From a virus (lineage: Duplodnaviria; Heunggongvirae; Uroviricota; Caudoviricetes), in IMG/VR virus record IMGVR_UViG_3300031248_000001: a DNA stretch of 64,000 bases; one strand, given 5' to 3'. Below the pieces are notes generated by a model. The model was given only the letters and a program-made list of their open reading frames with translations. It was not told the origin of the DNA and made no database searches. This document shows positions 1 through 64,000 of this stretch, piece by piece. A program made the position numbers and the translations under genes. Each line of letters opens with the position of its first letter. Positions within the stretch are counted from its first letter, which is position 1.

Positions 1-325
1 TCCCCGGATGACGTTGACGCGCATTCTGAAGACGAGTGCTCAGGATCATGTCCGGGCGCTCAACGGGGCTCACTCCCAAGACCTCACCATCGATACAGCA
101 ACGACGCTGACGCCCCCGGCGAACGCAACGGCGCTTATCATCCAGGCGACCATCGCGGCGAAGAACGTGCGGCTGACGCTCGACAGCACCGCACCTACCA
201 CGGCGCTCGGTTTCGTGCTGGTGGCGCTCGATCCGCCGGTCCGCATCCTCATCGCTACCGGGATGACGATCAAGGTCATTGCGGAAACGGCGGGGGCGGC
301 AGTGGATTATCAGTGGGAGACCTAG
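1..325 (+). CDS. C-terminal end of an upstream structural (tail?) protein; partial at window edge
   Basis: Open frame from window start to stop at 325. It is Thr/Ala-rich and beta-like, and lies immediately upstream of the fibre gene. Confidence 0.35.
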   Translation, partial: PRMTLTRILKTSAQDHVRALNGAHSQDLTIDTATTLTPPANATALIIQATIAAKNVRLTLDSTAPTTALGFVLVALDPPVRILIATGMTIKVIAETAGAAVDYQWET

Positions 326-328
326 AGC

Positions 329-1279
329 GTGGCGACTGGTCTTGCGCGTGAATTCGGGGAGCCGTTCATTCGGCGGCGGTTCGCGCCGCCCATCGGTAAC
401 CCTGGCCCTCCTCCTGGCGGGGGCGGCAAGGGCCAGCTGGCTATCGCCGCGCCTACCAGTCTCACCGCCACCACTGTTTCCAGCACGGCGATCAATCTCG
501 CCTGGACAGACAACGCCAGCGGAGAGACGGGGTTCAAGATCGAGCGGAAGGCCGGGGCAGGGTCCTACTCGCAGATCGGCACGGCGGCGGCGAACGCGAC
601 CTCCTACAACGACACGGGCCTGACCGCGAGCACGCTCTACACCTACCGGGTGCGGGCGTATAAGGGTGGGCGGAACGGGGCGTATTCGAACGAGGCGAGT
701 GATACGACGGACGGCGCGACCCTGCTGCAGGACACCTTTACCGACACGGACGCCGACGACCTCATTACCCAACACACGCCCAATGTCGGACCGGGCTGGA
801 CGCGCAACTCGACAACCAGCAGCTGGCTCATTCAGGGGAACCGGGCGCGGGTTACGAAGACCGGCACGGAGCGGGACTTCGCGTGGATGGACAGCGGGGA
901 CGCCGATGTCGTCATCAGTTGCAAAGTCTTTGCTCAGAGCGCATCCAACCTGCCGGGCATCATCGCCCGGCTTTCGGACGATGAGAGCAACTGCTGGATC
1001 ATCCATATTAGTCCCCAGAGCGACACGTTTGCGATCCTGCAGCGGGAAGCGGACGTAAACACCTCGCGGGCCTCGACCTCGGTCACTATCGACATCCAGA
1101 CGCTTTACACCATTGAGGTGACGCTCTCCGGCAGCACGATCACGGCGACGTTGAATGGTGGGAACCAGATCCAGTATGCGAGTGCCACGTTCAACCAGAC
1201 GAGCACGAAGCACGGGATCTCGGACTTCAACGATACGTCCAGCTTCTCGGAGTTTGACGACTTCCTGGTGACCGCGTAA
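329..1279 (+). CDS. fibronectin type III domain-containing tail fibre/structural protein with C-terminal jelly-roll-like domain
   Basis: GTG start. FN3 signature (LTATTVSSTAINLAWTDNASGETGFKIERKAGAGSYSQIG...YTYRVRAY) followed by a beta-rich domain. Sits in the structural block. Confidence 0.6.
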   Translation: MATGLAREFGEPFIRRRFAPPIGNPGPPPGGGGKGQLAIAAPTSLTATTVSSTAINLAWTDNASGETGFKIERKAGAGSYSQIGTAAANATSYNDTGLTASTLYTYRVRAYKGGRNGAYSNEASDTTDGATLLQDTFTDTDADDLITQHTPNVGPGWTRNSTTSSWLIQGNRARVTKTGTERDFAWMDSGDADVVISCKVFAQSASNLPGIIARLSDDESNCWIIHISPQSDTFAILQREADVNTSRASTSVTIDIQTLYTIEVTLSGSTITATLNGGNQIQYASATFNQTSTKHGISDFNDTSSFSEFDDFLVTA

Positions 1280-1812
1280 CTAACCGAATCCTTCCCCACC
1301 CTTCTCCCGTTAGAGTCATATGACTCCCGGTGAGAGGAAATACGCCCTCGTCCTGCTGGCGCTCTTGCTAGCCGTGGCGGCGGCGATCTGGTGGTGGGCG
1401 TTCCGATGATGAGCGTGGAAGCGATGGAACAGGCGCTCGGGCAGGTCTGCGTGGTAGTCGGCGCGGTGATGGCCGTGCTGATCGTGGGGATGCTGGTGTG
1501 CCGGGCGCGGGGGTGGTTGTAGGCGCGACGGCGCTAGTCTTCTTCCCACTGCCGGTAGTGCAGCGTGCCCGGAGTCTCGCGCTCGGCGGAGAACGTCCCT
1601 GGCAAGATGTTGAACACGGCGCCGGGGTTGTCAGGAACGAAGGACAGTTCGGCCACCCAGCGCGGTCCAGGGACGAGGGCGGGGTCCCGAGCGGGCTCGA
1701 AGTCGGGAGCGGACACGGGTTCGGGTAGTTTGTATTCGTCGGCCATGCCTACATTCTAGCACACCGATACTTCGAGGCTCGTCCTGCAGGACGAGCCTTT
1801 TCTTCGTACCCC

Positions 1813-4464
1813 ATGCCTGTAGACGACCTCCTCCGCTCCATCCTCGTGCTTGCCCCTCGGAGGGGCCTGCTCGAAGGAGTAGACCCGACGCTGGACGACT
1901 ACTCGCCTGAATACACGCCCGATGCCTCCAACGTCCGGCTCGTGAACGGGCTGTTTGAGACGCGGCGGGGGATGACGCTCTGGGACCCGGACAGCAACGC
2001 GGGGACCACGACGTTCGGCGTCACGGGCACCCTCACGGGGCTCTGGAACTACTACGAGAGCGACGGTGACCGCTACCGGCTGGTAGCGATTGGCGGGGCG
2101 CTCCGCCAGATGCTTTCCACGGATACGGCCTTCTCGAATGCGACGAACGGGACGGGCCTCGCCTCCTCCTCCCTCTGGAACGGCGTCACGCTCGCCGACT
2201 TCTTCTACTTCACCGACCGGGTAAACTCGTTCAAGCGGTGGAGCCCCTCGGCCGGCGTGGTCGTGGTCGCCCAACCCGCCGCACCTTCCGCCTCCCCGCG
2301 CACCAAGCCGTGGGTGTTCGGCATCCTCGACGGCTGGTCCGGTGTCGATCCGTTCGGGTGGACGGAGAGCGATGCCTCGAACTTCTTCGTGGATGCGGGC
2401 GGCGCTACCGACCCCGACCTCCCCCTCTCCGTCCCCTACAACCAGTCCGCGCTCCGCACCGTGAAGGTGACGGTGGACAGCAGCGGGAGTAAGTCGGACA
2501 CGATCACGAAGAACGCGACCTATACGCTCGGCTCGAACACGATCCACTTCTGGGCGGAGAGCGACAAGGCGAAGACGCTCATCCAGCTTCAGATCGGCGT
2601 GAACATCGAAGGGGAGCAGAGTTTCCCGATAGGGCCGTTCCCCGATATCGATGAGGGGTATCCGTTCTTTGAGCCTATCGGGGACCTCACCGCGATCAAC
2701 TTCCTGCGCTTGCGGTGCCGGAAGACGCCGGGCGCGGATAAGAAGGTCAACTTCTCCCCCCTGACCCTGCCCGGCAAGCTCCAGGGTCTGTACCGCTACG
2801 TCTACACGCATTACGATCCGTCTACCGGGGAAGAGAGCGAACCGAGCGACATCAACGACAGCGGCGTGCCCGTCGATCTGTCCACCATCGGGGTGACGTT
2901 CAAGCCGGAGACGGCGAAGGCCGCTTACAAGTGCGTGATGCTCGACTTCACGAGCGACAGCGGCACGGACGCAGCGACCACGAAGTTCCGGGTGTATCGG
3001 AACGGCGGGGTGCCGTCACTCACGAAGGACAGCCGCGGGCAGGATGTGTGGTTGCGGGTCGCGGAGATCTTCGACTACTCCACCCAGCTCAACGGGGCGG
3101 CATCCGCTGCCGCGACCTCGTTCGTGGTGGACGCGGAAGGCAACATCGCGGCCGGCGACTGGCTGGTGGTGGATAAGGGGACGAGCACCGAGGAGTATGT
3201 GAAGGTCAGCTCCGTGGCTTCGACCACGATCAACTTCACCAGCACCCCGCTCCAGTACGCCCACTCCGACAACGACACGGTACAGATCGCGTGCCTGGAC
3301 AATACGTCGAACCAGGCGCTCGCGGGGTCCGTGAACGTCATCGACCGCGAGCGCGACAACCCGCCCAGCGCGGCGCATTGGGTGGCGAAGGCCCCGGACG
3401 GGCGTATTTGGATCTTCCGTTTCGACGGGAAGAAGATGGGCGTGGCGGTCAGTAACCGGCCCACGGTGGAGCGGCCCTTCGATCACGAAGTCTTCCCGAG
3501 CGGCGTCAACCCCCTGACGCGGGGGCATCCACTGCAGGGCTGGCGGTTCGACGTGGACGGGGACGCGAGCGGGGATGAGATTGTCTGGGGCGGCTTCTTC
3601 AACGGGGTGCCTACGGTCCTGACCCGGAGGGGGCTGTGGCAGATCGACGCTTACTCGCAAGACCAGTGGAGCCCAACCTCGGTCCGCAAGGTGTTGACTG
3701 AAGGCTGCATCGCGGGCGAGACGGTGCAGGTGCTGAACGACCAACTTTATTGGGTCGGGGAGGGGCCGCGGCTCTTGCGCTGGGACGGGCGCGGCGGTGC
3801 CCAGGACCTCTCCTATCTGCGGTTGACCTCGACGCTGAAGAACGCGCCGACCGCCTATTGGGGGCAGTGGGTCGCGCGAGGCCAGAGCGACCACAATGGC
3901 TCCTCTTACTGGCTGTTCATGACGCCGAGCGGGCAGACCACGAATACGAAGGCGCTCCGCTACACGGTGGGGGATGAGACCTGGGAGCCTTACGCCTACG
4001 GGGTGCCGTTCGCCACGGCGCTCGTGTGGGATGGGCCGAGCGACGTAAGAGAAATCTATGCCGCGCATCCCAGCTCCGGCAACGCTTATCGTTTGGAGGT
4101 GCCGTCTCAGGTGACGGACGCGGGCACGGCCATCTCGACCTCGGTGAAGTCGAAGCGGTTCCGGTTCCCCGGCAACGTCATCGGGCAGGTGGAGCGGATC
4201 TGGATACGCGGGCTGGCGGCGTCCGATACCGTGTCCGTGACGGTGACGGTGGGCGGGTCAGAGTATGGGCAGGTGGAGGCCACGTACTCGTCGCTGTCGT
4301 TCTCGGGCTCAAACGATAAGGAGTTGGTGAAGCGGACCGCGTACGGGACGCTGGCGGGCCGCTGGGTGCAGATCACTCTAGCGTCCTCTGCGAGTAACGG
4401 GGTGGCGCCGCGCGAGGTCGGGATTGACTACACCGTGCGCCGGCTGGGGCGGTTGACTATCTAA
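1813..4464 (+). CDS. large tail structural protein (883 aa)
   Basis: Long ORF preceded by a GGAG-type site. Beta-rich with no enzymatic motif recognised; flanked by fibre genes. Confidence 0.5.
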   Translation: MPVDDLLRSILVLAPRRGLLEGVDPTLDDYSPEYTPDASNVRLVNGLFETRRGMTLWDPDSNAGTTTFGVTGTLTGLWNYYESDGDRYRLVAIGGALRQMLSTDTAFSNATNGTGLASSSLWNGVTLADFFYFTDRVNSFKRWSPSAGVVVVAQPAAPSASPRTKPWVFGILDGWSGVDPFGWTESDASNFFVDAGGATDPDLPLSVPYNQSALRTVKVTVDSSGSKSDTITKNATYTLGSNTIHFWAESDKAKTLIQLQIGVNIEGEQSFPIGPFPDIDEGYPFFEPIGDLTAINFLRLRCRKTPGADKKVNFSPLTLPGKLQGLYRYVYTHYDPSTGEESEPSDINDSGVPVDLSTIGVTFKPETAKAAYKCVMLDFTSDSGTDAATTKFRVYRNGGVPSLTKDSRGQDVWLRVAEIFDYSTQLNGAASAAATSFVVDAEGNIAAGDWLVVDKGTSTEEYVKVSSVASTTINFTSTPLQYAHSDNDTVQIACLDNTSNQALAGSVNVIDRERDNPPSAAHWVAKAPDGRIWIFRFDGKKMGVAVSNRPTVERPFDHEVFPSGVNPLTRGHPLQGWRFDVDGDASGDEIVWGGFFNGVPTVLTRRGLWQIDAYSQDQWSPTSVRKVLTEGCIAGETVQVLNDQLYWVGEGPRLLRWDGRGGAQDLSYLRLTSTLKNAPTAYWGQWVARGQSDHNGSSYWLFMTPSGQTTNTKALRYTVGDETWEPYAYGVPFATALVWDGPSDVREIYAAHPSSGNAYRLEVPSQVTDAGTAISTSVKSKRFRFPGNVIGQVERIWIRGLAASDTVSVTVTVGGSEYGQVEATYSSLSFSGSNDKELVKRTAYGTLAGRWVQITLASSASNGVAPREVGIDYTVRRLGRLTI

Positions 4465-4730
4465 GCCGTCTCGTGGCAGTCCTCGCACTCATAGTAGTAG
4501 CCGCCCCACACGCCCTGAAAGTGCATGAAGCCGCCGCACTTCCTGCAAGGGCGGTCGGCATTCCTGCCGCAGCAGTTGGTTATCCGGTTAGGCGAGTGGT
4601 GTTTTGAACCGTCCATTTCGAAGGTGACGATCTCCACTAGCTCGTCGCCCTTCGGGTCATTGACAAAAAGCCGCGACCCGGCAACGCCCTTCTCGAAGAG
4701 TTCGTAAGCTCTGAATTCGGTTTCGCTCAT
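4461..4730 (-). CDS. small Cys-rich zinc-ribbon protein (opposite-strand moron)
   Basis: ATG at 4728-4730. Motif CCGRNADRPCRKCGG...CEDCHE; encoded on the opposite strand inside the tail gene block. Confidence 0.45.
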   Translation of the reverse strand: MSETEFRAYELFEKGVAGSRLFVNDPKGDELVEIVTFEMDGSKHHSPNRITNCCGRNADRPCRKCGGFMHFQGVWGGYYYECEDCHETA

Positions 4731-4744
4731 AGTCTCAGTTTACC

Positions 4745-6067
4745 ATGCCCGAAGGACTAGGCAGATTCCAGAAGAAGCGGCTCGGCAACTCCGACGATCA
4801 GATTCTCTGGAACGCTATCGAACATATCGAGCGGCACCTCTCGCTCCTGCCCGGCACGCCGGCCGTCCAGTTGGACGAGGCGACGGGCGGGGTGAGTTCG
4901 CAGGATGGGACGCCGCTCGATTTCGGGGGTGGCGGAGATAGCGGTGGAGGTGGAGGCGGCGGTGGGTCGCACACGATCCTGTCCCCCACGCACATTGATA
5001 CGGAGCCGGCGGACCTGGTGGCCGGTGACCTGCTCTATGCGAACGCGTCCGCGCTGCTAGAGCGGCTGGGGATAGGGGCCAGCACGCGGGTAGTGAAAAG
5101 TGACGGCTCGCTACCTGCGTGGGGGCAGGTAGCCCACAGCGAGCTTTCCGGTGTCACGGCCGACCAGCACCACAACCAGGCGCACGCACTAGATGGGGCC
5201 GACCACACGCTCTCGGGCGCCGTCGCCGGCCACATCATGGCGGCGACGGCCGCAACTACCTTTGCTTTGCAGGCGCCGGGCACGCAGGTTATCCGGGCGG
5301 GGACGACCGCAGCGCGGCCGGCTGCCACCACCGTGCCCGCCGGCACCCTCTACCTGGCCACGGATGATGACGGGGGGACGCTATTTCGGAGCGACGGCAC
5401 CAACTGGGTGCAGTGCGGGCTGGGGGTGAGCGAGAGTAGCAGCGGGGGCGCCCCGGACAGCGCCAGCTACGTCACCACGGCGGCGGAGAGCGGACTGTCG
5501 AACGAGAAGGTGCTGGGTACGACCGTTATCCAAGCGGGGGTTTATGCAAGCCGTCCTGCGGCGTCCAGTGTCGCGGCTGGAACGCTGTACCTGGATACGA
5601 CCAATCTTCAACTTTACCGCTCGGATGCGTCGGCCTGGGCGAAGTGTGGCGCGCCGGCGCTTTCATCCAGCGTGCTCGCGGCCTTCACCGTCAACGACTT
5701 CAACGGATGGAGTACCAGCTATGCCCTGATGAACAATGCCTGGACGGATGGAGCCTCTCGGAACTACCCCGTCCGGTCTTACGCAGCAGGGTTCCTGGTG
5801 GGGATGAGCGTTCAGCTCAATGGCGATATCGGCGGGGCTGGTGTGAACCTCGACTTCCGGGTGTACGTCAACGGCAGTTTCGTGGGGGAGACGATGCAGT
5901 TAACCGGAGGTGCAGGGACCGAGGACGGCACGCAGTTAGATTGGACGACGGATGTTCCAATCGTCGCAGGCGATGAGGTGCAAGTCTACGCGCAGCGCAC
6001 CGGCACTATCGGGGCTGGAACCCGTGGGACGGTCTACGTCTTCTGGCGATATGGTGGCGGCGAGTAA
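4745..6067 (+). CDS. tail fibre-like protein with Gly-rich segment and internal tandem repeat
   Basis: G-run (GGGGDSGGGGGGGGS). Repeated segments RPAATTVPAGTLYLATDDDGGTLFRSDGTNWVQCG and RPAASSVAAGTLYLDTTNLQLYRSDASAWAKCG. Confidence 0.55.
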   Translation: MPEGLGRFQKKRLGNSDDQILWNAIEHIERHLSLLPGTPAVQLDEATGGVSSQDGTPLDFGGGGDSGGGGGGGGSHTILSPTHIDTEPADLVAGDLLYANASALLERLGIGASTRVVKSDGSLPAWGQVAHSELSGVTADQHHNQAHALDGADHTLSGAVAGHIMAATAATTFALQAPGTQVIRAGTTAARPAATTVPAGTLYLATDDDGGTLFRSDGTNWVQCGLGVSESSSGGAPDSASYVTTAAESGLSNEKVLGTTVIQAGVYASRPAASSVAAGTLYLDTTNLQLYRSDASAWAKCGAPALSSSVLAAFTVNDFNGWSTSYALMNNAWTDGASRNYPVRSYAAGFLVGMSVQLNGDIGGAGVNLDFRVYVNGSFVGETMQLTGGAGTEDGTQLDWTTDVPIVAGDEVQVYAQRTGTIGAGTRGTVYVFWRYGGGE

Positions 6068-6071
6068 GAGA

Positions 6072-6560
6072 TCAGGGCCGCGCCGTTAACACGTAGAAGC
6101 TGTCGTCGTCGCCCCACACCAGCGCGGTGCGCGTCCCGGCAAACGAGCCCGTTCCTGTTGCGCTACGCGGTTTCAGGTTCCCGCCCCGCCAAGCATCACC
6201 TAGACTGACCGTAAGTTGGCCCTCCGCAACTTGCAAGGTCAGGGTGCCGGCGATGACCGGAAGGCCATTGGACTTGATCTTCACGGCGGCGGCGGTTGAC
6301 TCCCACGTACCGACGACCGCGCCAGCGTGGTAGACGCTCCCCGAGTGCGCGCCGTGGTCGCCGATAGACCATCCGAAGGGCGGCGTATCGACCCAGGCGA
6401 GGTCACTTTCTACCCGGCACTCCAACACCGGTTGCGTCGGGTGAGGAAGCGCCAAATGGTTGCCGGGAGTGACGGCGAGTCCGGTTTCGGGCGCGGGCCT
6501 TACGGGCGATCCGGTGACCAGAAGTAAGAGTAAGCCGAAGACTGAATATCGCGCGAGCAT
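6072..6560 (-). CDS. secreted protein with N-terminal signal peptide (opposite-strand moron)
   Basis: ATG at 6558-6560. N-terminus MLARYSVFGLLLLLVTGSPVRPAPE is signal-peptide-like. Encoded opposite to the structural genes. Confidence 0.5.
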   Translation of the reverse strand: MLARYSVFGLLLLLVTGSPVRPAPETGLAVTPGNHLALPHPTQPVLECRVESDLAWVDTPPFGWSIGDHGAHSGSVYHAGAVVGTWESTAAAVKIKSNGLPVIAGTLTLQVAEGQLTVSLGDAWRGGNLKPRSATGTGSFAGTRTALVWGDDDSFYVLTARP

Positions 6561-6633
6561 TGGGTTGGTCCTTTTTATCAGTATGGGTTCTTGTTAGAAG
6601 ACGAACGCAGAAATCCTGCGGGAGGTTACGCAG

Positions 6634-7290
6634 ATGCCTTTCCCTATTAGCGCGGCCCTGGGAGCCGGTGGCGCCCTGTTCGGCGGCCTCTTCGGCGGGT
6701 CCGAGGAACCGTCGCTCAGCCCGCAGCAGGCCTGGGCAGCGAAGTTCCTGAAGCGCTACGCGAAGCGGATGATGCAGGAAGGGAACGCGCCGCCCCTCTC
6801 GCTCCCGCAAGAACTGCTGGGCCTGGCGAACGTGAAGGGGCTCGCGGGCGAACAGATGGGTGGCGACTACCGCAGCCTGCTTTCCGCGCTTGGGGCTCGC
6901 GGCTCGCTCGGGGACAGCAGCGCGGACGCCATCGCCTCGCTCCAGCAGTCGCAGCAGGGCCAGTTGATGAACCTGGACGCGCAGGCGCTGTTCCAATCGC
7001 TGATGTCGCGCCAGGATATGAAGGCGCGCGGTGCGGCGGCGGCCGGGCAGGTGGCCGGGATCACGCCGTCGATGCCGGGCCAACAGGGCCTGGATATGGG
7101 TTCGCTGTTCCAGGCTATCGGGCGGACCTGGGGGTATCAGCAGGGGCGGGGGAGTGCGGGCGGGAGCGCGTTCAGCCCGCCGTCGTCCTCTGTGTCGCAG
7201 GCGCGGCCGTTGACGGGAGGACCGCAAAGGCCGGGGTCGTTCATGGATGATGAGGACTACTTCTCGGACTTCCGCTACGGAGCCTTCTAA
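6634..7290 (+). CDS. hypothetical protein, putative internal virion protein (small)
   Basis: ORF preceded by GGGAGG. Gly/Gln-rich. First of three consecutive genes ending in the giant protein. Confidence 0.45.
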   Translation: MPFPISAALGAGGALFGGLFGGSEEPSLSPQQAWAAKFLKRYAKRMMQEGNAPPLSLPQELLGLANVKGLAGEQMGGDYRSLLSALGARGSLGDSSADAIASLQQSQQGQLMNLDAQALFQSLMSRQDMKARGAAAAGQVAGITPSMPGQQGLDMGSLFQAIGRTWGYQQGRGSAGGSAFSPPSSSVSQARPLTGGPQRPGSFMDDEDYFSDFRYGAF

Positions 7291-9105
7291 ATGAAGCTTC
7301 AGTTCGATCCCAGATCGGCCTTTAGCGCCCTCGTCGGTCTCTATGTCGGCACCTCGCAGGGCAAGCAAGAGTTCCGCCACGAGCGCCGGCAGGAAGACGA
7401 CCAGGCGTTCCGCGACTCGCTCCTGCTCGGGCGACTGGAGGACGAGCAGTTCGAGCGGGAGGCGGAACCGTATCGGCTCGCCGCGAGTGCGCCCGGCCAG
7501 ACCCCGGAGAGTATGCAGCAGACCTTCAAGGCGTATCAGGAGATGCAGGCGAGGCGGCCGCCCTCGGCGTCGTTGAAGGCCGCGCAGGGCGTGTTTCAGA
7601 AGCGGTATCCGGGGATGCCGTTTCCGACCGGCACGCCACCCATGGCTCCGGCGGCGGGTCAGGGCGCCCCCCTCCCCCAATTCCGAAACCCCGGCGAGGA
7701 AGAGGCGCGGGAATCGCTCTTGCTCGACTTGCGGGGGACGATCCGCAACCTGATCGACAACGGGGATGAGGCCGGGGCGCAGAAGGCGCGGGCGGTAGGG
7801 GTGCGGCTGTCCAAGCGCGAGATCACGCCGGAGCAGGCGATAGCGGAGTTGGGGACGGTGGAGCAGCAGGGACGCGTGACGGCTTCCCAGGACCGGACGC
7901 TGGAGACTGGCTTCGCGCGGCTGCAGAAGCTGCACGATGAGCAGCGGATCAAGGGCGAGGCGCTGCCGCAGGCGAAGCGCGTGCTGGCCGCCTACGCATC
8001 CGCGCCTCCGTCTGGGACCGAGCGCCGCGCCTATCTCCAGCACCTGCGGGACGAGGAGTTGGCGGGGCTGGAGTCGTCCGACTACCTGCAGATGAGCCCG
8101 GACGACCAGCAGCGGATGGAGCTGGCGAAGAGCTACGCGCAGTCGCGGGTGATGAACACGTATGAGGGGCTGCTGCGTGAGATCCCGAAGACGAAGAATG
8201 TGGCGTCCGCGCGGGACCTGGCGGGCCGGCTGTGGGCGCGGGCGAATTCCGAAGAGGGCAAGGCAGCCGGCCTCGTCGTCCCCGAAGACCTGAACCCGCT
8301 CCCCATCTACGGCGGCGAGACGCCCGAAGAGATCGACGCGCGCATCCACGCGGGGTTGGCTTCGCGGATCGAGGACACGGAAGCGAACCGAAAGGACCGC
8401 GAACGGCTGCTGACGGGCGGCGTGCGGTTCCTCGAACGGCTGCTGATGAGCGGGAAGCTCGCGGAGAAGGACCTGACGCCGGTGTTGGGGCGGCTGGAGC
8501 AGTTGTACGGCGAGGCGGGGGTGGACCTGAAGCTGCCGAAGATCAAGATCGGGGCGCTGTCCGAGGCGCAGCAGGAACAGGTGCGACAGTTCAACCGCCG
8601 GTTCATGCAGCAGGAGGCGCAGCAGAAGATCAGCCAGGGTCATCTGGAGTTGGCGCGGACGCGGGAGGCGCGGGAGCGGCAGAAGTTCGCGCTGGAGAAG
8701 CAGAGCGGGAAGTACGCCAAGAGCGCGGCGGGCGGGAAGTTGTCGGATCGGGATGAGAAGCGGTTGGCGGAGGCGCAGAAGGCGCGGAGCACGGCAGTCC
8801 GCCTTATTGACAGTATCAATCGCAAATTATTCATCGAACCAACCGACGAGACCACAAAGACCGCCGCTGAGAAGCAGTTGAAGGACGCGCAGGCGACCAT
8901 CGATGCGATTGTGGGGCCGCTGGGGGCCGAAGCGCCGCCTCCGCCGACCGGAAAGCCGGATCAGGTCCAGAAGTCCAACTATGAACGGGGGCTCGCGGCG
9001 CTCCGCGAACTGAACCAGCGTCTCCCGGCCAACAAGCAGCTGACAGAGCAACAGATGGAAGCACAGGCCCGGTCCGCTTACCCGAACACGGCCCCGAAGC
9101 GCTAG
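7291..9105 (+). CDS. coiled-coil protein, putative internal virion/ejection protein (604 aa)
   Basis: Start is adjacent to the previous stop. Highly charged, E/R/K/Q-rich coiled-coil-like sequence. Confidence 0.5.
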   Translation: MKLQFDPRSAFSALVGLYVGTSQGKQEFRHERRQEDDQAFRDSLLLGRLEDEQFEREAEPYRLAASAPGQTPESMQQTFKAYQEMQARRPPSASLKAAQGVFQKRYPGMPFPTGTPPMAPAAGQGAPLPQFRNPGEEEARESLLLDLRGTIRNLIDNGDEAGAQKARAVGVRLSKREITPEQAIAELGTVEQQGRVTASQDRTLETGFARLQKLHDEQRIKGEALPQAKRVLAAYASAPPSGTERRAYLQHLRDEELAGLESSDYLQMSPDDQQRMELAKSYAQSRVMNTYEGLLREIPKTKNVASARDLAGRLWARANSEEGKAAGLVVPEDLNPLPIYGGETPEEIDARIHAGLASRIEDTEANRKDRERLLTGGVRFLERLLMSGKLAEKDLTPVLGRLEQLYGEAGVDLKLPKIKIGALSEAQQEQVRQFNRRFMQQEAQQKISQGHLELARTREARERQKFALEKQSGKYAKSAAGGKLSDRDEKRLAEAQKARSTAVRLIDSINRKLFIEPTDETTKTAAEKQLKDAQATIDAIVGPLGAEAPPPPTGKPDQVQKSNYERGLAALRELNQRLPANKQLTEQQMEAQARSAYPNTAPKR

Positions 9106-9317
9106 GGTTCTTCGGGAACCGGCGCAGGGGGTGTTCGCGGCGGGAGCGGCTCCGTGATGTCCTGAAAACCGCGTGGGTGGTAGAGCCGCACATCCCCCGT
9201 CTTTGTGTCCAATCGGTAGATGATGGCCTCTGTGCTACCCGGAACGACTTGGTAGCGTGGTGCTTCTTGGCATCCCGCTAGTATTCCAAGCCCGAGAAGT
9301 AGTAGCAGTGATTTCAT
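9102..9317 (-). CDS. small lipoprotein (signal peptide + lipobox LAGC), candidate superinfection-exclusion moron
   Basis: ATG at 9315-9317 (MKSLLLLLGLGILAGC...), 72 aa. Encoded opposite strand between the structural genes. Confidence 0.5.
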   Translation of the reverse strand: MKSLLLLLGLGILAGCQEAPRYQVVPGSTEAIIYRLDTKTGDVRLYHPRGFQDITEPLPPRTPPAPVPEEP

Positions 9318-9369
9318 GGTCAGACTCTTCACGCATCCTCTAACGCGGATTCCTGCGCTGTAGATACGA

Positions 9370-12300
9370 ATGACACCACCGCGCACCCCAGAAGAATGGG
9401 CCGCCCAGGTCATGCGCGAACACGCGGCGGCGAACCCGGTAGTCGAAGCCGCCCGCGCCCGTGCCGGTGAAGAGTGCGGACCGCTCGGCTGTTCCCGGTT
9501 CGCTTCCCGCGCCCTCAAAGACGCCGGCTACGACTTCGCCTCCGCCTCCTCGTCTGATCTCCGCCGCCAGATCCTCGCGCGCGGTGGGCAGGAAGTCCCC
9601 GACCCCCGCGCGGGTGACCTCTTCTTCCACGTCGGCGGTCCGACCGGCTACTCTCACGTGGGCGTAGTCGGCCAGGACGAGATTATCGACGCCCCCGGCC
9701 GTAGTGCCGCCTACCGCGCCCTGGTCCGCCGGGGCGCTCCCCGCAAGCCGTCCGTCTACGTGCGGCTCCCCGAAACCCCCAACGTCTCCGTCTCCAGCAC
9801 TTCGCGTGGCGCTCTCGCCTCCCGCGGCGGCACTCCTCCGCGTACGCCCGAAGAGTGGGCGCAGCAGCAGATCGCGGCCCAGGAAGCGAAGACCCCGGAG
9901 CAGTGGGCGGCGGAAGTCATCCGGCAGCGGATGAACGAGACGGAAGATCCGCGCATCACTGCCGTCCAACGCCGTGCCCAGGCCAAGCCCGGCTACACCC
10001 AGCAAGCCGCACAGGCCCCCGCACGTCCTGCGCCTGCTCTGGGGTCGGGGAAGACCCCCCGCGATTTCATAGGCGGCGTGCCGATCTTCGGCGGGATGCT
10101 GCAGGGCGAACTGGATCGGAACGCGGCCATTGAGCGGCAGTCCGGTCAGCGGATTCGCGGGATGATGCGCGGGCCTGCCCCGGCCGCGCCCTCGATGCGC
10201 GACCTTCTCAACCGCCCCACCCCCACGCGCGCTTACATCGAAGGCTTGACCTCGCCGGGTGCGGGGCAGCGGGCGAATGCGCGGGCGGCGACCCCGGAGC
10301 GACAGCGCGAGGTGCGCTACCAGGCGACCAGGAGCGCCCAGGCGTTCAACCCGTTCACGAACGATGTGGTAAGGCCGCGGACGGAGACGGAGAAGAACCT
10401 CGCGTATGCGGAGGGGGCGTTCCTGCCGAGCGGGCAGGCGGCCAAGAACACGGCGGAAGAGGCGTGGCGGCAGGCCGTGGCCGATGAGAAGTATCCCGCG
10501 CCCCCGCAGATTCCCGCGCACAAGAAGGCCGAGTATCTGAAGAAGATCCGGGCGGCGCTGCCCGCCTACAACCGCTACGTCGATGAGCAGCAGCGGTTGC
10601 TGGATCAGGCGCGGGAAGCGAGCTTGAAGGAGTATCAGCGGCGGGCGGCGCCCCTGCACGCCAGTTTCGATACGCCGGAGCGGGCAGCGGAGTTCGACCG
10701 GCTGGATGAAGAGCGCCGGCAGCGGGACGCCCGCATCCTTAAAGGCTTCCTGGCCCGGATGGAGCCGGAAGTGGTCTTGAAGTCGATGGGGGAGCTGACC
10801 CCACTCCAGCGTCAGGCACTGGCTGCGAAGGCGGGCGCCGATGTGGTCTGGACGCTGCAGTCCCCGAACATCCTGCGGAGCTACGTGTTCGATGCCGGGG
10901 TCACGGCGGTTGCCGACCGGATCGGGGCGGCGGCGGCCGTCAAGATCTTCTCGAAGACGCCGGCCGGACAGGCGGTGGTCCGGCGCCTGATGACCGAGGG
11001 GGCGATTGCGGGTGGCATCCAGCAGCCGGCGACGCGGGCCTTCGTGGACCCGAACGCGACTCCGCAGGACCTGGCCCTGGAGGCGCTGGCGGGGACGGCG
11101 GGCGGTGCGGTGTTCGGCGGGGTGGTCGGGGCGGCGGGGAAGGGCGCGCGGGCGGTGATGGGGCCGGTGGATGTGGGGGCGGTGCCGCGCCCGAAGGCGA
11201 CGAAGGGACGCGTGCCGGTGGTGAAGCCGAAGGCGCCGGTGCAGGCCGAGGCGCAGGCCGCCCCGATACCTGCGGAAGCGCCTGTAGCGCCCGTGGTGGT
11301 GGCGAAGGCGAAGGCGGCGGCGGTAGAGCCCGAGACGCCTGCGGCACCTCTTGCGAAGGCCAAGCCCCCTATCCAGGCACGCAACAAGGCGGAACTTGCC
11401 CGCGCCCTGGTGAAGCAGGCGGGCCTTCCGCCCGAACAGGCGCGGGCCGGCGCCGAGGTCTTCGACGCCGCCGCGCAGACCGCCGCGAAGCAGCAGGGCC
11501 TGCCCGTAGAAGAACTATACGGGCGTGTGTCGTATGCGAAGGGCGGGAAGGCGGCGGAAGGGGCGCTCCAGCAAGAAGGCAAGGCCCCAATCTTTTACTC
11601 CCAGCTATCCCGCGTGGTAGACGCGAAGATGCCGAACCGCGCGCCCGTGTCGCAACTGCGCGGGCTGCTGAACGGGGCGGGGGTCAAGGCCGAGGAGTTG
11701 AAGTGGACGGGGCTGGATGAGTTCCTGGGGGAGGCGGAGAAGGCGGGGCGGCCGGTCACGAAGGCGGAAGTGCAGGAGTGGCTGCGGGGGAATGCGGTGG
11801 AGGTGAGGGAGGTAACGAAGGGGGGAAGCGACCGCGCGGAAAGGGCACTGGCGGAACTTGGCTATGAGCCGGTTTGGAACGATGGAGCCTATCGTCTGCG
11901 GGATAGGGAAGGGAACGTTTACAGCTACCACGATCAAATTGAGGCTCCTCGCGGTGAACGTGACCGCATCATCATGGCCTGGGACGATCTGAACACACAG
12001 GACGCTACCCGCAGGCAGATGGGCACGGATACGAAGTTCGGCCAGTACACCCTCCCCGGCGGGAAGAACTACCGGGAGTTGCTGCTGACGTTGCCAGAAA
12101 CACAGGCAGCCAAGAAGTACCGCGCAGTCGTGGAAGAGATTAACCGTCGCGCTGATGCTGACCCCGAGATTGCTGCGTTGCGGGCGCGAGCGAAGAGGCT
12201 TCAGGATGCGGTAGAAGGTGCTTCTGATTTGGGGCAGGCGCGGGCAGCACGAGACGCGGCAGAGAACGCGCTCATCACGCTTCGCAATGAGCGACTTGGT

Positions 12301-15300
12301 GATTTGCAGGCAGAGGCTACCCGCCTCTCGGATGAGGATGCCCGCTCACGCTACCACTCCCCCCACTGGGACGAACCCAACGTCCTCGCCCACGTCCGGT
12401 TCGATGAGCGCGTGGATGCGGACGGGAAGCGGGTCCTGCACGTCGCGGAGATCCAGAGCGACTGGCACCAAGCGGGGAGGAAGAAGGGGTATAAGGGATC
12501 GCTCCCCGAAGGGCATCGCGTCCGCGAACTGGACCCTGAATCCCAGAACTACAAAGACGGGTTCCCGTTCGTCGTAGAGGATCGCAACCACTTCCCGCTT
12601 GCCGTGGGGCGAACACCGGAACAGGCGATTCGCAACATCGCAGGCCTGGCCCCAGCCGCCCCCTTTTCCAAGACCTGGCACGAACTCGCCCTGAAGCGGT
12701 TACTAAGATTCGCTGCCGAAAACGACTTCGAGCGGGTGACGTGGGACACGGGCCTCGAAAACGTCCGTCGCTATGAGGATGAGTTCCGCAAAAACGTTGA
12801 TGAGATCCAGTGGGAGGACACCGGCAACAAGCATCACGTGCGAGCGGTCAAGGACGGCAAGGTGGTCTACGAGGATGACTTCGATCCGACTACCGGCAAG
12901 GGCACCAAGACCTTCAGGGACGAAATTCCGTCGCTCGATGAGGTGGTGGGGAAGGACATCGCTAGTCAGATCCTAGAGAGCTCGGGAAGGGCGGAAGCCA
13001 GTAACTCGGCTTCGTGGTCGGGCAAAGACCTCACCATCGGCGGCGAGGGCATGAAGGGCTTCTACGATCAGATCCTGCCCGCTGCCGCCGCGAAGCTCGG
13101 GAAGAAGTGGGGGGCGAAGGTTGGGAAAGTGCAAGTCGGGGAACGCGATTTCGTCGAGGCAGTCAAAGGGCAGTACTTCGTGCGCGGCGCGGACGGTCGC
13201 CCCTACGGCGGCGGACTTTCGCGTGCGGAAGCCGAAGGATTGGCCCTCCGTGTAGGCGGCGACGTAGTGCCTGAACAGGCACCGGCCCGTCGTTTTGTAG
13301 ACGCCCACTCCCTCGACATCACCCCCGAAATGCGCCGCTCCGTCCTCACAGAAGGCCAACCCCTCTTCCAATCCACCAAGGCCTCCGTCGAATTCACCGA
13401 AACCAACGACGCCTTAATCCGTTTCTTCAAAGGCGCCGACCTCTCGTCTGCCCTGCACGAACACGGCCACGTCTTCCGCCGCTGGCTGCCCGAAGCCGAC
13501 CAGGCTATCGCCGCCGAGTGGGCGGGCGCCACGGATGGGAACTGGACGCGCCCGGCCGAAGAGAAGTTCGCGCGCGGCTTCGAACGCTACCTGCGGGACG
13601 GGAAGGCGCCGACCCCCGAGCTCAAGCAGGTGTTCGCGAAGGTGCGCGAGTGGCTGATCGGCATCTACCGGCGCATCAAGGGCAGCGATATCGATGTGGA
13701 AGTCTCGCCGGAGATGCGGGACTTGTTCGATAGGATGCTCGGTGGGGAGGGCGCGCTGGCGAAGAAGGTGGCCAGGGAGGCAAAGAAGCCGGGGCCGGAG
13801 TATGCCGCGTCGATCAATCTCGACAAGATTAACGCGCCCGAACCGCTGAAGGACCTGATCCGCGAGACGGCGGAAGCGAACGACCAGTGGCAGGCGCAGC
13901 GGCGCGGGACGAAGACCTGGGAAGAGACGCAGAAGCGGGCTAAGGAGTTGATCCGCACGGGCGTTATCACGCCCGAGTCCCTGAAGGGGGTCAAGCGTGG
14001 CACGGCCCTGAATGCGGAAGAGGTGCAGGCGGTGGCTACCCTGCACGTCCGCATGGGTGACGAGGTGCTGCAGGCGCGGAATGCCTACGAGGCGCACCCG
14101 ACCCCGGAGAACGAGGCTGCCGTCATCGCAGCGATCTCGCGGTTCGGGGTCGTAGAACGCACGCTGGCCGGAGCATCGTCGGAAGCGGGCCGGGCGCTGA
14201 ACATCCATCGGCTGGTCAAGGAGACGTATCAGGGGGTCGTGGGGACGGCGGAGCGGATGTTCGGCGAGGGGAAGGGGGAACCAGCGCGGAAGGCACGGCG
14301 ACCCGCCGATAAGCCGTTCACCGGGGAGCGGAACAAGGACTTCACGCCCGCACGCGCGAATGCGGCGCGCGACCGGCTGCAGAAGTTGGCGGGGATCGGC
14401 AAGGGGAAGGGGGAGCCCGAGGGGCCGCTGCGACAAGAGGCGATGACGCCGGAGGAGCGGGCGGCGGCCAAGCTGTTCGCGGAGAACCTGCCTGACCTCC
14501 GCGAGCTCGGCGGCTTCTACGTGGAGACTTACTTCCGCGATGAGGGAGTGCCGATCAACTTCCGCGAGTGGTCCGGCTTGATGCAGAAGGACCTGGGCGG
14601 GACTTTCACGGAGCCGCAACTGCGAACGCTCTGGGACCGCTACCTGAAGCCGGAGGCCGTGCAGCGGGCGAAGAGCCGCGTTACGCGGGACAAGGCGACG
14701 GAGAAGGTGCTGGAGGCGCTGGGCGGGAAGGACGCGCCGGAGGAGGTGCTTCGCAAGCTCGCCGCCTTCACCCCCGACGACACGGTAGGGCTGACCCAGT
14801 TCCTCCGTTCGCAGCAGCAGTGGACGTTCGCGGACCGGATGCACGCCTACTGGACGGCGAACATCCTCTCCGGGGTCCGCACGCAGGGGCGAAACATCGC
14901 CTCGAACGCCATCTTCGGGATCACGCAGATGCCCGTGCGGGCCGTGGCGGGCGCCGTGGACTTCGTAGCGACGGCGGGAGGGAAGGTTGGGGAGCGGCAG
15001 ATTTACGCTTCGGAGGCGCTTCCCGCCGCCGTGGGCTACCTGCGCGGGATGCCGGCAGGGTTCCGCAAGGCGGCGTACATCCTGCAGCACGGGTTCGGGA
15101 TCGAGGATGCCGGGAAGTTGGAGTTTCCGAACGTGCCCGAGTTCCGGGGCGGGGCGGCCAATCCGTGGAACCAGGTCGGTCGGATGCTCTCCGCGGCGGA
15201 CGCGCTTTTCAAGTCGATGTCCTACGAATCGGAACTCCACGCGCTGGCGACCCGGCAGGCGCTTCGGGAGGGACTGAAGGGGAAGGCGCTGAGCGAGCGC

Positions 15301-16542
15301 GTGACGGATCTGCTGCTGGCCGCTCCCGAGGCGCTCGTAGAGGGGGCGCAGAAGCGCGCGGGGTATGACACGTTCACGAGCGATCCGGACGCGGTAACGC
15401 GGCTCTTGATCGGCGTGCGGAACACGCGGGTCGGCGGGCTGCAGCCGGTCCGCTTCATCATGCCGTTCATGAACACCCCCGCCAACATCCTGAAGCGGTC
15501 TTTCGAGTTCAGCCCCGGCGGCGCGGCGCACGGCCTGGCGCTTCTGGCGAAGAAGGACCCCGAAGCGGCGCTGGTGACGGCGCGCGGGCTGGTCGGCAGC
15601 GCGGTGCTCGTCTACGCAGCGTCCCTGGCAGCGGGCGACAATCTGACGGGCGCGGCCCCGCAAGGAGATCGGGAGAAGGCGGAGTTCTACCGGCTCGGGA
15701 AGCAGCCGTATTCCGTGAAGGTGGGCGGGAAGTGGATGGACTACCGGACGCTCGGCCCCCTGGCCTTCCCGTTCGTGGTGGCAGCCGCCTTCCACGACGC
15801 TTACACGCGGGAGAAGAAGATCCCTGACAGCCAGCGGATCAGCGAGGCCGCGGGGGCGCTGGGGAAGTCCATCGTGGATCAGACCTTCTTTAAGGGCCTT
15901 TCCGATCTGGTGGAGGCGATAGAGAACCCGGGTCGCGCAGGCGGAAACCTGGTCGGCAACGTCGCTGGCGGGTTCGTCCCCCTCTCCGGCCTCGCCCGCA
16001 ACATCGCCCAATCTCAGGACCCGTACGTGCGCGACCCGCAGGGCATTTACGAACGCATCATCAAGGACCTGCCGTTGGTGTCGGGGCGAGTACCGGCACG
16101 GGTAGGGGCGCTAGGTGAAGACCTGCGCCGTCAGGGGAGTGAAGGGCTCCTCGCGCTTTCGCCTTCCGGGGTCTCGCCGGAGACTAAAGACCCGGTGAAC
16201 CGTGAGTTGGCCCGGCTTGGAGTGCGGCCCGGCCTGCCCGGCGATACGCTGACGATCCGCGGTGAGAAGACGAAACTGGAGCGCGATGTGGCGCGGGCTT
16301 ACAAGCAGATACCGGGGCGGCTGATCCGGCAGGAGATTGCGCGGCAGATCGGGACGCCGGGTTATGGGAAGGCGTCGGATGAGGCGCGGCAGAAAGCGTT
16401 GGAACGGCTTATCTCGCACCGGCGGAACCAGGCACAGGAGTTGGTGCGGGCGGCCTTGGCGGCGAAGCGCGATCCCGTGGTGCTGCTGCAGCGGTGGTAC
16501 GACGCGCAGGCACGGAACCTACCGGCGCTTCCCGAACAGTAG
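9370..16542 (+). CDS. giant multidomain virion-associated/polyvalent-like protein (2390 aa): N-terminal CHAP/NlpC-P60-like Cys-His peptidase, Ala/Pro/Lys linkers, internal HExxH zincin-like motif
   Basis: N-terminus has CGPLGCSRFASRALKDAGYDF...FHVGGPTGYSHVGVV. The motif TPPRTPEEWA occurs twice. Motif ALHEHGHVFRRW (HExxH). One uninterrupted ORF. Confidence 0.8.
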   Translation: MTPPRTPEEWAAQVMREHAAANPVVEAARARAGEECGPLGCSRFASRALKDAGYDFASASSSDLRRQILARGGQEVPDPRAGDLFFHVGGPTGYSHVGVVGQDEIIDAPGRSAAYRALVRRGAPRKPSVYVRLPETPNVSVSSTSRGALASRGGTPPRTPEEWAQQQIAAQEAKTPEQWAAEVIRQRMNETEDPRITAVQRRAQAKPGYTQQAAQAPARPAPALGSGKTPRDFIGGVPIFGGMLQGELDRNAAIERQSGQRIRGMMRGPAPAAPSMRDLLNRPTPTRAYIEGLTSPGAGQRANARAATPERQREVRYQATRSAQAFNPFTNDVVRPRTETEKNLAYAEGAFLPSGQAAKNTAEEAWRQAVADEKYPAPPQIPAHKKAEYLKKIRAALPAYNRYVDEQQRLLDQAREASLKEYQRRAAPLHASFDTPERAAEFDRLDEERRQRDARILKGFLARMEPEVVLKSMGELTPLQRQALAAKAGADVVWTLQSPNILRSYVFDAGVTAVADRIGAAAAVKIFSKTPAGQAVVRRLMTEGAIAGGIQQPATRAFVDPNATPQDLALEALAGTAGGAVFGGVVGAAGKGARAVMGPVDVGAVPRPKATKGRVPVVKPKAPVQAEAQAAPIPAEAPVAPVVVAKAKAAAVEPETPAAPLAKAKPPIQARNKAELARALVKQAGLPPEQARAGAEVFDAAAQTAAKQQGLPVEELYGRVSYAKGGKAAEGALQQEGKAPIFYSQLSRVVDAKMPNRAPVSQLRGLLNGAGVKAEELKWTGLDEFLGEAEKAGRPVTKAEVQEWLRGNAVEVREVTKGGSDRAERALAELGYEPVWNDGAYRLRDREGNVYSYHDQIEAPRGERDRIIMAWDDLNTQDATRRQMGTDTKFGQYTLPGGKNYRELLLTLPETQAAKKYRAVVEEINRRADADPEIAALRARAKRLQDAVEGASDLGQARAARDAAENALITLRNERLGDLQAEATRLSDEDARSRYHSPHWDEPNVLAHVRFDERVDADGKRVLHVAEIQSDWHQAGRKKGYKGSLPEGHRVRELDPESQNYKDGFPFVVEDRNHFPLAVGRTPEQAIRNIAGLAPAAPFSKTWHELALKRLLRFAAENDFERVTWDTGLENVRRYEDEFRKNVDEIQWEDTGNKHHVRAVKDGKVVYEDDFDPTTGKGTKTFRDEIPSLDEVVGKDIASQILESSGRAEASNSASWSGKDLTIGGEGMKGFYDQILPAAAAKLGKKWGAKVGKVQVGERDFVEAVKGQYFVRGADGRPYGGGLSRAEAEGLALRVGGDVVPEQAPARRFVDAHSLDITPEMRRSVLTEGQPLFQSTKASVEFTETNDALIRFFKGADLSSALHEHGHVFRRWLPEADQAIAAEWAGATDGNWTRPAEEKFARGFERYLRDGKAPTPELKQVFAKVREWLIGIYRRIKGSDIDVEVSPEMRDLFDRMLGGEGALAKKVAREAKKPGPEYAASINLDKINAPEPLKDLIRETAEANDQWQAQRRGTKTWEETQKRAKELIRTGVITPESLKGVKRGTALNAEEVQAVATLHVRMGDEVLQARNAYEAHPTPENEAAVIAAISRFGVVERTLAGASSEAGRALNIHRLVKETYQGVVGTAERMFGEGKGEPARKARRPADKPFTGERNKDFTPARANAARDRLQKLAGIGKGKGEPEGPLRQEAMTPEERAAAKLFAENLPDLRELGGFYVETYFRDEGVPINFREWSGLMQKDLGGTFTEPQLRTLWDRYLKPEAVQRAKSRVTRDKATEKVLEALGGKDAPEEVLRKLAAFTPDDTVGLTQFLRSQQQWTFADRMHAYWTANILSGVRTQGRNIASNAIFGITQMPVRAVAGAVDFVATAGGKVGERQIYASEALPAAVGYLRGMPAGFRKAAYILQHGFGIEDAGKLEFPNVPEFRGGAANPWNQVGRMLSAADALFKSMSYESELHALATRQALREGLKGKALSERVTDLLLAAPEALVEGAQKRAGYDTFTSDPDAVTRLLIGVRNTRVGGLQPVRFIMPFMNTPANILKRSFEFSPGGAAHGLALLAKKDPEAALVTARGLVGSAVLVYAASLAAGDNLTGAAPQGDREKAEFYRLGKQPYSVKVGGKWMDYRTLGPLAFPFVVAAAFHDAYTREKKIPDSQRISEAAGALGKSIVDQTFFKGLSDLVEAIENPGRAGGNLVGNVAGGFVPLSGLARNIAQSQDPYVRDPQGIYERIIKDLPLVSGRVPARVGALGEDLRRQGSEGLLALSPSGVSPETKDPVNRELARLGVRPGLPGDTLTIRGEKTKLERDVARAYKQIPGRLIRQEIARQIGTPGYGKASDEARQKALERLISHRRNQAQELVRAALAAKRDPVVLLQRWYDAQARNLPALPEQ

Positions 16543-16680
16543 GGCGTAGGCGACGAGGGCGATGAGGGCGGCCGACCAGAGTGGTTCTGCTTCTGGACCG
16601 CCTATCCAGGCGAGGAATTGGGTCACGTCTTCATCCCCGCCCCGCCTCCTCCCCCGCTTCGCGCGGCTCCTCGGTCCCCC

Positions 16681-16914
16681 TCAACACACGAACAACCAAT
16701 GCTGGTGCGTCTCCGGATGGTCGTGGCAGGTGCACCCGTTCGGCGTGCCGTCGCGGAAGTCTTCGTCAGATAACGTCCACGGCCCGACCCCCGTAGGATG
16801 CTCGGCGTTCAGACGCGCCGCCGTTTCTTCCACGGGCAGCGCGCTGCACACGCTGGCGTGGACGAGGCCCACGGCGTAGGCGATGAATGCTGGTGCGGTC
16901 TCTTCCGTCTTCAT
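16681..16914 (-). CDS. small Cys/His-rich hypothetical protein
   Basis: MKTEE start is preceded by GGGGGAAAG. C-terminus NGCTCHDHPETHQHWLFVC. Confidence 0.35.
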   Translation of the reverse strand: MKTEETAPAFIAYAVGLVHASVCSALPVEETAARLNAEHPTGVGPWTLSDEDFRDGTPNGCTCHDHPETHQHWLFVC

Positions 16915-17177
16915 CTTTCCCCCGGTCAACACGAACACGAGAACGCCCGCGGCCGGTGCGGGGGCCAAGCACAGAGCGTCACAGCCGCCGCAACACCAGC
17001 CACACAACAGCGATAGTGACGAGCCCCGCCGCTGCCTGGCCGAGCAGAGCTCCCTGTATCGCGGGCGGTAGTTCCCAAGGCCACATCCTCACTCCTCCTG
17101 GCCGGCATCACGCCGGGCGGTCTCGTCCAGCAGCGTGCCGATCAGTGTCTGGGTGTCAGTCATCCTTCTTTCCCCCC

Positions 17178-17210
17178 AATCCCCCGGCAATCCCCCGGCA
17201 ATCCCCCCGA
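17178..17210. repeat. tandem 11-bp direct repeat (aatcccccggc x ~3) in non-coding region
   Basis: Sequence ccaatcccccggcaatcccccggcaatccccccg, read directly. Confidence 0.6.
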
Positions 17211-17226
17211 TGCGTGGGGGATGCTC

Positions 17227-17646
17227 CTACTCGCTCTCGGCTACTATCCGGACAGGCCTGTAAGCGTCTTGGGCCATCCCCTCCACCGCGTTCAACTCAT
17301 CTTCGGAAAGCAGGCTCACTTGGGCGTGCTGCGCGACAGCCTCCGTGTAGTGCCTGGACGCCCTCTCTAGAGCCTCGCGTGCCTGTTCTATTTCGGCTTT
17401 GCACCGCTCTACCGTCTTTTCGGCGGCGGCGGGTGTTGGCAACAGCCACGGCGCGGGGCCTCTGGTTGAAATGCCGGAGTTCCAACCACGCCCGTCCTGT
17501 CCAGTCGCCGCTATCCGATACCGCTCTAACTTCCCTTGTTCGACATGCTCTGTCCAGCGCCGGAGTTCCTCAACTACCCGCGCACGATCATACTTCTGCA
17601 TGCGGACATCGACGGTGACCACGATTTCGTCTCGTTCGGCTTGCAT
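17227..17646 (-). CDS. hypothetical protein (139 aa), member of SPFH-led minus-strand cassette
   Basis: ORF co-oriented with the cassette; no recognised domain. Confidence 0.5.
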   Translation of the reverse strand: MQAERDEIVVTVDVRMQKYDRARVVEELRRWTEHVEQGKLERYRIAATGQDGRGWNSGISTRGPAPWLLPTPAAAEKTVERCKAEIEQAREALERASRHYTEAVAQHAQVSLLSEDELNAVEGMAQDAYRPVRIVAESE

Positions 17647-17722
17647 CCTACCCCTCCTCCCCTCCCTTAACCTTCCCCCACCGCCGCCCGCAGCCCCGCC
17701 ACCGCGTCCGATACCGGCACAG

Positions 17723-18094
17723 TCACGGCGTTTCCCCGGTCGCCTTGGCTAGGGCTGCGCGGGCCACCCCTCGGGCATCATTTAGCGTGTAAAAGGCGTG
17801 GTCTGTGATCGGATTCGCCGTCCGCTCCAAGAGCATCTCCACGGCCTGGATAAGGTCGGGCACCGCCGTGATAGCCCGCATCACGTCCTCAGGGCCGTCC
17901 ACGTCCGTGCAGTCGATGAACCCGCCGCCGAAGAGCACGCACTCATCCCCCGCGTAAAGGTGGGTGTCCGTGTCCCCCAGCGCGTAGGGATCTTCACGCC
18001 ACTCCCACGTTCGGCGCAGGCGGTCTGTGGGTTGCTTCCCCTCGCTCATCCCCTCGCTCCTTCCGACCGCCTTCCCCTCCGGCTTGGTGGTCAT
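17723..18094 (-). CDS. hypothetical protein (123 aa), cassette member
   Basis: Its start overlaps the stop of the upstream gene by 4 bp (translational coupling). Confidence 0.5.
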   Translation of the reverse strand: MTTKPEGKAVGRSEGMSEGKQPTDRLRRTWEWREDPYALGDTDTHLYAGDECVLFGGGFIDCTDVDGPEDVMRAITAVPDLIQAVEMLLERTANPITDHAFYTLNDARGVARAALAKATGETP

Positions 18095-18336
18095 CCCCTC
18101 GCCTCCCGCCGCTCTTCCCTTGCCCGGTAATCCGTATCCACCTCCCGCAGGTAGCTGTTCACCAGCCCCGCCGTGACGTGGCCCCGCCCTGCCACCCGAT
18201 CAATCGTCTTCTGGATCTGCTCCGGCCGCTCCCCGGCTCGGAGCAGGGCGTCGATGCGGTCACAGAGCGCCGGGTGCTGCTCGCGGAGGATGTTGGCCAG
18301 GGCGCTGCGGGCTTCGGATTGGAACTGGGTGCTCAT
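18091..18336 (-). CDS. hypothetical protein (81 aa), cassette member
   Basis: GAGGAG site precedes the ATG; coupled to the downstream gene. Confidence 0.5.
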   Translation of the reverse strand: MSTQFQSEARSALANILREQHPALCDRIDALLRAGERPEQIQKTIDRVAGRGHVTAGLVNSYLREVDTDYRAREERREARG

Positions 18337-18383
18337 CGGCTCTTTCTCCTCTTCGTCTCCCGGCGGCGGGGGGGGGCTAGAAC

Positions 18384-19268
18384 CTACTCCTTCGTCATCA
18401 GTGATCGCACGTCAACGATGTTGCCGCCGCTAGAGCCGACCACAGGCAGTTTGCCGTCCCACTTCTCGATCCACTCGCGAGCCAGCACCTTTGCCCCGCC
18501 CTGACTATTGAGCGCTGCCGCCCGCACGCGATGTGATTCAGCCTCGCCCTTCGCCTTAGCGATGGCGGTCTCGGCTTCCATCTTGGCCTTCGATAGCACG
18601 TACCGCTGCTTTTCGCTTTCCTGCTGGGCGACCTGCTTTTGCTCGATGGCCTTGTTGAACTCGTCGGAGAAGTCGAAGTTGGTGAGGCTTACGCCGCCGG
18701 GCTCGACCGCGATGTTGTAGACGGCGAGGCGCTGGGTAAGGCTCGTGTCCACAGACGCTTTGACCTGCTCGCGGTTGCGGATCAGTTCCTCAGCGGTGTA
18801 GCGGCTCACGACCGCCTTTAGTGTTTCCTGCACGGCGGGTTGGATCACGCGGGCATCGTAGCCAATGCCGACCGTCTTATAGAGCGCCCCCACCTGCGCC
18901 GGGTCCAGATGGAAGTTGATCGCTACGTCAGTGTGGACGATCTGCAGGTCCTTGCTCGCGGCCTGTGCCTTGGCGTCGGAACGCTGCGTGCGAACCTCCA
19001 TGCGTTCTACGCCCTGCATAACCGGCATGATGAAGTGCGCCCCTTCCGAAAGCACCCCCTTGACCGCCCCGAACTGCAGCAGCACGCCGCGATGGCCCGC
19101 CGGGATGCCGACGTAACTCGCCAGCGGTATCCCGATGAGTAGCAGTGCCACGCCGCCCGCTGCGAGGCCGCCCTTGAGCCTCCGGTAGTGCTGACCGTCG
19201 ATCTCCTGCGGGAACGCGATGCCCGCCACGACCAGTAAGACCCCTGCCACCATCAACAGTATGCCCAT
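18384..19268 (-). CDS. SPFH/band-7 (prohibitin/HflC-like) membrane protein
   Basis: N-terminal TM helices followed by a PHB domain (…HFIMPVMQGVERMEVRTQRSD…TAEELIRNREQVKASV…) and a coiled-coil C-terminus. AAAGGA precedes the ATG. Confidence 0.85.
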   Translation of the reverse strand: MGILLMVAGVLLVVAGIAFPQEIDGQHYRRLKGGLAAGGVALLLIGIPLASYVGIPAGHRGVLLQFGAVKGVLSEGAHFIMPVMQGVERMEVRTQRSDAKAQAASKDLQIVHTDVAINFHLDPAQVGALYKTVGIGYDARVIQPAVQETLKAVVSRYTAEELIRNREQVKASVDTSLTQRLAVYNIAVEPGGVSLTNFDFSDEFNKAIEQKQVAQQESEKQRYVLSKAKMEAETAIAKAKGEAESHRVRAAALNSQGGAKVLAREWIEKWDGKLPVVGSSGGNIVDVRSLMTKE

Positions 19269-19321
19269 CGTGTTTCCTTTCGGTATCGTCTAAATCTCTC
19301 GTAGTCAGTATAGCCGCAGTA

Positions 19322-19351
19322 TTGACAGGTCGTCAAGTCCCGCGCTATACT
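19322..19351 (+). promoter_or_regulatory. sigma-70-like promoter (TTGACA-18 bp-TATACT) for the early-left RHH gene
   Basis: Consensus -35/-10 hexamers read directly. GGAGAAG site and ATG at 19374 lie downstream. Sits in the divergent intergenic region opposite the SPFH gene. Confidence 0.5.
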
Positions 19352-19373
19352 CTTTGTGAACGGAGAAGCAGGC

Positions 19374-19661
19374 ATGGGCGATACTATGACGATACAGACC
19401 GTGACGAAGAGGGTTCGCCCCTTGGCTAAGACGCCTGCCAGTTTCAAGCTCAACCCCGCGACACTGGAGAAGCTGAAGGATCTCTCCAAGGCCACGTCCC
19501 GCAGTCAGGCGGGGGTGCTGGATGATCTGATACTCCGAGAGCACGCGCGGGTGATGACGGACACGGATGCGCGGCTCCGACAGGTTGAGGAGCGGTTAGC
19601 GCGGCTGGAGGCGGCACCCCCACCGCCCCCCGACCGGGACGGCGGAGACGGACAACAATGA
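19374..19661 (+). CDS. ribbon-helix-helix (CopG/Arc-like) DNA-binding protein
   Basis: RHH-like N-terminus (…FKLNPATLEKLKDLSKATSRSQAGVLDDLI…). Confidence 0.55.
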   Translation: MGDTMTIQTVTKRVRPLAKTPASFKLNPATLEKLKDLSKATSRSQAGVLDDLILREHARVMTDTDARLRQVEERLARLEAAPPPPPDRDGGDGQQ

Positions 19662-19680
19662 GCGAGGAGGGAGAGGAAGT

Positions 19681-19896
19681 GTGATGAAGCTGGAGCCCGC
19701 AAAGAAGTTCGTCGAGTATGAGGTCCAGCGCTGCGGGTCCGACTGCTGGCGGCGCGTGCCAAACGGACTGTTCGCGCACCTCGACGCGGCGTGCTATCGG
19801 GCGTGCCAGATTAGGAAGCGGGACCCGAGCGCCGGGGTCCGCGTGATCCGCCGCGAGGTTACTGAAGAGGTGGTTCCGGATGCCTAACGACCGCAC
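19681..19896 (+). CDS. hypothetical small protein
   Basis: ORF in the early block. Confidence 0.35.
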
Positions 19897-20350
19897 CGAG
19901 ACCCAGCTAGAGCCGTCCGAGTGGAATTACGAACGGCTCCTCGGCTACACGATGGACCTGGGCTACCGGCTCCGATGCCCGGAAGCGGACAAGCTTCCCC
20001 CCGGCGCGCAGGAACGGTATCGGGAGAATCAGGAGCGCCTGCGCGTGATGCGGCTGCAGCTCTGGCCCGAGGAACGAGAGGTGCCGGAGGGGACGAAGCT
20101 GTATTCGGCCACGCTCGACGCGGACGGGCGAGGGGCCATAATCGAGGTCGAGGTCATGGGGCAGGAGCGGACTACGTTGTATCTCGATCACCCGCACCAT
20201 CCGGGGGAGCCCTACATCGGGGAGTTGGGGCACGTGTGGTTTGCGACGCCCGCCGAGGCCGTGGCTGCGTTGAAGGAGCGGTATGCCAGGGCGCTGGAGA
20301 AGGCCCAGCAGAAGTATGATGCCGTGGTGGCGTTGGAGAAGGAACGATGA
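19880..20350 (+). CDS. hypothetical protein
   Basis: ORF overlapping its neighbours. Confidence 0.45.
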   Translation: MPNDRTETQLEPSEWNYERLLGYTMDLGYRLRCPEADKLPPGAQERYRENQERLRVMRLQLWPEEREVPEGTKLYSATLDADGRGAIIEVEVMGQERTTLYLDHPHHPGEPYIGELGHVWFATPAEAVAALKERYARALEKAQQKYDAVVALEKER

Positions 20351-20553
20351 GTGCGGAGCCGGTGGTGACGGAGCGGGAGGAGTGGGAAATCGAATACCTG
20401 CACTCGGACGGCGATTGGGTCGGGACCGGTCCCACGTTGTCAGAGGCAGGGCGCCGCGAGGACTTGGCGAGGTGGCGAGATACTGACCCTGCCGCCCGCT
20501 TCCGCTTGCTCCGCCGCCGCATTCGGATTGAGGAGGTCGTGGAAGATGAGTGA
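20347..20553 (+). CDS. hypothetical small protein
   Basis: ATGA overlap with the upstream gene. Confidence 0.4.
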   Translation: MSAEPVVTEREEWEIEYLHSDGDWVGTGPTLSEAGRREDLARWRDTDPAARFRLLRRRIRIEEVVEDE

Positions 20554-21238
20554 CCAGAAGGAACCCGCTGCCCCCCTAACCCCCACCGACCTCGCCCGCC
20601 TCGAAGCCCTCTGGTGCGGGGACCGGGAATGGGCGACGGACCTGCGCGAGGTGTTCCGGTTGGCGGGCGTGGGGTTGGAAATTCACGCCGAAGCCAACAA
20701 GGATCTGACCATCGTTCATCAACCGGGGCGCTGCTCAGGTCACCCCACGGTCGGCCACACGCGCATTTGTGTCCACAACATCGTTCAGTATCTGGAGGAC
20801 AACGGTTGGGATATCGAAGGCTACCTGAATGACTTCCAGCACCAGACGCGGGCGCAGGTAGACGCGGCGATTGCCTATTACCGGGAGAACGAGCCTGAGA
20901 TCAGAGCCATTTGGGAAGACCAGAAGCGGCTCTACGATGAAGGCTTGAAAGCGCAGGAAGAACGCGAGCGACGCAAGGCTGCGGGGCTGTGCATGATGTG
21001 TGGCGCTGCCCCCGTGCCGGCCTGGACGCGGGAGGCGCCAACGGAGCCGGGGACTTATTGGTGGTCGCCTTGGGCTGGAGCTACCCCCGCGCTGGTAGAA
21101 ATCCGCTTCTCATTGGCTGATGGGCTCTACGCCTGGGACGGCACGGAGCGGAAGAAGGCTTCCGCATTCATTGGCTGGTGGCTGCGGGTCGAGGTGCCGG
21201 GGGCGCCCCAACAGGGAAGCGAGGCCGAGGGTGAGTGA
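20546..21238 (+). CDS. DUF433-domain protein with C-terminal extension
   Basis: Motif GHTRICVHNIVQYLEDNGWDIEGYLNDFQHQTRAQVDAAIAYY matches the DUF433 pattern. The C-terminal ~50 aa are paralogous to the next gene. Confidence 0.55.
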   Translation: MSDQKEPAAPLTPTDLARLEALWCGDREWATDLREVFRLAGVGLEIHAEANKDLTIVHQPGRCSGHPTVGHTRICVHNIVQYLEDNGWDIEGYLNDFQHQTRAQVDAAIAYYRENEPEIRAIWEDQKRLYDEGLKAQEERERRKAAGLCMMCGAAPVPAWTREAPTEPGTYWWSPWAGATPALVEIRFSLADGLYAWDGTERKKASAFIGWWLRVEVPGAPQQGSEAEGE

Positions 21239-21584
21239 AGCAAGTGCCACACTTCAGGAGGTGGCCGAGGAACTGTGGTCGTGCGCTACTGCGTGGGACC
21301 CGGAAACCCGCCTGCTGGGCAACGTTCGGGCGGCGGATATCGCCCGGCTGTGTTCGGAGTGGACAGGATTGCCGGCGCGGCGGTCGTGGACCCGCACCCC
21401 GCCGAGCGAGCCGGGCTGGTACTGGGCCGTCACCGCCGGGGGTGAAGTCCGCATTGCCGATGTCAGGGATGGCCTAGCGTGGGGGTTCGCGCTGGACGGA
21501 TCGAGATACGGAGGATCGTGGTGGCTCGGCCCGCTGCCCGTTCCGCCGCTGCCCCAAGAGGAGGAAGAAGGAGAATCGGAATGA
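21229..21584 (+). CDS. hypothetical protein carrying a paralogous copy of the DUF433-protein C-terminal module
   Basis: GTG start overlaps the upstream stop. SEPGWYW…VRIADVRDGLAW…WWLGPLP aligns to EPGTYWW…VEIRFSLADGLYAW…WWLRVEVP. Confidence 0.45.
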
Positions 21585-21802
21585 CGCGACGTGCTTTTAT
21601 CGAACGGGCCTTTACGGTGTTCTGCGTGACGGCTGGAGTAGCAGCGAGTACCGGAGCCCTTGAGCCCCAAGTGGAACCCGAGGTGTATGCAGCCACAGCG
21701 AGCGGGACGGTGACCCAAAACCCAGATGGATCTTACTCCGTCAACTTCGCGTGGGGGCCGTTGCCTGCGGAAGGCGGAGAAGAGGAGGGGCGGCGGGAAT
21801 GA
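21581..21802 (+). CDS. small protein with twin-arginine-like N-terminal signal
   Basis: MTRRAFIERAF followed by a hydrophobic stretch. ATGA coupling. Confidence 0.4.
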   Translation: MTRRAFIERAFTVFCVTAGVAASTGALEPQVEPEVYAATASGTVTQNPDGSYSVNFAWGPLPAEGGEEEGRRE

Positions 21803-22002
21803 CCAGACGGCAGGCCCGCATTCATGCCCTGGATTTGGCATCACATACGCTTGTCAGCCACGATTGGCCGTTCGTCCTTGAGGAGTTCGGGGATGCGGAC
21901 GGCGAGAAGGTCAAGGCTGAACTTTACCGTCTGGGGCGCGAACTCGGGCAACAGGCCGCGCTCCTGGCAGGGCGTCGAGTGAAAGGAAACGCTGATGCCT
22001 GA
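21799..22002 (+). CDS. hypothetical small protein
   Basis: Coupled ORF. Confidence 0.4.
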   Translation: MTRRQARIHALDLASHTLVSHDWPFVLEEFGDADGEKVKAELYRLGRELGQQAALLAGRRVKGNADA

Positions 22003-22309
22003 CTCCTGGCCCCCGGCCCGCCGGGCGGAGATCGAGGCGCGGCTCACGGCCGCGGAATACCTCCGCCCGCCGAAGGGGCTGTTGGAGGCCGACCTCCGCG
22101 ACTGCCTGGCCCGGATCGCCGAGCTGGAGGCCCAGGTCGTGGGAGTCCGCGCCGAAGCTCTGGAAGAAGCCGCGCAGGAGTGCGAGAGCCTCATTTACCG
22201 AATCAATGAGGAGATCGTGCCTGCCCGTCTGGCAAAGAATATGGTTCTGGACGAGGCGGCCGCCGCGATCCGTGCCCTGGCGGCGCGGGAGGAGAATGAT
22301 GGAACCTGA
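21995..22309 (+). CDS. hypothetical protein
   Basis: ORF. Confidence 0.45.
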   Translation: MPDSWPPARRAEIEARLTAAEYLRPPKGLLEADLRDCLARIAELEAQVVGVRAEALEEAAQECESLIYRINEEIVPARLAKNMVLDEAAAAIRALAAREENDGT

Positions 22310-22688
22310 CGAGCGGGACCCTGCGCCCTGTGCGCCCGAAATCTACAAGAACGGCACGCTCGTCCTCACGACACACACCATTTCCGTGGACGGATTCGAG
22401 GAGTGGGTGCAGGCGGTCGCACGGCGGTCCGGGCAACCCGTGGATTGGCATTTCGTGGGAGGCGTGGCTTGCGTGCTGGCGCTTGGGGACCTCGGCAAGG
22501 TGCGGGAGGCTATCCTGGCGTTGAAGGATCAGCACGACGCGCTCCAGTCCGAATCGGCCAAGCGCTGGGCGGCCTTTTACGGAGGGCCGATGTGGACGCT
22601 CTACGGCCCGGACGAGTGGAACCCTGCCCACGAGTTCGCGCGGCAGGAGAACGTTGCCCTGGCGGCGCGGGAGGGAGGCGAGGGGTGA
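22296..22688 (+). CDS. hypothetical protein
   Basis: ORF overlapping the upstream stop. Confidence 0.45.
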   Translation: MMEPDERDPAPCAPEIYKNGTLVLTTHTISVDGFEEWVQAVARRSGQPVDWHFVGGVACVLALGDLGKVREAILALKDQHDALQSESAKRWAAFYGGPMWTLYGPDEWNPAHEFARQENVALAAREGGEG

Positions 22689-22831
22689 AACCCACTGAAG
22701 AAAGCGTAGGAAGTTTGGTGGCAAGCAAGGCGAATGTTTGATAGAATAACCTGTCTGCCCTTTGTGCAAAAACCCCCGCACCTGCTGGAAACAGGCCGGG
22801 GGCGTGTCTCGACCGCTGGAGGCGGTCAAGC

Positions 22832-23413
22832 ATGCCTGAGTCTATCTTCCCACGCGTCGTTTGCCCTAACTGTGGCCGACGTGTTTCCACTAATGAGTTC
22901 ATGCCTGACGCCAATGGCATGATGACCACGCGTCCGCATCGCACTTCGGCAAATCGTTATCAGCCATACACGCTCTGTCAAGCGCTTGTTCCTGCTCCAC
23001 CGGAATGCTTTTTTGAGGTGCGGACTTGCCGCCAGTGCGGGCAGACAAAGGCCATTTCGGAGTTTCCTCAATGTTCGAAATCCGGGCACTTGACACGATG
23101 CGCAGCGTGCCGCGCTCTCGACAGACGCACTTCTTATCGGAGGAATTACGAGAAGCAGCGCCAAGCTGACAAAGAGTATCGCAAAACCCATCCAAATCGA
23201 CAGACTGACAGGGCGAAAGCAAGAGCGCGTGAGGCGGTAAAACGATCTGTGAAATCTGGCATTTTGGGCAAGCCAGACGCTTGTTCGAAATGCGGTGCAG
23301 AATGTTGCGTTTTAACAGCGCATCATCACGACTACTCTAAGCCACTCGACGTTACCTGGCTTTGTTACAAGTGCCACGGAAATGAACACCGAACGGTCTC
23401 GCCCAAAGATTAG
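22832..23413 (+). CDS. HNH endonuclease with N-terminal zinc ribbons (homing-endonuclease-like, low-GC island)
   Basis: C-terminus CSKCGAECCVLTAHHHDYSKPLDVTWLCYKCHGNEH. Local GC ~50-55% versus ~67% in flanking sequence. Confidence 0.6.
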   Translation: MPESIFPRVVCPNCGRRVSTNEFMPDANGMMTTRPHRTSANRYQPYTLCQALVPAPPECFFEVRTCRQCGQTKAISEFPQCSKSGHLTRCAACRALDRRTSYRRNYEKQRQADKEYRKTHPNRQTDRAKARAREAVKRSVKSGILGKPDACSKCGAECCVLTAHHHDYSKPLDVTWLCYKCHGNEHRTVSPKD

Positions 23414-23660
23414 CAACGCGCAGAGGCGCGTGCTGGAGGCGCTGGCGCGAGAGGGCGCTACCATCGAAGACGATGGCGACTATGTGGATATTCGCGGCGC
23501 AGGGGTCCATCACTTCACGCGTCCGATGCTGGAACGGCTGCTGAAGAACGATTGGGTGGCGCTGGTGTGCGAGCGGAGGAAGGTCATCCGCTACGGCTTC
23601 TATCGGACATACGCGATCACTGACCTGGGCCTTGCCGCCCTAAAGGACCCCCGCCTATGA
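23382..23660 (+). CDS. hypothetical protein, possible winged-helix
   Basis: ORF; overlaps the upstream gene's end. Confidence 0.4.
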   Translation: MNTERSRPKISNAQRRVLEALAREGATIEDDGDYVDIRGAGVHHFTRPMLERLLKNDWVALVCERRKVIRYGFYRTYAITDLGLAALKDPRL

Positions 23661-24121
23661 CCTCAAAAGTAGAAGTCACTACTCGAATCATCCCCGGCGT
23701 GAACAGGCGCGGCGTGCTTGCCGAACAGCAGGGGGAACGGTTCATCTGCCCGGAGTGTGGCCGAACGATAACCGCTCCTCCGGTGGCAGTATTCTGGTGC
23801 CTGTGCGACGGCCGGTTCTGGCATCATGCCCGCTTCGATGGTGCTTTCACTGCACACATCCCGTTTGAGAAGCAGCAGGTCGATGTTGTCATAGCGGCCC
23901 TTTCGGATGCAGCCGAACGGCTCCGGGCGGACCTCGGATACTTTCACTGCCCACCGGATGCCACACCCGAGGCGCGTGAATGGGAAAACACGGCTCGCGC
24001 CCACCTGGGAGCCGTCGAGCGGTTGCAGGCGCAGATTGCGGAACAGATGCAACAGGCTACGGTGCAGGCTTATGAGCGCTGGCGAGAGTTCGGCGGTTGT
24101 GCGAAGGACCCCCGCCCATGA
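23657..24121 (+). CDS. zinc-ribbon protein
   Basis: CPECGRT…CLCDGRFWHH. Confidence 0.45.
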   Translation: MTSKVEVTTRIIPGVNRRGVLAEQQGERFICPECGRTITAPPVAVFWCLCDGRFWHHARFDGAFTAHIPFEKQQVDVVIAALSDAAERLRADLGYFHCPPDATPEAREWENTARAHLGAVERLQAQIAEQMQQATVQAYERWREFGGCAKDPRP

Positions 24122-24795
24122 CCACCACGCCGATTGAGAAGCTAGCCGGACGCGAATTGGATGCGGCCGTCCATGCCGAGGTGTTGGGCCAGTGCCCGCA
24201 CTTCATCGAGTTCGACCCGACCGTCTCTGATGAAGAGTTGTTTTCCCTCGACTACACCCCGAAACGCTGCCGGGACTGCCACAAGCCCTTCAGCGGCCTG
24301 ATGTTCACGGCGGGCTTACCAGCCTGCCCGGACTACAGCACATCCCTCGACGCCTGCGCGGCCGTCATAGACCACCTGCACCAAACCGGGTGGGCAGTGT
24401 TAGCCTACCGCCCGCCCGCCCATCACTCCAAGGACCCAAACGACCCGGTGTGTTGGTCGGTGAGCCTTGGCATAGCGGGCGAAGACGGGATGCGGATGCC
24501 GGTGATACGGAGATCTCTGGCGGAAGCCGTGTGTGTGGCCGCGCTGGCTGCCGTACGTGGGGGGGGAAGCCGATGCCTGAAGAAGAACACTGGACCTGCG
24601 AGCGCTGCCACCCCATCCCGGCCGCTGACCGTCATCCAATCCTGGCCGTGCAGCGACTTCGCCAGCAGATCGGCGAGTGTTCGATACACGGCCGGGTCTG
24701 GCTGCGGTGGGTGCGGGCGGGGGAGACGCTGGCTGTGGCCCGGTCGCCCGAGGCGGGGGAGGGAGAAGCGCCGTGACGGAACAGCAACGGGTTGA
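24118..24795 (+). CDS. phage ABA-sandwich-like domain protein (3' end uncertain; G8 tract at ~24556)
   Basis: …PDYSTSLDACAAVIDHLHQTGWAVLAY…VCWSVSLG… resembles the paralog at 51248. Downstream translation deteriorates after the G-run. Confidence 0.4.
   Translation: MTTTPIEKLAGRELDAAVHAEVLGQCPHFIEFDPTVSDEELFSLDYTPKRCRDCHKPFSGLMFTAGLPACPDYSTSLDACAAVIDHLHQTGWAVLAYRPPAHHSKDPNDPVCWSVSLGIAGEDGMRMPVIRRSLAEAVCVAALAAVRGGGSRCLKKNTGPASAATPSRPLTVIQSWPCSDFASRSASVRYTAGSGCGGCGRGRRWLWPGRPRRGREKRRDGTATG
24573..24776 (+). CDS. small Cys-rich protein (alternative frame)
   Basis: MPEEEHWTCERCHPIPAADRH…. Confidence 0.3.
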   Translation: MPEEEHWTCERCHPIPAADRHPILAVQRLRQQIGECSIHGRVWLRWVRAGETLAVARSPEAGEGEAP

Positions 24796-25048
24796 TTTCT
24801 ACTTGGGCATATTCGAGATCGAAAAGTCTTCCCATCAGTGGGAGACGGTGTATGTCGGCTGGGGGCTCTGGCGAAAGGAAGTCAACCGGTGCGCGGTCTG
24901 CCGGCGCTACCTGCGCGACGCTGACCTGCCCGCGTGCCCGGGTCCGCCTTTCCCCATCCCCGCCTCCGCACCCACGCACGACCTCCCACGCCCGGCCGCC
25001 GCCCCACCCGCCGACCGGACGACGCTGCCGGTGGTGGGGGAGGGCTAG
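24773..25048 (+). CDS. hypothetical protein
   Basis: GTGA overlap start. Motif CAVCRRYL. Confidence 0.3.
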   Translation: MTEQQRVDFYLGIFEIEKSSHQWETVYVGWGLWRKEVNRCAVCRRYLRDADLPACPGPPFPIPASAPTHDLPRPAAAPPADRTTLPVVGEG

Positions 25049-25095
25049 CCCCCCTTCACCCACGCCGCCACAATCCGCGCGGCCAGAGTTTCTCC

Positions 25096-25135
25096 AGGTC
25101 GGCGGCTGACTCTTCTAGGACGCAACAACACCGTT
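25096..25135. other. imperfect inverted repeat (AGGACGCA…TGCGTCCT) immediately downstream of the integrase gene; candidate attP core
   Basis: Read directly; 8-bp arms, ~24-bp spacer, 20 bp from the int stop. Confidence 0.3.
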
Positions 25136-25155
25136 GGCTCCATAATGCTGCGTCC

Positions 25156-26658
25156 TTAAACCCGCCACACGATCTCCAGGTCGTACCGCCCGCGCTCCGG
25201 GTAGGTCGTCAGTCGGATTCGCTCGATCAGCGCCGCGCACGCTTCCTGCCGCGCCAGCGGGTCCGGACCCGCCCCTAGCGCTTCTCTGACCGCCCGCGCC
25301 AATTCCGCCCGCTCCAGCCCCCGCTCCTCCGGTTCCTCTCCCTCTAGCGCCGCCCAGCGCTCCGTCAACAGGGCTTGCTCCGCCTGCACCTCCGCGAGCT
25401 GCCGGTCCAACTCCGCCTCCGTAATGACGCCGCGCCGGTAAAGGGACAGGACCCGCTCTCGTTCCCCGGACTTCGCGTCGATCCGCGCCCGCAGCACCTC
25501 GCGCTCCCTCGCCCGCTCCGCTTCCTGCACCCGCCGACTTTCCGCCTGCCCCGCCAGGCTGGCGTCCACCGCCTCCTCCGTCCGCAGCCACGCCTCGACT
25601 TCCTGCCAGACCGCCTCCTCGATCCGTTCCGCGGCCACCAGCTTCCCCGCGCATTTCGGCCGGTAGCGCCAGCCGTGGCACATATAATAATGGTAGCCCG
25701 AGGTTTGCGGCCAGCCGTGGTAGCGCCGACCGCAGGCGCCGCAGACGAGCAGGCCCCGGAGCAGATAGATGCGTTCGTTCGGACGGGTGCGCGGGCTCCG
25801 GTTCCGCACGAGCACGGCCTGGACCGCCGCCCAGGTCCGGTCATCCACGAGCGCCGGGCACGCCTGCTCTACACCTCTCCGCAGGCGCACCCCCTTGTAC
25901 GTGGTATTCCGGAGAATCTGCCGCACCGTGTTCGGCTGCCAGCGCCCGGAGTAGGGGCGGCCGGTGCGGTAGTGGGTGACGGCACGACCCGCCCAGGCCG
26001 TGGGGACGGCGAGCGCGTTGAGGTAGTCGGCGAGCTTGATGCAGCTCCAGCCCTGGGCCGCCAACTCGAACAGCCCCCGGACGATCCGAGCCTCCTCCTC
26101 GCAAGGCACGATATAGGAGCCGGTCTCCCGCACCTCCACTGCATACCCGTAAGGGGGCCGCGCGCCACCCATCCAGCGTGCCGGCTCCGCGTGCGCCCGG
26201 TGCATCCCTGCCCGGACCCGCTCCGCTATCGAGTCGCGCTCCCAGGCGGAGACGACGGCCAGGAAGCCGATCATCGCCCGGCCACTCGGAGAGGTGGAGT
26301 CGAAAGATTCCGTCACGGAGACGACCGCGCAGCCTGCCTCCGCCAGCGCGTGGATCGCGTTATGCGTCACGCGGATGTCGCGCCCGAGCCGGTCCAACCG
26401 ATACAGATAGACGGTGGTGATGCGGCCGGCACGGGCGGCGGCCAGGAGCGCCGCGCCGCCAGGTCGTCGTTCGAGCGGGATGGTGCCGGAGATTCCGTCA
26501 TCGAGGAACGTCTCCGCAAAGGTGAGCCCGCGCAGGGTGGCGTAGCGGCGGGCTTCGTCTATCTGCGTGTTGATGGTCTGGCGTTCGGCCTGCTCCGTGC
26601 TGGAGACACGGGCATAGAGCGCGTCACTCCCCCCGCCAGACCCGCACGGCCCGCTCAT
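25156..26658 (-). CDS. large serine recombinase (phage integrase)
   Basis: N-terminal resolvase domain (ALYARVSSTEQ…RLDRLGRD), recombinase domain, Cys-rich zinc ribbon and coiled-coil C-terminus; 500 aa. Confidence 0.9.
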   Translation of the reverse strand: MSGPCGSGGGSDALYARVSSTEQAERQTINTQIDEARRYATLRGLTFAETFLDDGISGTIPLERRPGGAALLAAARAGRITTVYLYRLDRLGRDIRVTHNAIHALAEAGCAVVSVTESFDSTSPSGRAMIGFLAVVSAWERDSIAERVRAGMHRAHAEPARWMGGARPPYGYAVEVRETGSYIVPCEEEARIVRGLFELAAQGWSCIKLADYLNALAVPTAWAGRAVTHYRTGRPYSGRWQPNTVRQILRNTTYKGVRLRRGVEQACPALVDDRTWAAVQAVLVRNRSPRTRPNERIYLLRGLLVCGACGRRYHGWPQTSGYHYYMCHGWRYRPKCAGKLVAAERIEEAVWQEVEAWLRTEEAVDASLAGQAESRRVQEAERAREREVLRARIDAKSGERERVLSLYRRGVITEAELDRQLAEVQAEQALLTERWAALEGEEPEERGLERAELARAVREALGAGPDPLARQEACAALIERIRLTTYPERGRYDLEIVWRV

Positions 26659-26887
26659 CCTCCGCCAGCAATCGCTCCGCCCAGCGCACGGCCGGCGGGT
26701 CCGGTTCGCGTATCAGGAGCAGCACCGGCGCCCTTCCGTGGTAGATCGCCCGCGCCTCCAGCGCCCGGCACTCCAGCACCCGCAGCGTTACTGCTTCCAT
26801 TGCCGCGCCCTCCTGATAAACGGGAGGTCAGGCAAGGGGCCGCTGGGGTCCTGCATCGAATCGGCGGATTTCGTTCCATCTTTCGAT

Positions 26888-27388
26888 CTACTCCGCCATC
26901 TTCTGCCGCCGCTGTTCCGTCCGAAGAATCCGCACGGCGCGGTTCAGGATCTCCAGGTCGGAAGGGGTCAGGTCGTCGTCGCCGGTGCGCTGCTCGACCT
27001 TCAGGTGTTCAAGGTCGGCGTCGTATTCGAGGGGTTCGCGGGTGGCGGCGTCTAGGATCGCGGCGGCGGGGTCCTGGCCGATCTGGCGGAGCGCTTCGCG
27101 GGCTGCGGCTTCAGCGATAGCTTGGCGTTCGTCCACAGGGGCAGGGCCACCGTAGCCAGCTAGCGCCAGCCATTCGTCCCGGTCCAGGCTGTATGCCTGG
27201 ATCAGCCGCTCTATGAACTCGCGGCTAGGTCGTTCGCCTCGAAGAATCTGACCAATCCGCCCGCCGGTATATCCCAGCCTGCGCCCTACGTCACCTTGCG
27301 CTTCACCTGCGACCAATTCACGGAACCGGCGGCTAAACCCGGAGAGCGGTGGGCCTGGCATAGTAACCACTTCTGTAAGGACACTCAT
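26888..27388 (-). CDS. XRE-family HTH repressor (cI-like)
   Basis: HTH QGDVGRRLGYTGGRIGQILRGERPS. Divergent from a cro-like gene and adjacent to the integrase. Confidence 0.65.
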   Translation of the reverse strand: MSVLTEVVTMPGPPLSGFSRRFRELVAGEAQGDVGRRLGYTGGRIGQILRGERPSREFIERLIQAYSLDRDEWLALAGYGGPAPVDERQAIAEAAAREALRQIGQDPAAAILDAATREPLEYDADLEHLKVEQRTGDDDLTPSDLEILNRAVRILRTEQRRQKMAE

Positions 27389-27498
27389 ACTTACGCAGAA
27401 CGGCAGTAGCAGGAAAAAGTTTCCTGCAAAACCTGCAACCTTAGAAGGACTTCTGCCGTCAATTGCAGTAGAAGTAAGAGACGCGGCTTCTTGTAGCA
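27389..27498. promoter_or_regulatory. divergent cI/cro-type control region with candidate operator repeats
   Basis: Repeats GCAGTAG x2, CCTGCAA x2 and inverted ACGGCAG…CTGCCGT. Lower GC than the flanks. Confidence 0.4.
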
Positions 27499-27747
27499 AT
27501 GACAAACGGACAGATACCAGAGACCGGCCCGGAGCTCCGGGCACTGCGGATCGAGGGAGAGCTTTCCCTGGTGACGGTCGCCGAGGGGCTGGGCGTGAAC
27601 CGCACGATGCTCTCTAACTGGGAGCGCGGGATGGCGATGCCCGCTGACGTGCCCGCCCGTTACCGCAAGCTCGTGCAGGAGTTGACAGCGGCGCGGGCAG
27701 CGAAGGTGCGCGAGCGGTGCCGCAAGCCGCGGAGGGCGGAGGCGTGA
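27499..27747 (+). CDS. XRE-family HTH protein (Cro-like)
   Basis: LSLVTVAEGLGVNRTMLSNWERG. Confidence 0.65.
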   Translation: MTNGQIPETGPELRALRIEGELSLVTVAEGLGVNRTMLSNWERGMAMPADVPARYRKLVQELTAARAAKVRERCRKPRRAEA

Positions 27748-28889
27748 GCCGGAAGCACGCCAATCAGCCCGGTCTGCTCGAAGTCCCGCCCGCCTGGTCG
27801 GAGAAGTGGCAGGGCATGCCCGAGTTCGATCAGCCGAACCAGATGCCGTGGCAGTCGATCAAGGTCCACTTCCGCAACGCCGAGGACCGGCAGGCGTTTG
27901 CAGACCTTATCGGCCAGCCGGTCTACTCGCGGACGAAATGCGTCTGGTTCCCGAAGGCTGAGATCGGGCGCATCGCGGATAAGCGATACCGCGCTCGTTC
28001 CGAAGTCCTCCCGCAATACCCGGTCTACGTCATCTCGAAAGGGCGCTGGAAATTCCGACATACCGCGAAGGCGCTTGAGGCTATGAGAGTGCCTTACCGC
28101 ATTGTAGTTGAGCCGCAAGAGTTCGATCTTTACGCCGAGCACATCCCTGCCGTGAAGATCCTGACCCTGCCCTTTAGCAACCTCGGCCAGGGGTCGATCC
28201 CGGCTCGGAATTGGGTGTGGGAGCACGCGGTATCCGAAGGAGCCGAGCGTCACTGGATATTAGATGACAACATCTATGCCTTCTTCCGTCTCAACCGTAA
28301 TCTAAGAGTTAAGTGCGAGACCGGAGCGACCTTTCGAGCGGCTGAAGAGTTCACCGACCGCTATGAGAATGTAGGGCTGTCTGGCTTCAACTACAAGATG
28401 TTTGCCAAGCGGAAAGACGACATCCCGCCCTACGTCCTGAACACCCGCATCTACTCCTGCATCCTCATTCGTAACGACATCCCGTTTCGCTGGCGAGGCC
28501 GGTACAACGAGGACACGGACCTCTCTCTTCGCGTGCTTAAAAGCGGTCTTTGCACGATCTTGTTCAACGCCTTCCTTGCCGACAAGGCAACGACGATGAC
28601 GACAAAGGGCGGGAACACGGACGAGCTTTATCAGGACGACGGGCGGCTCAAGATGGCCGAGTCTCTCGCGGAGCAGCACCCTGACCTCGTGAAGATCACC
28701 GAGAAGTGGGGCCGACCGCAGCATAGCGTCAATTACCACGTGTTTCGGCACAACCGGCTGAAGCGGAAGCCGGGCGTTGAGCCGAGCGAGGGCGTTGACG
28801 ACTTCGGGATGAGCCTGGAGTTCATCGCTCCGAACGGAAACGGGCACGAGCCGGTCTGTGACGGCCTCTTCGCGGAGGCCCAACTGTGA
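27717..28889 (+). CDS. GT-A-fold-like putative glycosyltransferase (function uncertain), first gene of the early-right operon
   Basis: GTG start overlaps the cro-like stop. Conserved-looking blocks YVISKGRW…RVPYRIVVEP…WILDDNIYAF…GFNYKMFAKR. No TM segment. Confidence 0.4.
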   Translation: MPQAAEGGGVSRKHANQPGLLEVPPAWSEKWQGMPEFDQPNQMPWQSIKVHFRNAEDRQAFADLIGQPVYSRTKCVWFPKAEIGRIADKRYRARSEVLPQYPVYVISKGRWKFRHTAKALEAMRVPYRIVVEPQEFDLYAEHIPAVKILTLPFSNLGQGSIPARNWVWEHAVSEGAERHWILDDNIYAFFRLNRNLRVKCETGATFRAAEEFTDRYENVGLSGFNYKMFAKRKDDIPPYVLNTRIYSCILIRNDIPFRWRGRYNEDTDLSLRVLKSGLCTILFNAFLADKATTMTTKGGNTDELYQDDGRLKMAESLAEQHPDLVKITEKWGRPQHSVNYHVFRHNRLKRKPGVEPSEGVDDFGMSLEFIAPNGNGHEPVCDGLFAEAQL

Positions 28890-29046
28890 AGCCCACCCCC
28901 ACCCTCCACGAACACAACACCCCCTCACCCGAGGCCCTGAAAGCGGGCTGGCGGGCACTGCGGGGGGTCACGATCACCCACGTCGGGCGGCCGTCTCCGC
29001 GGGTGCTGGCGGCGGGGGTGAGGGTGGTGGTTAGGGAGAAGGGGCG

Positions 29047-29247
29047 ATGAGCGCCACGCTTATCCTGCCCTGCCCGCATTGCGAGCACCCGGTCATTGAC
29101 CGGCACGACTACTCGCGCCCGGTCTACCAGCAGCACGCATGCCCCCGGTGCGGGCTTCGTGGCCCCAAGGGCGCGACCTACGCGGAGACGGCGGGCCTGT
29201 GGAACAGCCTGCCGCGCCGCCTGAACCCGGAGGCCTCCCATGCCTGA
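29047..29247 (+). CDS. zinc-ribbon small protein
   Basis: CPHCEH…CPRCG. Confidence 0.45.
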   Translation: MSATLILPCPHCEHPVIDRHDYSRPVYQQHACPRCGLRGPKGATYAETAGLWNSLPRRLNPEASHA

Positions 29248-29554
29248 CACCCTCCCCTGCGGCCCCTGTCACGGCACCGGCCGCGTGCCCATCGACTCCT
29301 TCCTCTTCCCTGACCGTGAACCGGGCGTGCGCTGCGACGTGTGCAAAGGGCGCGGCTGGCATCCTCGGGTTCCGCGCGGCTGCGTGGAAGTCACGCTGCG
29401 GTTCGCGTGCGGGTGCCAGAGAGCGTTGATCGTGGCGCGCGGGTGGGCGGAGAGCGAGGTGGAGTTCGCGGCGGGCGTCGGTTGTGGGCGGTGTGCGGTG
29501 GCCCCGAACCAGCGGCCGGCGGTGACGGTGGCCCTAGTGAGGGAAGCGGCGTAG
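29240..29554 (+). CDS. DnaJ-type CxxCxGxG zinc-finger small protein
   Basis: CGPCHGTGRV…CDVCKGRGW. Confidence 0.45.
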   Translation: MPDTLPCGPCHGTGRVPIDSFLFPDREPGVRCDVCKGRGWHPRVPRGCVEVTLRFACGCQRALIVARGWAESEVEFAAGVGCGRCAVAPNQRPAVTVALVREAA

Positions 29555-29561
29555 ATGTGCG

Positions 29562-29759
29562 ATGACGGCCGAGAGCATCCGAAAACTCGTGGATGAGGAT
29601 AGGCGCTTTTCACACTGCCTGCGCTGTGGAGCGATCATCGTGTTTCACGCAAGGTTCTGCCGGGATTGCGACTTCCGGATAGTGCGGATGTTGCGCGAAG
29701 GCTTGCGAAAGAAGCGAGCCTCGGGGAAGTGTTTTTCAATAGCAGAGGATCAGGAATGA
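29562..29759 (+). CDS. zinc-ribbon small protein
   Basis: CLRCG…CRDCD. Confidence 0.4.
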   Translation: MTAESIRKLVDEDRRFSHCLRCGAIIVFHARFCRDCDFRIVRMLREGLRKKRASGKCFSIAEDQE

Positions 29760-30154
29760 GCACCGTAATCCACACCTGCCAGGCCCCCCTAGAACGCACC
29801 TACGGCCCGCAAAACTCGCAGCCCCTGGTCCGCGATCACACCTGCTCCTGGCAGACCGTCTGCCCGCAGTGCAGCGTGCGGGTAGTGGATGCCGACCTCG
29901 AAGAACTGACCCCCTCGCACTGGTGCCGCGAATGCGCCCACCCGCTCTATCGCCATGTCGGCAAAGTGGACGGCGTGGAAGAGGGGTTCGCTATCGACTG
30001 CGTGAGCGGTGCGGTGCTGGATGACGGGCGGTGCCCGTGTGGTTGGGAGATCCAGTGGGCGGTGGCGTTGACTGAGGCTCCCGGCGACCACTTCCCGCTG
30101 ATGCCGTCCCTGATGGACACGCTGGGAGCGGCTTTGAAAGAGAGCATCCGATGA
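29756..30154 (+). CDS. Cys-rich hypothetical protein
   Basis: AGAGGATCAGGA site before the ATG. Motifs CPQCS, CREC. Confidence 0.45.
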
Positions 30155-30801
30155 CCACGCAGCTGGCGGTGGAATTGACGGTGGAGCGGGTGCGGGAGTG
30201 GCTGAACCTGCCCAACTTGCAACATTGGAACGAGCGATATTCTGAAAACCCGGTTACCAAGTGTTACGAGTGGAGTGGCGCAAAATCTCAGGGCTATGGC
30301 GCTGTTTCGATACTCGGGAAGGTCTACAGGGCGCATCGTATCGCTTACTTATTAGGGCGCGGCACAATCCCGCCAGGGCTTCTCGTTTGTCACAAATGCG
30401 ATAACCGGTGCTGCGTCAATCCCGATCACCTGTTTCTGGGCACTCATCAAGATAACAATGCCGATGCGGCCCGCAAAGGACGAATGGCCTCGGGCGATCA
30501 CAGTGGGTCTAGGCTGCATCCCGAGCGGTTAGCTCGCGGGTCACGCCATGGTTCTCGCACTCACCCACATCGAGTGCCCCGAGGTTCAAGAATCGGAACA
30601 TCGAAACTGACCGAGACGCGCGTACTGCAAATCAAAATACACCTAGCCAATGGCAAGAACTGTCGTCAGGTTGCCTTGGAGTTTGGTGTTTCTCGATCAT
30701 CTATTTCAAGGATCAGATCGGGGAAGGCGTGGCGGCACCTCACCGCCTCCGTCGCCCTCCGCATCCTGAACGAAGTGGCGCCCGAGGAGCAAGACAAGTG
30801 A
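30151..30801 (+). CDS. HNH (AP2-type) homing endonuclease with C-terminal HTH; low-GC island
   Basis: [14 protein letters not shown]…[28 protein letters not shown]. Local GC ~53%. Confidence 0.65.
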
Positions 30802-31139
30802 GCACGCTAGAGGTTCTAAAAGCGGCGCGGGAGTTGATTAGCGTGCGCGAACGGTGGACGCAAGGGCTTTCTGCCCGAAACGCTAGGGGCGCCCGCGTAA
30901 AGCCTCAGACGGAAGAGGCGACTTGCTGGTGCGCTATAGGGGCGATTTGCCGGACTGCTGAACCGGGCACGCTCCACCGACCCGTTGGCCCAGACTCTCC
31001 CGTGTGGCCTGCCATTGATGAGCTGTCGAAAGGGCTCCGGTTCGGGCTCGCCTATTTCAACGACCACAACCCGCATTCACGCGTTCTTGCACGCTTCGAC
31101 CGCACTATCGCCCGGCTGGAGAAGGAGGCAACCGGATGA
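30798..31139 (+). CDS. hypothetical protein
   Basis: GTGA-coupled start. Confidence 0.45.
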
Positions 31140-31429
31140 CCACCCCCTACCGCATCTCCCGCTGTGAACGCGAGGCCCAGGAATACGGCCTCGACCCCTC
31201 GGTTTTCCACGACACGCTGTCACCGGAAGCTCAGCTCCGCGCGTGCGAGCAGGCGGACGAACGGGCGCGGGTCCGGGCACGGTATCCGGTGATTATGAAT
31301 GCCGAGGATCTGGAGCCGGAGGAGCGGCCCGTGCCGCGCTGGTGGGGGTGGGTGGAACTCGCCTTCATGGTGTTCGCGGCGGTGGCGATTGTGGTGCTGG
31401 TTTGGGTGCAGTTTCAGACGTGGAGGTAA
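31136..31429 (+). CDS. small membrane protein
   Basis: C-terminal TM (WWGWVELAFMVFAAVAIVVLVWV). Confidence 0.45.
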   Translation: MTTPYRISRCEREAQEYGLDPSVFHDTLSPEAQLRACEQADERARVRARYPVIMNAEDLEPEERPVPRWWGWVELAFMVFAAVAIVVLVWVQFQTWR

Positions 31430-31434
31430 CCCGG

Positions 31435-31773
31435 ATGCGCTGCGAAGAGGCCGAACCCTATTCGATCTCCGTGGAAGACCTGCCACACCTCCCGGCCGAC
31501 CCCACCACCCTGCGTGACGCCTACGCCGCCGCTCGCGCCCGCCAGGCACTCCGCGAATTCCAGGCCCAACGCCGCGCCGCCTACGAACGCGAGCGCGGGC
31601 TGATCTGCCCCTACTGTGATGGGCTGGGCGGGGAGGACTGCCATCGCTGTGAGGACGGGTATGTGCCCCGGTCCCCTGTGCTGGGACGCCGCTGGTACCT
31701 GCTGTGGGTGGCGGTGGCGGCGTTTGTGGGGGCGGTCGGGGTGGGGTGGGTGATGGTGGGAGGGTGGCGGTGA
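31435..31773 (+). CDS. zinc-finger plus C-terminal TM protein
   Basis: GGAGG before the ATG. CPYCDGLGGEDCHRCEDG followed by a TM segment. Confidence 0.45.
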   Translation: MRCEEAEPYSISVEDLPHLPADPTTLRDAYAAARARQALREFQAQRRAAYERERGLICPYCDGLGGEDCHRCEDGYVPRSPVLGRRWYLLWVAVAAFVGAVGVGWVMVGGWR

Positions 31774-32156
31774 TGGCACTGATCGGCATCGAAGTCGAGG
31801 TTTCTCGCAATCAATACAGCGCCGTCATCCTACTCGTGGATGACGAGGACGTGCGCTTCAAAGACGCTATCGGCAAGGTTGGCCTATGGGATGCTGTCGC
31901 GCCCTTCGTGGAACCCGCAATCACCACGACGCTTGACTGTTCGCGTCACTCTTGGGACTGGGAAGCGGAACCGGGAGAAGACGGCTTCGAAGTCCAGGGC
32001 GTGAAGATCATTGCCGAGCGAGAGGCCCGCCAGTTCAAGTTTTTCGAGGTGGGTTACGCAGGCCCGACCCCTGCCGAAGTGAAGGCCGCGCGGGAGGCTG
32101 CGGGCCAGATAGCGCTTGCGTTGCCCCCCGACCCCCAGGAGGCGCTGCCGCTATGA
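31773..32156 (+). CDS. hypothetical protein
   Basis: TGATG overlap start. Confidence 0.45.
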   Translation: MALIGIEVEVSRNQYSAVILLVDDEDVRFKDAIGKVGLWDAVAPFVEPAITTTLDCSRHSWDWEAEPGEDGFEVQGVKIIAEREARQFKFFEVGYAGPTPAEVKAAREAAGQIALALPPDPQEALPL

Positions 32157-32797
32157 GCACCTCCCGCGAACACCCAATCTTATTCAGCGGCGAGATGGTC
32201 AAGGCGCTGCTGGAGGAGCGGAAGTCTCAAACGCGCCGGGTCGTGAACCTCCCTGGATACGACGGTGGCGGGGTCTACGAGACGCGAGACGCCCGCGTGG
32301 TTTCCGTCTTGGCCCTTTCCCCCTACGGCGGGGCGGGAGCGCACCTCTACGTCCGCGAAAAGTGGCGCGTCATCCCTTCTGACAACGGCCACGACTTCGC
32401 CGTGGAATACGCGGCCGGGGGCGACCTCCAGCACTGGCGCGACGGCGAGCTCCGCTACCAGCACCTGTGGGCGGACCTGTATGAGGGCGGCAACTGCACT
32501 CCGGCCGTGCAGGCTTCGGAGTGCCGGTGGCGGCCGTCGATCCATCTCCCTCGGGCCTTCTCCCGCCTCACCCTCGAAATCACCTCCATCCGCGTCGAGC
32601 GCCTCACGGCAATCAGCGAGGAAGACGCGCGGGCGGAAGGCTTCGACCCGAACTGGCTCTATGCTCGCGAGTTCGGTGTCGGGCCGCTGGACTGGTTCTC
32701 CTTTACCTGGAACGGAATAAATGGCAAGCGCCCCGGCTGTTCCTGGGCGGCCAATCCGTGGGTGTGGGTGCTGGAGTTTCGGAGGGTTGAGCCGTGA
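32153..32797 (+). CDS. ASCH-like domain protein (tentative)
   Basis: N-terminus ILFSGEMVKALLEERKSQTRR is typical of a phage ASCH-like family; recalled from memory, unverified. Confidence 0.4.
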   Translation: MSTSREHPILFSGEMVKALLEERKSQTRRVVNLPGYDGGGVYETRDARVVSVLALSPYGGAGAHLYVREKWRVIPSDNGHDFAVEYAAGGDLQHWRDGELRYQHLWADLYEGGNCTPAVQASECRWRPSIHLPRAFSRLTLEITSIRVERLTAISEEDARAEGFDPNWLYAREFGVGPLDWFSFTWNGINGKRPGCSWAANPWVWVLEFRRVEP

Positions 32798-33204
32798 GCT
32801 ACGCACTTCTCGACTTCTGGGAATTCCCCGCCCCGGTGCAGGTGGAGGTCCAACGTGTCATCAGCGCGGCCCTCGTGGAGGAGCTCAACGAGTTCCTGAA
32901 GCCGTGGGACGGCGAGGCGAGCCTCAGCGAATACAACGTGAACGACGGCGCGCTAGCTGACTTCGTGGTCTTCGGCTTCCCCGACCCGGAGGGGCTAGGA
33001 GATGCCCACCCCGCAATCGTGGCGCTGGAGGCGGCGGGATACGAAGGCATCGTGGGGGGCACCGACCGGGGCCGCTATAGCGGCGATATCTGGCCGCGCC
33101 AGGAATATCCCGAGGCGACCGCTATTGAGCGGCGGGCTACGGAGCGGATACGGCGGGCGCAGCGGAAGGCAGGAAGCACTCAACAGAACGGAGCTTTTCG
33201 ATGA
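32794..33204 (+). CDS. hypothetical protein
   Basis: ORF. Confidence 0.45.
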   Translation: MSYALLDFWEFPAPVQVEVQRVISAALVEELNEFLKPWDGEASLSEYNVNDGALADFVVFGFPDPEGLGDAHPAIVALEAAGYEGIVGGTDRGRYSGDIWPRQEYPEATAIERRATERIRRAQRKAGSTQQNGAFR

Positions 33205-33494
33205 CCGACGACCAGCTACGCGAAGCCGCCCGCGAGATGGGCCGAAGAGGCGGACAGAAGCGCAAGGAAGCGATTGGGACCGAAGGGTTCCGCGAGATGG
33301 GACGCCGGGGCGGCCAGGTGACGAAAGAGCGGGCCGCGCCCGGCTTCTACAACGAGATCGGCCGAAGAGGCGGGGCCGCGTGCCTTGCCAAGCACGGTCG
33401 TCAGCATTTTGAGGCGGCCGGGAAGCTCGGTGCCTCGCGTGTGGCCGAGTTGATCGCGGCGGGGAAGGCGGCGATGGAGAGGGAGCGACCATGA
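33201..33494 (+). CDS. KGG-repeat stress-induced-protein-like small protein
   Basis: Three EMGRRGGQ / EIGRRGG repeats. Confidence 0.55.
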   Translation: MTDDQLREAAREMGRRGGQKRKEAIGTEGFREMGRRGGQVTKERAAPGFYNEIGRRGGAACLAKHGRQHFEAAGKLGASRVAELIAAGKAAMERERP

Positions 33495-33577
33495 CCTCCC
33501 TCCTCACCCGCTACCGCTGCGCCGTGTGCGAGACGGACACCAACACCAACTGACTGACCTACAGGAGAAACACGCAA

Positions 33578-34060
33578 ATGGCAACGACGTTCCGCAACGA
33601 TGAATCCCTCGCGCGGCTGGGCGCGGACCTGATTTCGATGCACCACAAGCACCTCCTCGAAAACGGAGTGCGGGTGGAGTTTCTGTTCCGCGACGACACG
33701 CCCAAGAGCGCGGGCAAAGAGCAATGGGGCGTGGCGCGGAAGATCACGAACCTCAATGCCTTCCTCGCCGGGGAAGCGGAAGACGAGGGCGCGGACCCGT
33801 TCTTCTGCATCGTCATCTCCGAGCCGATCTGGACAGATCTGACCAACAACCAGCGCCTCGCGCTTCTCGATCACGAGCTGTGCCACTGCTGGGCGGAAGA
33901 GGACAAGGAAGGCGCGGTCAAGCTGACCATCCTCGGCCACGACCTGGAGGAGTTCGGCTCCATCGTGGAGCGTTACGGGCTCTGGCGTGAGGACGTGAAG
34001 CTCATGGCCCGCAGCATCGAGAACGCGCAGCTTCGGCTCACGCTGGATGAGGCTGCTTGA
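33578..34060 (+). CDS. putative HExxH metallopeptidase-like phage protein
   Basis: LLDHELCHCWAEEDKEG (HExxH). Confidence 0.45.
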   Translation: MATTFRNDESLARLGADLISMHHKHLLENGVRVEFLFRDDTPKSAGKEQWGVARKITNLNAFLAGEAEDEGADPFFCIVISEPIWTDLTNNQRLALLDHELCHCWAEEDKEGAVKLTILGHDLEEFGSIVERYGLWREDVKLMARSIENAQLRLTLDEAA

Positions 34061-34125
34061 CCGTAACCCCCCGGCGCCGGGGGGGGTGGGGGGCGATTAG
34101 GTGAGGCCGAGGAGAGACCGAGACG

Positions 34126-35034
34126 ATGGAACTGACAACCGAGATCTTGACGAAGCTGGGCGCCCCGTTTAGCGCCGACGAACTGGAATTCCTGCCGCGG
34201 GCCACGTCGGGCGGCAAGGCCATGGCCCTCCCCTACATCGACGCGCGCAACGTGATGCGGCGGCTCGATGAGGTGGTCGGCCCCGAGAACTGGTCTTTCG
34301 ACTTCGACCTCTTGGAGCCGACCGGGAAGATGGTCAAGGGCCGGCTGCGGGTGTGCGGTACGGAGAAGTGCGATGCCGGCGAAGCAGCCGCCGAAGACGA
34401 GGTGCTGAAGTCGGCGGTTAGCGACGCCCTGAAGCGGGCCGCCGTTCACTTCGGGATCGGCCGCTACCTCTACCATATGCCGCGCGTGTGGGCCGCCTTC
34501 GACGCGCAGAAGAAGCGGTTTACCGAGACGCCGCAGATCAGCGAGGCCGCGGAACGGCGCGCCGTCGCCCTGGCGCTCGGGGGCGCGCTGGTTTTGACCC
34601 GCCCCGCCGTCCAGGTGAACACCGAGACGGGCGAAGTTATCGAACGGCCCCCGGCCACTAACGGAACGAAACGGGAATGGACCCCGCCCGCGCCTTCCGC
34701 CGCCGGGAAAGACGCGGACATCGCGCGCGGCAAGTTCTTTGCCGACCTCAAGAAGCTCGCGCCCGACCTGGCGGGAGATGCCGCCGAAGGTGCCCGTCAC
34801 TGGCTCTATGGTCTGCTGCTCGGGAAAGACCGCCAGGTAGATCCGGCCGGGTGGCCCGCCGACTACTGGCAGAAGCTCCACGAGGCGCTGCAGAACGCGG
34901 CCGACGAGCAGAAGCTGGGCCGGCTCGTGAAACAGGCCAAGGACCGCGCTGTAAGCCTCGGCACGGTGGAGGGAGACCCGTTCGCGGAGGGTGACGCGCA
35001 AGCGGCTTTGCCGGCGCAGGCGAGGGGGCTCTAG
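34126..35034 (+). CDS. Rad52/Rad22-family single-strand annealing protein
   Basis: …AAVHFGIGRYLY… plus a C-terminal low-complexity tail. Confidence 0.7.
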   Translation: MELTTEILTKLGAPFSADELEFLPRATSGGKAMALPYIDARNVMRRLDEVVGPENWSFDFDLLEPTGKMVKGRLRVCGTEKCDAGEAAAEDEVLKSAVSDALKRAAVHFGIGRYLYHMPRVWAAFDAQKKRFTETPQISEAAERRAVALALGGALVLTRPAVQVNTETGEVIERPPATNGTKREWTPPAPSAAGKDADIARGKFFADLKKLAPDLAGDAAEGARHWLYGLLLGKDRQVDPAGWPADYWQKLHEALQNAADEQKLGRLVKQAKDRAVSLGTVEGDPFAEGDAQAALPAQARGL

Positions 35035-35787
35035 ATGGCAGTCCAAGTTTTGGAAATGCCAAAAGAAGAACAGGCCGAGCCCCGGTACTTCGAGGCGGTG
35101 GACCTGGACGGCGATTTGCCGGTTCATCCGGTGCTCTCGCTGCTCTCGGACGAAGAACTGGAGCACGGATCTCATGAGGCCCACGTCAATGCGGAGGGGT
35201 CCTTGCTTCTCCGCTGCGACTTCCTGGTGGAACACGTCCGCCGCGCGGGGTCAAGCCGCACGGCGCGCGCCCAGGCTCTAGCGCAGTTCCGGCAGGCCAC
35301 TGGTCTCAGCGCGTGGTTGGTCTACCAAATGCTGGCTGTGGGCCGCTACTGGACGTACGAGCGCCGGGAGCTGTATCCCACGCTCACTTTCGAGGTGCTG
35401 GCCGAGACGGTGCGTCATACCCGACGCGACGGCGACACGCCCCGGACCCGCGAGGAGCGCATTGCCCGCGTTGCCAAAGAGGCGGCCGACGCCGATCTCA
35501 ATGCCAGCAAGACGAAAGACCTGGCCCGGTCCATAGATCGGCCGGAGCGCCAGCCGGGTTCGCACCTAGAACTCGACGCCCCCCACCCTGCTACCGTCGC
35601 GGAGACGCCCCCGGAACAGCAGGCGGAGTTGTGCGTGGAAGACATGATCCCCATCCTGACGCGCGGGTTGGAGAAGCGGTTTCGGGACGACAACCCCGGC
35701 ACCCCCAAGATGATGGTCGCGGTGGTCGTGGATCACCTCCACATCTTGCTTCCCGATCTGCCATGGACGGTAACGGTGACCGCATGA
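35035..35787 (+). CDS. hypothetical protein
   Basis: ORF. Confidence 0.45.
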   Translation: MAVQVLEMPKEEQAEPRYFEAVDLDGDLPVHPVLSLLSDEELEHGSHEAHVNAEGSLLLRCDFLVEHVRRAGSSRTARAQALAQFRQATGLSAWLVYQMLAVGRYWTYERRELYPTLTFEVLAETVRHTRRDGDTPRTREERIARVAKEAADADLNASKTKDLARSIDRPERQPGSHLELDAPHPATVAETPPEQQAELCVEDMIPILTRGLEKRFRDDNPGTPKMMVAVVVDHLHILLPDLPWTVTVTA

Positions 35788-35987
35788 GCGACCAAGCCCT
35801 GCCCCTCGATTACGAATTGGACCCGTTCGACGGAGCGCCCGTGACGGAAACGGAGAGTGGGCCCTGCGCCAAATGCGGACGGCGCGAACCGGACGGGCAC
35901 CTGTGGGAGCCGGATCGTCTCTGCTCGGATTGCTTTTCGGGGCCGGATCGGTATGTGCGGGATGCGGAACGGGAGCCGAGAGTATGA
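35784..35987 (+). CDS. small Cys-rich protein
   Basis: CAKCGRREPDGH…CSDC. Confidence 0.4.
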   Translation: MSDQALPLDYELDPFDGAPVTETESGPCAKCGRREPDGHLWEPDRLCSDCFSGPDRYVRDAEREPRV

Positions 35988-36220
35988 AGATCCTCTATTC
36001 CTGCGGCTGCGAACGCCCCGCGCGAGACGTGGCCTGTGACCACTACTGCCCTACGGCCGAGGTGCTCAAGGAGTTGTGCGCCACCAGCAAGACGGCGCTG
36101 TTCGCGGCCCCGAAAGGTGAGGCCACGTCTCGGCTCAGTCGGCTGCATCACGCGCACCTGCGCGCGTTGACGGCACACTACGCGCCGGGTGGGCGGTGGA
36201 GTTCGGGGAAGGCGGCTTAG
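35984..36220 (+). CDS. small Cys-rich protein
   Basis: SCGCE…CDHYC. Confidence 0.4.
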   Translation: MKILYSCGCERPARDVACDHYCPTAEVLKELCATSKTALFAAPKGEATSRLSRLHHAHLRALTAHYAPGGRWSSGKAA

Positions 36221-36399
36221 GCGGCGCAGAATCCGCCCTTCCGTCCTTCGTCGCGGGGGTTGGTCGGCAAGTTGAGCTTCTCGCGGAGCCACTCCTCAAC
36301 GAGAGCTTGGATGGATTTGTCCTGTTCGGCGGCGGCAAGGCGCAGCGCCTTGTGGGTTTCAGGATCAATGCGAACGTTGAGGCGGCGGTCGTCGGCCAT
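36217..36399 (-). CDS. ribbon-helix-helix (CopG/antitoxin-like) DNA-binding protein, divergent from the HNH-helicase gene
   Basis: LNVRIDPETHKALRLAAAEQDKSIQALVEEWLRE. Confidence 0.55.
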   Translation of the reverse strand: MADDRRLNVRIDPETHKALRLAAAEQDKSIQALVEEWLREKLNLPTNPRDEGRKGGFCAA

Positions 36400-36450
36400 C
36401 GGGCTTCTCCTCTACCTGGAAGTATAACGCCCCCAAGCAACAAAGGATAC

Positions 36451-36467
36451 GTTGCGCCAGTGGCGCA
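36451..36467. promoter_or_regulatory. perfect 17-bp palindrome TTGCGCCAGTGGCGCAA overlapping a putative -35 (TTGCGC-18-TACAAT) upstream of the HNH-helicase gene
   Basis: Read directly in the divergent intergenic region 36400-36500. Confidence 0.45.
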
Positions 36468-36500
36468 ATTTGGGCTACAATAGTGTGGGAGGGCTAGACG

Positions 36501-38504
36501 GTGCGGCGGCGGTTCAACAAGTCGGAGCGGATAACGCTTTACCTCTCGGCCGATGGTAGGTGCCAAGCGTGTGGCGCTAGGCTCGGCGGGGGATGGCACG
36601 GTGACCACAAAACTCCTTACGCTGCTGGCGGGCCTACGGAAGTCGAAAACGGGCAAGCCCTTTGCCCTAGTTGCAACCAGACGAAAGGGGTTCGGATGAC
36701 CGGGAACCTTGTGCGGCGGCGCTGGCAGGAAGACTGGCTGTCGGCCGCGCGGATGAAGGTCGAGTTGGGTGAAAAGTTCCTCGTCGGAAACATCTTTTGC
36801 GGCAGCGGCAAGACCTTCGGGACTAACGATGTAACCAACGAGCTTTACCGGCGTGGGATCGTTGACGCCGTGGTCGTGCTTGTTCCGCGCATTAACCTTT
36901 GCCGCCAATACGAACTAGATTGGAGCGAAGCTAAGTGGCTCTACTCAGAGCCGATGGGTGAGATAGTCCACCGACAGAACGATGCCCCTCTCTTTCGGGT
37001 AGGGAGGTCGAATCATGAGAACTTTGGGTATGTGACCACCTACGATTCGGTGGTGAGCCGACTCGATCTACACCTCAGAGAACTTCAGGGCAAGAGGTTT
37101 GCCCTAGTCTTGGACGAGGCCCAGCGGCTGGGCGCGCGTGTAGCGGATGATGACGGCACGAAGGCCGCGACAGCGGTTCTCTCACTAGCCGAGCGGGCGA
37201 CCTTCGTCCAATTGGTTACCGGAACTCCATACCGCGCAGACGGGCAACCTCTAGTCCTAGCGAGATATAGCGCGCCGGACAGTGAGGGGCGCCGAACATT
37301 AAACGCCGATGTTAGGGCTACTTACCTAGAGGGTGTCCGAGAAGGTTACTTGCGTCCATTCGAGGCGTTGCTAAAAGACGGCAAGGGCGTGCAGGAGTAC
37401 CTGTCTGGTGGAACCGAGTACCTTCGCTTGGCTGAGATGGAGCGGGGGTTTTGCAAAATTGTAGAAGCGCCTGAATTCTGGAAGCCGCTCGTAGATGAGA
37501 CGATAGCCCTAGTGAAGGCGGCCCAGGCTGTGGACATTAGAGATCCCAAGGAACCGGGCTTCCAGCGTCTTTGCGGGCTCATCGGCGCGTGCCGACAATC
37601 CCACGCCCGCCAGATCATCGCCTATCTCCAAGAGAAGCGTGTGAGCGCAATCCTGGCTGTAAGCGAACAGGCGAACGCCGCTAAAGAGCTTGAGCGGTTT
37701 AAGGACGGAAACACCGACATCCTCGTGACGGTGGCGATGGCCCACGTCGGTTACGATCACAAGCCAATTACTGTTGTCTGCTGCCTCAACCATTACCGAC
37801 AGCGGTCATGGCTCGATCAATTCGCAGCTCGCGGGTTGCGGATGATGCGCGGGATTCCGAGAACGGATCAGACCCTGCGTTACATCGGGCCAGACGACAT
37901 CTTGCACCGTGTGTGGGCCGATGAGATGCGGCGTAATTCGGATATGGGGATGTTAGAGCGTGATATGCGTGGAGTGGCCGAGGAGCGGGATCAGGAGAGA
38001 GCCACCCCAGAAGCTTTTGTTATGCGTGATGTCGAGGTTTTGGGGGGTCGCGCGATTGGAATGGACGAGCAGTACGACCTAGACTACCTCGGTTTCGCGC
38101 ACATCGACGAATTGGCTAAACGATTCAATATCAGTGCCGCGCCGCACACGGGGCTCGCCGCATTGTTGATTAGCCAGGGCGCAGAGATCCCGACAGGAGA
38201 TCCCTATCGAGCCCAGCCGCCCTTACCTATAGAGTCTAGGCCCAAGATGACCGAGCAGGATTGGGAGAGCACCGTGAGCAGTAGGCTCAACGATCTGTGT
38301 ATAGCCTGCGACTCGAAGTTGAAGAAGAAGTTGGGCGAGGATCGTTGGCAGTTTGGGGAGACCGGAAGTCAAGCGTGTAAGTACTTCAGGGTGACTAACT
38401 GGAAAAACCAGGGCGTGCAGTTCATGCTCAAGGTCGAAGCCTACATTAAAAACACCTTCATACCCGAAAGGCTGGGGGCCGACGGTGACGATCTCCGCAG
38501 TTAG
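36501..38504 (+). CDS. HNH nuclease fused to SF2 (DEAD/DEAH-like) helicase; lower-GC gene
   Basis: N-terminus CQACG…HGDHKTPYAAGGPTEVENGQALCPSCNQTKG (HNH). Walker A GSGKTFGT, Walker B LVLDEAQ. Body GC ~55%. Confidence 0.75.
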   Translation: MRRRFNKSERITLYLSADGRCQACGARLGGGWHGDHKTPYAAGGPTEVENGQALCPSCNQTKGVRMTGNLVRRRWQEDWLSAARMKVELGEKFLVGNIFCGSGKTFGTNDVTNELYRRGIVDAVVVLVPRINLCRQYELDWSEAKWLYSEPMGEIVHRQNDAPLFRVGRSNHENFGYVTTYDSVVSRLDLHLRELQGKRFALVLDEAQRLGARVADDDGTKAATAVLSLAERATFVQLVTGTPYRADGQPLVLARYSAPDSEGRRTLNADVRATYLEGVREGYLRPFEALLKDGKGVQEYLSGGTEYLRLAEMERGFCKIVEAPEFWKPLVDETIALVKAAQAVDIRDPKEPGFQRLCGLIGACRQSHARQIIAYLQEKRVSAILAVSEQANAAKELERFKDGNTDILVTVAMAHVGYDHKPITVVCCLNHYRQRSWLDQFAARGLRMMRGIPRTDQTLRYIGPDDILHRVWADEMRRNSDMGMLERDMRGVAEERDQERATPEAFVMRDVEVLGGRAIGMDEQYDLDYLGFAHIDELAKRFNISAAPHTGLAALLISQGAEIPTGDPYRAQPPLPIESRPKMTEQDWESTVSSRLNDLCIACDSKLKKKLGEDRWQFGETGSQACKYFRVTNWKNQGVQFMLKVEAYIKNTFIPERLGADGDDLRS

Positions 38505-39129
38505 TAACCTCGCGGTCTCGCCCGAGGAAGACCGCCGGCAACAGTTTTACGTTCAACTCCTTCAGGATAGCCGTAACGTCAACGGCCTGCTTGACCTATT
38601 GGGGCTAGTCGTGGAACGCGAGGACTGGACACGCCTTAGGGACGTAGACGGCCAACCGCTCACCTTCCGGGCGTACATAGAACTCCCCTATGGAGACGGC
38701 GGTATCGGGTGGAGTGTAGACAATCTGCGGATCATCCTGAGGCTAAAACACGACCACGAGACGCCCGGCCGGGAGATTGCGGAGACGGTCGCGCGGCTGG
38801 GTTGGATGCGAGAACGCGTAGAGGACTTGCTCCTAACAGATCGCCCGCGCAGCGGACCCAAACCGAACGGAGCAATTTCATTACCACGTAATGAAATTAG
38901 GCAAGGAAACAGTTCAGCCTATCTTCGTTCACGTTTGGCGCAAGAGGCACCCGATGTGCTGGAGCGGATGAAGGCCGGCGAGTTCCGCAGCGTGAGGGCC
39001 GCCGCACGAGAGGCAGGGATCATCAAGGACAAGACGCCTCTAGAGAAGGCGCAATGGGCGTGGGGGAAGTTGACCCAGCAGGAGCGGCAGGAATTCTTGG
39101 AGTGGATCAGGACAACGGAAAAACCGTGA
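38485..39129 (+). CDS. hypothetical protein
   Basis: ORF. Confidence 0.45.
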   Translation: MTISAVSNLAVSPEEDRRQQFYVQLLQDSRNVNGLLDLLGLVVEREDWTRLRDVDGQPLTFRAYIELPYGDGGIGWSVDNLRIILRLKHDHETPGREIAETVARLGWMRERVEDLLLTDRPRSGPKPNGAISLPRNEIRQGNSSAYLRSRLAQEAPDVLERMKAGEFRSVRAAAREAGIIKDKTPLEKAQWAWGKLTQQERQEFLEWIRTTEKP

Positions 39130-40052
39130 AGCGAGCTGCCGTCGATCATCCGAAGATCCAGCGCCTCCAGCGCCGCCTCTCCCTGACCCGTTTCGAGGCG
39201 ATGGGGCTGCTAGAGGCTCTCTGGCACTTCACGGGCCGCTACGCGCCGCAGGGCGACCTCGGGCGCTGGTCCGATGAAGAAATCGCGGCCTGGATCGAAT
39301 GGCCCGGAGACCCTGGTGAGTTGATCGGAACGCTGGTCATTTGCGGCTGGTTGGACGTGAACGAGACCTATCGCCTGGTAGTCCATGATTGGCCCGACCA
39401 CGCCGACGAAGCGACGAAAGTAAGCCTGAAACGGGCCGGAAAGACGTTTGTCGTCGCGACGAATTCAGGCACCGTTCCGACCAAACCCCAACCTGTTGCG
39501 ACAGTGTCGGGACCGCCTGAGCCTGAGCCTGAGCCTGAGCCATGCCATGCCATGCCAGAGCCTCCCCTACGGGGAGGTACTAACATGGCGGCTGAAACGG
39601 CGAGTTCCGCCGGCCGGAGTGAGCCTATCGCTCCTGCTCCGAGGTTTCGGGCCGAGGATTGGGAAGCGTTCATCGCGGTTTACCCGCCGCGGAACGGGGA
39701 CCGGGGGCTGGCGAAGGGCCGGGAGAAGTTCATGGCGCTCATCAAGTCCGGGGTGCCGCCGGGTGACCTGCTGGAGGGAGCGCAGCGGTATCGGGCCTGG
39801 GCGGATGCCGAGGGCTCTACCGGCTCGCAGTTCGTGCAGCAAATTCCGACGTGGCTGAACCGGAAGGGCTGGCAGGAAGAGTGGGCGATCAGGACGGGAG
39901 GCAACGGGAATGGACCACACCCAGCAGGGCAACGAGGAAACCGGGCGGCGTCGGAGTCTCTTGAAGCCGAAAGAGACCGCATCCTCGGAAACCTCGCCAA
40001 GCGCAACGCCGCTGCAGGTAGCGATCACGGAAGGCTTGCTGGTGATGGGTGA
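39126..40052 (+). CDS. putative replication-associated protein with PEPEPEP linker
   Basis: N-terminal domain followed by an acidic Pro-Glu linker encoded by a microsatellite. Lies in the replication/recombination block. Function inferred. Confidence 0.4.
   Translation: MKRAAVDHPKIQRLQRRLSLTRFEAMGLLEALWHFTGRYAPQGDLGRWSDEEIAAWIEWPGDPGELIGTLVICGWLDVNETYRLVVHDWPDHADEATKVSLKRAGKTFVVATNSGTVPTKPQPVATVSGPPEPEPEPEPCHAMPEPPLRGGTNMAAETASSAGRSEPIAPAPRFRAEDWEAFIAVYPPRNGDRGLAKGREKFMALIKSGVPPGDLLEGAQRYRAWADAEGSTGSQFVQQIPTWLNRKGWQEEWAIRTGGNGNGPHPAGQRGNRAASESLEAERDRILGNLAKRNAAAGSDHGRLAGDG
39520..39560. repeat. adjacent in-frame microsatellites: (CCTGAG)x4 then (ATGCC)x3
   Basis: Sequence cctgagcctgagcctgagcctgagccatgccatgccatgcc, read directly. 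Confidence 0.7.
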
Positions 40053-40737
40053 GGTGCTCGCCAATCCCAAGGCCGTGAATGAGCGCCTCGTGTTGGCCTG
40101 GGACATGGCCTTGAAACTGGCGGGGGTCCACGCCGAGCAGGTCGCCCCCACGGTGGCCCGTCTCCTGCAGACGCAGACGTTCTTCCCCACCCCGGCGGAC
40201 TTCCTGAAGATCGTCAACCCCGCCGAGGACCGGGAAGCGGGCGAGGAGTTGGTCTGGCAGAAGGTCCTCGATTGCGTCCGCAAGATCGGCCCGAACGCCA
40301 GCCTGCGCCGGGAAGACCTCGGCGGCGACGGAACGGCGCTTTGGGCGGTGGATCGGATGGGCTGGGAACGCCTTTGCCGGGAGCTGACCTTTGACAATCG
40401 GTCGATCATGCGGGCCGACTTCGTGCGGCTGTACCGGGCCGGGAAGACGACGGGGGCCGCGCTGGATTACGTGGCCGGCTGGTTGCACAAGGCCAACGAG
40501 AACGAGGGCCACCAGGTCACCACCCCGGCATTGGTAGGCCGACCCGAATGGGAGGCTCTGCCCGCGGCCCCGGTGGCGACCCCCGTTCTTCCTTCCCCTG
40601 TGTGCCCGGAGTGTGGCTCGCGGAGCCGTCACCTGCTGTGGTGTTCCGCCCTGGACTACCTGGACGAACGGAAGGCGCTTCCCGCCCCGGATGGGATGTC
40701 GGCGCTGGGCGATGTGACCATTGAGGAGGCTGCCTGA
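40045..40737 (+). CDS. hypothetical protein (replication module?)
   Basis: ORF; its start overlaps the upstream stop. Confidence 0.4.
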   Translation: MGEVLANPKAVNERLVLAWDMALKLAGVHAEQVAPTVARLLQTQTFFPTPADFLKIVNPAEDREAGEELVWQKVLDCVRKIGPNASLRREDLGGDGTALWAVDRMGWERLCRELTFDNRSIMRADFVRLYRAGKTTGAALDYVAGWLHKANENEGHQVTTPALVGRPEWEALPAAPVATPVLPSPVCPECGSRSRHLLWCSALDYLDERKALPAPDGMSALGDVTIEEAA

Positions 40738-40828
40738 TGGACCCCGCCGACCTAGAGAAACTCGGGCCGCGCGGTGAGCCGCCGCCCGCCCTACCGCCCG
40801 CGCGGCGGCAGCAGGGGGAGATCAGCCG

Positions 40829-41971
40829 GTGATGATGCACTGCGGCAGCCTCTTCTCGGGCGGCGGGTTAGCGGACCTGGGCCTGGTCGCCGCTGGCTAT
40901 ACGCCTGTGTTCGGCGTCGAGTATGACGCGGCGATAGCGGAATGCTACGCGGCGAACGTCGGCCCGCACGTCACGGTCGGCCGCGTGGAGGAGCAGGACT
41001 ATCGGGGTTGGACGGATCTGGACCTGGCCTGGGCCTCCCCGTCCTGCGTGCGGGCCAGCGTAGCGAATGCGAACGCGGGCGAGACGGAAGAGGACCGGAA
41101 GGCGGCGGCGGCGGTGTGCCGGTCCCTGTGGGATGCGCGGCCGGCCCGCTTCGTGTTGGAGAACGTATCCGGATACCGGGCCTGGGAGAGCTTTCGGATG
41201 ATCGTGCGGACCTTGCTGGAGTTAGGCTATGCCGTGGATTGGGGGCTCCACAACGCGGCCGACTACGGCGTGCCCCAGACCCGCCGCCGCTTGATCCTCC
41301 GAGCCCTCCGTGACGCGCGCTACGTGCCGCCGCTGTGCCCGACGTATGACGAGCGGCCGATGAGCGCGGGCCTGTTCGAAGAGGTGTCGCCGCTCTTGCC
41401 CTGGCAGGGCTGGTACGCGGCGGTGGAGGACCTGCTGGACGGGCTGCCCGAGAGCCGGTTTGCCGCCTGGCAGCTCGCGCGTCTTCCCGAGAGCTTGGGG
41501 ACCTACCTGGTCGGTGGGAGCAACACGAGCGACGAACAGGCCGCGCCTGGGGTAGGGGTGAGCGGGCAGGCGGAGCCTGCCCGCTGCGTGGCGGGGAACT
41601 CGGATCGGTGGCGGGCGGTGTTGGTGGACAATGGCAACCCTAACCGAAACGGCGGGATAGTCCACACCGCAAATCAACCGTGTGTCACTGTCTTGGCTCA
41701 GGCTGATCGCGTTCCATTACGTGCCTTCCTCGTAGAAGACCGGCGCGCCTCCGGGTTCGCCAACGAGACGGTGCGTGCTTCCGATACGCCGCCCCGCGCC
41801 TGGCTCGAACAGGGCCGCGTCGTGCAAATGAACGCCCGCTGCCTGGCGCGGTTCCAGTCCGTGCCCGACAGCTACGCGCTGCCCGAGAAGAACAAGACCG
41901 CTTACAGAGTTATCGGCAATGGGGTCCCGCCGTTGTTTAGCCAGCGGATTGCGGAGAGCCTACACCGATGA
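40829..41971 (+). CDS. DNA (cytosine-5)-methyltransferase
   Basis: Motif I LFSGGGLADLG, PSC-type motif IV, ENV (FVLENVSGY), QTRRRLIL, C-terminal GNGVPPL. Confidence 0.8.
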   Translation: MMMHCGSLFSGGGLADLGLVAAGYTPVFGVEYDAAIAECYAANVGPHVTVGRVEEQDYRGWTDLDLAWASPSCVRASVANANAGETEEDRKAAAAVCRSLWDARPARFVLENVSGYRAWESFRMIVRTLLELGYAVDWGLHNAADYGVPQTRRRLILRALRDARYVPPLCPTYDERPMSAGLFEEVSPLLPWQGWYAAVEDLLDGLPESRFAAWQLARLPESLGTYLVGGSNTSDEQAAPGVGVSGQAEPARCVAGNSDRWRAVLVDNGNPNRNGGIVHTANQPCVTVLAQADRVPLRAFLVEDRRASGFANETVRASDTPPRAWLEQGRVVQMNARCLARFQSVPDSYALPEKNKTAYRVIGNGVPPLFSQRIAESLHR

Positions 41972-42250
41972 CGGGGGGACCGGACTGAGGTTGCGCTGGC
42001 CGAGGCCCCCCGCTAATGCCCCGCCCCACCGAAACGGCGGCCGGAGAGAGAGAACGATGAGCACGAATGAACACGAATTCGAGACGCAGGGTTCACGTCA
42101 GATCTGCGCTCGGTGCGGTCTGATCCAGCATCGCGGCAATGAGGTGACACCTTGCTCTGGGCCTTGGGTTTTGGAAGGCCGGTATCAGTTTGGAAAGGGC
42201 GCGGTGAGTGACGGCTCCGAGGCGGAGAGTCAGACCAAGGCGGCTGCGGA

Positions 42251-42730
42251 ATGATCCTCATCAGCATCGATCCGGGCAAGAGCGGGGCCATAGCGATCTT
42301 CCACGCGGGCGCCGGCCTCCCCGAGGTCTACGATACGCCGGTCGCCGGGGGCGAGTATCTGATGGCTGACATGATGCACTTACTGGCGAACGCTTGCGCC
42401 ACGCACTGCATCATCGAACAGGCCCAGGCGATGCCCAAGCAGGGCGTCTCCAGCACGTTTCAGTTCGGGATGGGTTACGGGCTCTGGCTCGGGCTGCTGG
42501 CAGGGCTGGGCATCCCGTTCGAAACCGTGACGCCCGCCGTGTGGAAGCGCAAGATGGGGCTCACGTCCGAGAAGGGCAAGAGCGTGGCCCTGGCCCAGCA
42601 GCGGTTCCCACATCTCGGGAAGCAGTTACTCCGGAGCAAGGACGGGCGGGCCGAGGCGCTGCTGTTGGGGGTTTGGTATCTGGAGCGGCGCGGCCTCCCT
42701 GCCGCCCCGCGAGAGGAAGGCCAACCATGA
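42251..42730 (+). CDS. RuvC-like Holliday junction resolvase (phage-type)
   Basis: N-terminus ILISIDPGKSGAIAI. Acidic residues spaced as in RuvC/YqgF-fold resolvases. Confidence 0.55.
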   Translation: MILISIDPGKSGAIAIFHAGAGLPEVYDTPVAGGEYLMADMMHLLANACATHCIIEQAQAMPKQGVSSTFQFGMGYGLWLGLLAGLGIPFETVTPAVWKRKMGLTSEKGKSVALAQQRFPHLGKQLLRSKDGRAEALLLGVWYLERRGLPAAPREEGQP

Positions 42731-43506
42731 ACGCCACCCGAGCCCGCATCAGCCTCGACTTCGGCACGCACCACGAAACCGTGCCGGCCGAGGTAGACGG
42801 CCCCCTGGCCCTGCATCCCGTGTGCGGCTCCGGTGGCTGGGCGATCACCCACGTTGCCACCGGCTATCAGGTGGTGCCCGGCTGTCGCTGGGACGAGTTG
42901 ACGGAAGACCAGGCGCGGCGGCTGCTGATCCGGCTGCGGGGGCTTCCGTGGGAGACGGTCACCGACCCGTTCCGACGGTTACCGCCCGCGTTGAAGGCGG
43001 CGGCGAAACGGATCATTACGCGGGAGATGACGGCGATGGGGGTGCGGCGGATTGGGGAGCCCGCCCCTGAGTCACGAGAAACGCCCGAAAACGGCGGGGT
43101 GACACTTGATAGCCGCCAGCCGCCGGGCGGCGGTGTGTGGGGGGTTGGGGGGAGGAGGAGACGGGATGGGCGAGCGGCCGGACGACAAAGACACGAGCGG
43201 GTGGTGCGGGTGCATTGCCCTGATTGCCCTCCTGATGCTGGCGCCGGGGCTGTTGGCGATACTCCAGGCGGCGGCCGATTGGTTGCGGAGGCATTGATGC
43301 CTAACCCCACCCACTGCGGACACCCCGCCTCCCAATTCGCCCACGGCGACGAGGGGACCGCGCACTGCCCGGCGTGTGAGCGAGAAGGGCGGCTGAAGTG
43401 GATTGCGGACAACCTGCCTACGGTGGGGGACTGGACGCTGGAGGACTTCCGCGAGTTCTGCGTGCGGGTAGGGCTGCGGGCCGCCCTGGCCGGCGAGGAG
43501 GAGTGA
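42727..43506 (+). CDS. hypothetical protein(s); gene boundaries uncertain (possibly 2-3 small genes incl. a 43166-43297 TM peptide and 43297-43506 Cys/His protein)
   Basis: ATGA-coupled start. The middle part translates as low-complexity sequence while an alternative frame gives a TM peptide. Confidence 0.3.
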   Translation: MNATRARISLDFGTHHETVPAEVDGPLALHPVCGSGGWAITHVATGYQVVPGCRWDELTEDQARRLLIRLRGLPWETVTDPFRRLPPALKAAAKRIITREMTAMGVRRIGEPAPESRETPENGGVTLDSRQPPGGGVWGVGGRRRRDGRAAGRQRHERVVRVHCPDCPPDAGAGAVGDTPGGGRLVAEALMPNPTHCGHPASQFAHGDEGTAHCPACEREGRLKWIADNLPTVGDWTLEDFREFCVRVGLRAALAGEEE

Positions 43507-43508
43507 CG

Positions 43509-43958
43509 ATGGAACCGTGGGCGTGGTGGGTGGTCGGCGGAGTGCTGGTCTACGTGGTGGGGATGTGGCTGTCGCATCGCCTCTACTGTTGGATGTTCGT
43601 GCGTGGCTGGGTGCCAGATTACACGGACGGAATGAGTGCGTGGATCAATCCGGGCTACGCCTGTTTTCTTCTCACTTGGCCGGTATGCGTCACGCTCGCA
43701 CTCCCTGTTTGGAGTATCTACCGAGTGTGGAGGGTCGTTTCAGACAAGCTCGTATCGGACGGCGAAAAGGTGCGCCTCGCCGCCGCCGAATACCAGCGCC
43801 TCAAGGGCTTGGAAGCCGCCCAACTCGCCGCCCGTAAAGAGAAGCACGAACGCGGCATCGAGGACCTGCCCGTGCCGTCCCGCCAGAACGGCCGTGACGC
43901 CGCTTCGCTGCCCGTCCCCTCTGACCGGGCGGCGGGGGTCGGGGAGGGACGGGGGTGA
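43509..43958 (+). CDS. membrane protein (3 TM)
   Basis: WWVVGGVLVYVVGMWL…. Confidence 0.45.
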   Translation: MEPWAWWVVGGVLVYVVGMWLSHRLYCWMFVRGWVPDYTDGMSAWINPGYACFLLTWPVCVTLALPVWSIYRVWRVVSDKLVSDGEKVRLAAAEYQRLKGLEAAQLAARKEKHERGIEDLPVPSRQNGRDAASLPVPSDRAAGVGEGRG

Positions 43959-44101
43959 GCACACGTCAGGCGCTCGCTGTTCTTGGGTTGATGTTCGGTT
44001 CCTTCCTCTTGGGAAATGCTCCGATCCCGTTGTGGTTGATGGTCGTTTTGTCGCTGCTGGCCGGGCTGGTCGTGGCAGCGAGTTACCCGAGGTTGAGATG
44101 A
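43955..44101 (+). CDS. small hydrophobic peptide (48 aa, 2 TM)
   Basis: GTG start; ATGA-coupled to the next gene. Confidence 0.3.
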   Translation: MSTRQALAVLGLMFGSFLLGNAPIPLWLMVVLSLLAGLVVAASYPRLR

Positions 44102-44346
44102 CGCCTGACCTCTGCCGCAACGGCCACATCATGACCGCTACGAACACCTACGTGGAGCCGCACAGCGGGCGGAAGCGCTGCCGCCAGTGTCGCGCGGCCA
44201 GCACCGGGCGGCGCCACCGGGAGAAGCGGGCTCCGGTCGGTCCGCGACCCCGGCGCCTACCCACCCTGGAGGAAGCTCGGGCCTATCGGCTGACGGCCGA
44301 GGATTGCGACCGGCTGCTGGATGCGGTGGCGGAGGAGCGCCGATGA
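44098..44346 (+). CDS. small Cys-rich protein (CRNGH…C…CxxC), paralog 1
   Basis: MTPDLCRNGHIMTATN…CRQCR. Confidence 0.45.
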   Translation: MTPDLCRNGHIMTATNTYVEPHSGRKRCRQCRAASTGRRHREKRAPVGPRPRRLPTLEEARAYRLTAEDCDRLLDAVAEERR

Positions 44347-44729
44347 CCCCCCTCTGCCGCAACGGTCACCCCCGCATCGAGGAGAACCTCGACTGCCGCA
44401 ACCGCTGCCGAACCTGCGTGCGGGAACGGCTGGCACGAACCGGCCCGGTGCGCTCGTTCTGTCGCGGAGAGGTGGTTGCCAAGACGCGCGGCTTGCAGCT
44501 TCTCACCAGAATCCCGCCGGTCAGGAAGGGCGACCGAATCCAGCTTCGCACGAACGGAGCCACGCCGCCCGATCTGCGCGGGAAGGTGGTCACGGTGCGG
44601 AGCCTGACGTGCGCGATTGTGGATCGGGAAAAAGTAGCCTGGCGGATTGTGCTGGAAGACGGCCGGTGCGTGCGTTGGGGGTGGGTGGAGCGGTTGGTGG
44701 ACGACGGGCGGGCGGGGGAGAAGAGATGA
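44343..44729 (+). CDS. small Cys-rich protein, paralog 2
   Basis: MTPLCRNGHPRIEENLDCRNRCRTCVRER. Confidence 0.45.
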   Translation: MTPLCRNGHPRIEENLDCRNRCRTCVRERLARTGPVRSFCRGEVVAKTRGLQLLTRIPPVRKGDRIQLRTNGATPPDLRGKVVTVRSLTCAIVDREKVAWRIVLEDGRCVRWGWVERLVDDGRAGEKR

Positions 44730-44738
44730 GCAGCGGCG

Positions 44739-45467
44739 ATGGTTGACAGGGCGTGTAAACAGTGCGGAGGGCCTTTAAAAGCTACCCAGAGAGCTTGTTG
44801 CTCTCACGCGTGTCGCGATGCCTACCTTGGAACGATCCGGCGCACTGATGGATGTTTGTTGAATGATGTGAGCCCTGCTCGTCTCCACGAATTGTATTGG
44901 GGACTCGACTCAGGGTATCCGTCGCTAAAGAAACTCGCCGAGCAACTTCGTTGCGGCGACAACACACTGGCAGCGAAATTCCGGAAACTTGGTATTGCTG
45001 TTCGATCAGTATCCGAACAACTCAAGATCGAGGTGCAGCAAGGACGGCGCGGTGTTCCCGACATGACTGGAACGAAGCATGACCGAATGTCGAAAGGTTA
45101 TCGCCCGCCGTGGTTGACTCTTAGCGGCGAACTGGAAAAACAGCGGCTTACTAATTCCGCGCTCACACGGCGACGGCGAGTGGTTGTGCCATGTGGTTGG
45201 TGCGGTGCCCCCGTAGAACGGACCCCCGCCAAACTTCAGGCAGCTCGTGACGTGCACTGCAATTACGATTGCAGCCAACGACATCGCGTTCACATCCGGT
45301 GGCATGGACTTGAGGGTCTACGTCCACGAATACTTGCCCGACTCCAAGAGGAAGCCGCAGGCATCATCACAGAAGAGCGCCTGAACCGCATCGGTAAAGA
45401 GATCGGAGCACGACCTAGCGAAATCGATGAGGTGCTGTTCGGGCAGGCTGTAGGTGACCCCCCGTGA
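44739..45467 (+). CDS. zinc-ribbon/HTH protein in low-GC island (possible degenerate homing-endonuclease-like gene)
   Basis: CKQCGG…CCSHAC. HTH-like LAEQLRCGDNTLAAKFRKLGI. GC ~52%. Confidence 0.4.
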   Translation: MVDRACKQCGGPLKATQRACCSHACRDAYLGTIRRTDGCLLNDVSPARLHELYWGLDSGYPSLKKLAEQLRCGDNTLAAKFRKLGIAVRSVSEQLKIEVQQGRRGVPDMTGTKHDRMSKGYRPPWLTLSGELEKQRLTNSALTRRRRVVVPCGWCGAPVERTPAKLQAARDVHCNYDCSQRHRVHIRWHGLEGLRPRILARLQEEAAGIITEERLNRIGKEIGARPSEIDEVLFGQAVGDPP

Positions 45468-45742
45468 CCACCTCCTCCGTCCCCACCTTCGCCCGCGCCC
45501 TCGGCCTCCGGGTCCGGCAGGAACGCGAGGCGCATGGGTGGACGCAGAAGCAGCTTGCGGAGCTGGCGTGCCTCGCGCCCCGCACCGTGCGGGCGATAGA
45601 AAACGGGGAGTATGGGCCGTCCGCTTTTACGCTGGTGGCAATCTGTGGGGCGCTCGGATGCACCGTGGATGAGGTGACGGCCAGTATTTTGCCCCTCAAA
45701 AGGCAAGGACAATTGCAACGAAACAGTGTAGAAACTATCTAG
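45464..45742 (+). CDS. XRE-family HTH regulator
   Basis: LRVRQEREAHGWTQKQLAELACLAPRTVRAIENGE. Confidence 0.6.
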   Translation: MTTSSVPTFARALGLRVRQEREAHGWTQKQLAELACLAPRTVRAIENGEYGPSAFTLVAICGALGCTVDEVTASILPLKRQGQLQRNSVETI

Positions 45743-45764
45743 AGACCTTGGAGGGTGCGCCCGA

Positions 45765-46184
45765 GTGTCCGAGCCGACGACCGCCGAGTTCCATCACTAC
45801 GCAGCCGAAGCGCGGCTGACGCCCGAGCAACTCCGCGCCGCCGAACTGTGGATCGCCGGCAACTCGTATGATCGGATCGGCGCCCTGCTGGGGCGAAACC
45901 GCCGGGAGGTCTACTGGCTTTTGCGGGGCGCGACGGAGGCCCTGGCGAAGGTAGCGCCGGACTTCTGGAAACCGGGCCGGGACTTCCCCCGTCATCTGGT
46001 GCGGGCCGTGGCGAACAAAGCGGACCACCGGGACGGGAACCTGACCGGGGTAGCGCCAGCATACGACGTGCGAGACAAGTTGCCCAAGGCCGAGGTGTTC
46101 ACGGCCGACCGAGAAGAGATCCGCCAGTCGAAGGAATGGTGCCTGCGGCATTGGGCACGGGAACTGGTGGGCGCGACAGGTTAA
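45765..46184 (+). CDS. sigma-70 region 4 / LuxR-type HTH protein (candidate late-gene regulator)
   Basis: LTPEQLRAAELWIAGNSYDRIGALLGRNRREV. Confidence 0.45.
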   Translation: MSEPTTAEFHHYAAEARLTPEQLRAAELWIAGNSYDRIGALLGRNRREVYWLLRGATEALAKVAPDFWKPGRDFPRHLVRAVANKADHRDGNLTGVAPAYDVRDKLPKAEVFTADREEIRQSKEWCLRHWARELVGATG

Positions 46185-46297
46185 CCGAGCAAGCGGGGCG
46201 CTTCGCCGACGCGCCGAGAGGCGGCAATATCGGCTGAGCTTGCAACCGGTCCTGCGGTTTTGGGGCCGGCCTTCACCTTTGCTATAGTTGGCAGTGA

Positions 46298-46537
46298 ATG
46301 ACCTTCCGCGAAGCGATAACCGAAGGCGCGAGAGACGCCTGGCGCACGATGAAGCGGGGCCTGATCGGTGCGGTCATCGGGTCGGCGGTCATCGTCTCCG
46401 GCGAGGTCGCTCTGGGCCATTCGCCCCCACACGAGCTTTTCGGGTGTGCGTGGGAGCGATGGTCATTTGGCGTAATCATCACCCTGCAGGTCGCAGCGAT
46501 GCTGTGGCTGTCTTGGCGCAACGGCGAGTTTGAGTAG
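46298..46537 (+). CDS. small membrane protein
   Basis: Two hydrophobic helices. Confidence 0.4.
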   Translation: MTFREAITEGARDAWRTMKRGLIGAVIGSAVIVSGEVALGHSPPHELFGCAWERWSFGVIITLQVAAMLWLSWRNGEFE

Positions 46538-46539
46538 GC

Positions 46540-47076
46540 TTGATGAGCGAGCCACAGGGCAACTTGCAATACGGCTCCGGCCTCTTCCGAACGCTCACAG
46601 TAATCTGCGGGTGGGACGAGGACGAGGCGCGGTCTGGTGTGGCTCGATGGTTACAATGTCCGGCTGCTTTTCGGCCACCGTTTCAGTTCGTTGACCCGCG
46701 CGAAGAACAGCCGTCAAGCCGGAAACCGGCAGTTAGCCTAAGCCCGGAACAAATGGCGGTTGTCCGAGCGCGGTATGCTCACGGCGAGAGTCAAACAGCC
46801 TTGGCGCGCGAGTTCGGAGTGAGCCAGCCGTATGTGTCGCCGCTCAATCACGCGGCGGGGGAGAGCACGGGGGCGGGCTGGCAGAGTTGCGTAAACCGCC
46901 GGAGCCGTGTTACAGTGGGGGCGAGTCTCGCACCCCGAGCCGTACTCGGCTCCTACACGGCCTCACCTTCACGGGTGGGGCCGTCTCCGTTTCTGTTGAT
47001 CGAGAGAGGACCGGAACGAAGGACTAGCAACCCTCCGCCCCGGCCCTCCAGCATCCCGACCCCGACGAGCGGCTAA
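46540..47076 (+). CDS. HTH-containing protein
   Basis: LSPEQMAVVRARYAHGESQTALAREFGVSQPYVS. Confidence 0.4.
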   Translation: MMSEPQGNLQYGSGLFRTLTVICGWDEDEARSGVARWLQCPAAFRPPFQFVDPREEQPSSRKPAVSLSPEQMAVVRARYAHGESQTALAREFGVSQPYVSPLNHAAGESTGAGWQSCVNRRSRVTVGASLAPRAVLGSYTASPSRVGPSPFLLIERGPERRTSNPPPRPSSIPTPTSG

Positions 47077-47230
47077 CTCGCCGGGGCCAGCCGAACCAAC
47101 GAACCGAAGCCCGCTGATCCGGGTCCCAGACGAGTGACCGCCTGGAACGCTATGACTCCTACCGTAACCGCGCCTCTGTTTCAAGGGCGCGAGTTATCTA
47201 ACGCCCGGTGCGGCAAGAGGTTGCGTTCCG

Positions 47231-47647
47231 ATGCCCTGGACGGCTGCTGCTTTCTCGTGGGGGAGCCTGATAACCGGGCTGGTCTTCTTCGCGATGTTCC
47301 TGCGCGGCGTCTGGTTCCTGCGGCGGCGACCGGAGTTCGTCTTTGCACGGCGCGAAGCCTACTTCACGGCGTTCTGGTTCATCGTCTCCCTGACCGTGTT
47401 TCTCTCCCTGGCGCACACCCGAACGGACCCGAGCCCCGAACTGGCCGTAGGCCGCTGCGTGGCGGCCTTCTCGTCCGTGCTCCTGGCGGTCGGGCTGTGG
47501 TTGGAAGAACGGCGGCTGCTGGAGTGGCCGACCCCGCGGGAGATAGCAAAGCGGCTCGACACTCAGGCGGACATCGAGGCGCTGCGACAGACCATCGAAC
47601 GGTTTGGAGTGCGGCCTGATGACCGAAAGCGAGAAGTCCGCCGGTGA
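47231..47647 (+). CDS. membrane protein (holin-like candidate, 3 TM)
   Basis: Hydrophobic helices followed by a charged C-terminus. Confidence 0.4.
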   Translation: MPWTAAAFSWGSLITGLVFFAMFLRGVWFLRRRPEFVFARREAYFTAFWFIVSLTVFLSLAHTRTDPSPELAVGRCVAAFSSVLLAVGLWLEERRLLEWPTPREIAKRLDTQADIEALRQTIERFGVRPDDRKREVRR

Positions 47648-47984
47648 GATTGGCGCCCGCGTCCTGGACATCGTTACCAAGCTGGAGGAACGGCTCTCCC
47701 GGTTAGAAGGCAGCCAGCGCCGCACCCCCGTTCTGGACATCGGGAAGGACACGCCGATCCGAACCACGGTTACCGTGCTGATCGCAGCGTTCCTGATGGG
47801 GGCGGGGTTCGCTACCGGGGCGGAGAGCTCGCGGGAACGGACGAAGCAGGAGATCCGGCAGGAGTGGGATGCGGCGCTCCGGCAGTATCCGAACCGGGCC
47901 GACGTGCTGGAGTTGTTTCGTATCCGAATGGACGAGTTCGAAGTGCGGCTCTTGCGGCGGATCGATGAGCGGTTGAAACGATGA
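47619..47984 (+). CDS. membrane-anchored coiled-coil protein
   Basis: TM segment TVTVLIAAFLMGAGFATG. Confidence 0.4.
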   Translation: MTESEKSAGEIGARVLDIVTKLEERLSRLEGSQRRTPVLDIGKDTPIRTTVTVLIAAFLMGAGFATGAESSRERTKQEIRQEWDAALRQYPNRADVLELFRIRMDEFEVRLLRRIDERLKR

Positions 47985-48045
47985 ACAACCCTGGAGGTGT
48001 GTCATTCCCGAATTTGGAGAAATCCTGGACAGCGCCCTATCGGCA

Positions 48046-48414
48046 GTGACGGCGAGCACCGACCGTCAGGAGAACAAGCGGCTGAAGCAGCACGTCAAGG
48101 CCGTGGAGCGGCTGGCGGGCTCCGCGCCCGGCACGGACGAACTGGTGACCCTGCTGGACGAGGGCTACCTCCCGCACTACGACCACGCGGCGCGGGCGAC
48201 CGTCTCCGCCTCCCTGGCGATGAGCACGACCCGCACGCGGAAGACGGAGGCGGGCGGGTCCGTCACGGTCGGCCCGCTGGTCCTGCGCGGGGAGCTGTCT
48301 AACGCGTTCGGCCAAGAGACGGCGACGAACGTGCAGGTGAGTATCGAGTTGGAAAGGCGGCTGGTCGCGCAGTCGTATGCGGAGCTGCTGGCGGCGTTCG
48401 GGCCGAGTGGGTAG
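48046..48414 (+). CDS. hypothetical protein
   Basis: ORF. Confidence 0.45.
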   Translation: MTASTDRQENKRLKQHVKAVERLAGSAPGTDELVTLLDEGYLPHYDHAARATVSASLAMSTTRTRKTEAGGSVTVGPLVLRGELSNAFGQETATNVQVSIELERRLVAQSYAELLAAFGPSG

Positions 48415-48418
48415 AACG

Positions 48419-48649
48419 ATGGAACCCCTGCTCTGGATTGGTGGTTACCTCATCGCTGGCGGGCTGGCGTTCCGGTTCGTCTACCTGCGGTCCGTGCGGC
48501 CCGACGATTATGGTGAGGCTCTGCTTCTCGTAGTGCTCTGGCCGCTGTGGATGATGGTGATGCCTCTCGCCCTGCTTTCCCGGCCGTTTCCCAAGCCGCT
48601 CCGCGAACGCTACGCCGACGAATACCGAGAACTTGAGGAGACTCGATGA
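48419..48649 (+). CDS. small membrane protein (2 TM)
   Basis: LLWIGGYLIAGGLAF…LLLVVLWPLWMMVMPLALL. Confidence 0.4.
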   Translation: MEPLLWIGGYLIAGGLAFRFVYLRSVRPDDYGEALLLVVLWPLWMMVMPLALLSRPFPKPLRERYADEYRELEETR

Positions 48650-48945
48650 ACCCCTACACCGGACAAATCACGAACGATCCCGCTCTGATCAAGCAGTGGC
48701 GCGATGCTGGTATCCCGGTGGTTGACCTGCCCGACTACGACGCATCCGGCGAGGTCTACACCACGCCTCCGGTAGCACCGCATAGCGAACTGCTGGAGGC
48801 GTTGGGGGGCAAGATTGTGGATCTCAAGGCCCAGTTCGCGGAGGAGCAGAGGGCGGCGTCAGACGCCTTCTGTGAGCGGGTTCGCGAGAGCGAGGCGCGG
48901 CGGCAGAACAACGTCCGCCTGAACCAACTCTGCGGACGGCGTTAG
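48646..48945 (+). CDS. hypothetical protein
   Basis: ORF. Confidence 0.45.
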   Translation: MNPYTGQITNDPALIKQWRDAGIPVVDLPDYDASGEVYTTPPVAPHSELLEALGGKIVDLKAQFAEEQRAASDAFCERVRESEARRQNNVRLNQLCGRR

Positions 48946-49197
48946 ATGCCTGCTCCGAGTGGAGACAAGCTCCCCTTAGTCGAATACGTGGCTTCGATCA
49001 TGGAGCAAATGGCTGAGGCGGCGGCGCGGCTGGAGACCCGGTTCCCGCACTGGAAGGTCGTGTCGTGTGACTTCACGGCGCGCGCGTGTTTGAAGCCGCT
49101 AGGCGGGGTGGTGTGGGCGGATATCGATGAGCCGAAGAACCTGCCGATGAGCGACATTCCAATCAAGATGACGCGGGTGCCGGGGGCGGATGAGTGA
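48946..49197 (+). CDS. hypothetical protein
   Basis: ORF. Confidence 0.45.
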   Translation: MPAPSGDKLPLVEYVASIMEQMAEAAARLETRFPHWKVVSCDFTARACLKPLGGVVWADIDEPKNLPMSDIPIKMTRVPGADE

Positions 49198-49286
49198 AGG
49201 TCCTGCCCGGTGCGGCGGTATCGTGCCGACGCCAAGTGGTTACTTCCAAGAAAACAGCAGCCGGGAACCTACAAAAGGAGAACGCG

Positions 49287-49469
49287 ATGGACGAACAGCA
49301 TGCACGCAAGTGCGCGGGCGGTGCCGGATTCTGGACGCGACTGTGGCGGGCTCCGCGCTACTTCCGCAACTACCTGCGGGTCTATCGCGCCGACCGTGCT
49401 CGACCTTCAGCAGGGCGGCGTGCGGCTTGGGTGCGGACGAAGAAATACGTGCTTACCGGGCGCTGCTGA
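49287..49469 (+). CDS. small basic protein
   Basis: AAAGGAGAA before the ATG. Confidence 0.3.
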   Translation: MDEQHARKCAGGAGFWTRLWRAPRYFRNYLRVYRADRARPSAGRRAAWVRTKKYVLTGRC

Positions 49470-49888
49470 TGCCCACCCAAGGCCCCGCCCCCGGCGACCA
49501 GACCTTATCGCTGCGCGAGTTCCGCGAGGCAGCGCATGCGCAAGGCGCGGAACTGCCGTCAGGTTTACAGGCCTGGTACGAAGCCGAGAACATCACGTAT
49601 GTCTGCGTGCAGGATGGGCGTGTGAGTTACTTCACGGCTGATGCGAAAGAACGCTGGCCGGTTGAGATTGATGGGCGCTACGTCAGCCTTCCTGTAGGGA
49701 GCCGTCGTGACTTTGGCCCCGCCCCCGGCGACCCGCTCCCCACCGGCATCCCGCAGCCCGAGCCGCCGAAGCCGAGCAAGCTGCCCCGGTGGCTGCAGCG
49801 GTTGTTGCGGAGCGAGGTGCAGCCCACGGTGATTACGGATAAGGGTGGGACGAGTAGGCCGGGGATCCGGTGGGGCAAGCGGTTCTGA
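49469..49888 (+). CDS. hypothetical protein
   Basis: TGATG overlap start. Confidence 0.35.
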   Translation: MPTQGPAPGDQTLSLREFREAAHAQGAELPSGLQAWYEAENITYVCVQDGRVSYFTADAKERWPVEIDGRYVSLPVGSRRDFGPAPGDPLPTGIPQPEPPKPSKLPRWLQRLLRSEVQPTVITDKGGTSRPGIRWGKRF

Positions 49889-50079
49889 TGAAGATCTCAA
49901 TCTTTTGCACGCGGGGTGAACTGGACCTGATCGCCTCCCTGGCCCCGCCCCTCGCGCCGGCCGTGCCCCTGCTCAAGCCGCTGAACGCGCTCAAGAGCAC
50001 GGGCGAGGCGGAACTGGTAAACCCGGACGGGATCGCGTCGAGGGTGACGTGGGAGGTGGAGGTCGGGGCGGAGCCGTGA
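49888..50079 (+). CDS. hypothetical small protein
   Basis: TGATG overlap start. Confidence 0.4.
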   Translation: MKISIFCTRGELDLIASLAPPLAPAVPLLKPLNALKSTGEAELVNPDGIASRVTWEVEVGAEP

Positions 50080-50285
50080 AAGAGCAAGAGACAATCCGGC
50101 TGCTCCGTCACGCGCTGGCCTGCGTGTGGACGGAACTAGAGAAGGACGCTCCTGATTGCGAGGGGGCGCAGCGAGTGGCAGGCGAAGCGCTTGAGCGGTC
50201 CGCGGAATGGGCAGAGCCTCGGCAGTTGAATGCCCGAATGCACGATGTGGGCATTGAGGGCTGGCCGCCGTGCTCTTCACCCTAG
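50076..50285 (+). CDS. hypothetical small protein
   Basis: GTGA overlap start. Confidence 0.4.
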   Translation: MKEQETIRLLRHALACVWTELEKDAPDCEGAQRVAGEALERSAEWAEPRQLNARMHDVGIEGWPPCSSP

Positions 50286-50671
50286 AGGCGACGGGGGCCG
50301 AACAGGATTGGCTCCTCGCTTGGCTCCCCGACCTCGGCATCAAGCAGGTCCGGTTAGATCCCGGCGGCGGTGCGAGAGCCCTGGTCCTGGGCGGGAAGGC
50401 CGAAGCTGAACTCGACATCGAAGTGCAGGGCGGGTCGCTCGTGGTCACGTTCGCGGCGGCCCGGCAGAAGATCATCGGCAGCGTGAAGGTGCCGCCCGCG
50501 CTGTGGTGGCCGGGCATACGGGCGAAGATCCAGGCGGCCCCGCCCCTCCCCGGCGTGACGCTGCGCGTGCAGGACGAGGGGCGGCGGTTGTGGGTCACGG
50601 TGGCGGGGTGGGAAGTGGTGCGGGTGCTGATTTTGGGTGAGCGGATCTCAATCGAGGTGGAGCCGGTATGA
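50270..50671 (+). CDS. hypothetical protein
   Basis: ORF. Confidence 0.45.
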   Translation: MLFTLEATGAEQDWLLAWLPDLGIKQVRLDPGGGARALVLGGKAEAELDIEVQGGSLVVTFAAARQKIIGSVKVPPALWWPGIRAKIQAAPPLPGVTLRVQDEGRRLWVTVAGWEVVRVLILGERISIEVEPV

Positions 50672-50892
50672 GCCCTGGCGAACGTTACTTCGTCCTAAAG
50701 CTGGTCAAGCACGCGGCTCGTGGTGAAATGGACGCCTTCCGTAACTACGGGCTGCTGTGGGCTGATCGGCTGCATCAGGACGGCGACCTGGGCTTGGAAC
50801 TGCGCCTGCGGGCGGCATTAGACGGGGAGAGTGTGGGAGACCCGATCGTGCTAATGGTGAGCACGGGGGACTTGGAACTAGAGGCCGCCTGA
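50668..50892 (+). CDS. hypothetical small protein
   Basis: ATGA overlap. Confidence 0.45.
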   Translation: MSPGERYFVLKLVKHAARGEMDAFRNYGLLWADRLHQDGDLGLELRLRAALDGESVGDPIVLMVSTGDLELEAA

Positions 50893-51251
50893 TGATCCCC
50901 CCCGACCGCACCCCCCCCACGCCCGAACCGGAGCCCCAGCCGCCTTCCACCGTCACCACGCCCACGGCCACCTCCCCGAGCCTCTACATCACGTTCGCCG
51001 GGGAAGCGGTCATCATCTGGGGGGTACTGGAGGCGGCCGGCGCGTTCGCTAACTTGCCGCCGCAACTGGAGCCGTGGGTGCTGGGTATCGGAGCCGTGCT
51101 CAAGATTGTGGGCGAGGTGCTGAAACGGAGAGGGACGGTCCACGCGATCCAGAGTGTGGAGCAGGGCACGCGGCTGACGGGCGCAGTAGCGAGTGCGGCG
51201 TTGGAGACGAGTCAGACGGCGGTGAGTATTGCGACGGAGGAAAAGGCGTGA
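50892..51251 (+). CDS. membrane protein
   Basis: Pro-rich N-terminus plus a hydrophobic core. Confidence 0.45.
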   Translation: MIPPDRTPPTPEPEPQPPSTVTTPTATSPSLYITFAGEAVIIWGVLEAAGAFANLPPQLEPWVLGIGAVLKIVGEVLKRRGTVHAIQSVEQGTRLTGAVASAALETSQTAVSIATEEKA

Positions 51252-51628
51252 GCGTCGAAGCCGCTGAGCGAACCGAGGAACTACTGACAGGGCGCGAGAT
51301 GGACGCGCGGATTGCCGCCCTGATAGGTGATACGCAGGACGAGGAAGGCTGGTGGGTGTCGCGGGACGGGTCACGGATCAGCGTGGATGACGGCGGGCCT
51401 CGGCACTACAGCACGGAGATTGCCGAAGCGTGGAAGGTAGTGGAAAAGCTCATACGTGAGGGGCAGGGCGACTTCCACATTGAGCACGTGGGGTCAACGG
51501 ACGGCCAGCACCACGATTGGTGTGCCGGCCGTTTCTGCTTTGACCCGGCAGAGAAGTGGGGGTATGCCGACACGGCTCCCCTCGCGATCTGTCGCGCCGC
51601 TCTGAAAGCCTGCGAGGCCATCCGATGA
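51248..51628 (+). CDS. phage ABA-sandwich-like domain protein (paralog of 24118 gene)
   Basis: …RHYSTEIAEAWKVVEKLIREG…. Confidence 0.4.
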   Translation: MSVEAAERTEELLTGREMDARIAALIGDTQDEEGWWVSRDGSRISVDDGGPRHYSTEIAEAWKVVEKLIREGQGDFHIEHVGSTDGQHHDWCAGRFCFDPAEKWGYADTAPLAICRAALKACEAIR

Positions 51629-51786
51629 CCGACCACGCCCTCGCCCGCATCGCCAACGAGGCCCGCCGCTTCCTGCATACCTGCCAGCGCGGCGACACGC
51701 AGGCCGAAGTCGAGGCGGCGGTCCAAAGATTGCGGGATGCGATCAAGGACGCGGAGCCGCGGGAGACGGAAGGGTGCGTCGGATGA
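51625..51786 (+). CDS. hypothetical small protein
   Basis: ATGA overlap. Confidence 0.4.
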   Translation: MTDHALARIANEARRFLHTCQRGDTQAEVEAAVQRLRDAIKDAEPRETEGCVG

Positions 51787-51792
51787 GCCGCA

Positions 51793-52296
51793 CTAGCCAG
51801 TCGGCTTGACCGGCCGCCCGCGCGGGTTGCGCGTGAACTGATCCGCATCTTCGGCGCGCACGTAGTAGACCGGCCCTCGCGCTTCCTGCACGCATTCGGC
51901 GGGGAGGCGCTGTTCGCGGATGTAGCGGCGGACGAGGCTCGGGTCGATCCCGAGCCGGGCGGCGGTCTCGGTTACGGTGAGGCGTCCGTTTTTCCAGCGC
52001 TCATACTCCGAGCGAGCGAATGCGCCCGGGGTAACCCGTTCGATAGAGCGATAAAGCGGTCGGTCCTTCCATGCTGTCGGGCCGTTGGGAATCATGGTCG
52101 AGGCGTGTGCGATGCCAGCGGCCCGCGCCTCGGCCAATGTTTCCGGGGGCGCGTTAGTCAGCAGGTAGTCCTGCAAATCGCCTTCTCGATCCCTCGCGGA
52201 ATAAGCTCCGGCCCAATAACCACGCTGGGTCAGGTAGCAGAAGGCGGTATTAGTCGCGGGCTTGGGTATCCACGCCTTGTGAAAGGTTTCGTTCAT
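51793..52296 (-). CDS. protein with C-terminal excisionase/Xis-family HTH
   Basis: RLTVTETAARLGIDPSLVRRYIREQRLPAE…YYVRAED. Confidence 0.45.
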   Translation of the reverse strand: MNETFHKAWIPKPATNTAFCYLTQRGYWAGAYSARDREGDLQDYLLTNAPPETLAEARAAGIAHASTMIPNGPTAWKDRPLYRSIERVTPGAFARSEYERWKNGRLTVTETAARLGIDPSLVRRYIREQRLPAECVQEARGPVYYVRAEDADQFTRNPRGRPVKPTG

Positions 52297-52301
52297 TTGG
52301 C

Positions 52302-52595
52302 TTACCTGCGCATCCACTTCTGGGCTTCGGTCCACTGCGCCGGATCATTGACTACTTCTACTGCCTCGATTTCGGCAGCGTGGGTATCGTAGACGGAGAG
52401 AAGGCGCTCTCGGGCCAGGTCAATCGCCTTGTAGAAGGGGACGCCGGGGTAATCCAGGGCCGCTCCAAGGATGGCCTTGTCGGGGACCCGGTAACGCTTG
52501 CGCTCCGGGCGAACTAGCGTGACGGCGGAGGCCTCTTTAAGCAGCGTGAGCACGTCAGCGTCCGATGCGGTGCGAATGTTCAATCCAGCGTCCAT
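52302..52595 (-). CDS. hypothetical protein
   Basis: ORF upstream of and co-oriented with the HTH gene. Confidence 0.45.
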   Translation of the reverse strand: MDAGLNIRTASDADVLTLLKEASAVTLVRPERKRYRVPDKAILGAALDYPGVPFYKAIDLARERLLSVYDTHAAEIEAVEVVNDPAQWTEAQKWMRR

Positions 52596-52639
52596 CGTCT
52601 CGTCCTTTCGTCGTCGTTCCTGCCTACACCACTATTATC

Positions 52640-52700
52640 CCTAACGCGGGACAAATAGTCAAGCGATCTGGAAAATAAATGTCCTGCGATTTTAGGGAAG
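52640..52700. promoter_or_regulatory. AT-richer promoter region with imperfect inverted repeat (TCCCTAACGCGGGACA…TGTCCTGCGATTTTAGGGA)
   Basis: Read directly; sits upstream of the minus-strand operon at 52595. Confidence 0.35.
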
Positions 52701-52812
52701 GTCCTGTCTCGTGAGCCGGACAGGAATCACCGGCCCCGGCGACGTGGGGTGCCTGTGGTTGATTGTGGTTACGGCGCTGCTGGCGGGGGTGGGGGCCTGG
52801 ATCGGGGGAAGG

Positions 52813-52843
52813 TGAGGGGGCGCCCGCTCCCTTCACCCGGAGC
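52813..52843 (-). terminator. GC-rich hairpin (9-bp perfect stem GCCCGCTCC/GGAGCGGGC) downstream of minus-strand gene 52865-53110
   Basis: Read directly; no clear U-tract. Confidence 0.35.
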
Positions 52844-52864
52844 GGGCGGGGAGAGGACGGAAAG

Positions 52865-53110
52865 TTAGCGTTTGGTTTCGCCGGCAGGCGGACGGCACGC
52901 GACTAGTCGAGCGGCGTAATAAGCCCGCTGTACAAGCAGGGAGTCGTATTTCACGAGGGTCCGCCCGTCATATCCGTTGGGATCGTCCAGCATCACGGCA
53001 TCGGGGTAAGCGCAGGTAACTCGGTAGTTGTGTCCGTCTAGGGTGATGAGGTCTCCCCCTCTGGCGTCGTAGTTCACGTATCCGCCTTCGGTTCTGGTCG
53101 CGGTCTTCAT
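52865..53110 (-). CDS. hypothetical protein (81 aa) downstream of RHH gene
   Basis: ATGA coupling with the RHH gene. Confidence 0.45.
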   Translation of the reverse strand: MKTATRTEGGYVNYDARGGDLITLDGHNYRVTCAYPDAVMLDDPNGYDGRTLVKYDSLLVQRAYYAARLVACRPPAGETKR

Positions 53111-53286
53111 TTCCTCTTCTCCTCATTGCCCCCGGGCTGGGGGGCGGTAGAGCGGCGGTCAAGATACTCGGTCAGCGCGGCGCGGATCACCTCGGACTGA
53201 CCGAGCTGGGTGCGTTCACAGTAGGCCCGGAGGTTTTGATCCAGCACCTCCGGGCATTCGAATTGGATGCGGTTACGCGGCTTCAT
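53107..53286 (-). CDS. ribbon-helix-helix protein (antitoxin/CopG-like)
   Basis: IQFECPEVLDQNLRAYCERTQLGQSEVIRAALTEYL. Confidence 0.5.
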   Translation of the reverse strand: MKPRNRIQFECPEVLDQNLRAYCERTQLGQSEVIRAALTEYLDRRSTAPQPGGNEEKRK

Positions 53287-53402
53287 GCCCTTTCTCTCTG
53301 GAAGGCTGCGCGAACCCAAGAGCGAGCACAGCGGACTTTGCCCTTTAGGGCGTAGTGGGCGGCGATCTTCAGCACGCCGATGTAGGGGAAGTAGCGCTTA
53401 AG
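53283..53402 (-). CDS. tiny basic protein (40 aa)
   Basis: Coupled at both ends (ATGA and ATGCTTAA overlaps). Confidence 0.3.
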   Translation of the reverse strand, partial: LKRYFPYIGVLKIAAHYALKGKVRCARSWVRAAFQRERA

Positions 53403-53622
53403 CATTGGGGTCTCCTTCGATAGAGATGAGCAGGTTGCAGTTGCGGCAGTAGAAGGGCTCAACGGCCGCCTCAGTGAATTGGGAGCGCCGCCCGCAGGCG
53501 TCACAGGCATAGGCGTGCTCCTCGACCTCTGTCACGCCCGCCACGTAACTGAAGGTGCCGATGCCCTGAATCCAGCGGTCGGCGCGGATGTTCTTGATGG
53601 CCTTGGTGATACCGAGATACAT
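53398..53622 (-). CDS. zinc-ribbon protein
   Basis: CDACGRR…CRNCN. Confidence 0.45.
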   Translation of the reverse strand: MYLGITKAIKNIRADRWIQGIGTFSYVAGVTEVEEHAYACDACGRRSQFTEAAVEPFYCRNCNLLISIEGDPNA

Positions 53623-53694
53623 GACGTTGGTCCCTTCTGTCCGTCCACTGTCCTACACCCCTAGTATCGGCGATTGTAGTGACAGTGTCAACCA

Positions 53695-54114
53695 TTGGGC
53701 CGTTGCGCTTTTGTTGAGACTGCTATGCACCTCCTCCACGACCACGCGGCCCGGCAAAACATACAGGACGAAGCGCACGCCCCAGGCCGCGTCGTGGGCG
53801 ATGAGCCGATCCACGCTTGGTTCGAACTCACTTACGCCCAATACCTGACCATCCCGCGCAGCATCCTGGAGGCGATGCCTCAGGAGTGGCAGGCCCGGTT
53901 CGTGCGCTGCCTGGAGGAGTTGGATGAGGCGTTCGATTGGCGCCCGTCCGAGGGCCGTTACTGGGTGCAGTTGAAGGACGCTGACGGGCGGTATGTGGAG
54001 GACCCGCTGCGGGAGTATCGGCATCCGAACCGGGCTTACATCGCGGGGTTGGTGCGGCCGTTGCCGGACGTGGCTTTGGGTGCGGAGGTGGGGGGAGACG
54101 ATGGCGCGGCGTGA
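53695..54114 (+). CDS. hypothetical protein
   Basis: ORF preceding the small terminase. Confidence 0.4.
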   Translation: MGRCAFVETAMHLLHDHAARQNIQDEAHAPGRVVGDEPIHAWFELTYAQYLTIPRSILEAMPQEWQARFVRCLEELDEAFDWRPSEGRYWVQLKDADGRYVEDPLREYRHPNRAYIAGLVRPLPDVALGAEVGGDDGAA

Positions 54115-54547
54115 GTGGTCGGATAGTGAGAAGGCCACGGCGCTCGCGGCCCTGGATGCGAATGGGGGGAACGTCTCCCATACTGCCCGGCAGCTTGGTA
54201 TCCCCCGGATGACCCTCGCGGATTGGGCCGCTGGCCGGGTGACGGACGATGTGACGGAACTCCGTCAAGAGAAAAAAGAGAGCTTGGCAGACGCCTTCGA
54301 AGCGCTGGCCCGCAAGCTCGTGGCGGGGGTTGGAGTGTGGGTCGACCAACGGTTAGAGGAAGGCTGCAACCCGGCGACGGTGGGGACCACGCTCGGTATC
54401 GTAGTGGACAAGATGCAGCTTCTCCGCGGTGACCCCACCCATATCGCCGGGCAGGCTGGTATGCCGCCGCGCCGCCTGGACGGCATCATTGAGCAACTTG
54501 GGGGAGATCGGCGGGAAGAAGAATGCACCCCGCAACCTACGCCTTGA
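54101..54547 (+). CDS. terminase small subunit (putative)
   Basis: N-terminal HTH (GNVSHTARQLGIPRMTLADW). Lies immediately upstream of and overlapping the large terminase gene. Confidence 0.5.
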   Translation: MARREWSDSEKATALAALDANGGNVSHTARQLGIPRMTLADWAAGRVTDDVTELRQEKKESLADAFEALARKLVAGVGVWVDQRLEEGCNPATVGTTLGIVVDKMQLLRGDPTHIAGQAGMPPRRLDGIIEQLGGDRREEECTPQPTP

Positions 54548-56748
54548 ACGAGGAAACACTCCTCGACCTTGCGATCCGGGCAAAGTCACTCCCGTTTGAG
54601 CAGCAGGAACGAATTGCGGTAGAGCTGGAGGCGCTGATCCCGCTGGCCAAGTTCGGCCCACGTTGGCTGCGAGGGACAGCGCCGAAGACCTGGCGCTGGG
54701 AATGGGAATACCAGCAGCGCATCTATCAGGCGTTGGATCGGATCACCCGTGGCGAATGCCGGCGGATGATGCTGTTCGTCCCGCCCCGGCACACCAAGAC
54801 GGAGACGGTCACGGTCCGCTACAGCGCGTGGCGGATAGAGCGTGAGCCGACTGAACGGGTCATCGTCGCCGCTTACAATCAGGACCAAGCGAACCTCTAC
54901 GCACGGAAGATCCGCCGCATTGTGCAGGCGCGGGTGCCGCTGGCGAAGGACTCGAAGCGCGTAGACGAGTGGGAGACCGCGGAAGGCGGGGGGTTGATCG
55001 CCAGAGGCGTTGGCGCGGGCGTAACCGGCCGCGGCGGTAATCTCATCGTCATCGATGACCCGGTGAAGTCACGTGAGGAAGCCGACTCCGACGCCTACCG
55101 GGAACGGTGCTGGGACTGGTATACAAACGACCTGTGGACCCGCCAGGAGCCCGGCTGCGCGATTCTGCTGATCCTGACCCGCTGGCACGAAGACGACCTC
55201 GCCGGTCGGCTCCTGCAAGCGCAGAAGGACGGCGGGGAGTTCGCCGAGCAGTGGGAGGTGTTGAACTTCCCGGCACTCGCGGAAGAGAACGATCCGCTGG
55301 GCAGAGAGCCTGGCGAGGCGCTGTGTCCGGAGCGGTTCGATGAGCACGGCCTGCAGGTAGCGAAGACGGTCCTCGGGCGCAACTTTTACGCGCTCTACCA
55401 GGGGCGACCGCAGGCGGCGGAAGGCGCGATCTTCAAGCAGTCGTGGTTCCGCTACCACACGGAAGAGGGCGCGTTCTACGTCCTGCATCACCCGGATGGG
55501 AAGCAGGAGCGGGTAAGGAAGGCCGACTGCTGGCGGTTCGCTACCGGCGACTTCGCGGCGAGTGAGAAGACGAACGCGGACTGGACGGTGGTGCCCGTGT
55601 GGGCAGTCACTCCGCGCCGACAGCGGTTGCTGCTTGACGTGCTGCGGGAGCGCTGGGAAGGCCCAGAGGCGAAGGGCCTGGTACGGACCGCGTTCACCAA
55701 GCACAACCTTTCCTCGTTCGTGGTGGAACGGAACGGGCTCGCCCTGCCGATGGTGCAAGACCTGCTCCGCGAAGGCTACCCGGTCCGCGGCGTGGTCGTG
55801 CATCGCGATAAGGTAGCGAGAGCACAGGGCAGCGCCGCTTACTACGAGGCGGGCCTGGTCTATCACGCGCAGGGCGCGGCGTGGCTGGATGCGTGGGAAG
55901 CGGAGCACCTGACGTTTCCGAACGGCGCCCACGACGACCAGGTGGATACCGGCTCCCTCGCTGCTGAATCGATTAAGCCCGGTATGGAGATCATCAGCGA
56001 ATTCTACGAACCGCTCCACGTCGCCCACGACCCGCTGGAGATCGACCCCGCCCTCCCGCTCCTCTGCGGCTGGTGCTTCGATCCCTACCCGGCCTGGATC
56101 ATCGGCCAGCTCGACGCGACAGGGGCCGGCCGCGAGGGGACGGGTCAATACCGGGTGCTGGCGTGTGCGGTAGGTGGGCCGGAAGAGGGCGCGTATACGT
56201 TCGCGGAACGTATCCTGCACCTGCTGCGGCGGCAGGGACTCGACCCGGCGGCGCTGGACCTGCGGCATTTCGCGCACCCGCGGCACTGCGGCGTCAAGGG
56301 GCATGCCGGGCGGAATATGGATGCGTGGATGCAGTTGGCGACCGGGGTGCCGGCCGTGGTCGGGTATGATGAGCGGCGGCGACCGGAGAAGAATGGTAGG
56401 GCGGCATTAGGGGTGCGGTTGATCCCTGGGGACCCGGACCGCCACACGCGGGACGAGGCGCTGCGCGGGCGGCTCAAGACGTTGGAGAGAGGGATACCCG
56501 CTTTGGCGGTGGACCCCGGCTGTCGGCCGTTGATCGCGGCGCTTACCGGCGGCTACTGCTGGAAGGTGCAGGTGAGCACGGGGCTGCCGACGGGCGAGGT
56601 GGACCCGAACCCGAGCAGTGCGCTGGTGGAGGCGCTCACCGTGAGTTTGGGCGGGTTGTATGCCGGGGCGCCGCGGCCGGATGAGGATGAGGGCTGGGGG
56701 CCGGTTGGGACGGCGAGTGGGGCCGGTAGACGAAGGGAACGGGTATGA
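54523..56748 (+). CDS. terminase large subunit
   Basis: Motifs FVPPRHTKT, LIVIDDP, TRWHEDDL; 741 aa. Confidence 0.85.
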   Translation: MHPATYALNEETLLDLAIRAKSLPFEQQERIAVELEALIPLAKFGPRWLRGTAPKTWRWEWEYQQRIYQALDRITRGECRRMMLFVPPRHTKTETVTVRYSAWRIEREPTERVIVAAYNQDQANLYARKIRRIVQARVPLAKDSKRVDEWETAEGGGLIARGVGAGVTGRGGNLIVIDDPVKSREEADSDAYRERCWDWYTNDLWTRQEPGCAILLILTRWHEDDLAGRLLQAQKDGGEFAEQWEVLNFPALAEENDPLGREPGEALCPERFDEHGLQVAKTVLGRNFYALYQGRPQAAEGAIFKQSWFRYHTEEGAFYVLHHPDGKQERVRKADCWRFATGDFAASEKTNADWTVVPVWAVTPRRQRLLLDVLRERWEGPEAKGLVRTAFTKHNLSSFVVERNGLALPMVQDLLREGYPVRGVVVHRDKVARAQGSAAYYEAGLVYHAQGAAWLDAWEAEHLTFPNGAHDDQVDTGSLAAESIKPGMEIISEFYEPLHVAHDPLEIDPALPLLCGWCFDPYPAWIIGQLDATGAGREGTGQYRVLACAVGGPEEGAYTFAERILHLLRRQGLDPAALDLRHFAHPRHCGVKGHAGRNMDAWMQLATGVPAVVGYDERRRPEKNGRAALGVRLIPGDPDRHTRDEALRGRLKTLERGIPALAVDPGCRPLIAALTGGYCWKVQVSTGLPTGEVDPNPSSALVEALTVSLGGLYAGAPRPDEDEGWGPVGTASGAGRRRERV

Positions 56749-57071
56749 GCGTCAAGCGGATAGCTACGTGCGATGGGTGCGGCGTGCGGAAGATCGAAAA
56801 CGAGCCGAAGGAGCCGGAGCCGAACATCGAGCGGTTCACCTTCAAGCACGTGCAGGGCGCGCTGGGCGTGGTGCAGGTAGACCTGTGCCGCCCGTGCCTG
56901 GAGGCAGAGCAGGAGCGGCTGCAGCAGAGTATCGTAGGAAGGCGGCTGATCATTCACGCGCGCGCGGGAGTGTTCACTGCGCCTGTAGCGCCCAAACCTC
57001 AACCACAGCCAGACCCGCTGCCTTATCGTGGGGGTCCTTGGCCGGGCTTCCTCCCGCTCAAGAGCCAATGA
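56745..57071 (+). CDS. Cys-containing small protein
   Basis: CDGCG…CRPC. Confidence 0.45.
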   Translation: MSVKRIATCDGCGVRKIENEPKEPEPNIERFTFKHVQGALGVVQVDLCRPCLEAEQERLQQSIVGRRLIIHARAGVFTAPVAPKPQPQPDPLPYRGGPWPGFLPLKSQ

Positions 57072-57889
57072 TCCAGCCCCTCGCCTCCCGCTACTACGTC
57101 CGCCTCCTGCCCCCACCCGCCGAGACCGCTTCCGGCATCGCGATCCCCGAGACGGCCCAGGAGCCGGTGTTCGATGCCGAGGTGCTGGGTGCGGGGCCGG
57201 GCAGCGTCTTGCCGAGCGGGGCAACCTACCCGATGCAGGCGCGGGTAGGTGATCGGGTGGTGTTCGAGCGGCGGGACTGGATGCCGTATGAGGATGGGGC
57301 GGGCTTCATCGCCGACTCCCGCCTCGTCGCCGTCATCCCTGGCCCGCGACACGCCCTGATGCGCCCGGCCAACGACTACGCGTTCGTGGAACCGGAGAAT
57401 ACCGGGTGGCTAGTGGAGAGCGAGGGCGGCGTGCTCGTGGCGGCCTACTCGCTGGCCGGTGCGGACGCGCGGAGACTGCGCCAGGGCGACGAGCTGTATG
57501 CGGAGTTGCAGACGCTGGAGCATACGGAGCGGTATCGGAACGCGTCCACGGAGTACGAGCAGCATCGGGTGGTGTGGGATTGGCTGGATGGGAAGACGCC
57601 CGGCGAGCAGAGCGCCGTGTATGAGGCGTGGGAGCGGAACGGGAAGCCGAGCCGCTGGCGGTCACGCGTGCTCTACGTCCGACCGCATCAGGCGAAGTCC
57701 GGCCGCGTGCTGGATGTGGGGCCGGGCCGCGTGAACCGGGCAGGCGAGTGGGAATACCTGTTTGGGGACCTGGGGCCGGGTGCGCGGGTCTGGTTTGAGG
57801 ATGCGTACCAGGCGGTGTCGCTGACGGTGGATGGTCGGCGGTGCCTGGCTATCCGGGCAAGGTTCTTGGTGGCGGTCCAAGATGAGTGA
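57068..57889 (+). CDS. GroES (Cpn10)-like domain protein with C-terminal extension
   Basis: The N-terminal ~95 aa align to GroES: PLASRYYVRLLPPPAETASGIAIPETAQE…AEVLGAGPG…VGDRVVF. Confidence 0.45.
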   Translation: MIQPLASRYYVRLLPPPAETASGIAIPETAQEPVFDAEVLGAGPGSVLPSGATYPMQARVGDRVVFERRDWMPYEDGAGFIADSRLVAVIPGPRHALMRPANDYAFVEPENTGWLVESEGGVLVAAYSLAGADARRLRQGDELYAELQTLEHTERYRNASTEYEQHRVVWDWLDGKTPGEQSAVYEAWERNGKPSRWRSRVLYVRPHQAKSGRVLDVGPGRVNRAGEWEYLFGDLGPGARVWFEDAYQAVSLTVDGRRCLAIRARFLVAVQDE

Positions 57890-58088
57890 ATCTCTCTGTC
57901 CCCACTGCCAGACCACATCCACCGCCCTCCCCGACTGGCAGGCCGCGTCCCAGAAGCATCAGGATCGGATGGCGGCGGCGAACGGAGCGGGGTGCGGCTC
58001 CGTGCCGGCTGCGGTGCGGAACGAGTTGCGCGAGGCGACGGTGAAGCTGGAGCGGCGGCGGGCGTGTTCGGAGGGCCACAGCGAATGA
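57882..58088 (+). CDS. small Cys-containing protein
   Basis: CPHCQ…. Confidence 0.4.
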   Translation: MSESLCPHCQTTSTALPDWQAASQKHQDRMAAANGAGCGSVPAAVRNELREATVKLERRRACSEGHSE

Positions 58089-58345
58089 CGGCAACGCTCG
58101 GGAATACGGACTTCCACTACGCGCTCGGCGCGGACGGCCGTCTCTACGCGCGGTGGACGCAGGCGGAGGACGGGTCCTGCCACTACGGCGTGGTGACCGA
58201 GATGAATGGGGCGACGCCGATCATCGGGGGGCGGGACGTGGAGCCGAACGACTTGGCTCGGGCCTGGGTGCCGGAGGGCCTGGCGTTGGCGCGGCTCGGG
58301 CCTGCCTTTGCGTCGCTCAGCCAGTTGTGGAGGGCGAACCGATGA
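58085..58345 (+). CDS. hypothetical small protein
   Basis: ATGA coupling. Confidence 0.4.
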   Translation: MTATLGNTDFHYALGADGRLYARWTQAEDGSCHYGVVTEMNGATPIIGGRDVEPNDLARAWVPEGLALARLGPAFASLSQLWRANR

Positions 58346-58560
58346 AGTCGAATGACGGCACGATGTATTTCCGCGTGATCGGCGAGATAGGCCGCTTCGC
58401 CAGCACGACGCTTAATATGGGCGTGCTGTGCTCGGACGGGAGCCACTGGGGCGAGGCGATGGCGTCTATCGAACGACACCGGGCGCATCAGCGACAGGAG
58501 AACCCGACGCAGGCCATTCGTGACGCGCAGACCGGCGAGACCCTCTGGGAGGCAGCGTGA
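58342..58560 (+). CDS. hypothetical small protein
   Basis: ATGA coupling. Confidence 0.4.
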   Translation: MKSNDGTMYFRVIGEIGRFASTTLNMGVLCSDGSHWGEAMASIERHRAHQRQENPTQAIRDAQTGETLWEAA

Positions 58561-58673
58561 TGAAGGCGTGCGCGAAGTGTGGGAAGAAGCACAAGGCTGG
58601 CGCGTGCCCGATGGACAAGGGCGGGAAGAAGGCGCCGCCGATGAAGCCGAAGCCGAGGATGCAGGGGTATTAG
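58560..58673 (+). CDS. tiny Lys-rich Cys protein (37 aa)
   Basis: MKACAKCGKKHKAGACP…. Confidence 0.3.
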   Translation: MKACAKCGKKHKAGACPMDKGGKKAPPMKPKPRMQGY

Positions 58674-58674
58674 G

Positions 58675-58905
58675 ATGACGCGACGCGGACTGTTCGGGCT
58701 TACCGTGGGTGGGGTGTTGGCGGCGATGGGGGTGAAGGCCCGGCCGGCGTGCAGCGATACGCTCGCGTGCAAACTCGAAGAGGGTAAGTGGGGTCAGCCA
58801 TTAGGAACAGCCATCGATCCCGAATGGACACTCGGCGAGGTGAGGATCATCACGGGCGAGTACCACGTCCGCTACACTCACTACAACCCCGGAGGTCAGG
58901 GATGA
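58675..58905 (+). CDS. small protein with twin-arginine-like signal
   Basis: MTRRGLFGLTVGGVLAAMGVKA. Confidence 0.45.
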   Translation: MTRRGLFGLTVGGVLAAMGVKARPACSDTLACKLEEGKWGQPLGTAIDPEWTLGEVRIITGEYHVRYTHYNPGGQG

Positions 58906-59372
58906 ACCGGCGTAACTTGTTCGTGGCTGCGGCCGGCGCCGTATTGGCGTGGCTAGGGATACGAAAGGCGGCGAGCGACCCCGCCCGTATCCCCTCAACG
59001 CTGCCCGAACTGCAGGAGTGGTTTGGGATAGCCTTCCGCGACCTGGGCGATTCCGATACACGCACGGTGGACGTTCTACGGCGAGATGGTGTGCTCAAGA
59101 CGAACCTGATTCATCAGGAGTACGTGCTGGCCGCCCCGTCGCGCGGATTCGAGGCGGAACTCGCTCGCGCGATGTACGTTCGCTTCCTACCCTTTGCCTA
59201 TAAGGGCTACGGCATCATGTGGCGAAAGCGGTGGCACTGGTCCGAGTTCTGGCCTCCCCCTGGTGAGCCTGGTGCGGTGATCCGGGCTCGGTTTGCGTCC
59301 GCCGACTTCTACGTGCCAGGGCGACAGGAGTTTGGGCCACATCCAGCGCTGGGCGAGGTCCACGATGCCTAG
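58902..59372 (+). CDS. protein with twin-arginine-like signal
   Basis: MNRRNLFVAAAGAVLAWLGIRKA. Confidence 0.45.
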   Translation: MNRRNLFVAAAGAVLAWLGIRKAASDPARIPSTLPELQEWFGIAFRDLGDSDTRTVDVLRRDGVLKTNLIHQEYVLAAPSRGFEAELARAMYVRFLPFAYKGYGIMWRKRWHWSEFWPPPGEPGAVIRARFASADFYVPGRQEFGPHPALGEVHDA

Positions 59373-59739
59373 CCCCGCCCTCCCCGCGACCCCCCGCAAA
59401 TGCCCCTTCCCCGGCTGTGAGGCGGAATTCGACGGCCTGGCGGAGTTCGCGCGCCACACGGACGGGCACGCGCTCCAGATGTGGAAGCGGAACCAGGAGC
59501 TAGAGCACGTGGTAGCGCAGGTGCAGGCGCAGAGCACGGGCGGGATCGGGCCTGGACGCTACTTCACGGCAAACGGGCAGCTCGCGTGCGTGGCGTTTCG
59601 GTGTGAACCGCGGGCGGGCGCGCCTTACTGGTCCGGGATGCTGGAGCAGGGCGGCCCGTGCGCGTGGGATGACGAGGGGAAGGACCTGCGTGGCGGTGGG
59701 TATGAGGAGTGGGATTTGAGGGAGCGGGTTGATGCCTAA
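59365..59739 (+). CDS. C2H2-like zinc-finger protein
   Basis: CPFPGCEAEF…HTDGH. Confidence 0.45.
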   Translation: MPSPALPATPRKCPFPGCEAEFDGLAEFARHTDGHALQMWKRNQELEHVVAQVQAQSTGGIGPGRYFTANGQLACVAFRCEPRAGAPYWSGMLEQGGPCAWDDEGKDLRGGGYEEWDLRERVDA

Positions 59740-59843
59740 GGCACTGGAGAAGAAGTTGAAGGCCACCGCCCGAAAGCGCGGGTATTCCGAAGAGCGGAGC
59801 GATGCCTTCGTGTACGGGAGCATGAGAAAGACCGGGTGGGTCC

Positions 59844-60329
59844 CTAGTACTCAGAAGGGCTCGAAGCCAAAGCCGAAGACTCGGAAAACCTCCCGTTGAG
59901 GGTCAGTATCCGTTCTCGGAGCACGTCCCGCCGCTGCAACAGTTCGCTATCCACACGCCAGTACTTAGGCCTGCCTTTGTTCGGAGTTCGTGTTTCGGCG
60001 AGTTCTAGGACGAGTTGCGCTTGTTCGCGTTTGATGATCAGGTAAGGCAGAATAGCCCGAATAAGGGCTAGCATTCGGTTGTTGGTCCATCGAAGCCTAA
60101 AGATCGGCTTCCCGATGGTCCGCTGTGGGTTTTGCCGTATAGATGGAAAGAGTGAGTCGAGAGCATCTAGCGCGGCCTTCGACGTGTTGGTAAAGACAAC
60201 ATAACCTTCATGGCACGGTGACCGCCCGCACCGGCTCCTGCGGAGCCCGATACCAATGTTGCCTTCGGCGTCAATCATTGCTGCTACGTAAGCGAGTTGG
60301 GCTTCTCTCGGCCAGGTTTGAATGTCCAT
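59844..60329 (-). CDS. LAGLIDADG-family homing endonuclease (free-standing, low-GC island, opposite strand)
   Basis: LAYVAAMIDAEGNIGI motif. GC ~52-55%. Confidence 0.65.
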   Translation of the reverse strand: MDIQTWPREAQLAYVAAMIDAEGNIGIGLRRSRCGRSPCHEGYVVFTNTSKAALDALDSLFPSIRQNPQRTIGKPIFRLRWTNNRMLALIRAILPYLIIKREQAQLVLELAETRTPNKGRPKYWRVDSELLQRRDVLRERILTLNGRFSESSALASSPSEY

Positions 60330-60431
60330 AGTCCAATTCTATCCCAAAGTGCCGTAGAGAAACCTAATACGGAACAATGCAATCTCTACAGGCCCCGAGC
60401 GCGGTGCTCGGGGCCTGTCTCTTTACTCCTG

Positions 60432-62591
60432 ATGACACCCTACCCGCCCACCGAACCCGAACCGGAACAGGAACCGGGCCTGGGCGCGCCCCCCGAGTAC
60501 GCCGAGCCGACCGTCGATTACAACGTCGGGCTCAGCGCGGACGAGCTGCAGGCGCTCGGACAGCGCGTGAAGCGGGAGATCGAGGCGTACGAGCAGGCCG
60601 TATCCGACCGCCGCTCACTCTGCCAGCAGTGGCGGGATGACTGCGAGTTGGTGGAGGCGGATGTCAACCAGCCGTGGGACAACGCGGCGGCCGTGCGCGT
60701 CCCGTTCACGGCGATGGCGGTGGATTACCACGTCGGGCGCTTGAACGAGCAGGTGACGGCCCCGAACCCACCTTTCGCGGTCAATGCCGGCGAGGCCGAA
60801 GCACAGGAGTATGTGCCGGTCATCGAGGACGTGCTGCCCGCGAAGCTGGAGGAGTGCGGGTGGAAAGCGCCGGCCAGAGGTAACCATGCGGAACTGGTGG
60901 CTACCGGGAACACGCTGCTGTGCGCGACCTGGGAGCGTGAGACGCGCCGCGTGCCCCGTCACGTCCGCAACCTCGATACGGACGTGTTTGAGGCGGTCGT
61001 TGAGGCGAACGTCAACCCGGTAGACGCCTTCCAATACGCGAGCGATCCGGGCTGGAGCCTGGTGTTCGAGGAGGAGGTGGTGCGGGACGGCCCGGTCCTT
61101 TCCGTCGTCCCCTTCGAACGCGTCTTTATGCTCCCGCCGAATGCGCATTCGGCGGAAGACTGCTGGGCGTTTGGGGAAGAGACGCTCATTCGCGGCTTGG
61201 ACCTGAAGCTGGGGGCGAAGAAGGGGACCTATCTCGAAGAGCCGGTCCGGGAGTTGTTGGAGCGGGGCGCGGCGACGAACACGCAGTCGGAGTTGGAGGC
61301 TACTCGCGACTACCATTCGGGGGTAGACACGGCGGGGTACGAGCCGGTGGACCCGAAATACCGGGACTTCCGGTGCGCGGAGCTCGCGTGGTGGGACGAC
61401 CTGAACGAGGACGGGGAGTGTGAGTGGTATTGGCTGACCGTGGAGTTGGAGACGGGGAAGGTGCTCCGGTGCCAGTATTCGCCGTACGAGCACGGGCAGG
61501 CGTGGTACACCCCGTTTACCTACTATCCGCGCGAAGGCTACCTGTTCGGTGCGGGCCTGCCGGAACGGATCGCGGGCCTGCAGGACGCGGGGACGGCGAT
61601 CTACTGCGACCTGCTGAATATGCAGGACCAGGCGACGGGCGATGCCAATAACTTCGCCTACGATCTGCGGTCCGGACTTGACCCGTCGCGTGTGACGCGC
61701 GGGCCGGGCGTGCCCCTGTTCGTGCCCGGCAACGTGGACGGGCTGCTCCCTATCCCCGTGACGCCGCCCGGCCCCGCGATGGCGCAGGGGATGGCGCTGC
61801 TCCAGTTGACGAAGGACTGGATCGAGTTGTTGACCGGCGCGTCGAACGTCAGTCTCGGCAAGGAGACGGACACGGACAAGACGCTGGGCGAGGTGCGGTT
61901 GGCGGCGGGGAACGCGAACCGGGCGACGGAAGACAACGCGGCGGGCGTGCTGCTGGCGTGGGCGAAGGTTTGGGATCAGGTCCGCTGGCTCATCTCGCAG
62001 TATGGGGAAGGCGGCCAGGTCAAGTACCGGGCGGTAGCGAAGCCGGGCACACAGGCGCGGGTGTGGCTGACCGATCCGATGAACCCGGGGCTGCCCGTCT
62101 CCCAGCCGATCCCTGAAGGCCAGGAGTACGCGTTTGGGAACGTGCCGGCCGAGGTGCTCCGGGCGAAGGTGGACCTGGAGCCGACCGGGCTCTCTTCTTT
62201 GCCTGACCCGGCCGCCCGGCTGCAACGTGACATGCTCGTATTCAACCTGACCGGGCAGGTGCTCGGCAGCATCATGGCCCCCGGTGCGGACGCGCTCCTG
62301 GAGGTGTATCGCCAGACCCTGCAGGACGCCCGCTTCCCCGGCGCCGACCGCATCTATCAGCAGGTGCAGCAGGCGCGCGTGCAGGCGATGACGGCGACGG
62401 TGATGGCGGGGATCGTGGGCGGGGCGCAGCAGGGTGCCGAGCAGGCGGAGATGGAGCGGCAGGGTGCCGAGCAGGGGGCGAGAGAGCAGGAAGCGCACGG
62501 GTTGGCGATGGAGCAGGGGCGGCAGGGCTTGGTGCAGGGTGATATGGCGATGAGCCAGCCGCCGGCCAAGAACGGGAAGGCGAAGAAGTGA
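60432..62591 (+). CDS. portal protein (putative)
   Basis: ~719 aa, follows the terminase, acidic Q/E-rich C-terminus. Assigned by position and size. Confidence 0.55.
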   Translation: MTPYPPTEPEPEQEPGLGAPPEYAEPTVDYNVGLSADELQALGQRVKREIEAYEQAVSDRRSLCQQWRDDCELVEADVNQPWDNAAAVRVPFTAMAVDYHVGRLNEQVTAPNPPFAVNAGEAEAQEYVPVIEDVLPAKLEECGWKAPARGNHAELVATGNTLLCATWERETRRVPRHVRNLDTDVFEAVVEANVNPVDAFQYASDPGWSLVFEEEVVRDGPVLSVVPFERVFMLPPNAHSAEDCWAFGEETLIRGLDLKLGAKKGTYLEEPVRELLERGAATNTQSELEATRDYHSGVDTAGYEPVDPKYRDFRCAELAWWDDLNEDGECEWYWLTVELETGKVLRCQYSPYEHGQAWYTPFTYYPREGYLFGAGLPERIAGLQDAGTAIYCDLLNMQDQATGDANNFAYDLRSGLDPSRVTRGPGVPLFVPGNVDGLLPIPVTPPGPAMAQGMALLQLTKDWIELLTGASNVSLGKETDTDKTLGEVRLAAGNANRATEDNAAGVLLAWAKVWDQVRWLISQYGEGGQVKYRAVAKPGTQARVWLTDPMNPGLPVSQPIPEGQEYAFGNVPAEVLRAKVDLEPTGLSSLPDPAARLQRDMLVFNLTGQVLGSIMAPGADALLEVYRQTLQDARFPGADRIYQQVQQARVQAMTATVMAGIVGGAQQGAEQAEMERQGAEQGAREQEAHGLAMEQGRQGLVQGDMAMSQPPAKNGKAKK

Positions 62592-62833
62592 CCGCCCGCG
62601 AAGCCCTCCAGGAACTCGTAGACGACCCCGGCGGCGCGTATCCGCACCTCCGCCGCGCCCTGGTCCGCAAGCAGGCGGAAGTGGCGCAGGCGCTGGTGCA
62701 GACGACCCCGGACCCCGCCACGGCTTACGCGAAGCTGCACGCCGCACACACGCTCTGGCTGGAGTATGAGCGGCTGAAAGACCCGAAGCTGTTCGTGGAG
62801 CACTTCGCGGAGAAACCGACTTCGGGCGGATAG
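62588..62833 (+). CDS. hypothetical small protein
   Basis: ATGA coupling to the portal gene. Confidence 0.45.
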   Translation: MTAREALQELVDDPGGAYPHLRRALVRKQAEVAQALVQTTPDPATAYAKLHAAHTLWLEYERLKDPKLFVEHFAEKPTSGG

Positions 62834-62867
62834 CCCGAGGACCACAACTGCATAGCGGTAGCGAGGA

Positions 62868-62900
62868 GTGAGCCTCCCGGGCGCGATGCCGGGAGGCCTT
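62868..62900 (+). terminator. rho-independent terminator-like hairpin (GCCTCCCGG…CCGGGAGGC + CTTTTTA)
   Basis: Read directly between the 62588-62833 gene and the scaffold-like gene. Confidence 0.55.
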
Positions 62901-62950
62901 TTTATGCCCCGCGCCCTTAGTCGGAAGACCTCGGCGCGGCGGCGGAGACC

Positions 62951-63892
62951 TTGATGGAACGCGAAGACGAACTGCCGGAGCCGGAAGGCGACGAGCAGGA
63001 AGAAGAAGAGACTACCGACCCCCTGGCGGAATTGCCGGAGGACCCGGAAGAGCGGAAGGCGGCCCTCGCCACCTACCTCGAAGCGGAGCGGGAGCGTATC
63101 CGCGCCGAGGAGAAGCAGGCGCAGGAGCAGGTTTTCCAGGGCCACAAGGCGGCGTACGAGGCGGCGGAAAAGCGGCGGCTGCGCGACCGGTTCGGGATCG
63201 AAGTTGGGGACAACGACGATCTGACCGTGGCGGACCCGCAGCGGGCGTTGAGCTTGCTGCAAGGTGCGCCGAAGCAGGCCGAACAGCCGGACCCGCAGCC
63301 GGACCCGGTGTATCAGCCGGCCGAGTTCGCGGCCTGGAACCAGCGTCAGATAACGAAGGCGGCGGGTGAGCTCCTGGCGCCGGTGATGGCGCGGTTGGAC
63401 GCGCTCCAGACGGCGGCGCTGCAGCCGCAGGTGACGGCGGCGGAAGGGCAGGCCCGCGAATCCCTGGAAAGGGTGGGGCTCGGCCACTATGCGGAGCATC
63501 CCGAGTTCGGGCGCGAGTTCCGCGCGGCGCTCAACCAGTTCCCGCTGGAAGCGCGGCACGATCCGCGGGCGATCACGATGGCGGCGCGCTCGGTGACGGC
63601 GCTCCTCGAAGACGACCGCCTGCCGCAGCCGAAAGCGCGGGAGGAGGAGCCGGTACGGGATGAGCGCACGGGGCGCTTCGCGACGGTGCAGGACGTGTCT
63701 CGGGCGGGGCTCGGGCAGGCGACGCGCAGCCGCGGGGGCGGGCGACCGTCCAGCGAGCGGTATTCGCCGGAGTTCCGGGCGGAAGCCGAGAGCGCAGACA
63801 TGACGCCGGAAGAGTACGAGGCTTACGGCAACGCGGACGCGGACCCGTACAAGTACGCGGACGCCAAGTTCGCCAAGCAGGGTCGGAGGTAG
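62951..63892 (+). CDS. scaffolding-like protein (acidic N-terminus, coiled-coil)
   Basis: EDELPEPEGDEQEEEETTD…; position lies between the portal gene and the next head gene. Confidence 0.45.
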   Translation: MMEREDELPEPEGDEQEEEETTDPLAELPEDPEERKAALATYLEAERERIRAEEKQAQEQVFQGHKAAYEAAEKRRLRDRFGIEVGDNDDLTVADPQRALSLLQGAPKQAEQPDPQPDPVYQPAEFAAWNQRQITKAAGELLAPVMARLDALQTAALQPQVTAAEGQARESLERVGLGHYAEHPEFGREFRAALNQFPLEARHDPRAITMAARSVTALLEDDRLPQPKAREEEPVRDERTGRFATVQDVSRAGLGQATRSRGGGRPSSERYSPEFRAEAESADMTPEEYEAYGNADADPYKYADAKFAKQGRR

Positions 63893-63897
63893 ATAGA

Positions 63898-64000
63898 TGC
63901 GACGGAAAGCGGATCAGGAAGAAGAGCAGGCGCCGGTAGGTTCGGACCTGCAAGCGGCAGCGGTAGACCTGGTGGAGCGGCTCGAATCCGGGCAGCTCAC
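63898..64000 (+). CDS. start of next head gene (partial)
   Basis: ATG with an open frame running to the window end. Confidence 0.35.

What the first reader, a model, noticed from the sequence alone, without database searches (positions are those of the whole stretch)
36217..38504. HNH nuclease-SF2 helicase fusion controlled from a promoter overlapped by a perfect 17-bp palindrome, with a divergently encoded RHH protein
The palindrome TTGCGCCAGTGGCGCAA overlaps the -35 of a TTGCGC-18-TACAAT promoter for the 667-aa HNH-helicase. The only minus-strand gene in this block is a 60-aa RHH protein starting ~50 bp away, a textbook autoregulated switch. The helicase gene body has lower GC than the genome, which suggests recent acquisition. 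Nuclease-helicase fusions are a common chassis of anti-phage or anti-plasmid systems as well as of phage replication.
Basis: partly seen in the sequence, partly recalled or inferred. Interest (0 to 1): 0.6.

Follow-up and report, generated by a model that had tools for sequence, protein, structure and literature searches.

The report
Repressor-gated phage replication operon with nuclease-helicase
A small DNA-binding repressor gene and its palindromic site sit at the start of a temperate phage's replication genes, and the first two of those genes are a recently acquired, uncharacterised nuclease-helicase plus partner pair that looks like replication/recombination equipment rather than a defence system.

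Summary

Comparison with relatives changes the interpretation in two ways.

1. **The RHH gene and intergenic region form a portable regulatory cassette.** Phages with 70-80% identical RHH proteins keep both -10 boxes and, in one of the two lineages, an intact TGCGCC-N3-GGCGCA. Their cassette faces different replication genes: an HTH_36 initiator plus a DnaB-like helicase, or RNase H, an AEP primase and UvrD. It gates the replication module, not the helicase specifically.

2. **The helicase belongs to a rare family that travels with a partner gene.** About 209 clusters at 50% identity match. A translationally coupled ~215-aa partner (38485-39129) always follows it. The pair is the lowest-GC stretch of the window. 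In other phages it sits beside replication or recombination genes, and in Streptomyces on linear plasmids, in at least one next to a relaxase gene. Nothing significant matches known defence families. The nearest fold is RadD.

My verdict is a Mnt/CopG-like repressor switch controlling a replication operon headed by an acquired accessory nuclease-helicase cassette. This is moderately interesting. RHH binding and the enzyme's role remain inferred.

The parts
36217..36399 (-). Stand-alone ribbon-helix-helix (RHH) protein, 60 aa. It is encoded antisense inside a long plus-strand early operon. Its stop codon overlaps, convergently by 4 nt, the stop of the upstream plus-strand gene (35984-36220).
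   Evidence: Pfam hits: HicB 32.2 bits (cutoff 21), Antitox_RHH 27.8 bits (cutoff 27.2), RHH_1 and others. PHROG hits to Arc-like repressors are weak. No co-transcribed toxin gene is present. Only two homologue clusters exist, at 80% and 70% identity, both in the same antisense position.
36421..36426 (-). Candidate -10 box of the RHH promoter. It reads TATACT on the minus strand and is followed by the Shine-Dalgarno sequence GAGGAG and ATG at 36399.
   Evidence: Read directly from the sequence. The box is conserved as TATACT in L019 and TATAAT in L020/L021 in the intergenic alignment. Function is inferred.
36452..36468 (.). Candidate RHH operator: the palindrome TTGCGCCA-G-TGGCGCAA, with core TGCGCC-N3-GGCGCA. 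It overlaps the -35 of the rightward promoter.
   Evidence: This is the only site in the window with 1 mismatch or fewer to the core. Sites with 2 mismatches or fewer occur at chance frequency (11 against 12.8 expected). L020/L021 keep perfect arms with a different centre (TAT instead of AGT) and have a second site, AACGCC-AGT-GGCGCA, next to the RHH -10. In L019 the right arm is degenerate. Binding is not tested.
36452..36481 (+). Candidate promoter of the replication operon: -35 TTGCGC, 18-nt spacer, -10 TACAAT.
   Evidence: This is the only TTG-N19-22-TANAAT in the window on either strand. The -10 is conserved as TATAAT or TAGAAT in RHH-bearing relatives. The generic scan does not call it because the -35 matches 3 of 6.
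36501..38504 (+). HNH-SF2 helicase fusion, 667 aa. It comprises an HNH nuclease (residues ~21-64), two RecA-like lobes (residues ~73-465) and a helical C-terminal region (residues ~500-667) of unknown function.
   Evidence: Pfam and PHROG hits. Across 58 homologues the HNH residues C21, C24, D35, H36, C55 and N59 are invariant and N50 and C58 nearly invariant (at least 90%). For the helicase motifs, G103/K104, D205/E206, R444 and R447 are invariant and T105 and A207 nearly invariant. AlphaFold2 pLDDT is 85.6. The best Foldseek matches are RadD (E=1e-12), HsdR and SNF2 motors, and among viral models an uncultured-phage SF2 helicase (E=1.8e-30).
38485..39129 (+). Conserved partner protein, 214 aa. 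Its start overlaps the helicase stop by 20 nt. The C-terminal ~70 aa form a confidently modelled helical module with an HTH-like motif (…RL..E.PDVLERMKAGEFRSVRAAAREAGI…).
   Evidence: It lies immediately downstream of the helicase in 32 of 51 loci and gives 33 profile hits. It has the same low GC as the helicase. There is no Pfam, PHROG, PADLOC or NCBIfam hit. AlphaFold2 pLDDT is 75, with residues 143-210 above 90. No PDB fold match was found.
34126..35034 (+). Context: Rad52/Erf-like single-strand annealing protein, upstream in the same early operon.
   Evidence: PF04098 E=2.9e-13 and phrog_1097 E=1e-29.
39102..40052 (+). Context: DnaD-like replication initiator or replisome organiser, directly after the cassette.
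   Evidence: phrog_9474 E=6.7e-24, phrog_270 and phrog_1701 (DnaD-like loader). Gene calls come from the identical contigs.

Best explanation
The window is a temperate phage genome, and this locus is the head of its DNA-replication gene module.

**Regulatory cassette.** A stand-alone RHH repressor of the Arc/Mnt/CopG type is encoded antisense inside the early operon. I infer that it binds the palindrome TGCGCC-N3-GGCGCA as a dimer or pair of dimers. That would occlude the -35 of the rightward promoter (TTGCGC-18-TACAAT) and keep the replication genes off while RHH is made. I also infer that early-operon transcription running antisense through the 183-bp RHH gene after induction lowers RHH expression and releases the promoter. 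This RHH-plus-intergenic unit is portable and is found in front of different replication genes in related phages.

**Acquired cassette.** The first two genes behind the promoter in this phage are a horizontally acquired, translationally coupled pair. One is an N-terminal HNH nuclease fused to a RadD/HsdR-like SF2 motor. The other is a ~215-aa helical partner with an HTH-like C-terminus. I infer that the pair is an accessory DNA-processing machine, in which the motor remodels or translocates on branched or double-stranded DNA and the HNH domain cuts. It would serve recombination-dependent replication alongside the phage's Rad52-like annealing protein and DnaD-like initiator. It is neither the replicative helicase nor a defence system.

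**Shown:** the anatomy, domain integrity, conservation, synteny and GC anomaly. **Inferred:** RHH binding, the direction of regulation, and the biochemical role.
For: - **Phage identity and module order:** serine integrase, Cro-like HTH, Rad52-type annealing protein, DnaD-like initiator, Dcm methyltransferase, TerL and portal.
- **The RHH cassette is conserved independently of the helicase.** P0122 (80% identity, L019) and P0123 (70% identity, L020-L023) are again lone opposite-strand genes, placed after the recombination or other early genes. They face HTH_36 initiator plus DnaB-like genes, or RNase H plus AEP primase plus UvrD.
- **The intergenic DNA aligns.** Both -10 boxes and the left arm are conserved in both lineages, and both arms in L020-L023. 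DNA similarity to those phages is otherwise confined to the RHH gene and its flank.
- **Operator pattern:** all arm positions are identical between the window and L020, while 2 of the 3 central bases differ. L020 also has a second copy sharing the 11-bp core CGCCAGTGGCG.
- **Helicase synteny in phage contexts:** L001 has AAA_24, SSB and PriCT_2 upstream. L002 has RNase H and PrimPol-DnaB downstream. L007 has AAA_25 upstream. L008 has RecT and DnaB downstream. L074 has RNase_T upstream and HTH_36 plus an IstB-like loader downstream.
- **Partner:** it is the only conserved neighbour and overlaps the helicase stop codon in every locus inspected.
- **Catalytic residues:** those of both domains are invariant or nearly so.
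- **Defence and structure searches:** PADLOC gives only a weak partial PbeA motor match. The nearest solved fold is the repair helicase RadD.
- **GC:** the cassette boundaries coincide with the GC trough.
Against: - No binding, transcription or enzymatic data exist.
- The palindrome is not beyond chance at window scale. Its left arm doubles as the -35, so part of its conservation is explained by promoter function alone. In L019 the right arm is degenerate although the RHH beta-strand is identical.
- The -35 is poor by the E. coli consensus, and the host's promoter rules are unknown.
- The helicase-partner pair moves between very different mobile elements: phages, Streptomyces linear plasmids beside relaxase genes, and variable islands with TA, NUDIX and STAND genes. 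That mobility is also typical of defence or counter-defence cassettes.
- The partner has no recognisable fold, so the proposed targeting role is a guess.
Confidence: 0.5

Rival explanations
1. The HNH-helicase and its partner form a two-gene defence or inter-element competition system, for example superinfection exclusion or anti-plasmid activity. The prophage would carry it as a moron, and the RHH would set its expression level in lysogens.
For: - The nuclease-helicase architecture is typical of such systems.
- The cassette is self-contained, low in GC and horizontally mobile among phages, linear plasmids and variable islands.
- It has its own promoter region in most loci.
- There is a weak PbeA motor match.
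- The Streptomyces neighbourhoods include TA modules, NUDIX and a STAND NTPase.
Against: - No PADLOC family matches beyond a partial 25-bit motor hit.
- In six phage-like contexts it lies among replication or recombination genes and on the same strand as them.
- On the plasmids inspected, one copy lies next to a MobF relaxase gene.
- A promoter whose -35 is covered by a repressor site is the opposite of what a lysogen-expressed defence gene needs, unless the RHH is absent in lysogens.
Confidence: 0.2
2. The palindrome is not an operator. It would be a chance inverted repeat that happens to contain the -35, or a weak hairpin, and the RHH would regulate something else or be a remnant antitoxin.
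For: - One to two such palindromes are expected per window, and another sits inside the RHH ORF.
- The terminator scan flags it on the minus strand.
- The right arm is degenerate in L019.
- The best Pfam hits for the RHH are antitoxin-type families.
Against: - Perfect arms with a changed centre are kept in L020/L021, together with a second copy of the 11-bp core next to the RHH promoter.
- The hairpin is not unusually stable (z = -0.72) and is followed by only 3 T residues. The L020 version has no T tract.
- There is no toxin gene in an operon with the RHH in any lineage.
- No other candidate target site exists in the window.
Confidence: 0.15
3. The N-terminal HNH is a selfish homing endonuclease that invaded a helicase gene, and the fusion has no joint function.
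For: - HNH-less family members exist. About a quarter of the listed hits lack HNH, as do most copies in Caldilineaceae genomes.
- The phage carries other free-standing HNH genes (PF13392 at 30151-30801).
Against: - The HNH is in frame at the same N-terminal position, with catalytic residues invariant or nearly so, across 58 diverse sequences at 31-43% identity.
- It shares the GC of the rest of the gene.
- AlphaFold2 models it confidently as part of the protein.
Confidence: 0.05

Closest known systems
P22 immI region: Mnt and Arc RHH repressors with the divergent Pmnt/Pant promoters (from established knowledge)
   Same: A small RHH repressor gene is transcribed divergently from a phage promoter. 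A symmetric operator overlaps that promoter. It acts as a secondary switch, separate from the main CI/Cro-type immunity region, and antisense or convergent transcription is part of the logic.
   Different: The regulated genes here are replication genes, not an antirepressor. Sequence similarity to Arc-like families is only marginal (E=0.004-0.007). There is a single operator, no second RHH gene, and no experimental data.
CopG (RepA) of plasmid pMV158 and related RHH copy-number repressors such as omega of pSM19035 (from established knowledge)
   Same: An RHH protein of about 45-70 aa binds a (pseudo)symmetric element overlapping the -35 box of the promoter that drives the element's replication genes.
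   Different: CopG is co-transcribed with repB from the promoter it represses. Here the RHH gene is divergent and antisense to upstream transcription, and the element is a phage.
E. coli RadD (PDB 6jde, 7r7j, 8h5y), an SF2 DNA-repair helicase
   Same: It is the best solved-structure match to the motor (Foldseek E=1e-12; phmmer E=3e-4). It is an accessory rather than replicative SF2 enzyme, acting in recombination and repair.
   Different: The NCBIfam RadD model scores 31.7 bits against a 720-bit cut-off. Identity is 17-19%. RadD has no HNH domain and no conserved partner, and its C-terminal region differs.
Nuclease-motor fusions: human ZRANB3 (SNF2 motor plus HNH), type I HsdR, Cas3 (from established knowledge)
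   Same: One polypeptide joins an SF2 motor to a nuclease. ZRANB3 specifically couples an HNH domain to fork remodelling. HsdR is among the top fold matches.
   Different: The domain order differs (HNH is N-terminal here). No homology was detected beyond the generic motor fold and HNH motif. No methyltransferase, specificity or CRISPR partners are present.
Saccharomonospora phage PIS 136 gp093 'DEAD-like helicase' and the next gene, gp094
   Same: This is the only isolated phage in the collection searched that has a family member (27% identity over residues 2-459). The downstream gene matches the partner profile.
   Different: It is uncharacterised, its neighbourhood differs (IS200/IS605 and tRNA genes), and it has no divergent RHH.

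Membership tests
Ribbon-helix-helix (Arc/MetJ/CopG) superfamily | An N-terminal beta-strand followed by two helices within about 45 residues, recognised by RHH profile models | tested here: met
   HicB (RHH part) scores 32.2 bits against a cutoff of 21, and Antitox_RHH 27.8 against 27.2. Eight further RHH families give weaker hits, all over residues 4-43.
Ribbon-helix-helix (Arc/MetJ/CopG) superfamily | Binds a repeated or symmetric operator through the paired beta-strands of a dimer | not testable with these tools
   A candidate symmetric site exists 52 bp from the gene and is conserved in one related lineage. Binding was not measured.
Type II toxin-antitoxin module (HicAB, ParDE, BrnTA or similar) | The antitoxin gene is co-transcribed with an adjacent toxin gene | tested here: not met
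   There is no same-strand neighbour. The gene is flanked by a convergent plus-strand gene and the divergent helicase, in the window and in L019-L023. BrnA scores 16.9 bits against a cut-off of 60.
HNH (beta-beta-alpha-metal) nucleases | Profile match plus the catalytic D-H, Asn and metal ligands and the two CxxC zinc pairs | tested here: met
   PF01844 scores 41.8 bits (cutoff 21.4) and HNH_5 28.8 bits (cutoff 27.5). C21, C24, D35, H36, C55 and N59 are invariant and N50 and C58 nearly invariant (at least 90%) in 58 sequences. Activity was not tested.
Superfamily 2 helicases/translocases (ResIII / type I restriction / RadD-like) | Two RecA-like lobes with Walker A, DExx, motif III and motif VI arginines | tested here: met
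   ResIII scores 45.6 bits (cutoff 22.5). Helicase_C scores only 18.8 bits, below its 23.5 cutoff. GSGKT (101-105), DEAQ (205-208), TGT (240-242) and R444/R447 are conserved. The two-lobe fold matches RadD, HsdR and SNF2.
RadD/YejH orthologues | Full-length match to the equivalog model | tested here: not met
   NF053632 scores 31.7 bits against a cut-off of 720 and covers only residues 355-451.
Replicative (DnaB-type, SF4) phage helicase | DnaB/DnaB_C or RepA-like hexameric helicase domains, serving as the sole helicase of the module | tested here: not met
   There are no DnaB hits. Relatives that have this helicase also encode a separate DnaB or PrimPol-DnaB.
Known anti-phage defence systems (PADLOC-DB 2.0) | Significant full-length match of the proteins to a system's models, with the system's other genes adjacent | tested here: not met
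   The only matches are PbeA at 25.5 bits over residues 101-229 and a 15.8-bit REase_II hit. There are no hits for the RHH or the partner, and no pbeBCD or dnd genes nearby.
Sigma-70-type promoter | -35 and -10 hexamers with 16-18 nt spacing and at least 9 of 12 matches to consensus | tested here: inconclusive
   The match is 8 of 12 (3 of 6 in the -35, 5 of 6 in the -10) with spacing 18, and the scan does not call it. It is nonetheless the only TTG-N19-22-TANAAT in the window, and its -10 is conserved in relatives. The host's promoter consensus is unknown.

The most novel reading that the evidence does not exclude
The HNH-helicase plus partner pair could be a previously unrecognised mobile two-gene system that mobile elements use on other DNA. 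It might attack or exclude competing phages or plasmids, or process DNA ends, which would fit its position within about 10-20 kb of the ends of Streptomyces linear plasmids. In this phage it would have been captured behind a repressor-gated promoter, whose RHH gene is switched off by antisense early transcription.
Probability: 0.15. Interest if true: 0.6.

Novelty: new variant of a known kind. Interest (0 to 1): 0.35.

Why it matters
- **A testable secondary switch.** The locus gives a compact example of a second regulatory switch in an uncultured temperate phage that probably infects Chloroflexota or Actinomycetota. It is a portable RHH-operator cassette that gates whichever replication module lies downstream.
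- **A new gene pair to study.** It points to a rare, uncharacterised nuclease-motor-plus-partner pair shared by phages and Streptomyces linear plasmids.
- **Possible payoffs.** If the pair proves to be a fork- or end-processing enzyme, it would add a new accessory factor to recombination-dependent replication of mobile elements. If it proves to be a competition system, it would be a new defence family.
- **Limits.** Neither outcome would overturn current understanding.

Tried and rejected
- **Exact 17-mer search in IMG/VR.** It returned 10 hits, all with unrelated flanks and no RHH, so they are chance matches.
- **Degenerate operator-plus-promoter pattern.** It found nothing in IMG/VR or in the JGI metagenome contigs.
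- **Back-translated RHH search of IMG/VR.** It found no relatives.
- **Nucleotide search of the region against isolated phages.** It returned only a 78-bp match within the annealing-protein (SSAP) gene.
- **Rfam at a permissive threshold over 35.5-39.5 kb, and a tRNA scan.** Both found nothing.
- **Hairpin or terminator reading of the palindrome.** The stability is ordinary (z = -0.72) and there is no T tract.
- **Toxin-antitoxin reading of the RHH.** There is no toxin partner.
- **Dedicated RHH-helicase pairing.** A divergent RHH is present in only 2 of about 50 helicase loci. The second case (L001) uses an unrelated Arc-like protein and unrelated GACACTA repeats.
- **Homology between the window's initiator and those behind the RHH in relatives.** None was found.
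- **Partner protein.** It has no family hit, and its fold search found nothing at E = 1 or better.
- **Literature searches.** Searches for HNH-helicase fusions in phages, PbeA, and RHH control of prophage replication modules found nothing describing this family. PbeA belongs to an archaeal phosphorothioation-dependent system and matches here only through the motor.
- **Terminal redundancy.** No repeat of 25 bp or longer exists in the window.
Full report
**1. What is in the sequence**

- A 60-aa ORF lies on the minus strand at 36217-36399.
- The 101-bp intergenic region contains the palindrome TTGCGCCA-G-TGGCGCAA at 36452-36468.
- A promoter-like pair follows: TTGCGC (36452-36457), an 18-nt spacer and TACAAT (36476-36481).
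- The Shine-Dalgarno sequence GGGAGGG (36487-36493) precedes a GTG-initiated 667-aa ORF at 36501-38504.
- The small protein is a ribbon-helix-helix protein (HicB 32.2 bits, Antitox_RHH 27.8 bits and eight weaker RHH families).
- The large protein has an N-terminal HNH domain (41.8 bits), a ResIII motor domain (45.6 bits) and a sub-threshold Helicase_C match.
- GC is 0.575 for the helicase against 0.651 for the window.

**2. Is it more than chance?**

The palindrome alone is not. Perfect inverted repeats with 8-bp arms and gaps of 0-3 occur 14 times, against 7.7 +/- 3.2 expected. A second 8+1+8 palindrome lies inside the RHH ORF. The chance of one falling in this 101-bp spacer is about 0.01.

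TTG-N19-22-TANAAT occurs once in the window on both strands, at this spot, against 0.62 expected. The generic sigma-70 scan misses it because the -35 matches only 3 of 6 consensus bases. The hairpin is not unusually stable (z = -0.72), and no Rfam family matches.

**3. Genomic setting**

The window is a temperate phage genome. It encodes:
- a serine integrase at 25156-26658 (minus strand);
- a Cro-like HTH at 27499-27747, heading a long plus-strand early block;
- a Rad52/Erf-like annealing protein at 34126-35034;
- a DnaD-like replication initiator at 39102-40052;
- a Dcm methyltransferase;
- a large terminase at 54523-56748 and a portal at 60297-62591.

Independent gene calls on an identical 59.8-kb metagenome contig show that the RHH is the only minus-strand gene in about 16 kb. 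Its stop codon overlaps the stop of the upstream plus-strand gene by 4 nt, so early transcription must run antisense through it.

**4. The RHH and intergenic region form a portable regulatory cassette**

A search of 5.8 billion proteins found only two RHH homologue clusters, at 80% and 70% identity. In both the gene is again a lone opposite-strand gene inside an early operon, placed after the upstream recombination or other early genes (after RecT in L020-L023, again with a 4-nt overlap). The genes it faces are not HNH-helicases:
- L020-L023 have an HTH_36 initiator followed by a DnaB-like helicase.
- L019 has a 156-aa protein, RNase H, an AEP primase and UvrD.

DNA similarity between the window and these phages is essentially confined to the RHH gene and its flank. 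Within the intergenic region several blocks align:
- the RHH Shine-Dalgarno sequence;
- a minus-strand -10 (TATACT or TATAAT);
- a GGATACG block;
- TTGCGCC-N3-GGCGCA;
- the rightward -10 (TACAAT, TAGAAT or TATAAT).

Between the window and L020 all arm positions are identical, while two of the three central bases differ. L020 also carries a second site (AACGCC-AGT-GGCGCA) that abuts the RHH -10 and shares the 11-bp core CGCCAGTGGCG with the window's site. In L019 the right arm has decayed.

This pattern is what a protein-binding site shows. The evidence is modest, because the left arm is also the -35 and the regions share ancestry. No other site with 1 mismatch or fewer exists in the window. 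Exact or degenerate pattern searches of IMG/VR and JGI contigs gave only chance hits or nothing.

**5. The helicase belongs to a rare family with an obligate partner**

The exhaustive search found 209 clusters at 50% identity with E at or below 1e-30, among 1.84 billion representatives. The best non-identical relative is 42% identical by BLASTP. Only one isolated phage, Saccharomonospora phage PIS 136, has a member.

Across 58 sequences the catalytic residues of both domains are conserved. Of the HNH residues, C21, C24, D35, H36, C55 and N59 are invariant, and N50 and C58 are nearly invariant. Of the helicase motifs, G103/K104, D205/E206, R444 and R447 are invariant, and T105 and A207 are nearly invariant.

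The AlphaFold2 model (pLDDT 85.6) is closest to RadD, then to HsdR and SNF2 motors. Its best viral match is an uncultured-phage SF2 helicase. It fails the RadD equivalog model badly, and relatives encode a separate DnaB, so it is not the replicative helicase.

Clustering all ORFs from 51 loci shows one conserved neighbour only. This is the gene immediately downstream (window 38485-39129, 214 aa), present in 32 loci with an overlapping or abutting start. It has no family or fold match. It ends in a confidently modelled helical module carrying a widespread HTH-like motif. Helicase and partner together form the lowest-GC stretch of the window, and the GC trough ends at the partner's stop codon.

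**6. Where the pair occurs**

In phage-like contigs the pair lies among replication and recombination genes:
- L001 has AAA_24, SSB and PriCT_2 upstream.
- L002 has RNase H and PrimPol-DnaB downstream.
- L007 has AAA_25 upstream.
- L008 has RecT and DnaB downstream.
- L074 has RNase_T upstream and an HTH_36 initiator plus an IstB-like loader downstream.
- L071 is an Actinoplanes prophage early region.

In Streptomyces and related genera the partner is longer (about 430-460 aa). There the pair lies on linear plasmids such as SAP1, or in variable islands, and in one inspected plasmid next to a MobF relaxase gene. The islands also hold Replic_Relax relaxases, ParB_N, NUDIX and TA genes. HNH-less homologues occur in Caldilineaceae genomes.

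A divergent small RHH upstream of the helicase occurs only in the window lineage and in L001. In L001 the protein is an unrelated Arc-like one, and the operator-like DNA is five GACACTA repeats around a TTGACA-17-TATAAT promoter. Other relatives start the cassette after an intergenic gap of 150 bp or more, with lineage-specific repeats or a terminator. PADLOC gives only a partial 25-bit PbeA motor hit.

**7. Interpretation**

The best-supported reading is a secondary, Mnt/CopG-like switch. A stand-alone RHH repressor would occupy a symmetric site over the -35 of the promoter that starts the replication operon. In this phage the operon is headed by an acquired accessory nuclease-motor pair. That pair probably processes branched or broken DNA for recombination-dependent replication.

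The anatomy, conservation, synteny and GC anomaly are shown. RHH binding, the sign of its effect on each promoter, relief by antisense early transcription, and the biochemical role are inferred.

The main rival is that the pair is a mobile defence or competition cassette. The pair's mobility keeps this alive, but the pair's consistent replication context and the lack of any defence-family match count against it.

Its 'textbook autoregulated switch for an HNH-helicase' is only partly right.

**8. Verdict**

This is a well-formed but not surprising regulatory architecture, combined with a rare, uncharacterised nuclease-helicase-partner family. I rate it a new variant of known kinds, with interest about 0.35.

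Noticed in passing
window 27409-27427 and 27499-27747: The perfect palindrome GCAGGAAA-AAG-TTTCCTGC lies about 70 bp upstream of a Cro-like HTH_3 gene, between the serine integrase and the start of the early operon. This is probably the phage's main immunity or early switch.
   Followed up: partly
L001 6680-7000: In a 42%-identical helicase relative, the 320-bp spacer next to an unrelated divergent Arc-like gene holds five GACACTA repeats around a consensus TTGACA-17-TATAAT promoter. A ~250-nt leader with two long imperfect hairpins (6892-6918, 6924-6946) follows. This is an independent repressor-gated start of the same cassette.
   Followed up: partly
L007 6845-6885: Tandem TTTCAGAGATTT-type repeats (iteron-like) sit directly upstream of the helicase homologue in another phage contig.
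   Followed up: no
L072 (Streptomyces avermitilis plasmid SAP1, SAVERM_RS00075/RS00070) and L073 (CP108716): Streptomyces linear plasmids carry the helicase with a long (~430-460 aa) partner. The pair is often within about 10-20 kb of a replicon end, and in CP108716 it lies immediately after mobF.
   Followed up: partly
L043-L059 (Caldilineaceae MAGs): HNH-less homologues of the helicase lie in a recurring neighbourhood in Caldilineaceae genomes, without a detectable partner. This suggests a cellular relative of the phage motor and hints at a Chloroflexota host.
   Followed up: no
window 9370-16542: A single 2390-aa ORF lies in the structural block. It was not analysed.
   Followed up: no
window 36336-36352: A second perfect 8+1+8 palindrome, CAAGGCGC-A-GCGCCTTG, lies inside the RHH coding sequence. 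It shows how easily such repeats arise in this GC-rich DNA.
   Followed up: yes
window 30151-30801 and 33578-34060: The early operon also contains a free-standing HNH_3 endonuclease gene and a PhageMetallopep-domain gene, according to gene calls on the identical contig.
   Followed up: no

What the first reader, a model, noticed from the sequence alone, without database searches (positions are those of the whole stretch)
51793..53622. Second opposite-strand module (Zn-ribbon, tiny basic protein, RHH, 81-aa protein; then a 97-aa protein plus a protein with an Xis-like HTH) just upstream of the terminase genes
There are two minus-strand operons with tight coupling (ATGA and ATGCTTAA overlaps). 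They are separated by an AT-richer region with an imperfect palindrome, and a GC hairpin sits after the first operon. The RHH protein followed by a small unknown protein has toxin-antitoxin-like architecture. The downstream protein has a C-terminal excisionase-family HTH. This could be the recombination directionality factor for the serine integrase or a regulatory or defence module. None of the small proteins are recognisable.
Basis: partly seen in the sequence, partly recalled or inferred. Interest (0 to 1): 0.6.

Follow-up and report, generated by a model that had tools for sequence, protein, structure and literature searches.

The report
Self-regulated accessory gene cassettes in phage
Just upstream of the packaging genes of an uncultivated temperate phage sit two small add-on operons, each with its own promoter and DNA-binding regulator and carrying tiny proteins of unknown function; they look like a portable "regulator plus variable cargo" cassette (the layout of phage counter-defence operons), not a toxin-antitoxin pair or an excision factor.

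Summary
Six translationally coupled minus-strand ORFs form two operons at 51793-53622, separated by a 269-bp spacer with a GC hairpin. Corrections: the RHH protein is 59 aa and the HTH protein 167 aa.

New evidence:
- Each operon is headed by a near-consensus sigma-70 promoter. These are two of only four such sites in the 64-kb window.
- Both promoters share a 17-nt box, GATAMTAGKGGTGTAGG, found nowhere else in the window, and both are bracketed by inverted repeats.
- The module has lower GC than its flanks and is absent from the closest related phage.
- Operon 2 (97 aa + 167 aa) recurs in an unrelated phage contig, again on the opposite strand. The 167-aa protein is a new alpha/beta domain ("X") fused to an Xis/Cox-type HTH_17. 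Elsewhere the two occur in swapped order or as separate genes.
- Stand-alone homologues of the HTH (64-70 aa) end small operons of varying unannotated cargo. In several contigs those operons have a homologous promoter and leader. No integrase lies nearby.

Best reading: autoregulated accessory (moron, acr-aca-like) cassettes. The toxin-antitoxin and excision-factor readings fail most of their tests. Function remains inferred. Interest is moderate.

The parts
53663..53691 (-). Promoter P1 of operon 1: TTGACA-17-GATACT
   Evidence: 10/12 match, one of only four such sites in the window. It sits 41 nt upstream of the ATG of the Zn-ribbon gene.
53646..53687 (-). Inverted repeat CACTGTC-N28-GACAGTG bracketing the -10 and transcription start of P1. 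Candidate operator.
   Evidence: Read from the sequence. Function is inferred.
53652..53668 (-). Shared box GATACTAGGGGTGTAGG (-10 hexamer plus GTGTAGG)
   Evidence: the pattern occurs only at P1 and P2, with 0.10 expected. The GTGTA[AG]G box recurs in five of six homologous promoters of other contigs.
53398..53622 (-). Gene 1, 74-aa Zn-ribbon protein (CxxC-X17-CxxC)
   Evidence: Only sub-threshold Zn-ribbon hits. tblastn against phages gave chance hits only.
53283..53405 (-). Gene 2, 40-aa basic protein (pI 11). Overlaps gene 1 by ATGCTTAA.
   Evidence: strong GGAGA ribosome-binding site. No family hits.
53107..53286 (-). Gene 3, 59-aa ribbon-helix-helix protein. Probable (auto)repressor. ATGA overlaps on both sides.
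   Evidence: RHH_1 E = 5.5e-6, above the cut-off. PHROG transcriptional repressor and Arc-like families.
52865..53110 (-). Gene 4, 81-aa ORFan, predicted all-beta
   Evidence: only itself among 5.8 billion clusters; no family. AlphaFold pLDDT 52, unusable.
52821..52848 (-). GC hairpin (10-bp perfect stem, 8-nt loop) after operon 1. Terminator-like, without a U-tract.
   Evidence: I18.: -29 kcal/mol but z = -1.3.
52634..52662 (-). Promoter P2 of operon 2: TTGACT-17-GATAAT
   Evidence: 10/12 match.
52632..52658 (-). Imperfect palindrome CTATTtgTCCC-GCGTT-AGGGAtAATAG spanning the spacer and -10 of P2. Candidate operator.
   Evidence: Read from the sequence. Function is inferred.
52596..52639 (-). 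-10 box plus conserved leader (GATAATAGTGGTGTAGGCAGGAACGACGACGAAAGG...)
   Evidence: 26 nt at 96% identity to the leader of L023 operon 2, E = 4e-7. Alignments A5 and A6.
52302..52595 (-). Gene 5, 97-aa soluble protein. Conserved partner of the X-HTH protein.
   Evidence: 43% identity (E = 4e-19) to the 102-aa gene directly upstream of P0128 in L008. No Pfam, PHROG or PDB match.
51988..52296 (-). Gene 6, N-terminal 'domain X' (residues 1 to about 103): b-a-b-b-a + a sandwich
   Evidence: hits P0128 (E = 1.5e-6) and P0157 (E = 7.5e-4). AlphaFold pLDDT 75, pTM 0.65; no specific fold match.
51793..51987 (-). Gene 6, C-terminal Xis/Cox-type HTH_17 winged helix with a GRP tail. Probable operator-binding repressor.
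   Evidence: HTH_17; 40-56% identity to many 64-72-aa stand-alone proteins; family profile against 4J2N Xis, E = 3e-7.

Best explanation
The region holds two autonomous accessory ('moron'-type) operons, transcribed by host sigma-70 RNA polymerase. They sit at the boundary between the early and late genes of a temperate phage that carries a serine integrase.

Each operon carries its own small DNA-binding protein: the RHH protein in operon 1 and the X-HTH_17 protein in operon 2. I infer that these proteins bind the inverted repeats and the shared GATAMTAGKGGTGTAGG box that overlap the -10 and transcription start, and so shut the promoters down after a burst of expression.

The other products are soluble effector 'cargo': the Zn-ribbon, 40-aa, 81-aa and 97-aa proteins, and possibly domain X itself. 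I infer that they act on the host. The most likely role is counter-defence or takeover, as with the cargo of acr-aca operons.

Shown here:
- gene structure, promoters and repeats
- lower GC content and absence from the nearest relative
- conservation of operon 2 as a mobile cassette
- fusion and fission of domain X with the HTH
- the recurring pattern of a conserved HTH_17, often with a related promoter and leader, next to cargo that differs between contigs

Inferred: repression by the RHH and HTH proteins, which protein binds which site, the timing of expression, and the function of the cargo.
For: (1) Promoters. There are 10/12 sigma-70 matches exactly upstream of both operons. They are two of only four such sites in 128 kb of scanned strand. 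The other two form a divergent pair at the head of the other opposite-strand module.

(2) Shared box. A 17-nt -10-proximal box is unique to P1 and P2. Inverted repeats bracket both core promoters.

(3) Accessory nature. GC is 0.58-0.62 across the module against 0.65-0.69 in the flanks, and GC3 is lower than in core genes. The closest TerL relative (63% identity, L004) has an uninterrupted plus-strand gene run upstream of TerS.

(4) Mobile cassette. The 97-aa protein and the domain X + HTH_17 protein recur as adjacent genes in L008. That contig has a different terminase family (Terminase_3) and an HK97-type capsid (Pfam Phage_capsid), and the pair again lies on the strand opposite the structural genes around it.

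(5) Domain order. X-HTH in the window, HTH-X in P0128, and X and HTH as separate overlapping genes in L010.

(6) Stand-alone HTH homologues. In L011, L012, L023, L024, L026 and L030 they follow runs of small, mostly unannotated genes that differ between contigs, and they end the run in L011, L012, L026 and L030. The promoter region is duplicated within a contig in L012 and L030. No integrase is in reach.

(7) Promoter homology. The promoter and leader align co-linearly across the window, L008, L012, L023 and L024. The window P2 leader matches L023 over 26 nt at 96% identity, E = 4e-7.

(8) Cargo properties. No transmembrane segments; cargo proteins are mildly acidic or neutral. No PADLOC defence hit beyond the HTH itself.

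(9) Precedent. Aca repressors bind inverted repeats over the -10, can be RHH proteins (Aca14), and co-regulate adjacent operons (PMC13551039). HTH_17 proteins lie next to AcrVA1 homologues (PMC6739104).
Against: - No cargo protein matches a known anti-defence protein, and no anti-defence HMM library was available here.
- Orientation opposite to the lytic operons and parallel to the repressor and integrase genes is also typical of genes expressed in the lysogen, such as protective genes.
- The family is tiny: about eight distinct contigs, all metagenomic, with unknown hosts.
- Operator assignments rest on sequence inspection alone.
- The hairpin after operon 1 lacks a U-tract and is not statistically unusual. 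Operon 2 has no terminator and abuts a convergent gene.
- The 97-aa protein and domain X are inherited together, which fits a toxin-antitoxin-like pair about as well as a cargo-regulator pair.
- The RHH protein and the rest of operon 1 have no detected relatives, so for operon 1 the 'conserved regulator, variable cargo' argument rests only on its promoter and leader.
Confidence: 0.45

Rival explanations
1. The cassettes are protective genes expressed from the prophage: toxin-antitoxin or abortive-infection-like pairs, or superinfection exclusion. In this reading the 97-aa protein is a toxin neutralised by domain X of the HTH protein, in toxin-first order as in HigBA or MqsRA. RHH + 81 aa would be a second pair. 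Both would be autoregulated from P1 and P2.
For: - The operons are transcribed opposite to the lytic operons and in the same direction as the repressor and integrase.
- Genes are tightly coupled and the promoters look autoregulated.
- The 97-aa protein and domain X co-occur in two unrelated phages.
- A modular regulator, with a DNA-binding domain plus a second domain in either order or split into two genes, resembles modular antitoxins and three-component systems.
- Lower GC and a moron-like insertion.
Against: - No toxin or antitoxin family hit for the 81-aa, 97-aa or domain X sequences in Pfam, NCBIfam, PADLOC, PHROGs or PDB.
- The 81-aa protein has no homologue anywhere, which would be unusual for a toxin family.
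- Most family members are HTH-only proteins of 64-70 aa with no room for a neutralising domain. Their cargo differs from contig to contig and includes enzymes.
- There are no membrane proteins to suggest an exclusion function.
- The RHH tail is only about 15 residues long.
Confidence: 0.22
2. The 167-aa protein with the Xis-like HTH is the recombination directionality factor of the phage's serine integrase, possibly assisted by the 97-aa protein.
For: - The HTH domain is Xis/Cox-type: HTH_17 at the cut-off, and the family profile hits Pukovnik Xis 4J2N at E = 3e-7 and P2 Cox.
- PHROG 'excisionase and transcriptional regulator' at E = 7.5e-4.
- RDFs of serine integrases are diverse, often far from int, and some are small proteins with distant similarity to the phiRv1 Xis (PMC5311408).
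- No other recognisable RDF was found among the 23 non-structural proteins outside the module that were scanned.
Against: - TIGR01764 scores below its cut-off, 16.7 against 28.8 bits.
- The gene lies 25 kb from int. A 58-aa ORF at 26624-26800 overlaps the int start in the classical xis position.
- RDFs of large serine integrases generally have no DNA-binding role.
- Homologues sit at the end of cargo operons with no integrase within 6-8 kb, including inside a structural gene cluster.
- In several contigs the promoter and leader are conserved along with the HTH gene, which points to a transcription factor with its operator.
Confidence: 0.1
3. The RHH and HTH proteins are core regulators of the phage's own programme, for example switching on or insulating the late (packaging) operon that starts 100 bp from P1. 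On this reading they are not regulators of accessory cargo.
For: - The module sits exactly at the early/late boundary. P1 diverges from the first late gene across a 102-bp spacer.
- P2 Cox-type proteins can be developmental switches.
Against: - The closest relative has no such module upstream of TerS.
- Homologous cassettes sit at unrelated positions: inside the head genes in L008, and amid opposite-strand small, mostly unannotated genes in L012.
- The shared box occurs only at P1 and P2 and nowhere else in the window.
Confidence: 0.08

Closest known systems
acr-aca operons (anti-CRISPR genes with an Aca autorepressor, including the RHH-type Aca14)
   Same: - Small unannotated genes are co-transcribed with a small DNA-binding protein from a strong promoter.
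- Inverted repeats overlap the -10.
- The regulator family is conserved while the cargo varies between mobile elements.
- Adjacent operons share a motif.
- Effector and regulator domains can be fused.
(PMC13551039; PMC9638941, listed.)
   Different: - The regulator fold is Xis/Cox-type HTH_17, not one of the described Aca1-13 HTH families, and the family profile gave no PDB match to solved Aca structures.
- No cargo protein is a known Acr.
- No CRISPR or host context is available.
- In the window and in L008 the 97-aa cargo is inherited together with the regulator.
- Activity is untested.
Phage morons (autonomous promoter-gene-terminator insertions, in the sense of Hendrix and Juhala; recalled from general knowledge)
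   Same: - Own sigma-70 promoters.
- Inserted between blocks that are contiguous in a relative.
- Lower GC than the flanks.
- Dispensable-looking ORFans.

   Different: - There are two multigene operons, each with a dedicated regulator, rather than a single gene.
- The terminator is only hairpin-like, with no U-tract.
- The relative used for comparison is distant (63% TerL identity).
Xis/Cox excisionase family (mycobacteriophage Pukovnik Xis 4J2N, P2 Cox 4LHF)
   Same: Winged-helix HTH_17 domain, with a basic GRP tail in the 64-72-aa homologues.
   Different: - The window protein carries an extra 100-aa domain.
- It is not linked to any integrase.
- The phage's integrase is a serine recombinase.
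- The TIGR01764 cut-off is not reached.
Type II toxin-antitoxin modules with RHH or HTH antitoxins (ParD/CopG type; toxin-first HigBA and MqsRA)
   Same: Coupled small genes, a DNA-binding partner, probable autoregulation, and a modular regulator.
   Different: - No toxin superfamily match.
- The 81-aa protein has no relatives.
- The RHH gene is embedded in a four-gene operon.
- Most family regulators lack any neutralising domain.

Membership tests
Type II toxin-antitoxin (RHH antitoxin + 81-aa toxin) | Adjacent, translationally coupled genes, one of which encodes a DNA-binding antitoxin | tested here: met
   ATGA overlap between the RHH and 81-aa genes. RHH_1 at 26.6 bits, above the 20.5 cut-off.
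Type II toxin-antitoxin (RHH antitoxin + 81-aa toxin) | The toxin belongs to a recognised toxin superfamily or fold | tested here: not met
   No hit in Pfam, PHROGs, PADLOC, NCBIfam or PDB. The AlphaFold model has pLDDT 52, so no fold test was possible.
Type II toxin-antitoxin (RHH antitoxin + 81-aa toxin) | The pair recurs across genomes or mobile elements | tested here: not met
   The 81-aa protein has only itself among 5.8 billion clusters. No tblastn hit in phages or plasmids.
Type II toxin-antitoxin (RHH antitoxin + 81-aa toxin) | Growth arrest by the toxin, rescued by the antitoxin | not testable with these tools
   Needs expression assays.
Xis-type excisionase / RDF | Xis/Cox-type winged-helix HTH | tested here: met
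   HTH_17 at 27.0 bits, equal to the cut-off of 27. Family profile against 4J2N Xis, E = 3e-7.
Xis-type excisionase / RDF | Reaches the curated cut-off of TIGR01764 ('excisionase family DNA-binding protein') | tested here: not met
   TIGR01764 scores 16.7 bits against a cut-off of 28.8.
Xis-type excisionase / RDF | Genetic linkage or co-occurrence with its integrase | tested here: not met
   The integrase at 25156-26658 is 25 kb away. No integrase appears in any of the seven homologue contexts. Caveat: four of those contigs are shorter than 2.6 kb.
Xis-type excisionase / RDF | The partner is a tyrosine integrase with arm-type sites (DNA-bending mechanism) | tested here: not met
   The only integrase in the window is a large serine recombinase with Resolvase, Recombinase and Zn_ribbon_recom domains.
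Xis-type excisionase / RDF | Binds the integrase and switches directionality | not testable with these tools
   Needs AF-Multimer docking or attL x attR assays.
acr-aca-type autoregulated counter-defence operon | Small unannotated gene(s) co-transcribed with a small DNA-binding protein | tested here: met
acr-aca-type autoregulated counter-defence operon | Strong promoter with inverted repeats overlapping the core elements | tested here: met
   This is shown at the sequence level only; binding is untested.
acr-aca-type autoregulated counter-defence operon | The regulator is conserved across mobile elements while the neighbouring cargo varies | tested here: met
   Met for the HTH_17 protein. Not examined for the RHH protein.
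acr-aca-type autoregulated counter-defence operon | Homology to a described Aca or Acr / anti-defence protein | tested here: inconclusive
   The HTH profile gave no PDB match to solved Aca structures. No anti-defence HMM library was available, and the Aca14 sequence was not at hand.
acr-aca-type autoregulated counter-defence operon | The cargo inhibits a host defence system | not testable with these tools
   The host is unknown; this needs experiments.
Phage moron | Own promoter | tested here: met
   P1 and P2 are both present.
Phage moron | Own terminator | tested here: inconclusive
   After operon 1 there is a perfect 10-bp hairpin without a U-tract, z = -1.3. No terminator follows operon 2.
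Phage moron | Absent at the same position in related phages | tested here: met
   L004 (TerL 63% identity) has no opposite-strand genes upstream of TerS.
Phage moron | Base composition differs from the flanks | tested here: met
   GC dips to 0.58-0.62 against 0.65-0.69 in the flanks, and GC3 is lower than in core genes.

The most novel reading that the evidence does not exclude
The Xis-fold HTH_17 proteins with a GRP tail, together with their conserved promoter and GTGTARG leader box, define a previously undescribed family of Aca-like master repressors in high-GC uncultivated phages. On this reading the ORFans they control are new counter-defence effectors: the 97-aa protein, domain X, the 81-aa, Zn-ribbon and 40-aa proteins, and the cargo in L008, L011, L012, L023, L024 and L030. 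Domain X would be an effector or sensor domain that has been fused to the repressor in both orientations. The regulator and box could then serve as a guilt-by-association handle for mining anti-defence genes in phages where none are known.
Probability: 0.3. Interest if true: 0.7.

Novelty: new variant of a known kind. Interest (0 to 1): 0.45.

Why it matters
If the reading is right, an excisionase-fold HTH_17 protein here acts as a dedicated repressor of accessory operons, not as a recombination factor. It would then be a warning against annotating every small HTH_17 phage protein as 'excisionase'. The conserved regulator plus promoter and leader box would also give a search handle for new host-directed (probably counter-defence) proteins in a poorly sampled, high-GC group of environmental phages. 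The three arrangements of domain X and the HTH (both fusion orders, and separate genes) give a concrete hypothesis of physical or functional coupling that can be tested with a handful of clones.

Tried and rejected
Searches that found nothing:
- Close-relative scans of IMG/VR with the 180-aa, 81-aa and TerL proteins.
- Alignment-based scans with domain X (A1) in genomes, IMG/VR and metagenomes, and with the 97-aa family (A2) in IMG/VR and metagenomes.
- tblastn of the 97-, 167- and 81-aa proteins against GenBank phages and plasmids. The Zn-ribbon protein gave only chance hits.
- DNA pattern scans for the conserved leader. The 10 IMG/VR hits and the 3 GTDB genome hits were all chance matches in coding sequence or in contigs of unrelated GC content.
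- Rfam on the module.

- The HTH alignment scan of genomes, because the alignment lacked a conserved block.
- AFDB50 fold search, because the library was unavailable.

Structure work:
- The AlphaFold model of the 81-aa protein was too poor to use (pLDDT 52).
- The PDB sequence hit of the 81-aa protein to designed propellers (Ika8) was judged a beta-hairpin repeat artefact.

Other:
- A 'GGACAG' operator idea showed only weak enrichment and was dropped.
- The population-variation (dN/dS) idea failed because all recovered copies of the phage are 100% identical.
- A small-terminase reading of the 167-aa protein was rejected. It rested on one weak PHROG hit (E = 0.085), the gene is on the wrong strand, and a TerS-like HTH_8 gene overlaps TerL.
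Full report
**1. The observation**

The minus strand of 51793-53622 carries six ORFs in two groups. The same six genes were called independently on 100%-identical metagenome contigs: JGI 3300031237, Logan SRR8536200 and SRR8536192.

Operon 1:
- Zn-ribbon protein, 74 aa, 53398-53622.
- Basic 40-aa protein, 53283-53405.
- RHH protein, 59 aa, 53107-53286. Pfam RHH_1 scores above its cut-off.
- 81-aa protein, 52865-53110.
- The genes are joined by one ATGCTTAA overlap and two ATGA overlaps.

A 269-bp spacer follows. It holds a perfect 10-bp GC hairpin 17 nt after the stop codon. The hairpin has no U-tract and is not energetically unusual for this GC content.

Operon 2:
- 97-aa protein, 52302-52595.
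- Five nucleotides later, a 167-aa protein, 51793-52296. Its C-terminus scores exactly at the HTH_17 cut-off.

All six ORFs have Shine-Dalgarno-like sites and GC3 > GC2. None has a transmembrane segment.

**2. Transcription signals**

A consensus scan finds two sigma-70-like promoters in the region, both on the minus strand and each exactly upstream of one operon:
- P1, TTGACA-17-GATACT, 53691..53663.
- P2, TTGACT-17-GATAAT, 52662..52634.

Over the whole window and both strands, only four sites reach 10/12 matches. They are these two and a divergent pair at 19307-19351, which heads the other opposite-strand module, the one with the SPFH/Band-7 gene.

P1 and P2 share a 17-nt box, GATAMTAGKGGTGTAGG, made of the -10 hexamer and the bases around the start site. 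It occurs nowhere else in the window even with three mismatches allowed, with 0.10 expected.

Both core promoters are embedded in inverted repeats:
- P1: CACTGTC-N28-GACAGTG.
- P2: CTATTtgTCCC-GCGTT-AGGGAtAATAG.

This is the classic layout of a promoter controlled by a repressor encoded in its own operon. Binding itself is inferred.

**3. Genome context**

The window is a temperate siphophage-like genome.
- The lysogeny region holds a large serine integrase (25156-26658, minus strand), a CI-like HTH ORF and a divergent Cro-like HTH gene at 26888-27747.
- A long plus-strand early operon follows, with HNH, Erf-like, helicase, replication initiator, C5-methylase and TAGT glycosyltransferase genes.
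- The module comes next.
- The late operon follows, starting 102 bp from P1 with a 129-aa gene, TerS-like HTH_8 and TerL.

GC drops to 0.58-0.62 across the module against 0.65-0.69 beside it.

No GenBank phage or IMG/VR contig is closely related. The nearest TerL relative is 63% identical (L004). It has an unbroken plus-strand run of genes upstream of TerS and no homologue of any module gene. The module is therefore accessory.

**4. Relatives of the module proteins**

The 81-aa protein and the 167/180-aa protein have no homologue other than themselves in the word-indexed 5.8-billion-cluster database.

A full HMMER scan with the 167-aa protein splits it into two parts.
- **C-terminal HTH.** Residues 104-164 are 40-56% identical to many stand-alone proteins of 64-72 aa, most of which end in a GRP motif followed by basic residues. 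A profile of this family finds mycobacteriophage Pukovnik Xis (4J2N, E = 3e-7), P2 Cox and RacA in the PDB. It is an Xis/Cox-type winged helix.
- **N-terminal 'domain X'.** Residues 5-103 match only two proteins. P0128 (179 aa) carries the HTH first and X second. P0157 (125 aa) is X alone.

Genomic context of these relatives:
- In L008, a 63.9-kb contig with Terminase_3, HK97-type capsid (Pfam Phage_capsid) and Mu-F genes, P0128 lies in a four-gene opposite-strand island between the Mu-F and prohead-protease genes. The gene directly upstream of it is 43% identical to the window's 97-aa protein, E = 4e-19.
- In L010, X and a separate HTH_17 gene overlap by ATGA.

So operon 2 is a conserved, mobile two-gene cassette. 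X and the HTH are functionally coupled, since they occur fused in both orders and also split.

**5. The wider pattern**

Contexts of the best stand-alone HTH homologues:

| Locus | Genes preceding the HTH_17 gene |
|---|---|
| L011 | 158 aa, 69 aa |
| L012 | Two tandem operons, each ending in an HTH_17 gene: 67 aa and a 119-aa ParB_N protein, then 112, 74 and 66 aa |
| L023 | Two operons: 77 and 117 aa, then 152 aa |
| L024 | 100 aa, 130 aa, 402-aa PAPS-reductase/DUF3440 protein, 212-aa ParB-like protein |
| L026 | 90 aa |
| L030 | 122, 178 and 106 aa; a canonical terminator follows the HTH_17 gene |

In every case the HTH_17 gene follows a short run of genes that differ between contigs. It ends the run in L011, L012, L026 and L030; a further gene follows it in L023, L024 and L008. 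Most of the cargo has no Pfam or PHROG family. The exceptions are the L024 genes just listed, including a PHROG-only hit for the 130-aa protein, and the ParB_N protein of L012.

Where flanks are available (L008, L012), the island lies opposite to its neighbours. No integrase is within reach.

The promoter and leader regions of these operons align co-linearly with the window's P1 and P2: -35, a TCCCGCGT-like spacer core, -10, ribosome-binding site and ATG. The GTGTA[AG]G box follows the -10 in all but L024. The window P2 leader matches L023's over 26 nt at 96% identity, E = 4e-7. L012 and L030 each carry the promoter region in duplicate, as the window does.

**6. Interpretation**

A regulator conserved together with its promoter, next to cargo that turns over, is the signature used to find acr-aca operons.

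Recent work supports the parallel:
- Aca repressors bind inverted repeats over the -10, can be RHH proteins (Aca14), and often control adjacent operons through a shared motif (PMC13551039).
- HTH_17 proteins have been noted beside AcrVA1 homologues (PMC6739104).
- Acr-Aca fusion proteins exist (AcrIF24, PMC9638941, listed).

I therefore read the region as two autoregulated accessory cassettes. The box shared by P1, P2 and L023 is most likely the site of the HTH_17 protein, because L023 has that protein and no RHH in the 2.3 kb available. The P1-specific repeat may belong to the RHH. The cargo most likely acts on the host, and counter-defence is my first choice.

This last step is inference. 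Orientation parallel to the repressor and integrase genes would equally suit protective genes expressed in the lysogen. The joint inheritance of the 97-aa protein with domain X fits a toxin-first toxin-antitoxin pair about as well.

**7.

RHH + 81 aa as a toxin-antitoxin pair:
- Coupling and the RHH domain are met.
- The putative toxin has no family, no fold and no relatives.
- The pair sits inside a four-gene operon.

RDF:
- The fold is right.
- TIGR01764 is not reached.
- The gene is 25 kb from a serine integrase. RDFs of such integrases generally act without binding DNA.
- Homologues are not linked to integrases.
- A 58-aa ORF overlaps the int start in the canonical xis position.

Neither hypothesis is excluded, and I rate each at or below 0.2.

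**8. Limits**

- The family is small and purely metagenomic.
- The host is unknown. The leader scan of GTDB genomes gave only chance hits.
- Four of the context contigs are shorter than 2.6 kb.
- No anti-defence profile library, multimer prediction or expression data were available.
- Operator assignments and timing of expression are untested.

**Verdict**

This is a real, well-delimited pair of accessory operons with an informative and apparently undescribed regulator/cargo architecture. It is a new variant of a known kind, of moderate interest.

Noticed in passing
window 25156-27747: Canonical lysogeny switch: a large serine integrase (25156-26658, minus strand), a 58-aa ORF (26624-26800, minus strand) overlapping the integrase start in the classical xis position with no family hit, a CI-like HTH ORF (26888 to about 27400, minus strand) and a divergent Cro-like HTH gene (27499-27747, plus strand). 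By position, the 58-aa ORF is a better RDF candidate than the 167-aa protein.
   Followed up: partly
window 27717-28889 and 40829-41971: A TET-associated glycosyltransferase (TAGT, E = 1.9e-47) and a C5 cytosine DNA methylase both lie in the early operon. This suggests that the phage hypermodifies its cytosines (5mC to 5hmC to glycosyl-hmC). No TET/JBP dioxygenase was identified among the proteins scanned.
   Followed up: partly
window 16681-19351: First opposite-strand module, with an SPFH/Band-7 protein (18384-19268) and three small unannotated ORFs. It is headed by a back-to-back pair of near-consensus sigma-70 promoters at 19307-19351. These are the only other sites at 10/12 or better in the window.
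   Followed up: partly
window 53695-54114: The first late gene (129-139 aa) matches only the C-terminal 85-100 positions of PHROG families whose profiles are 178-233 positions long (phrog_3527, E = 8e-20). It looks like a short form of a protein that is usually about twice as long, right next to the insertion point of the module.
   Followed up: no
window 54523-56748 and downstream: TerL is unusually long, 741 aa against about 450-520 aa for most homologues, which cover only about 60% of it. A 273-aa protein with a Cpn10 (GroES-like) domain lies two genes downstream, and the same arrangement is conserved in the 63%-identical relative (L005).
   Followed up: no
window 9370-16542: A single 2390-aa ORF with a strong GC3 signal. 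It is presumably a giant tail or tape-measure-like protein and was not examined.
   Followed up: no
window 24097-24795 and 51250-51628: The phage has two genes with a Phage_ABA_S (ABA sandwich) domain. One directly precedes the module. L024 and L025, from a sister JGI sample, also have an ABA_S gene beside an HTH_17-containing island with different cargo.
   Followed up: partly
L024 3509-6207; L012 4448-4807; L030 2312-2548: ParB_N-like genes recur in or beside the HTH_17 islands. In L024 the ParB-like gene follows a PAPS-reductase/DUF3440 gene, an IbrA/IbrB-like pair (a resemblance recalled from memory). This may hint at DNA-modification or nuclease-type cargo.
   Followed up: no
L012 4100-4207 and 5140-5250; L030 100-213 and 579-693: Promoter and leader regions are duplicated almost verbatim within single contigs, heading successive small operons. 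This parallels the P1/P2 pair in the window and suggests that the cassettes spread or are assembled by promoter-mediated recombination.
   Followed up: partly
L007 9872-10802: A 52%-TerL relative encodes a STAS-domain protein and a sigma-70 region-4 protein just after its terminase gene, and an Acb2/Tad1-hairpin family protein (a known anti-defence fold) among its head genes.
   Followed up: no
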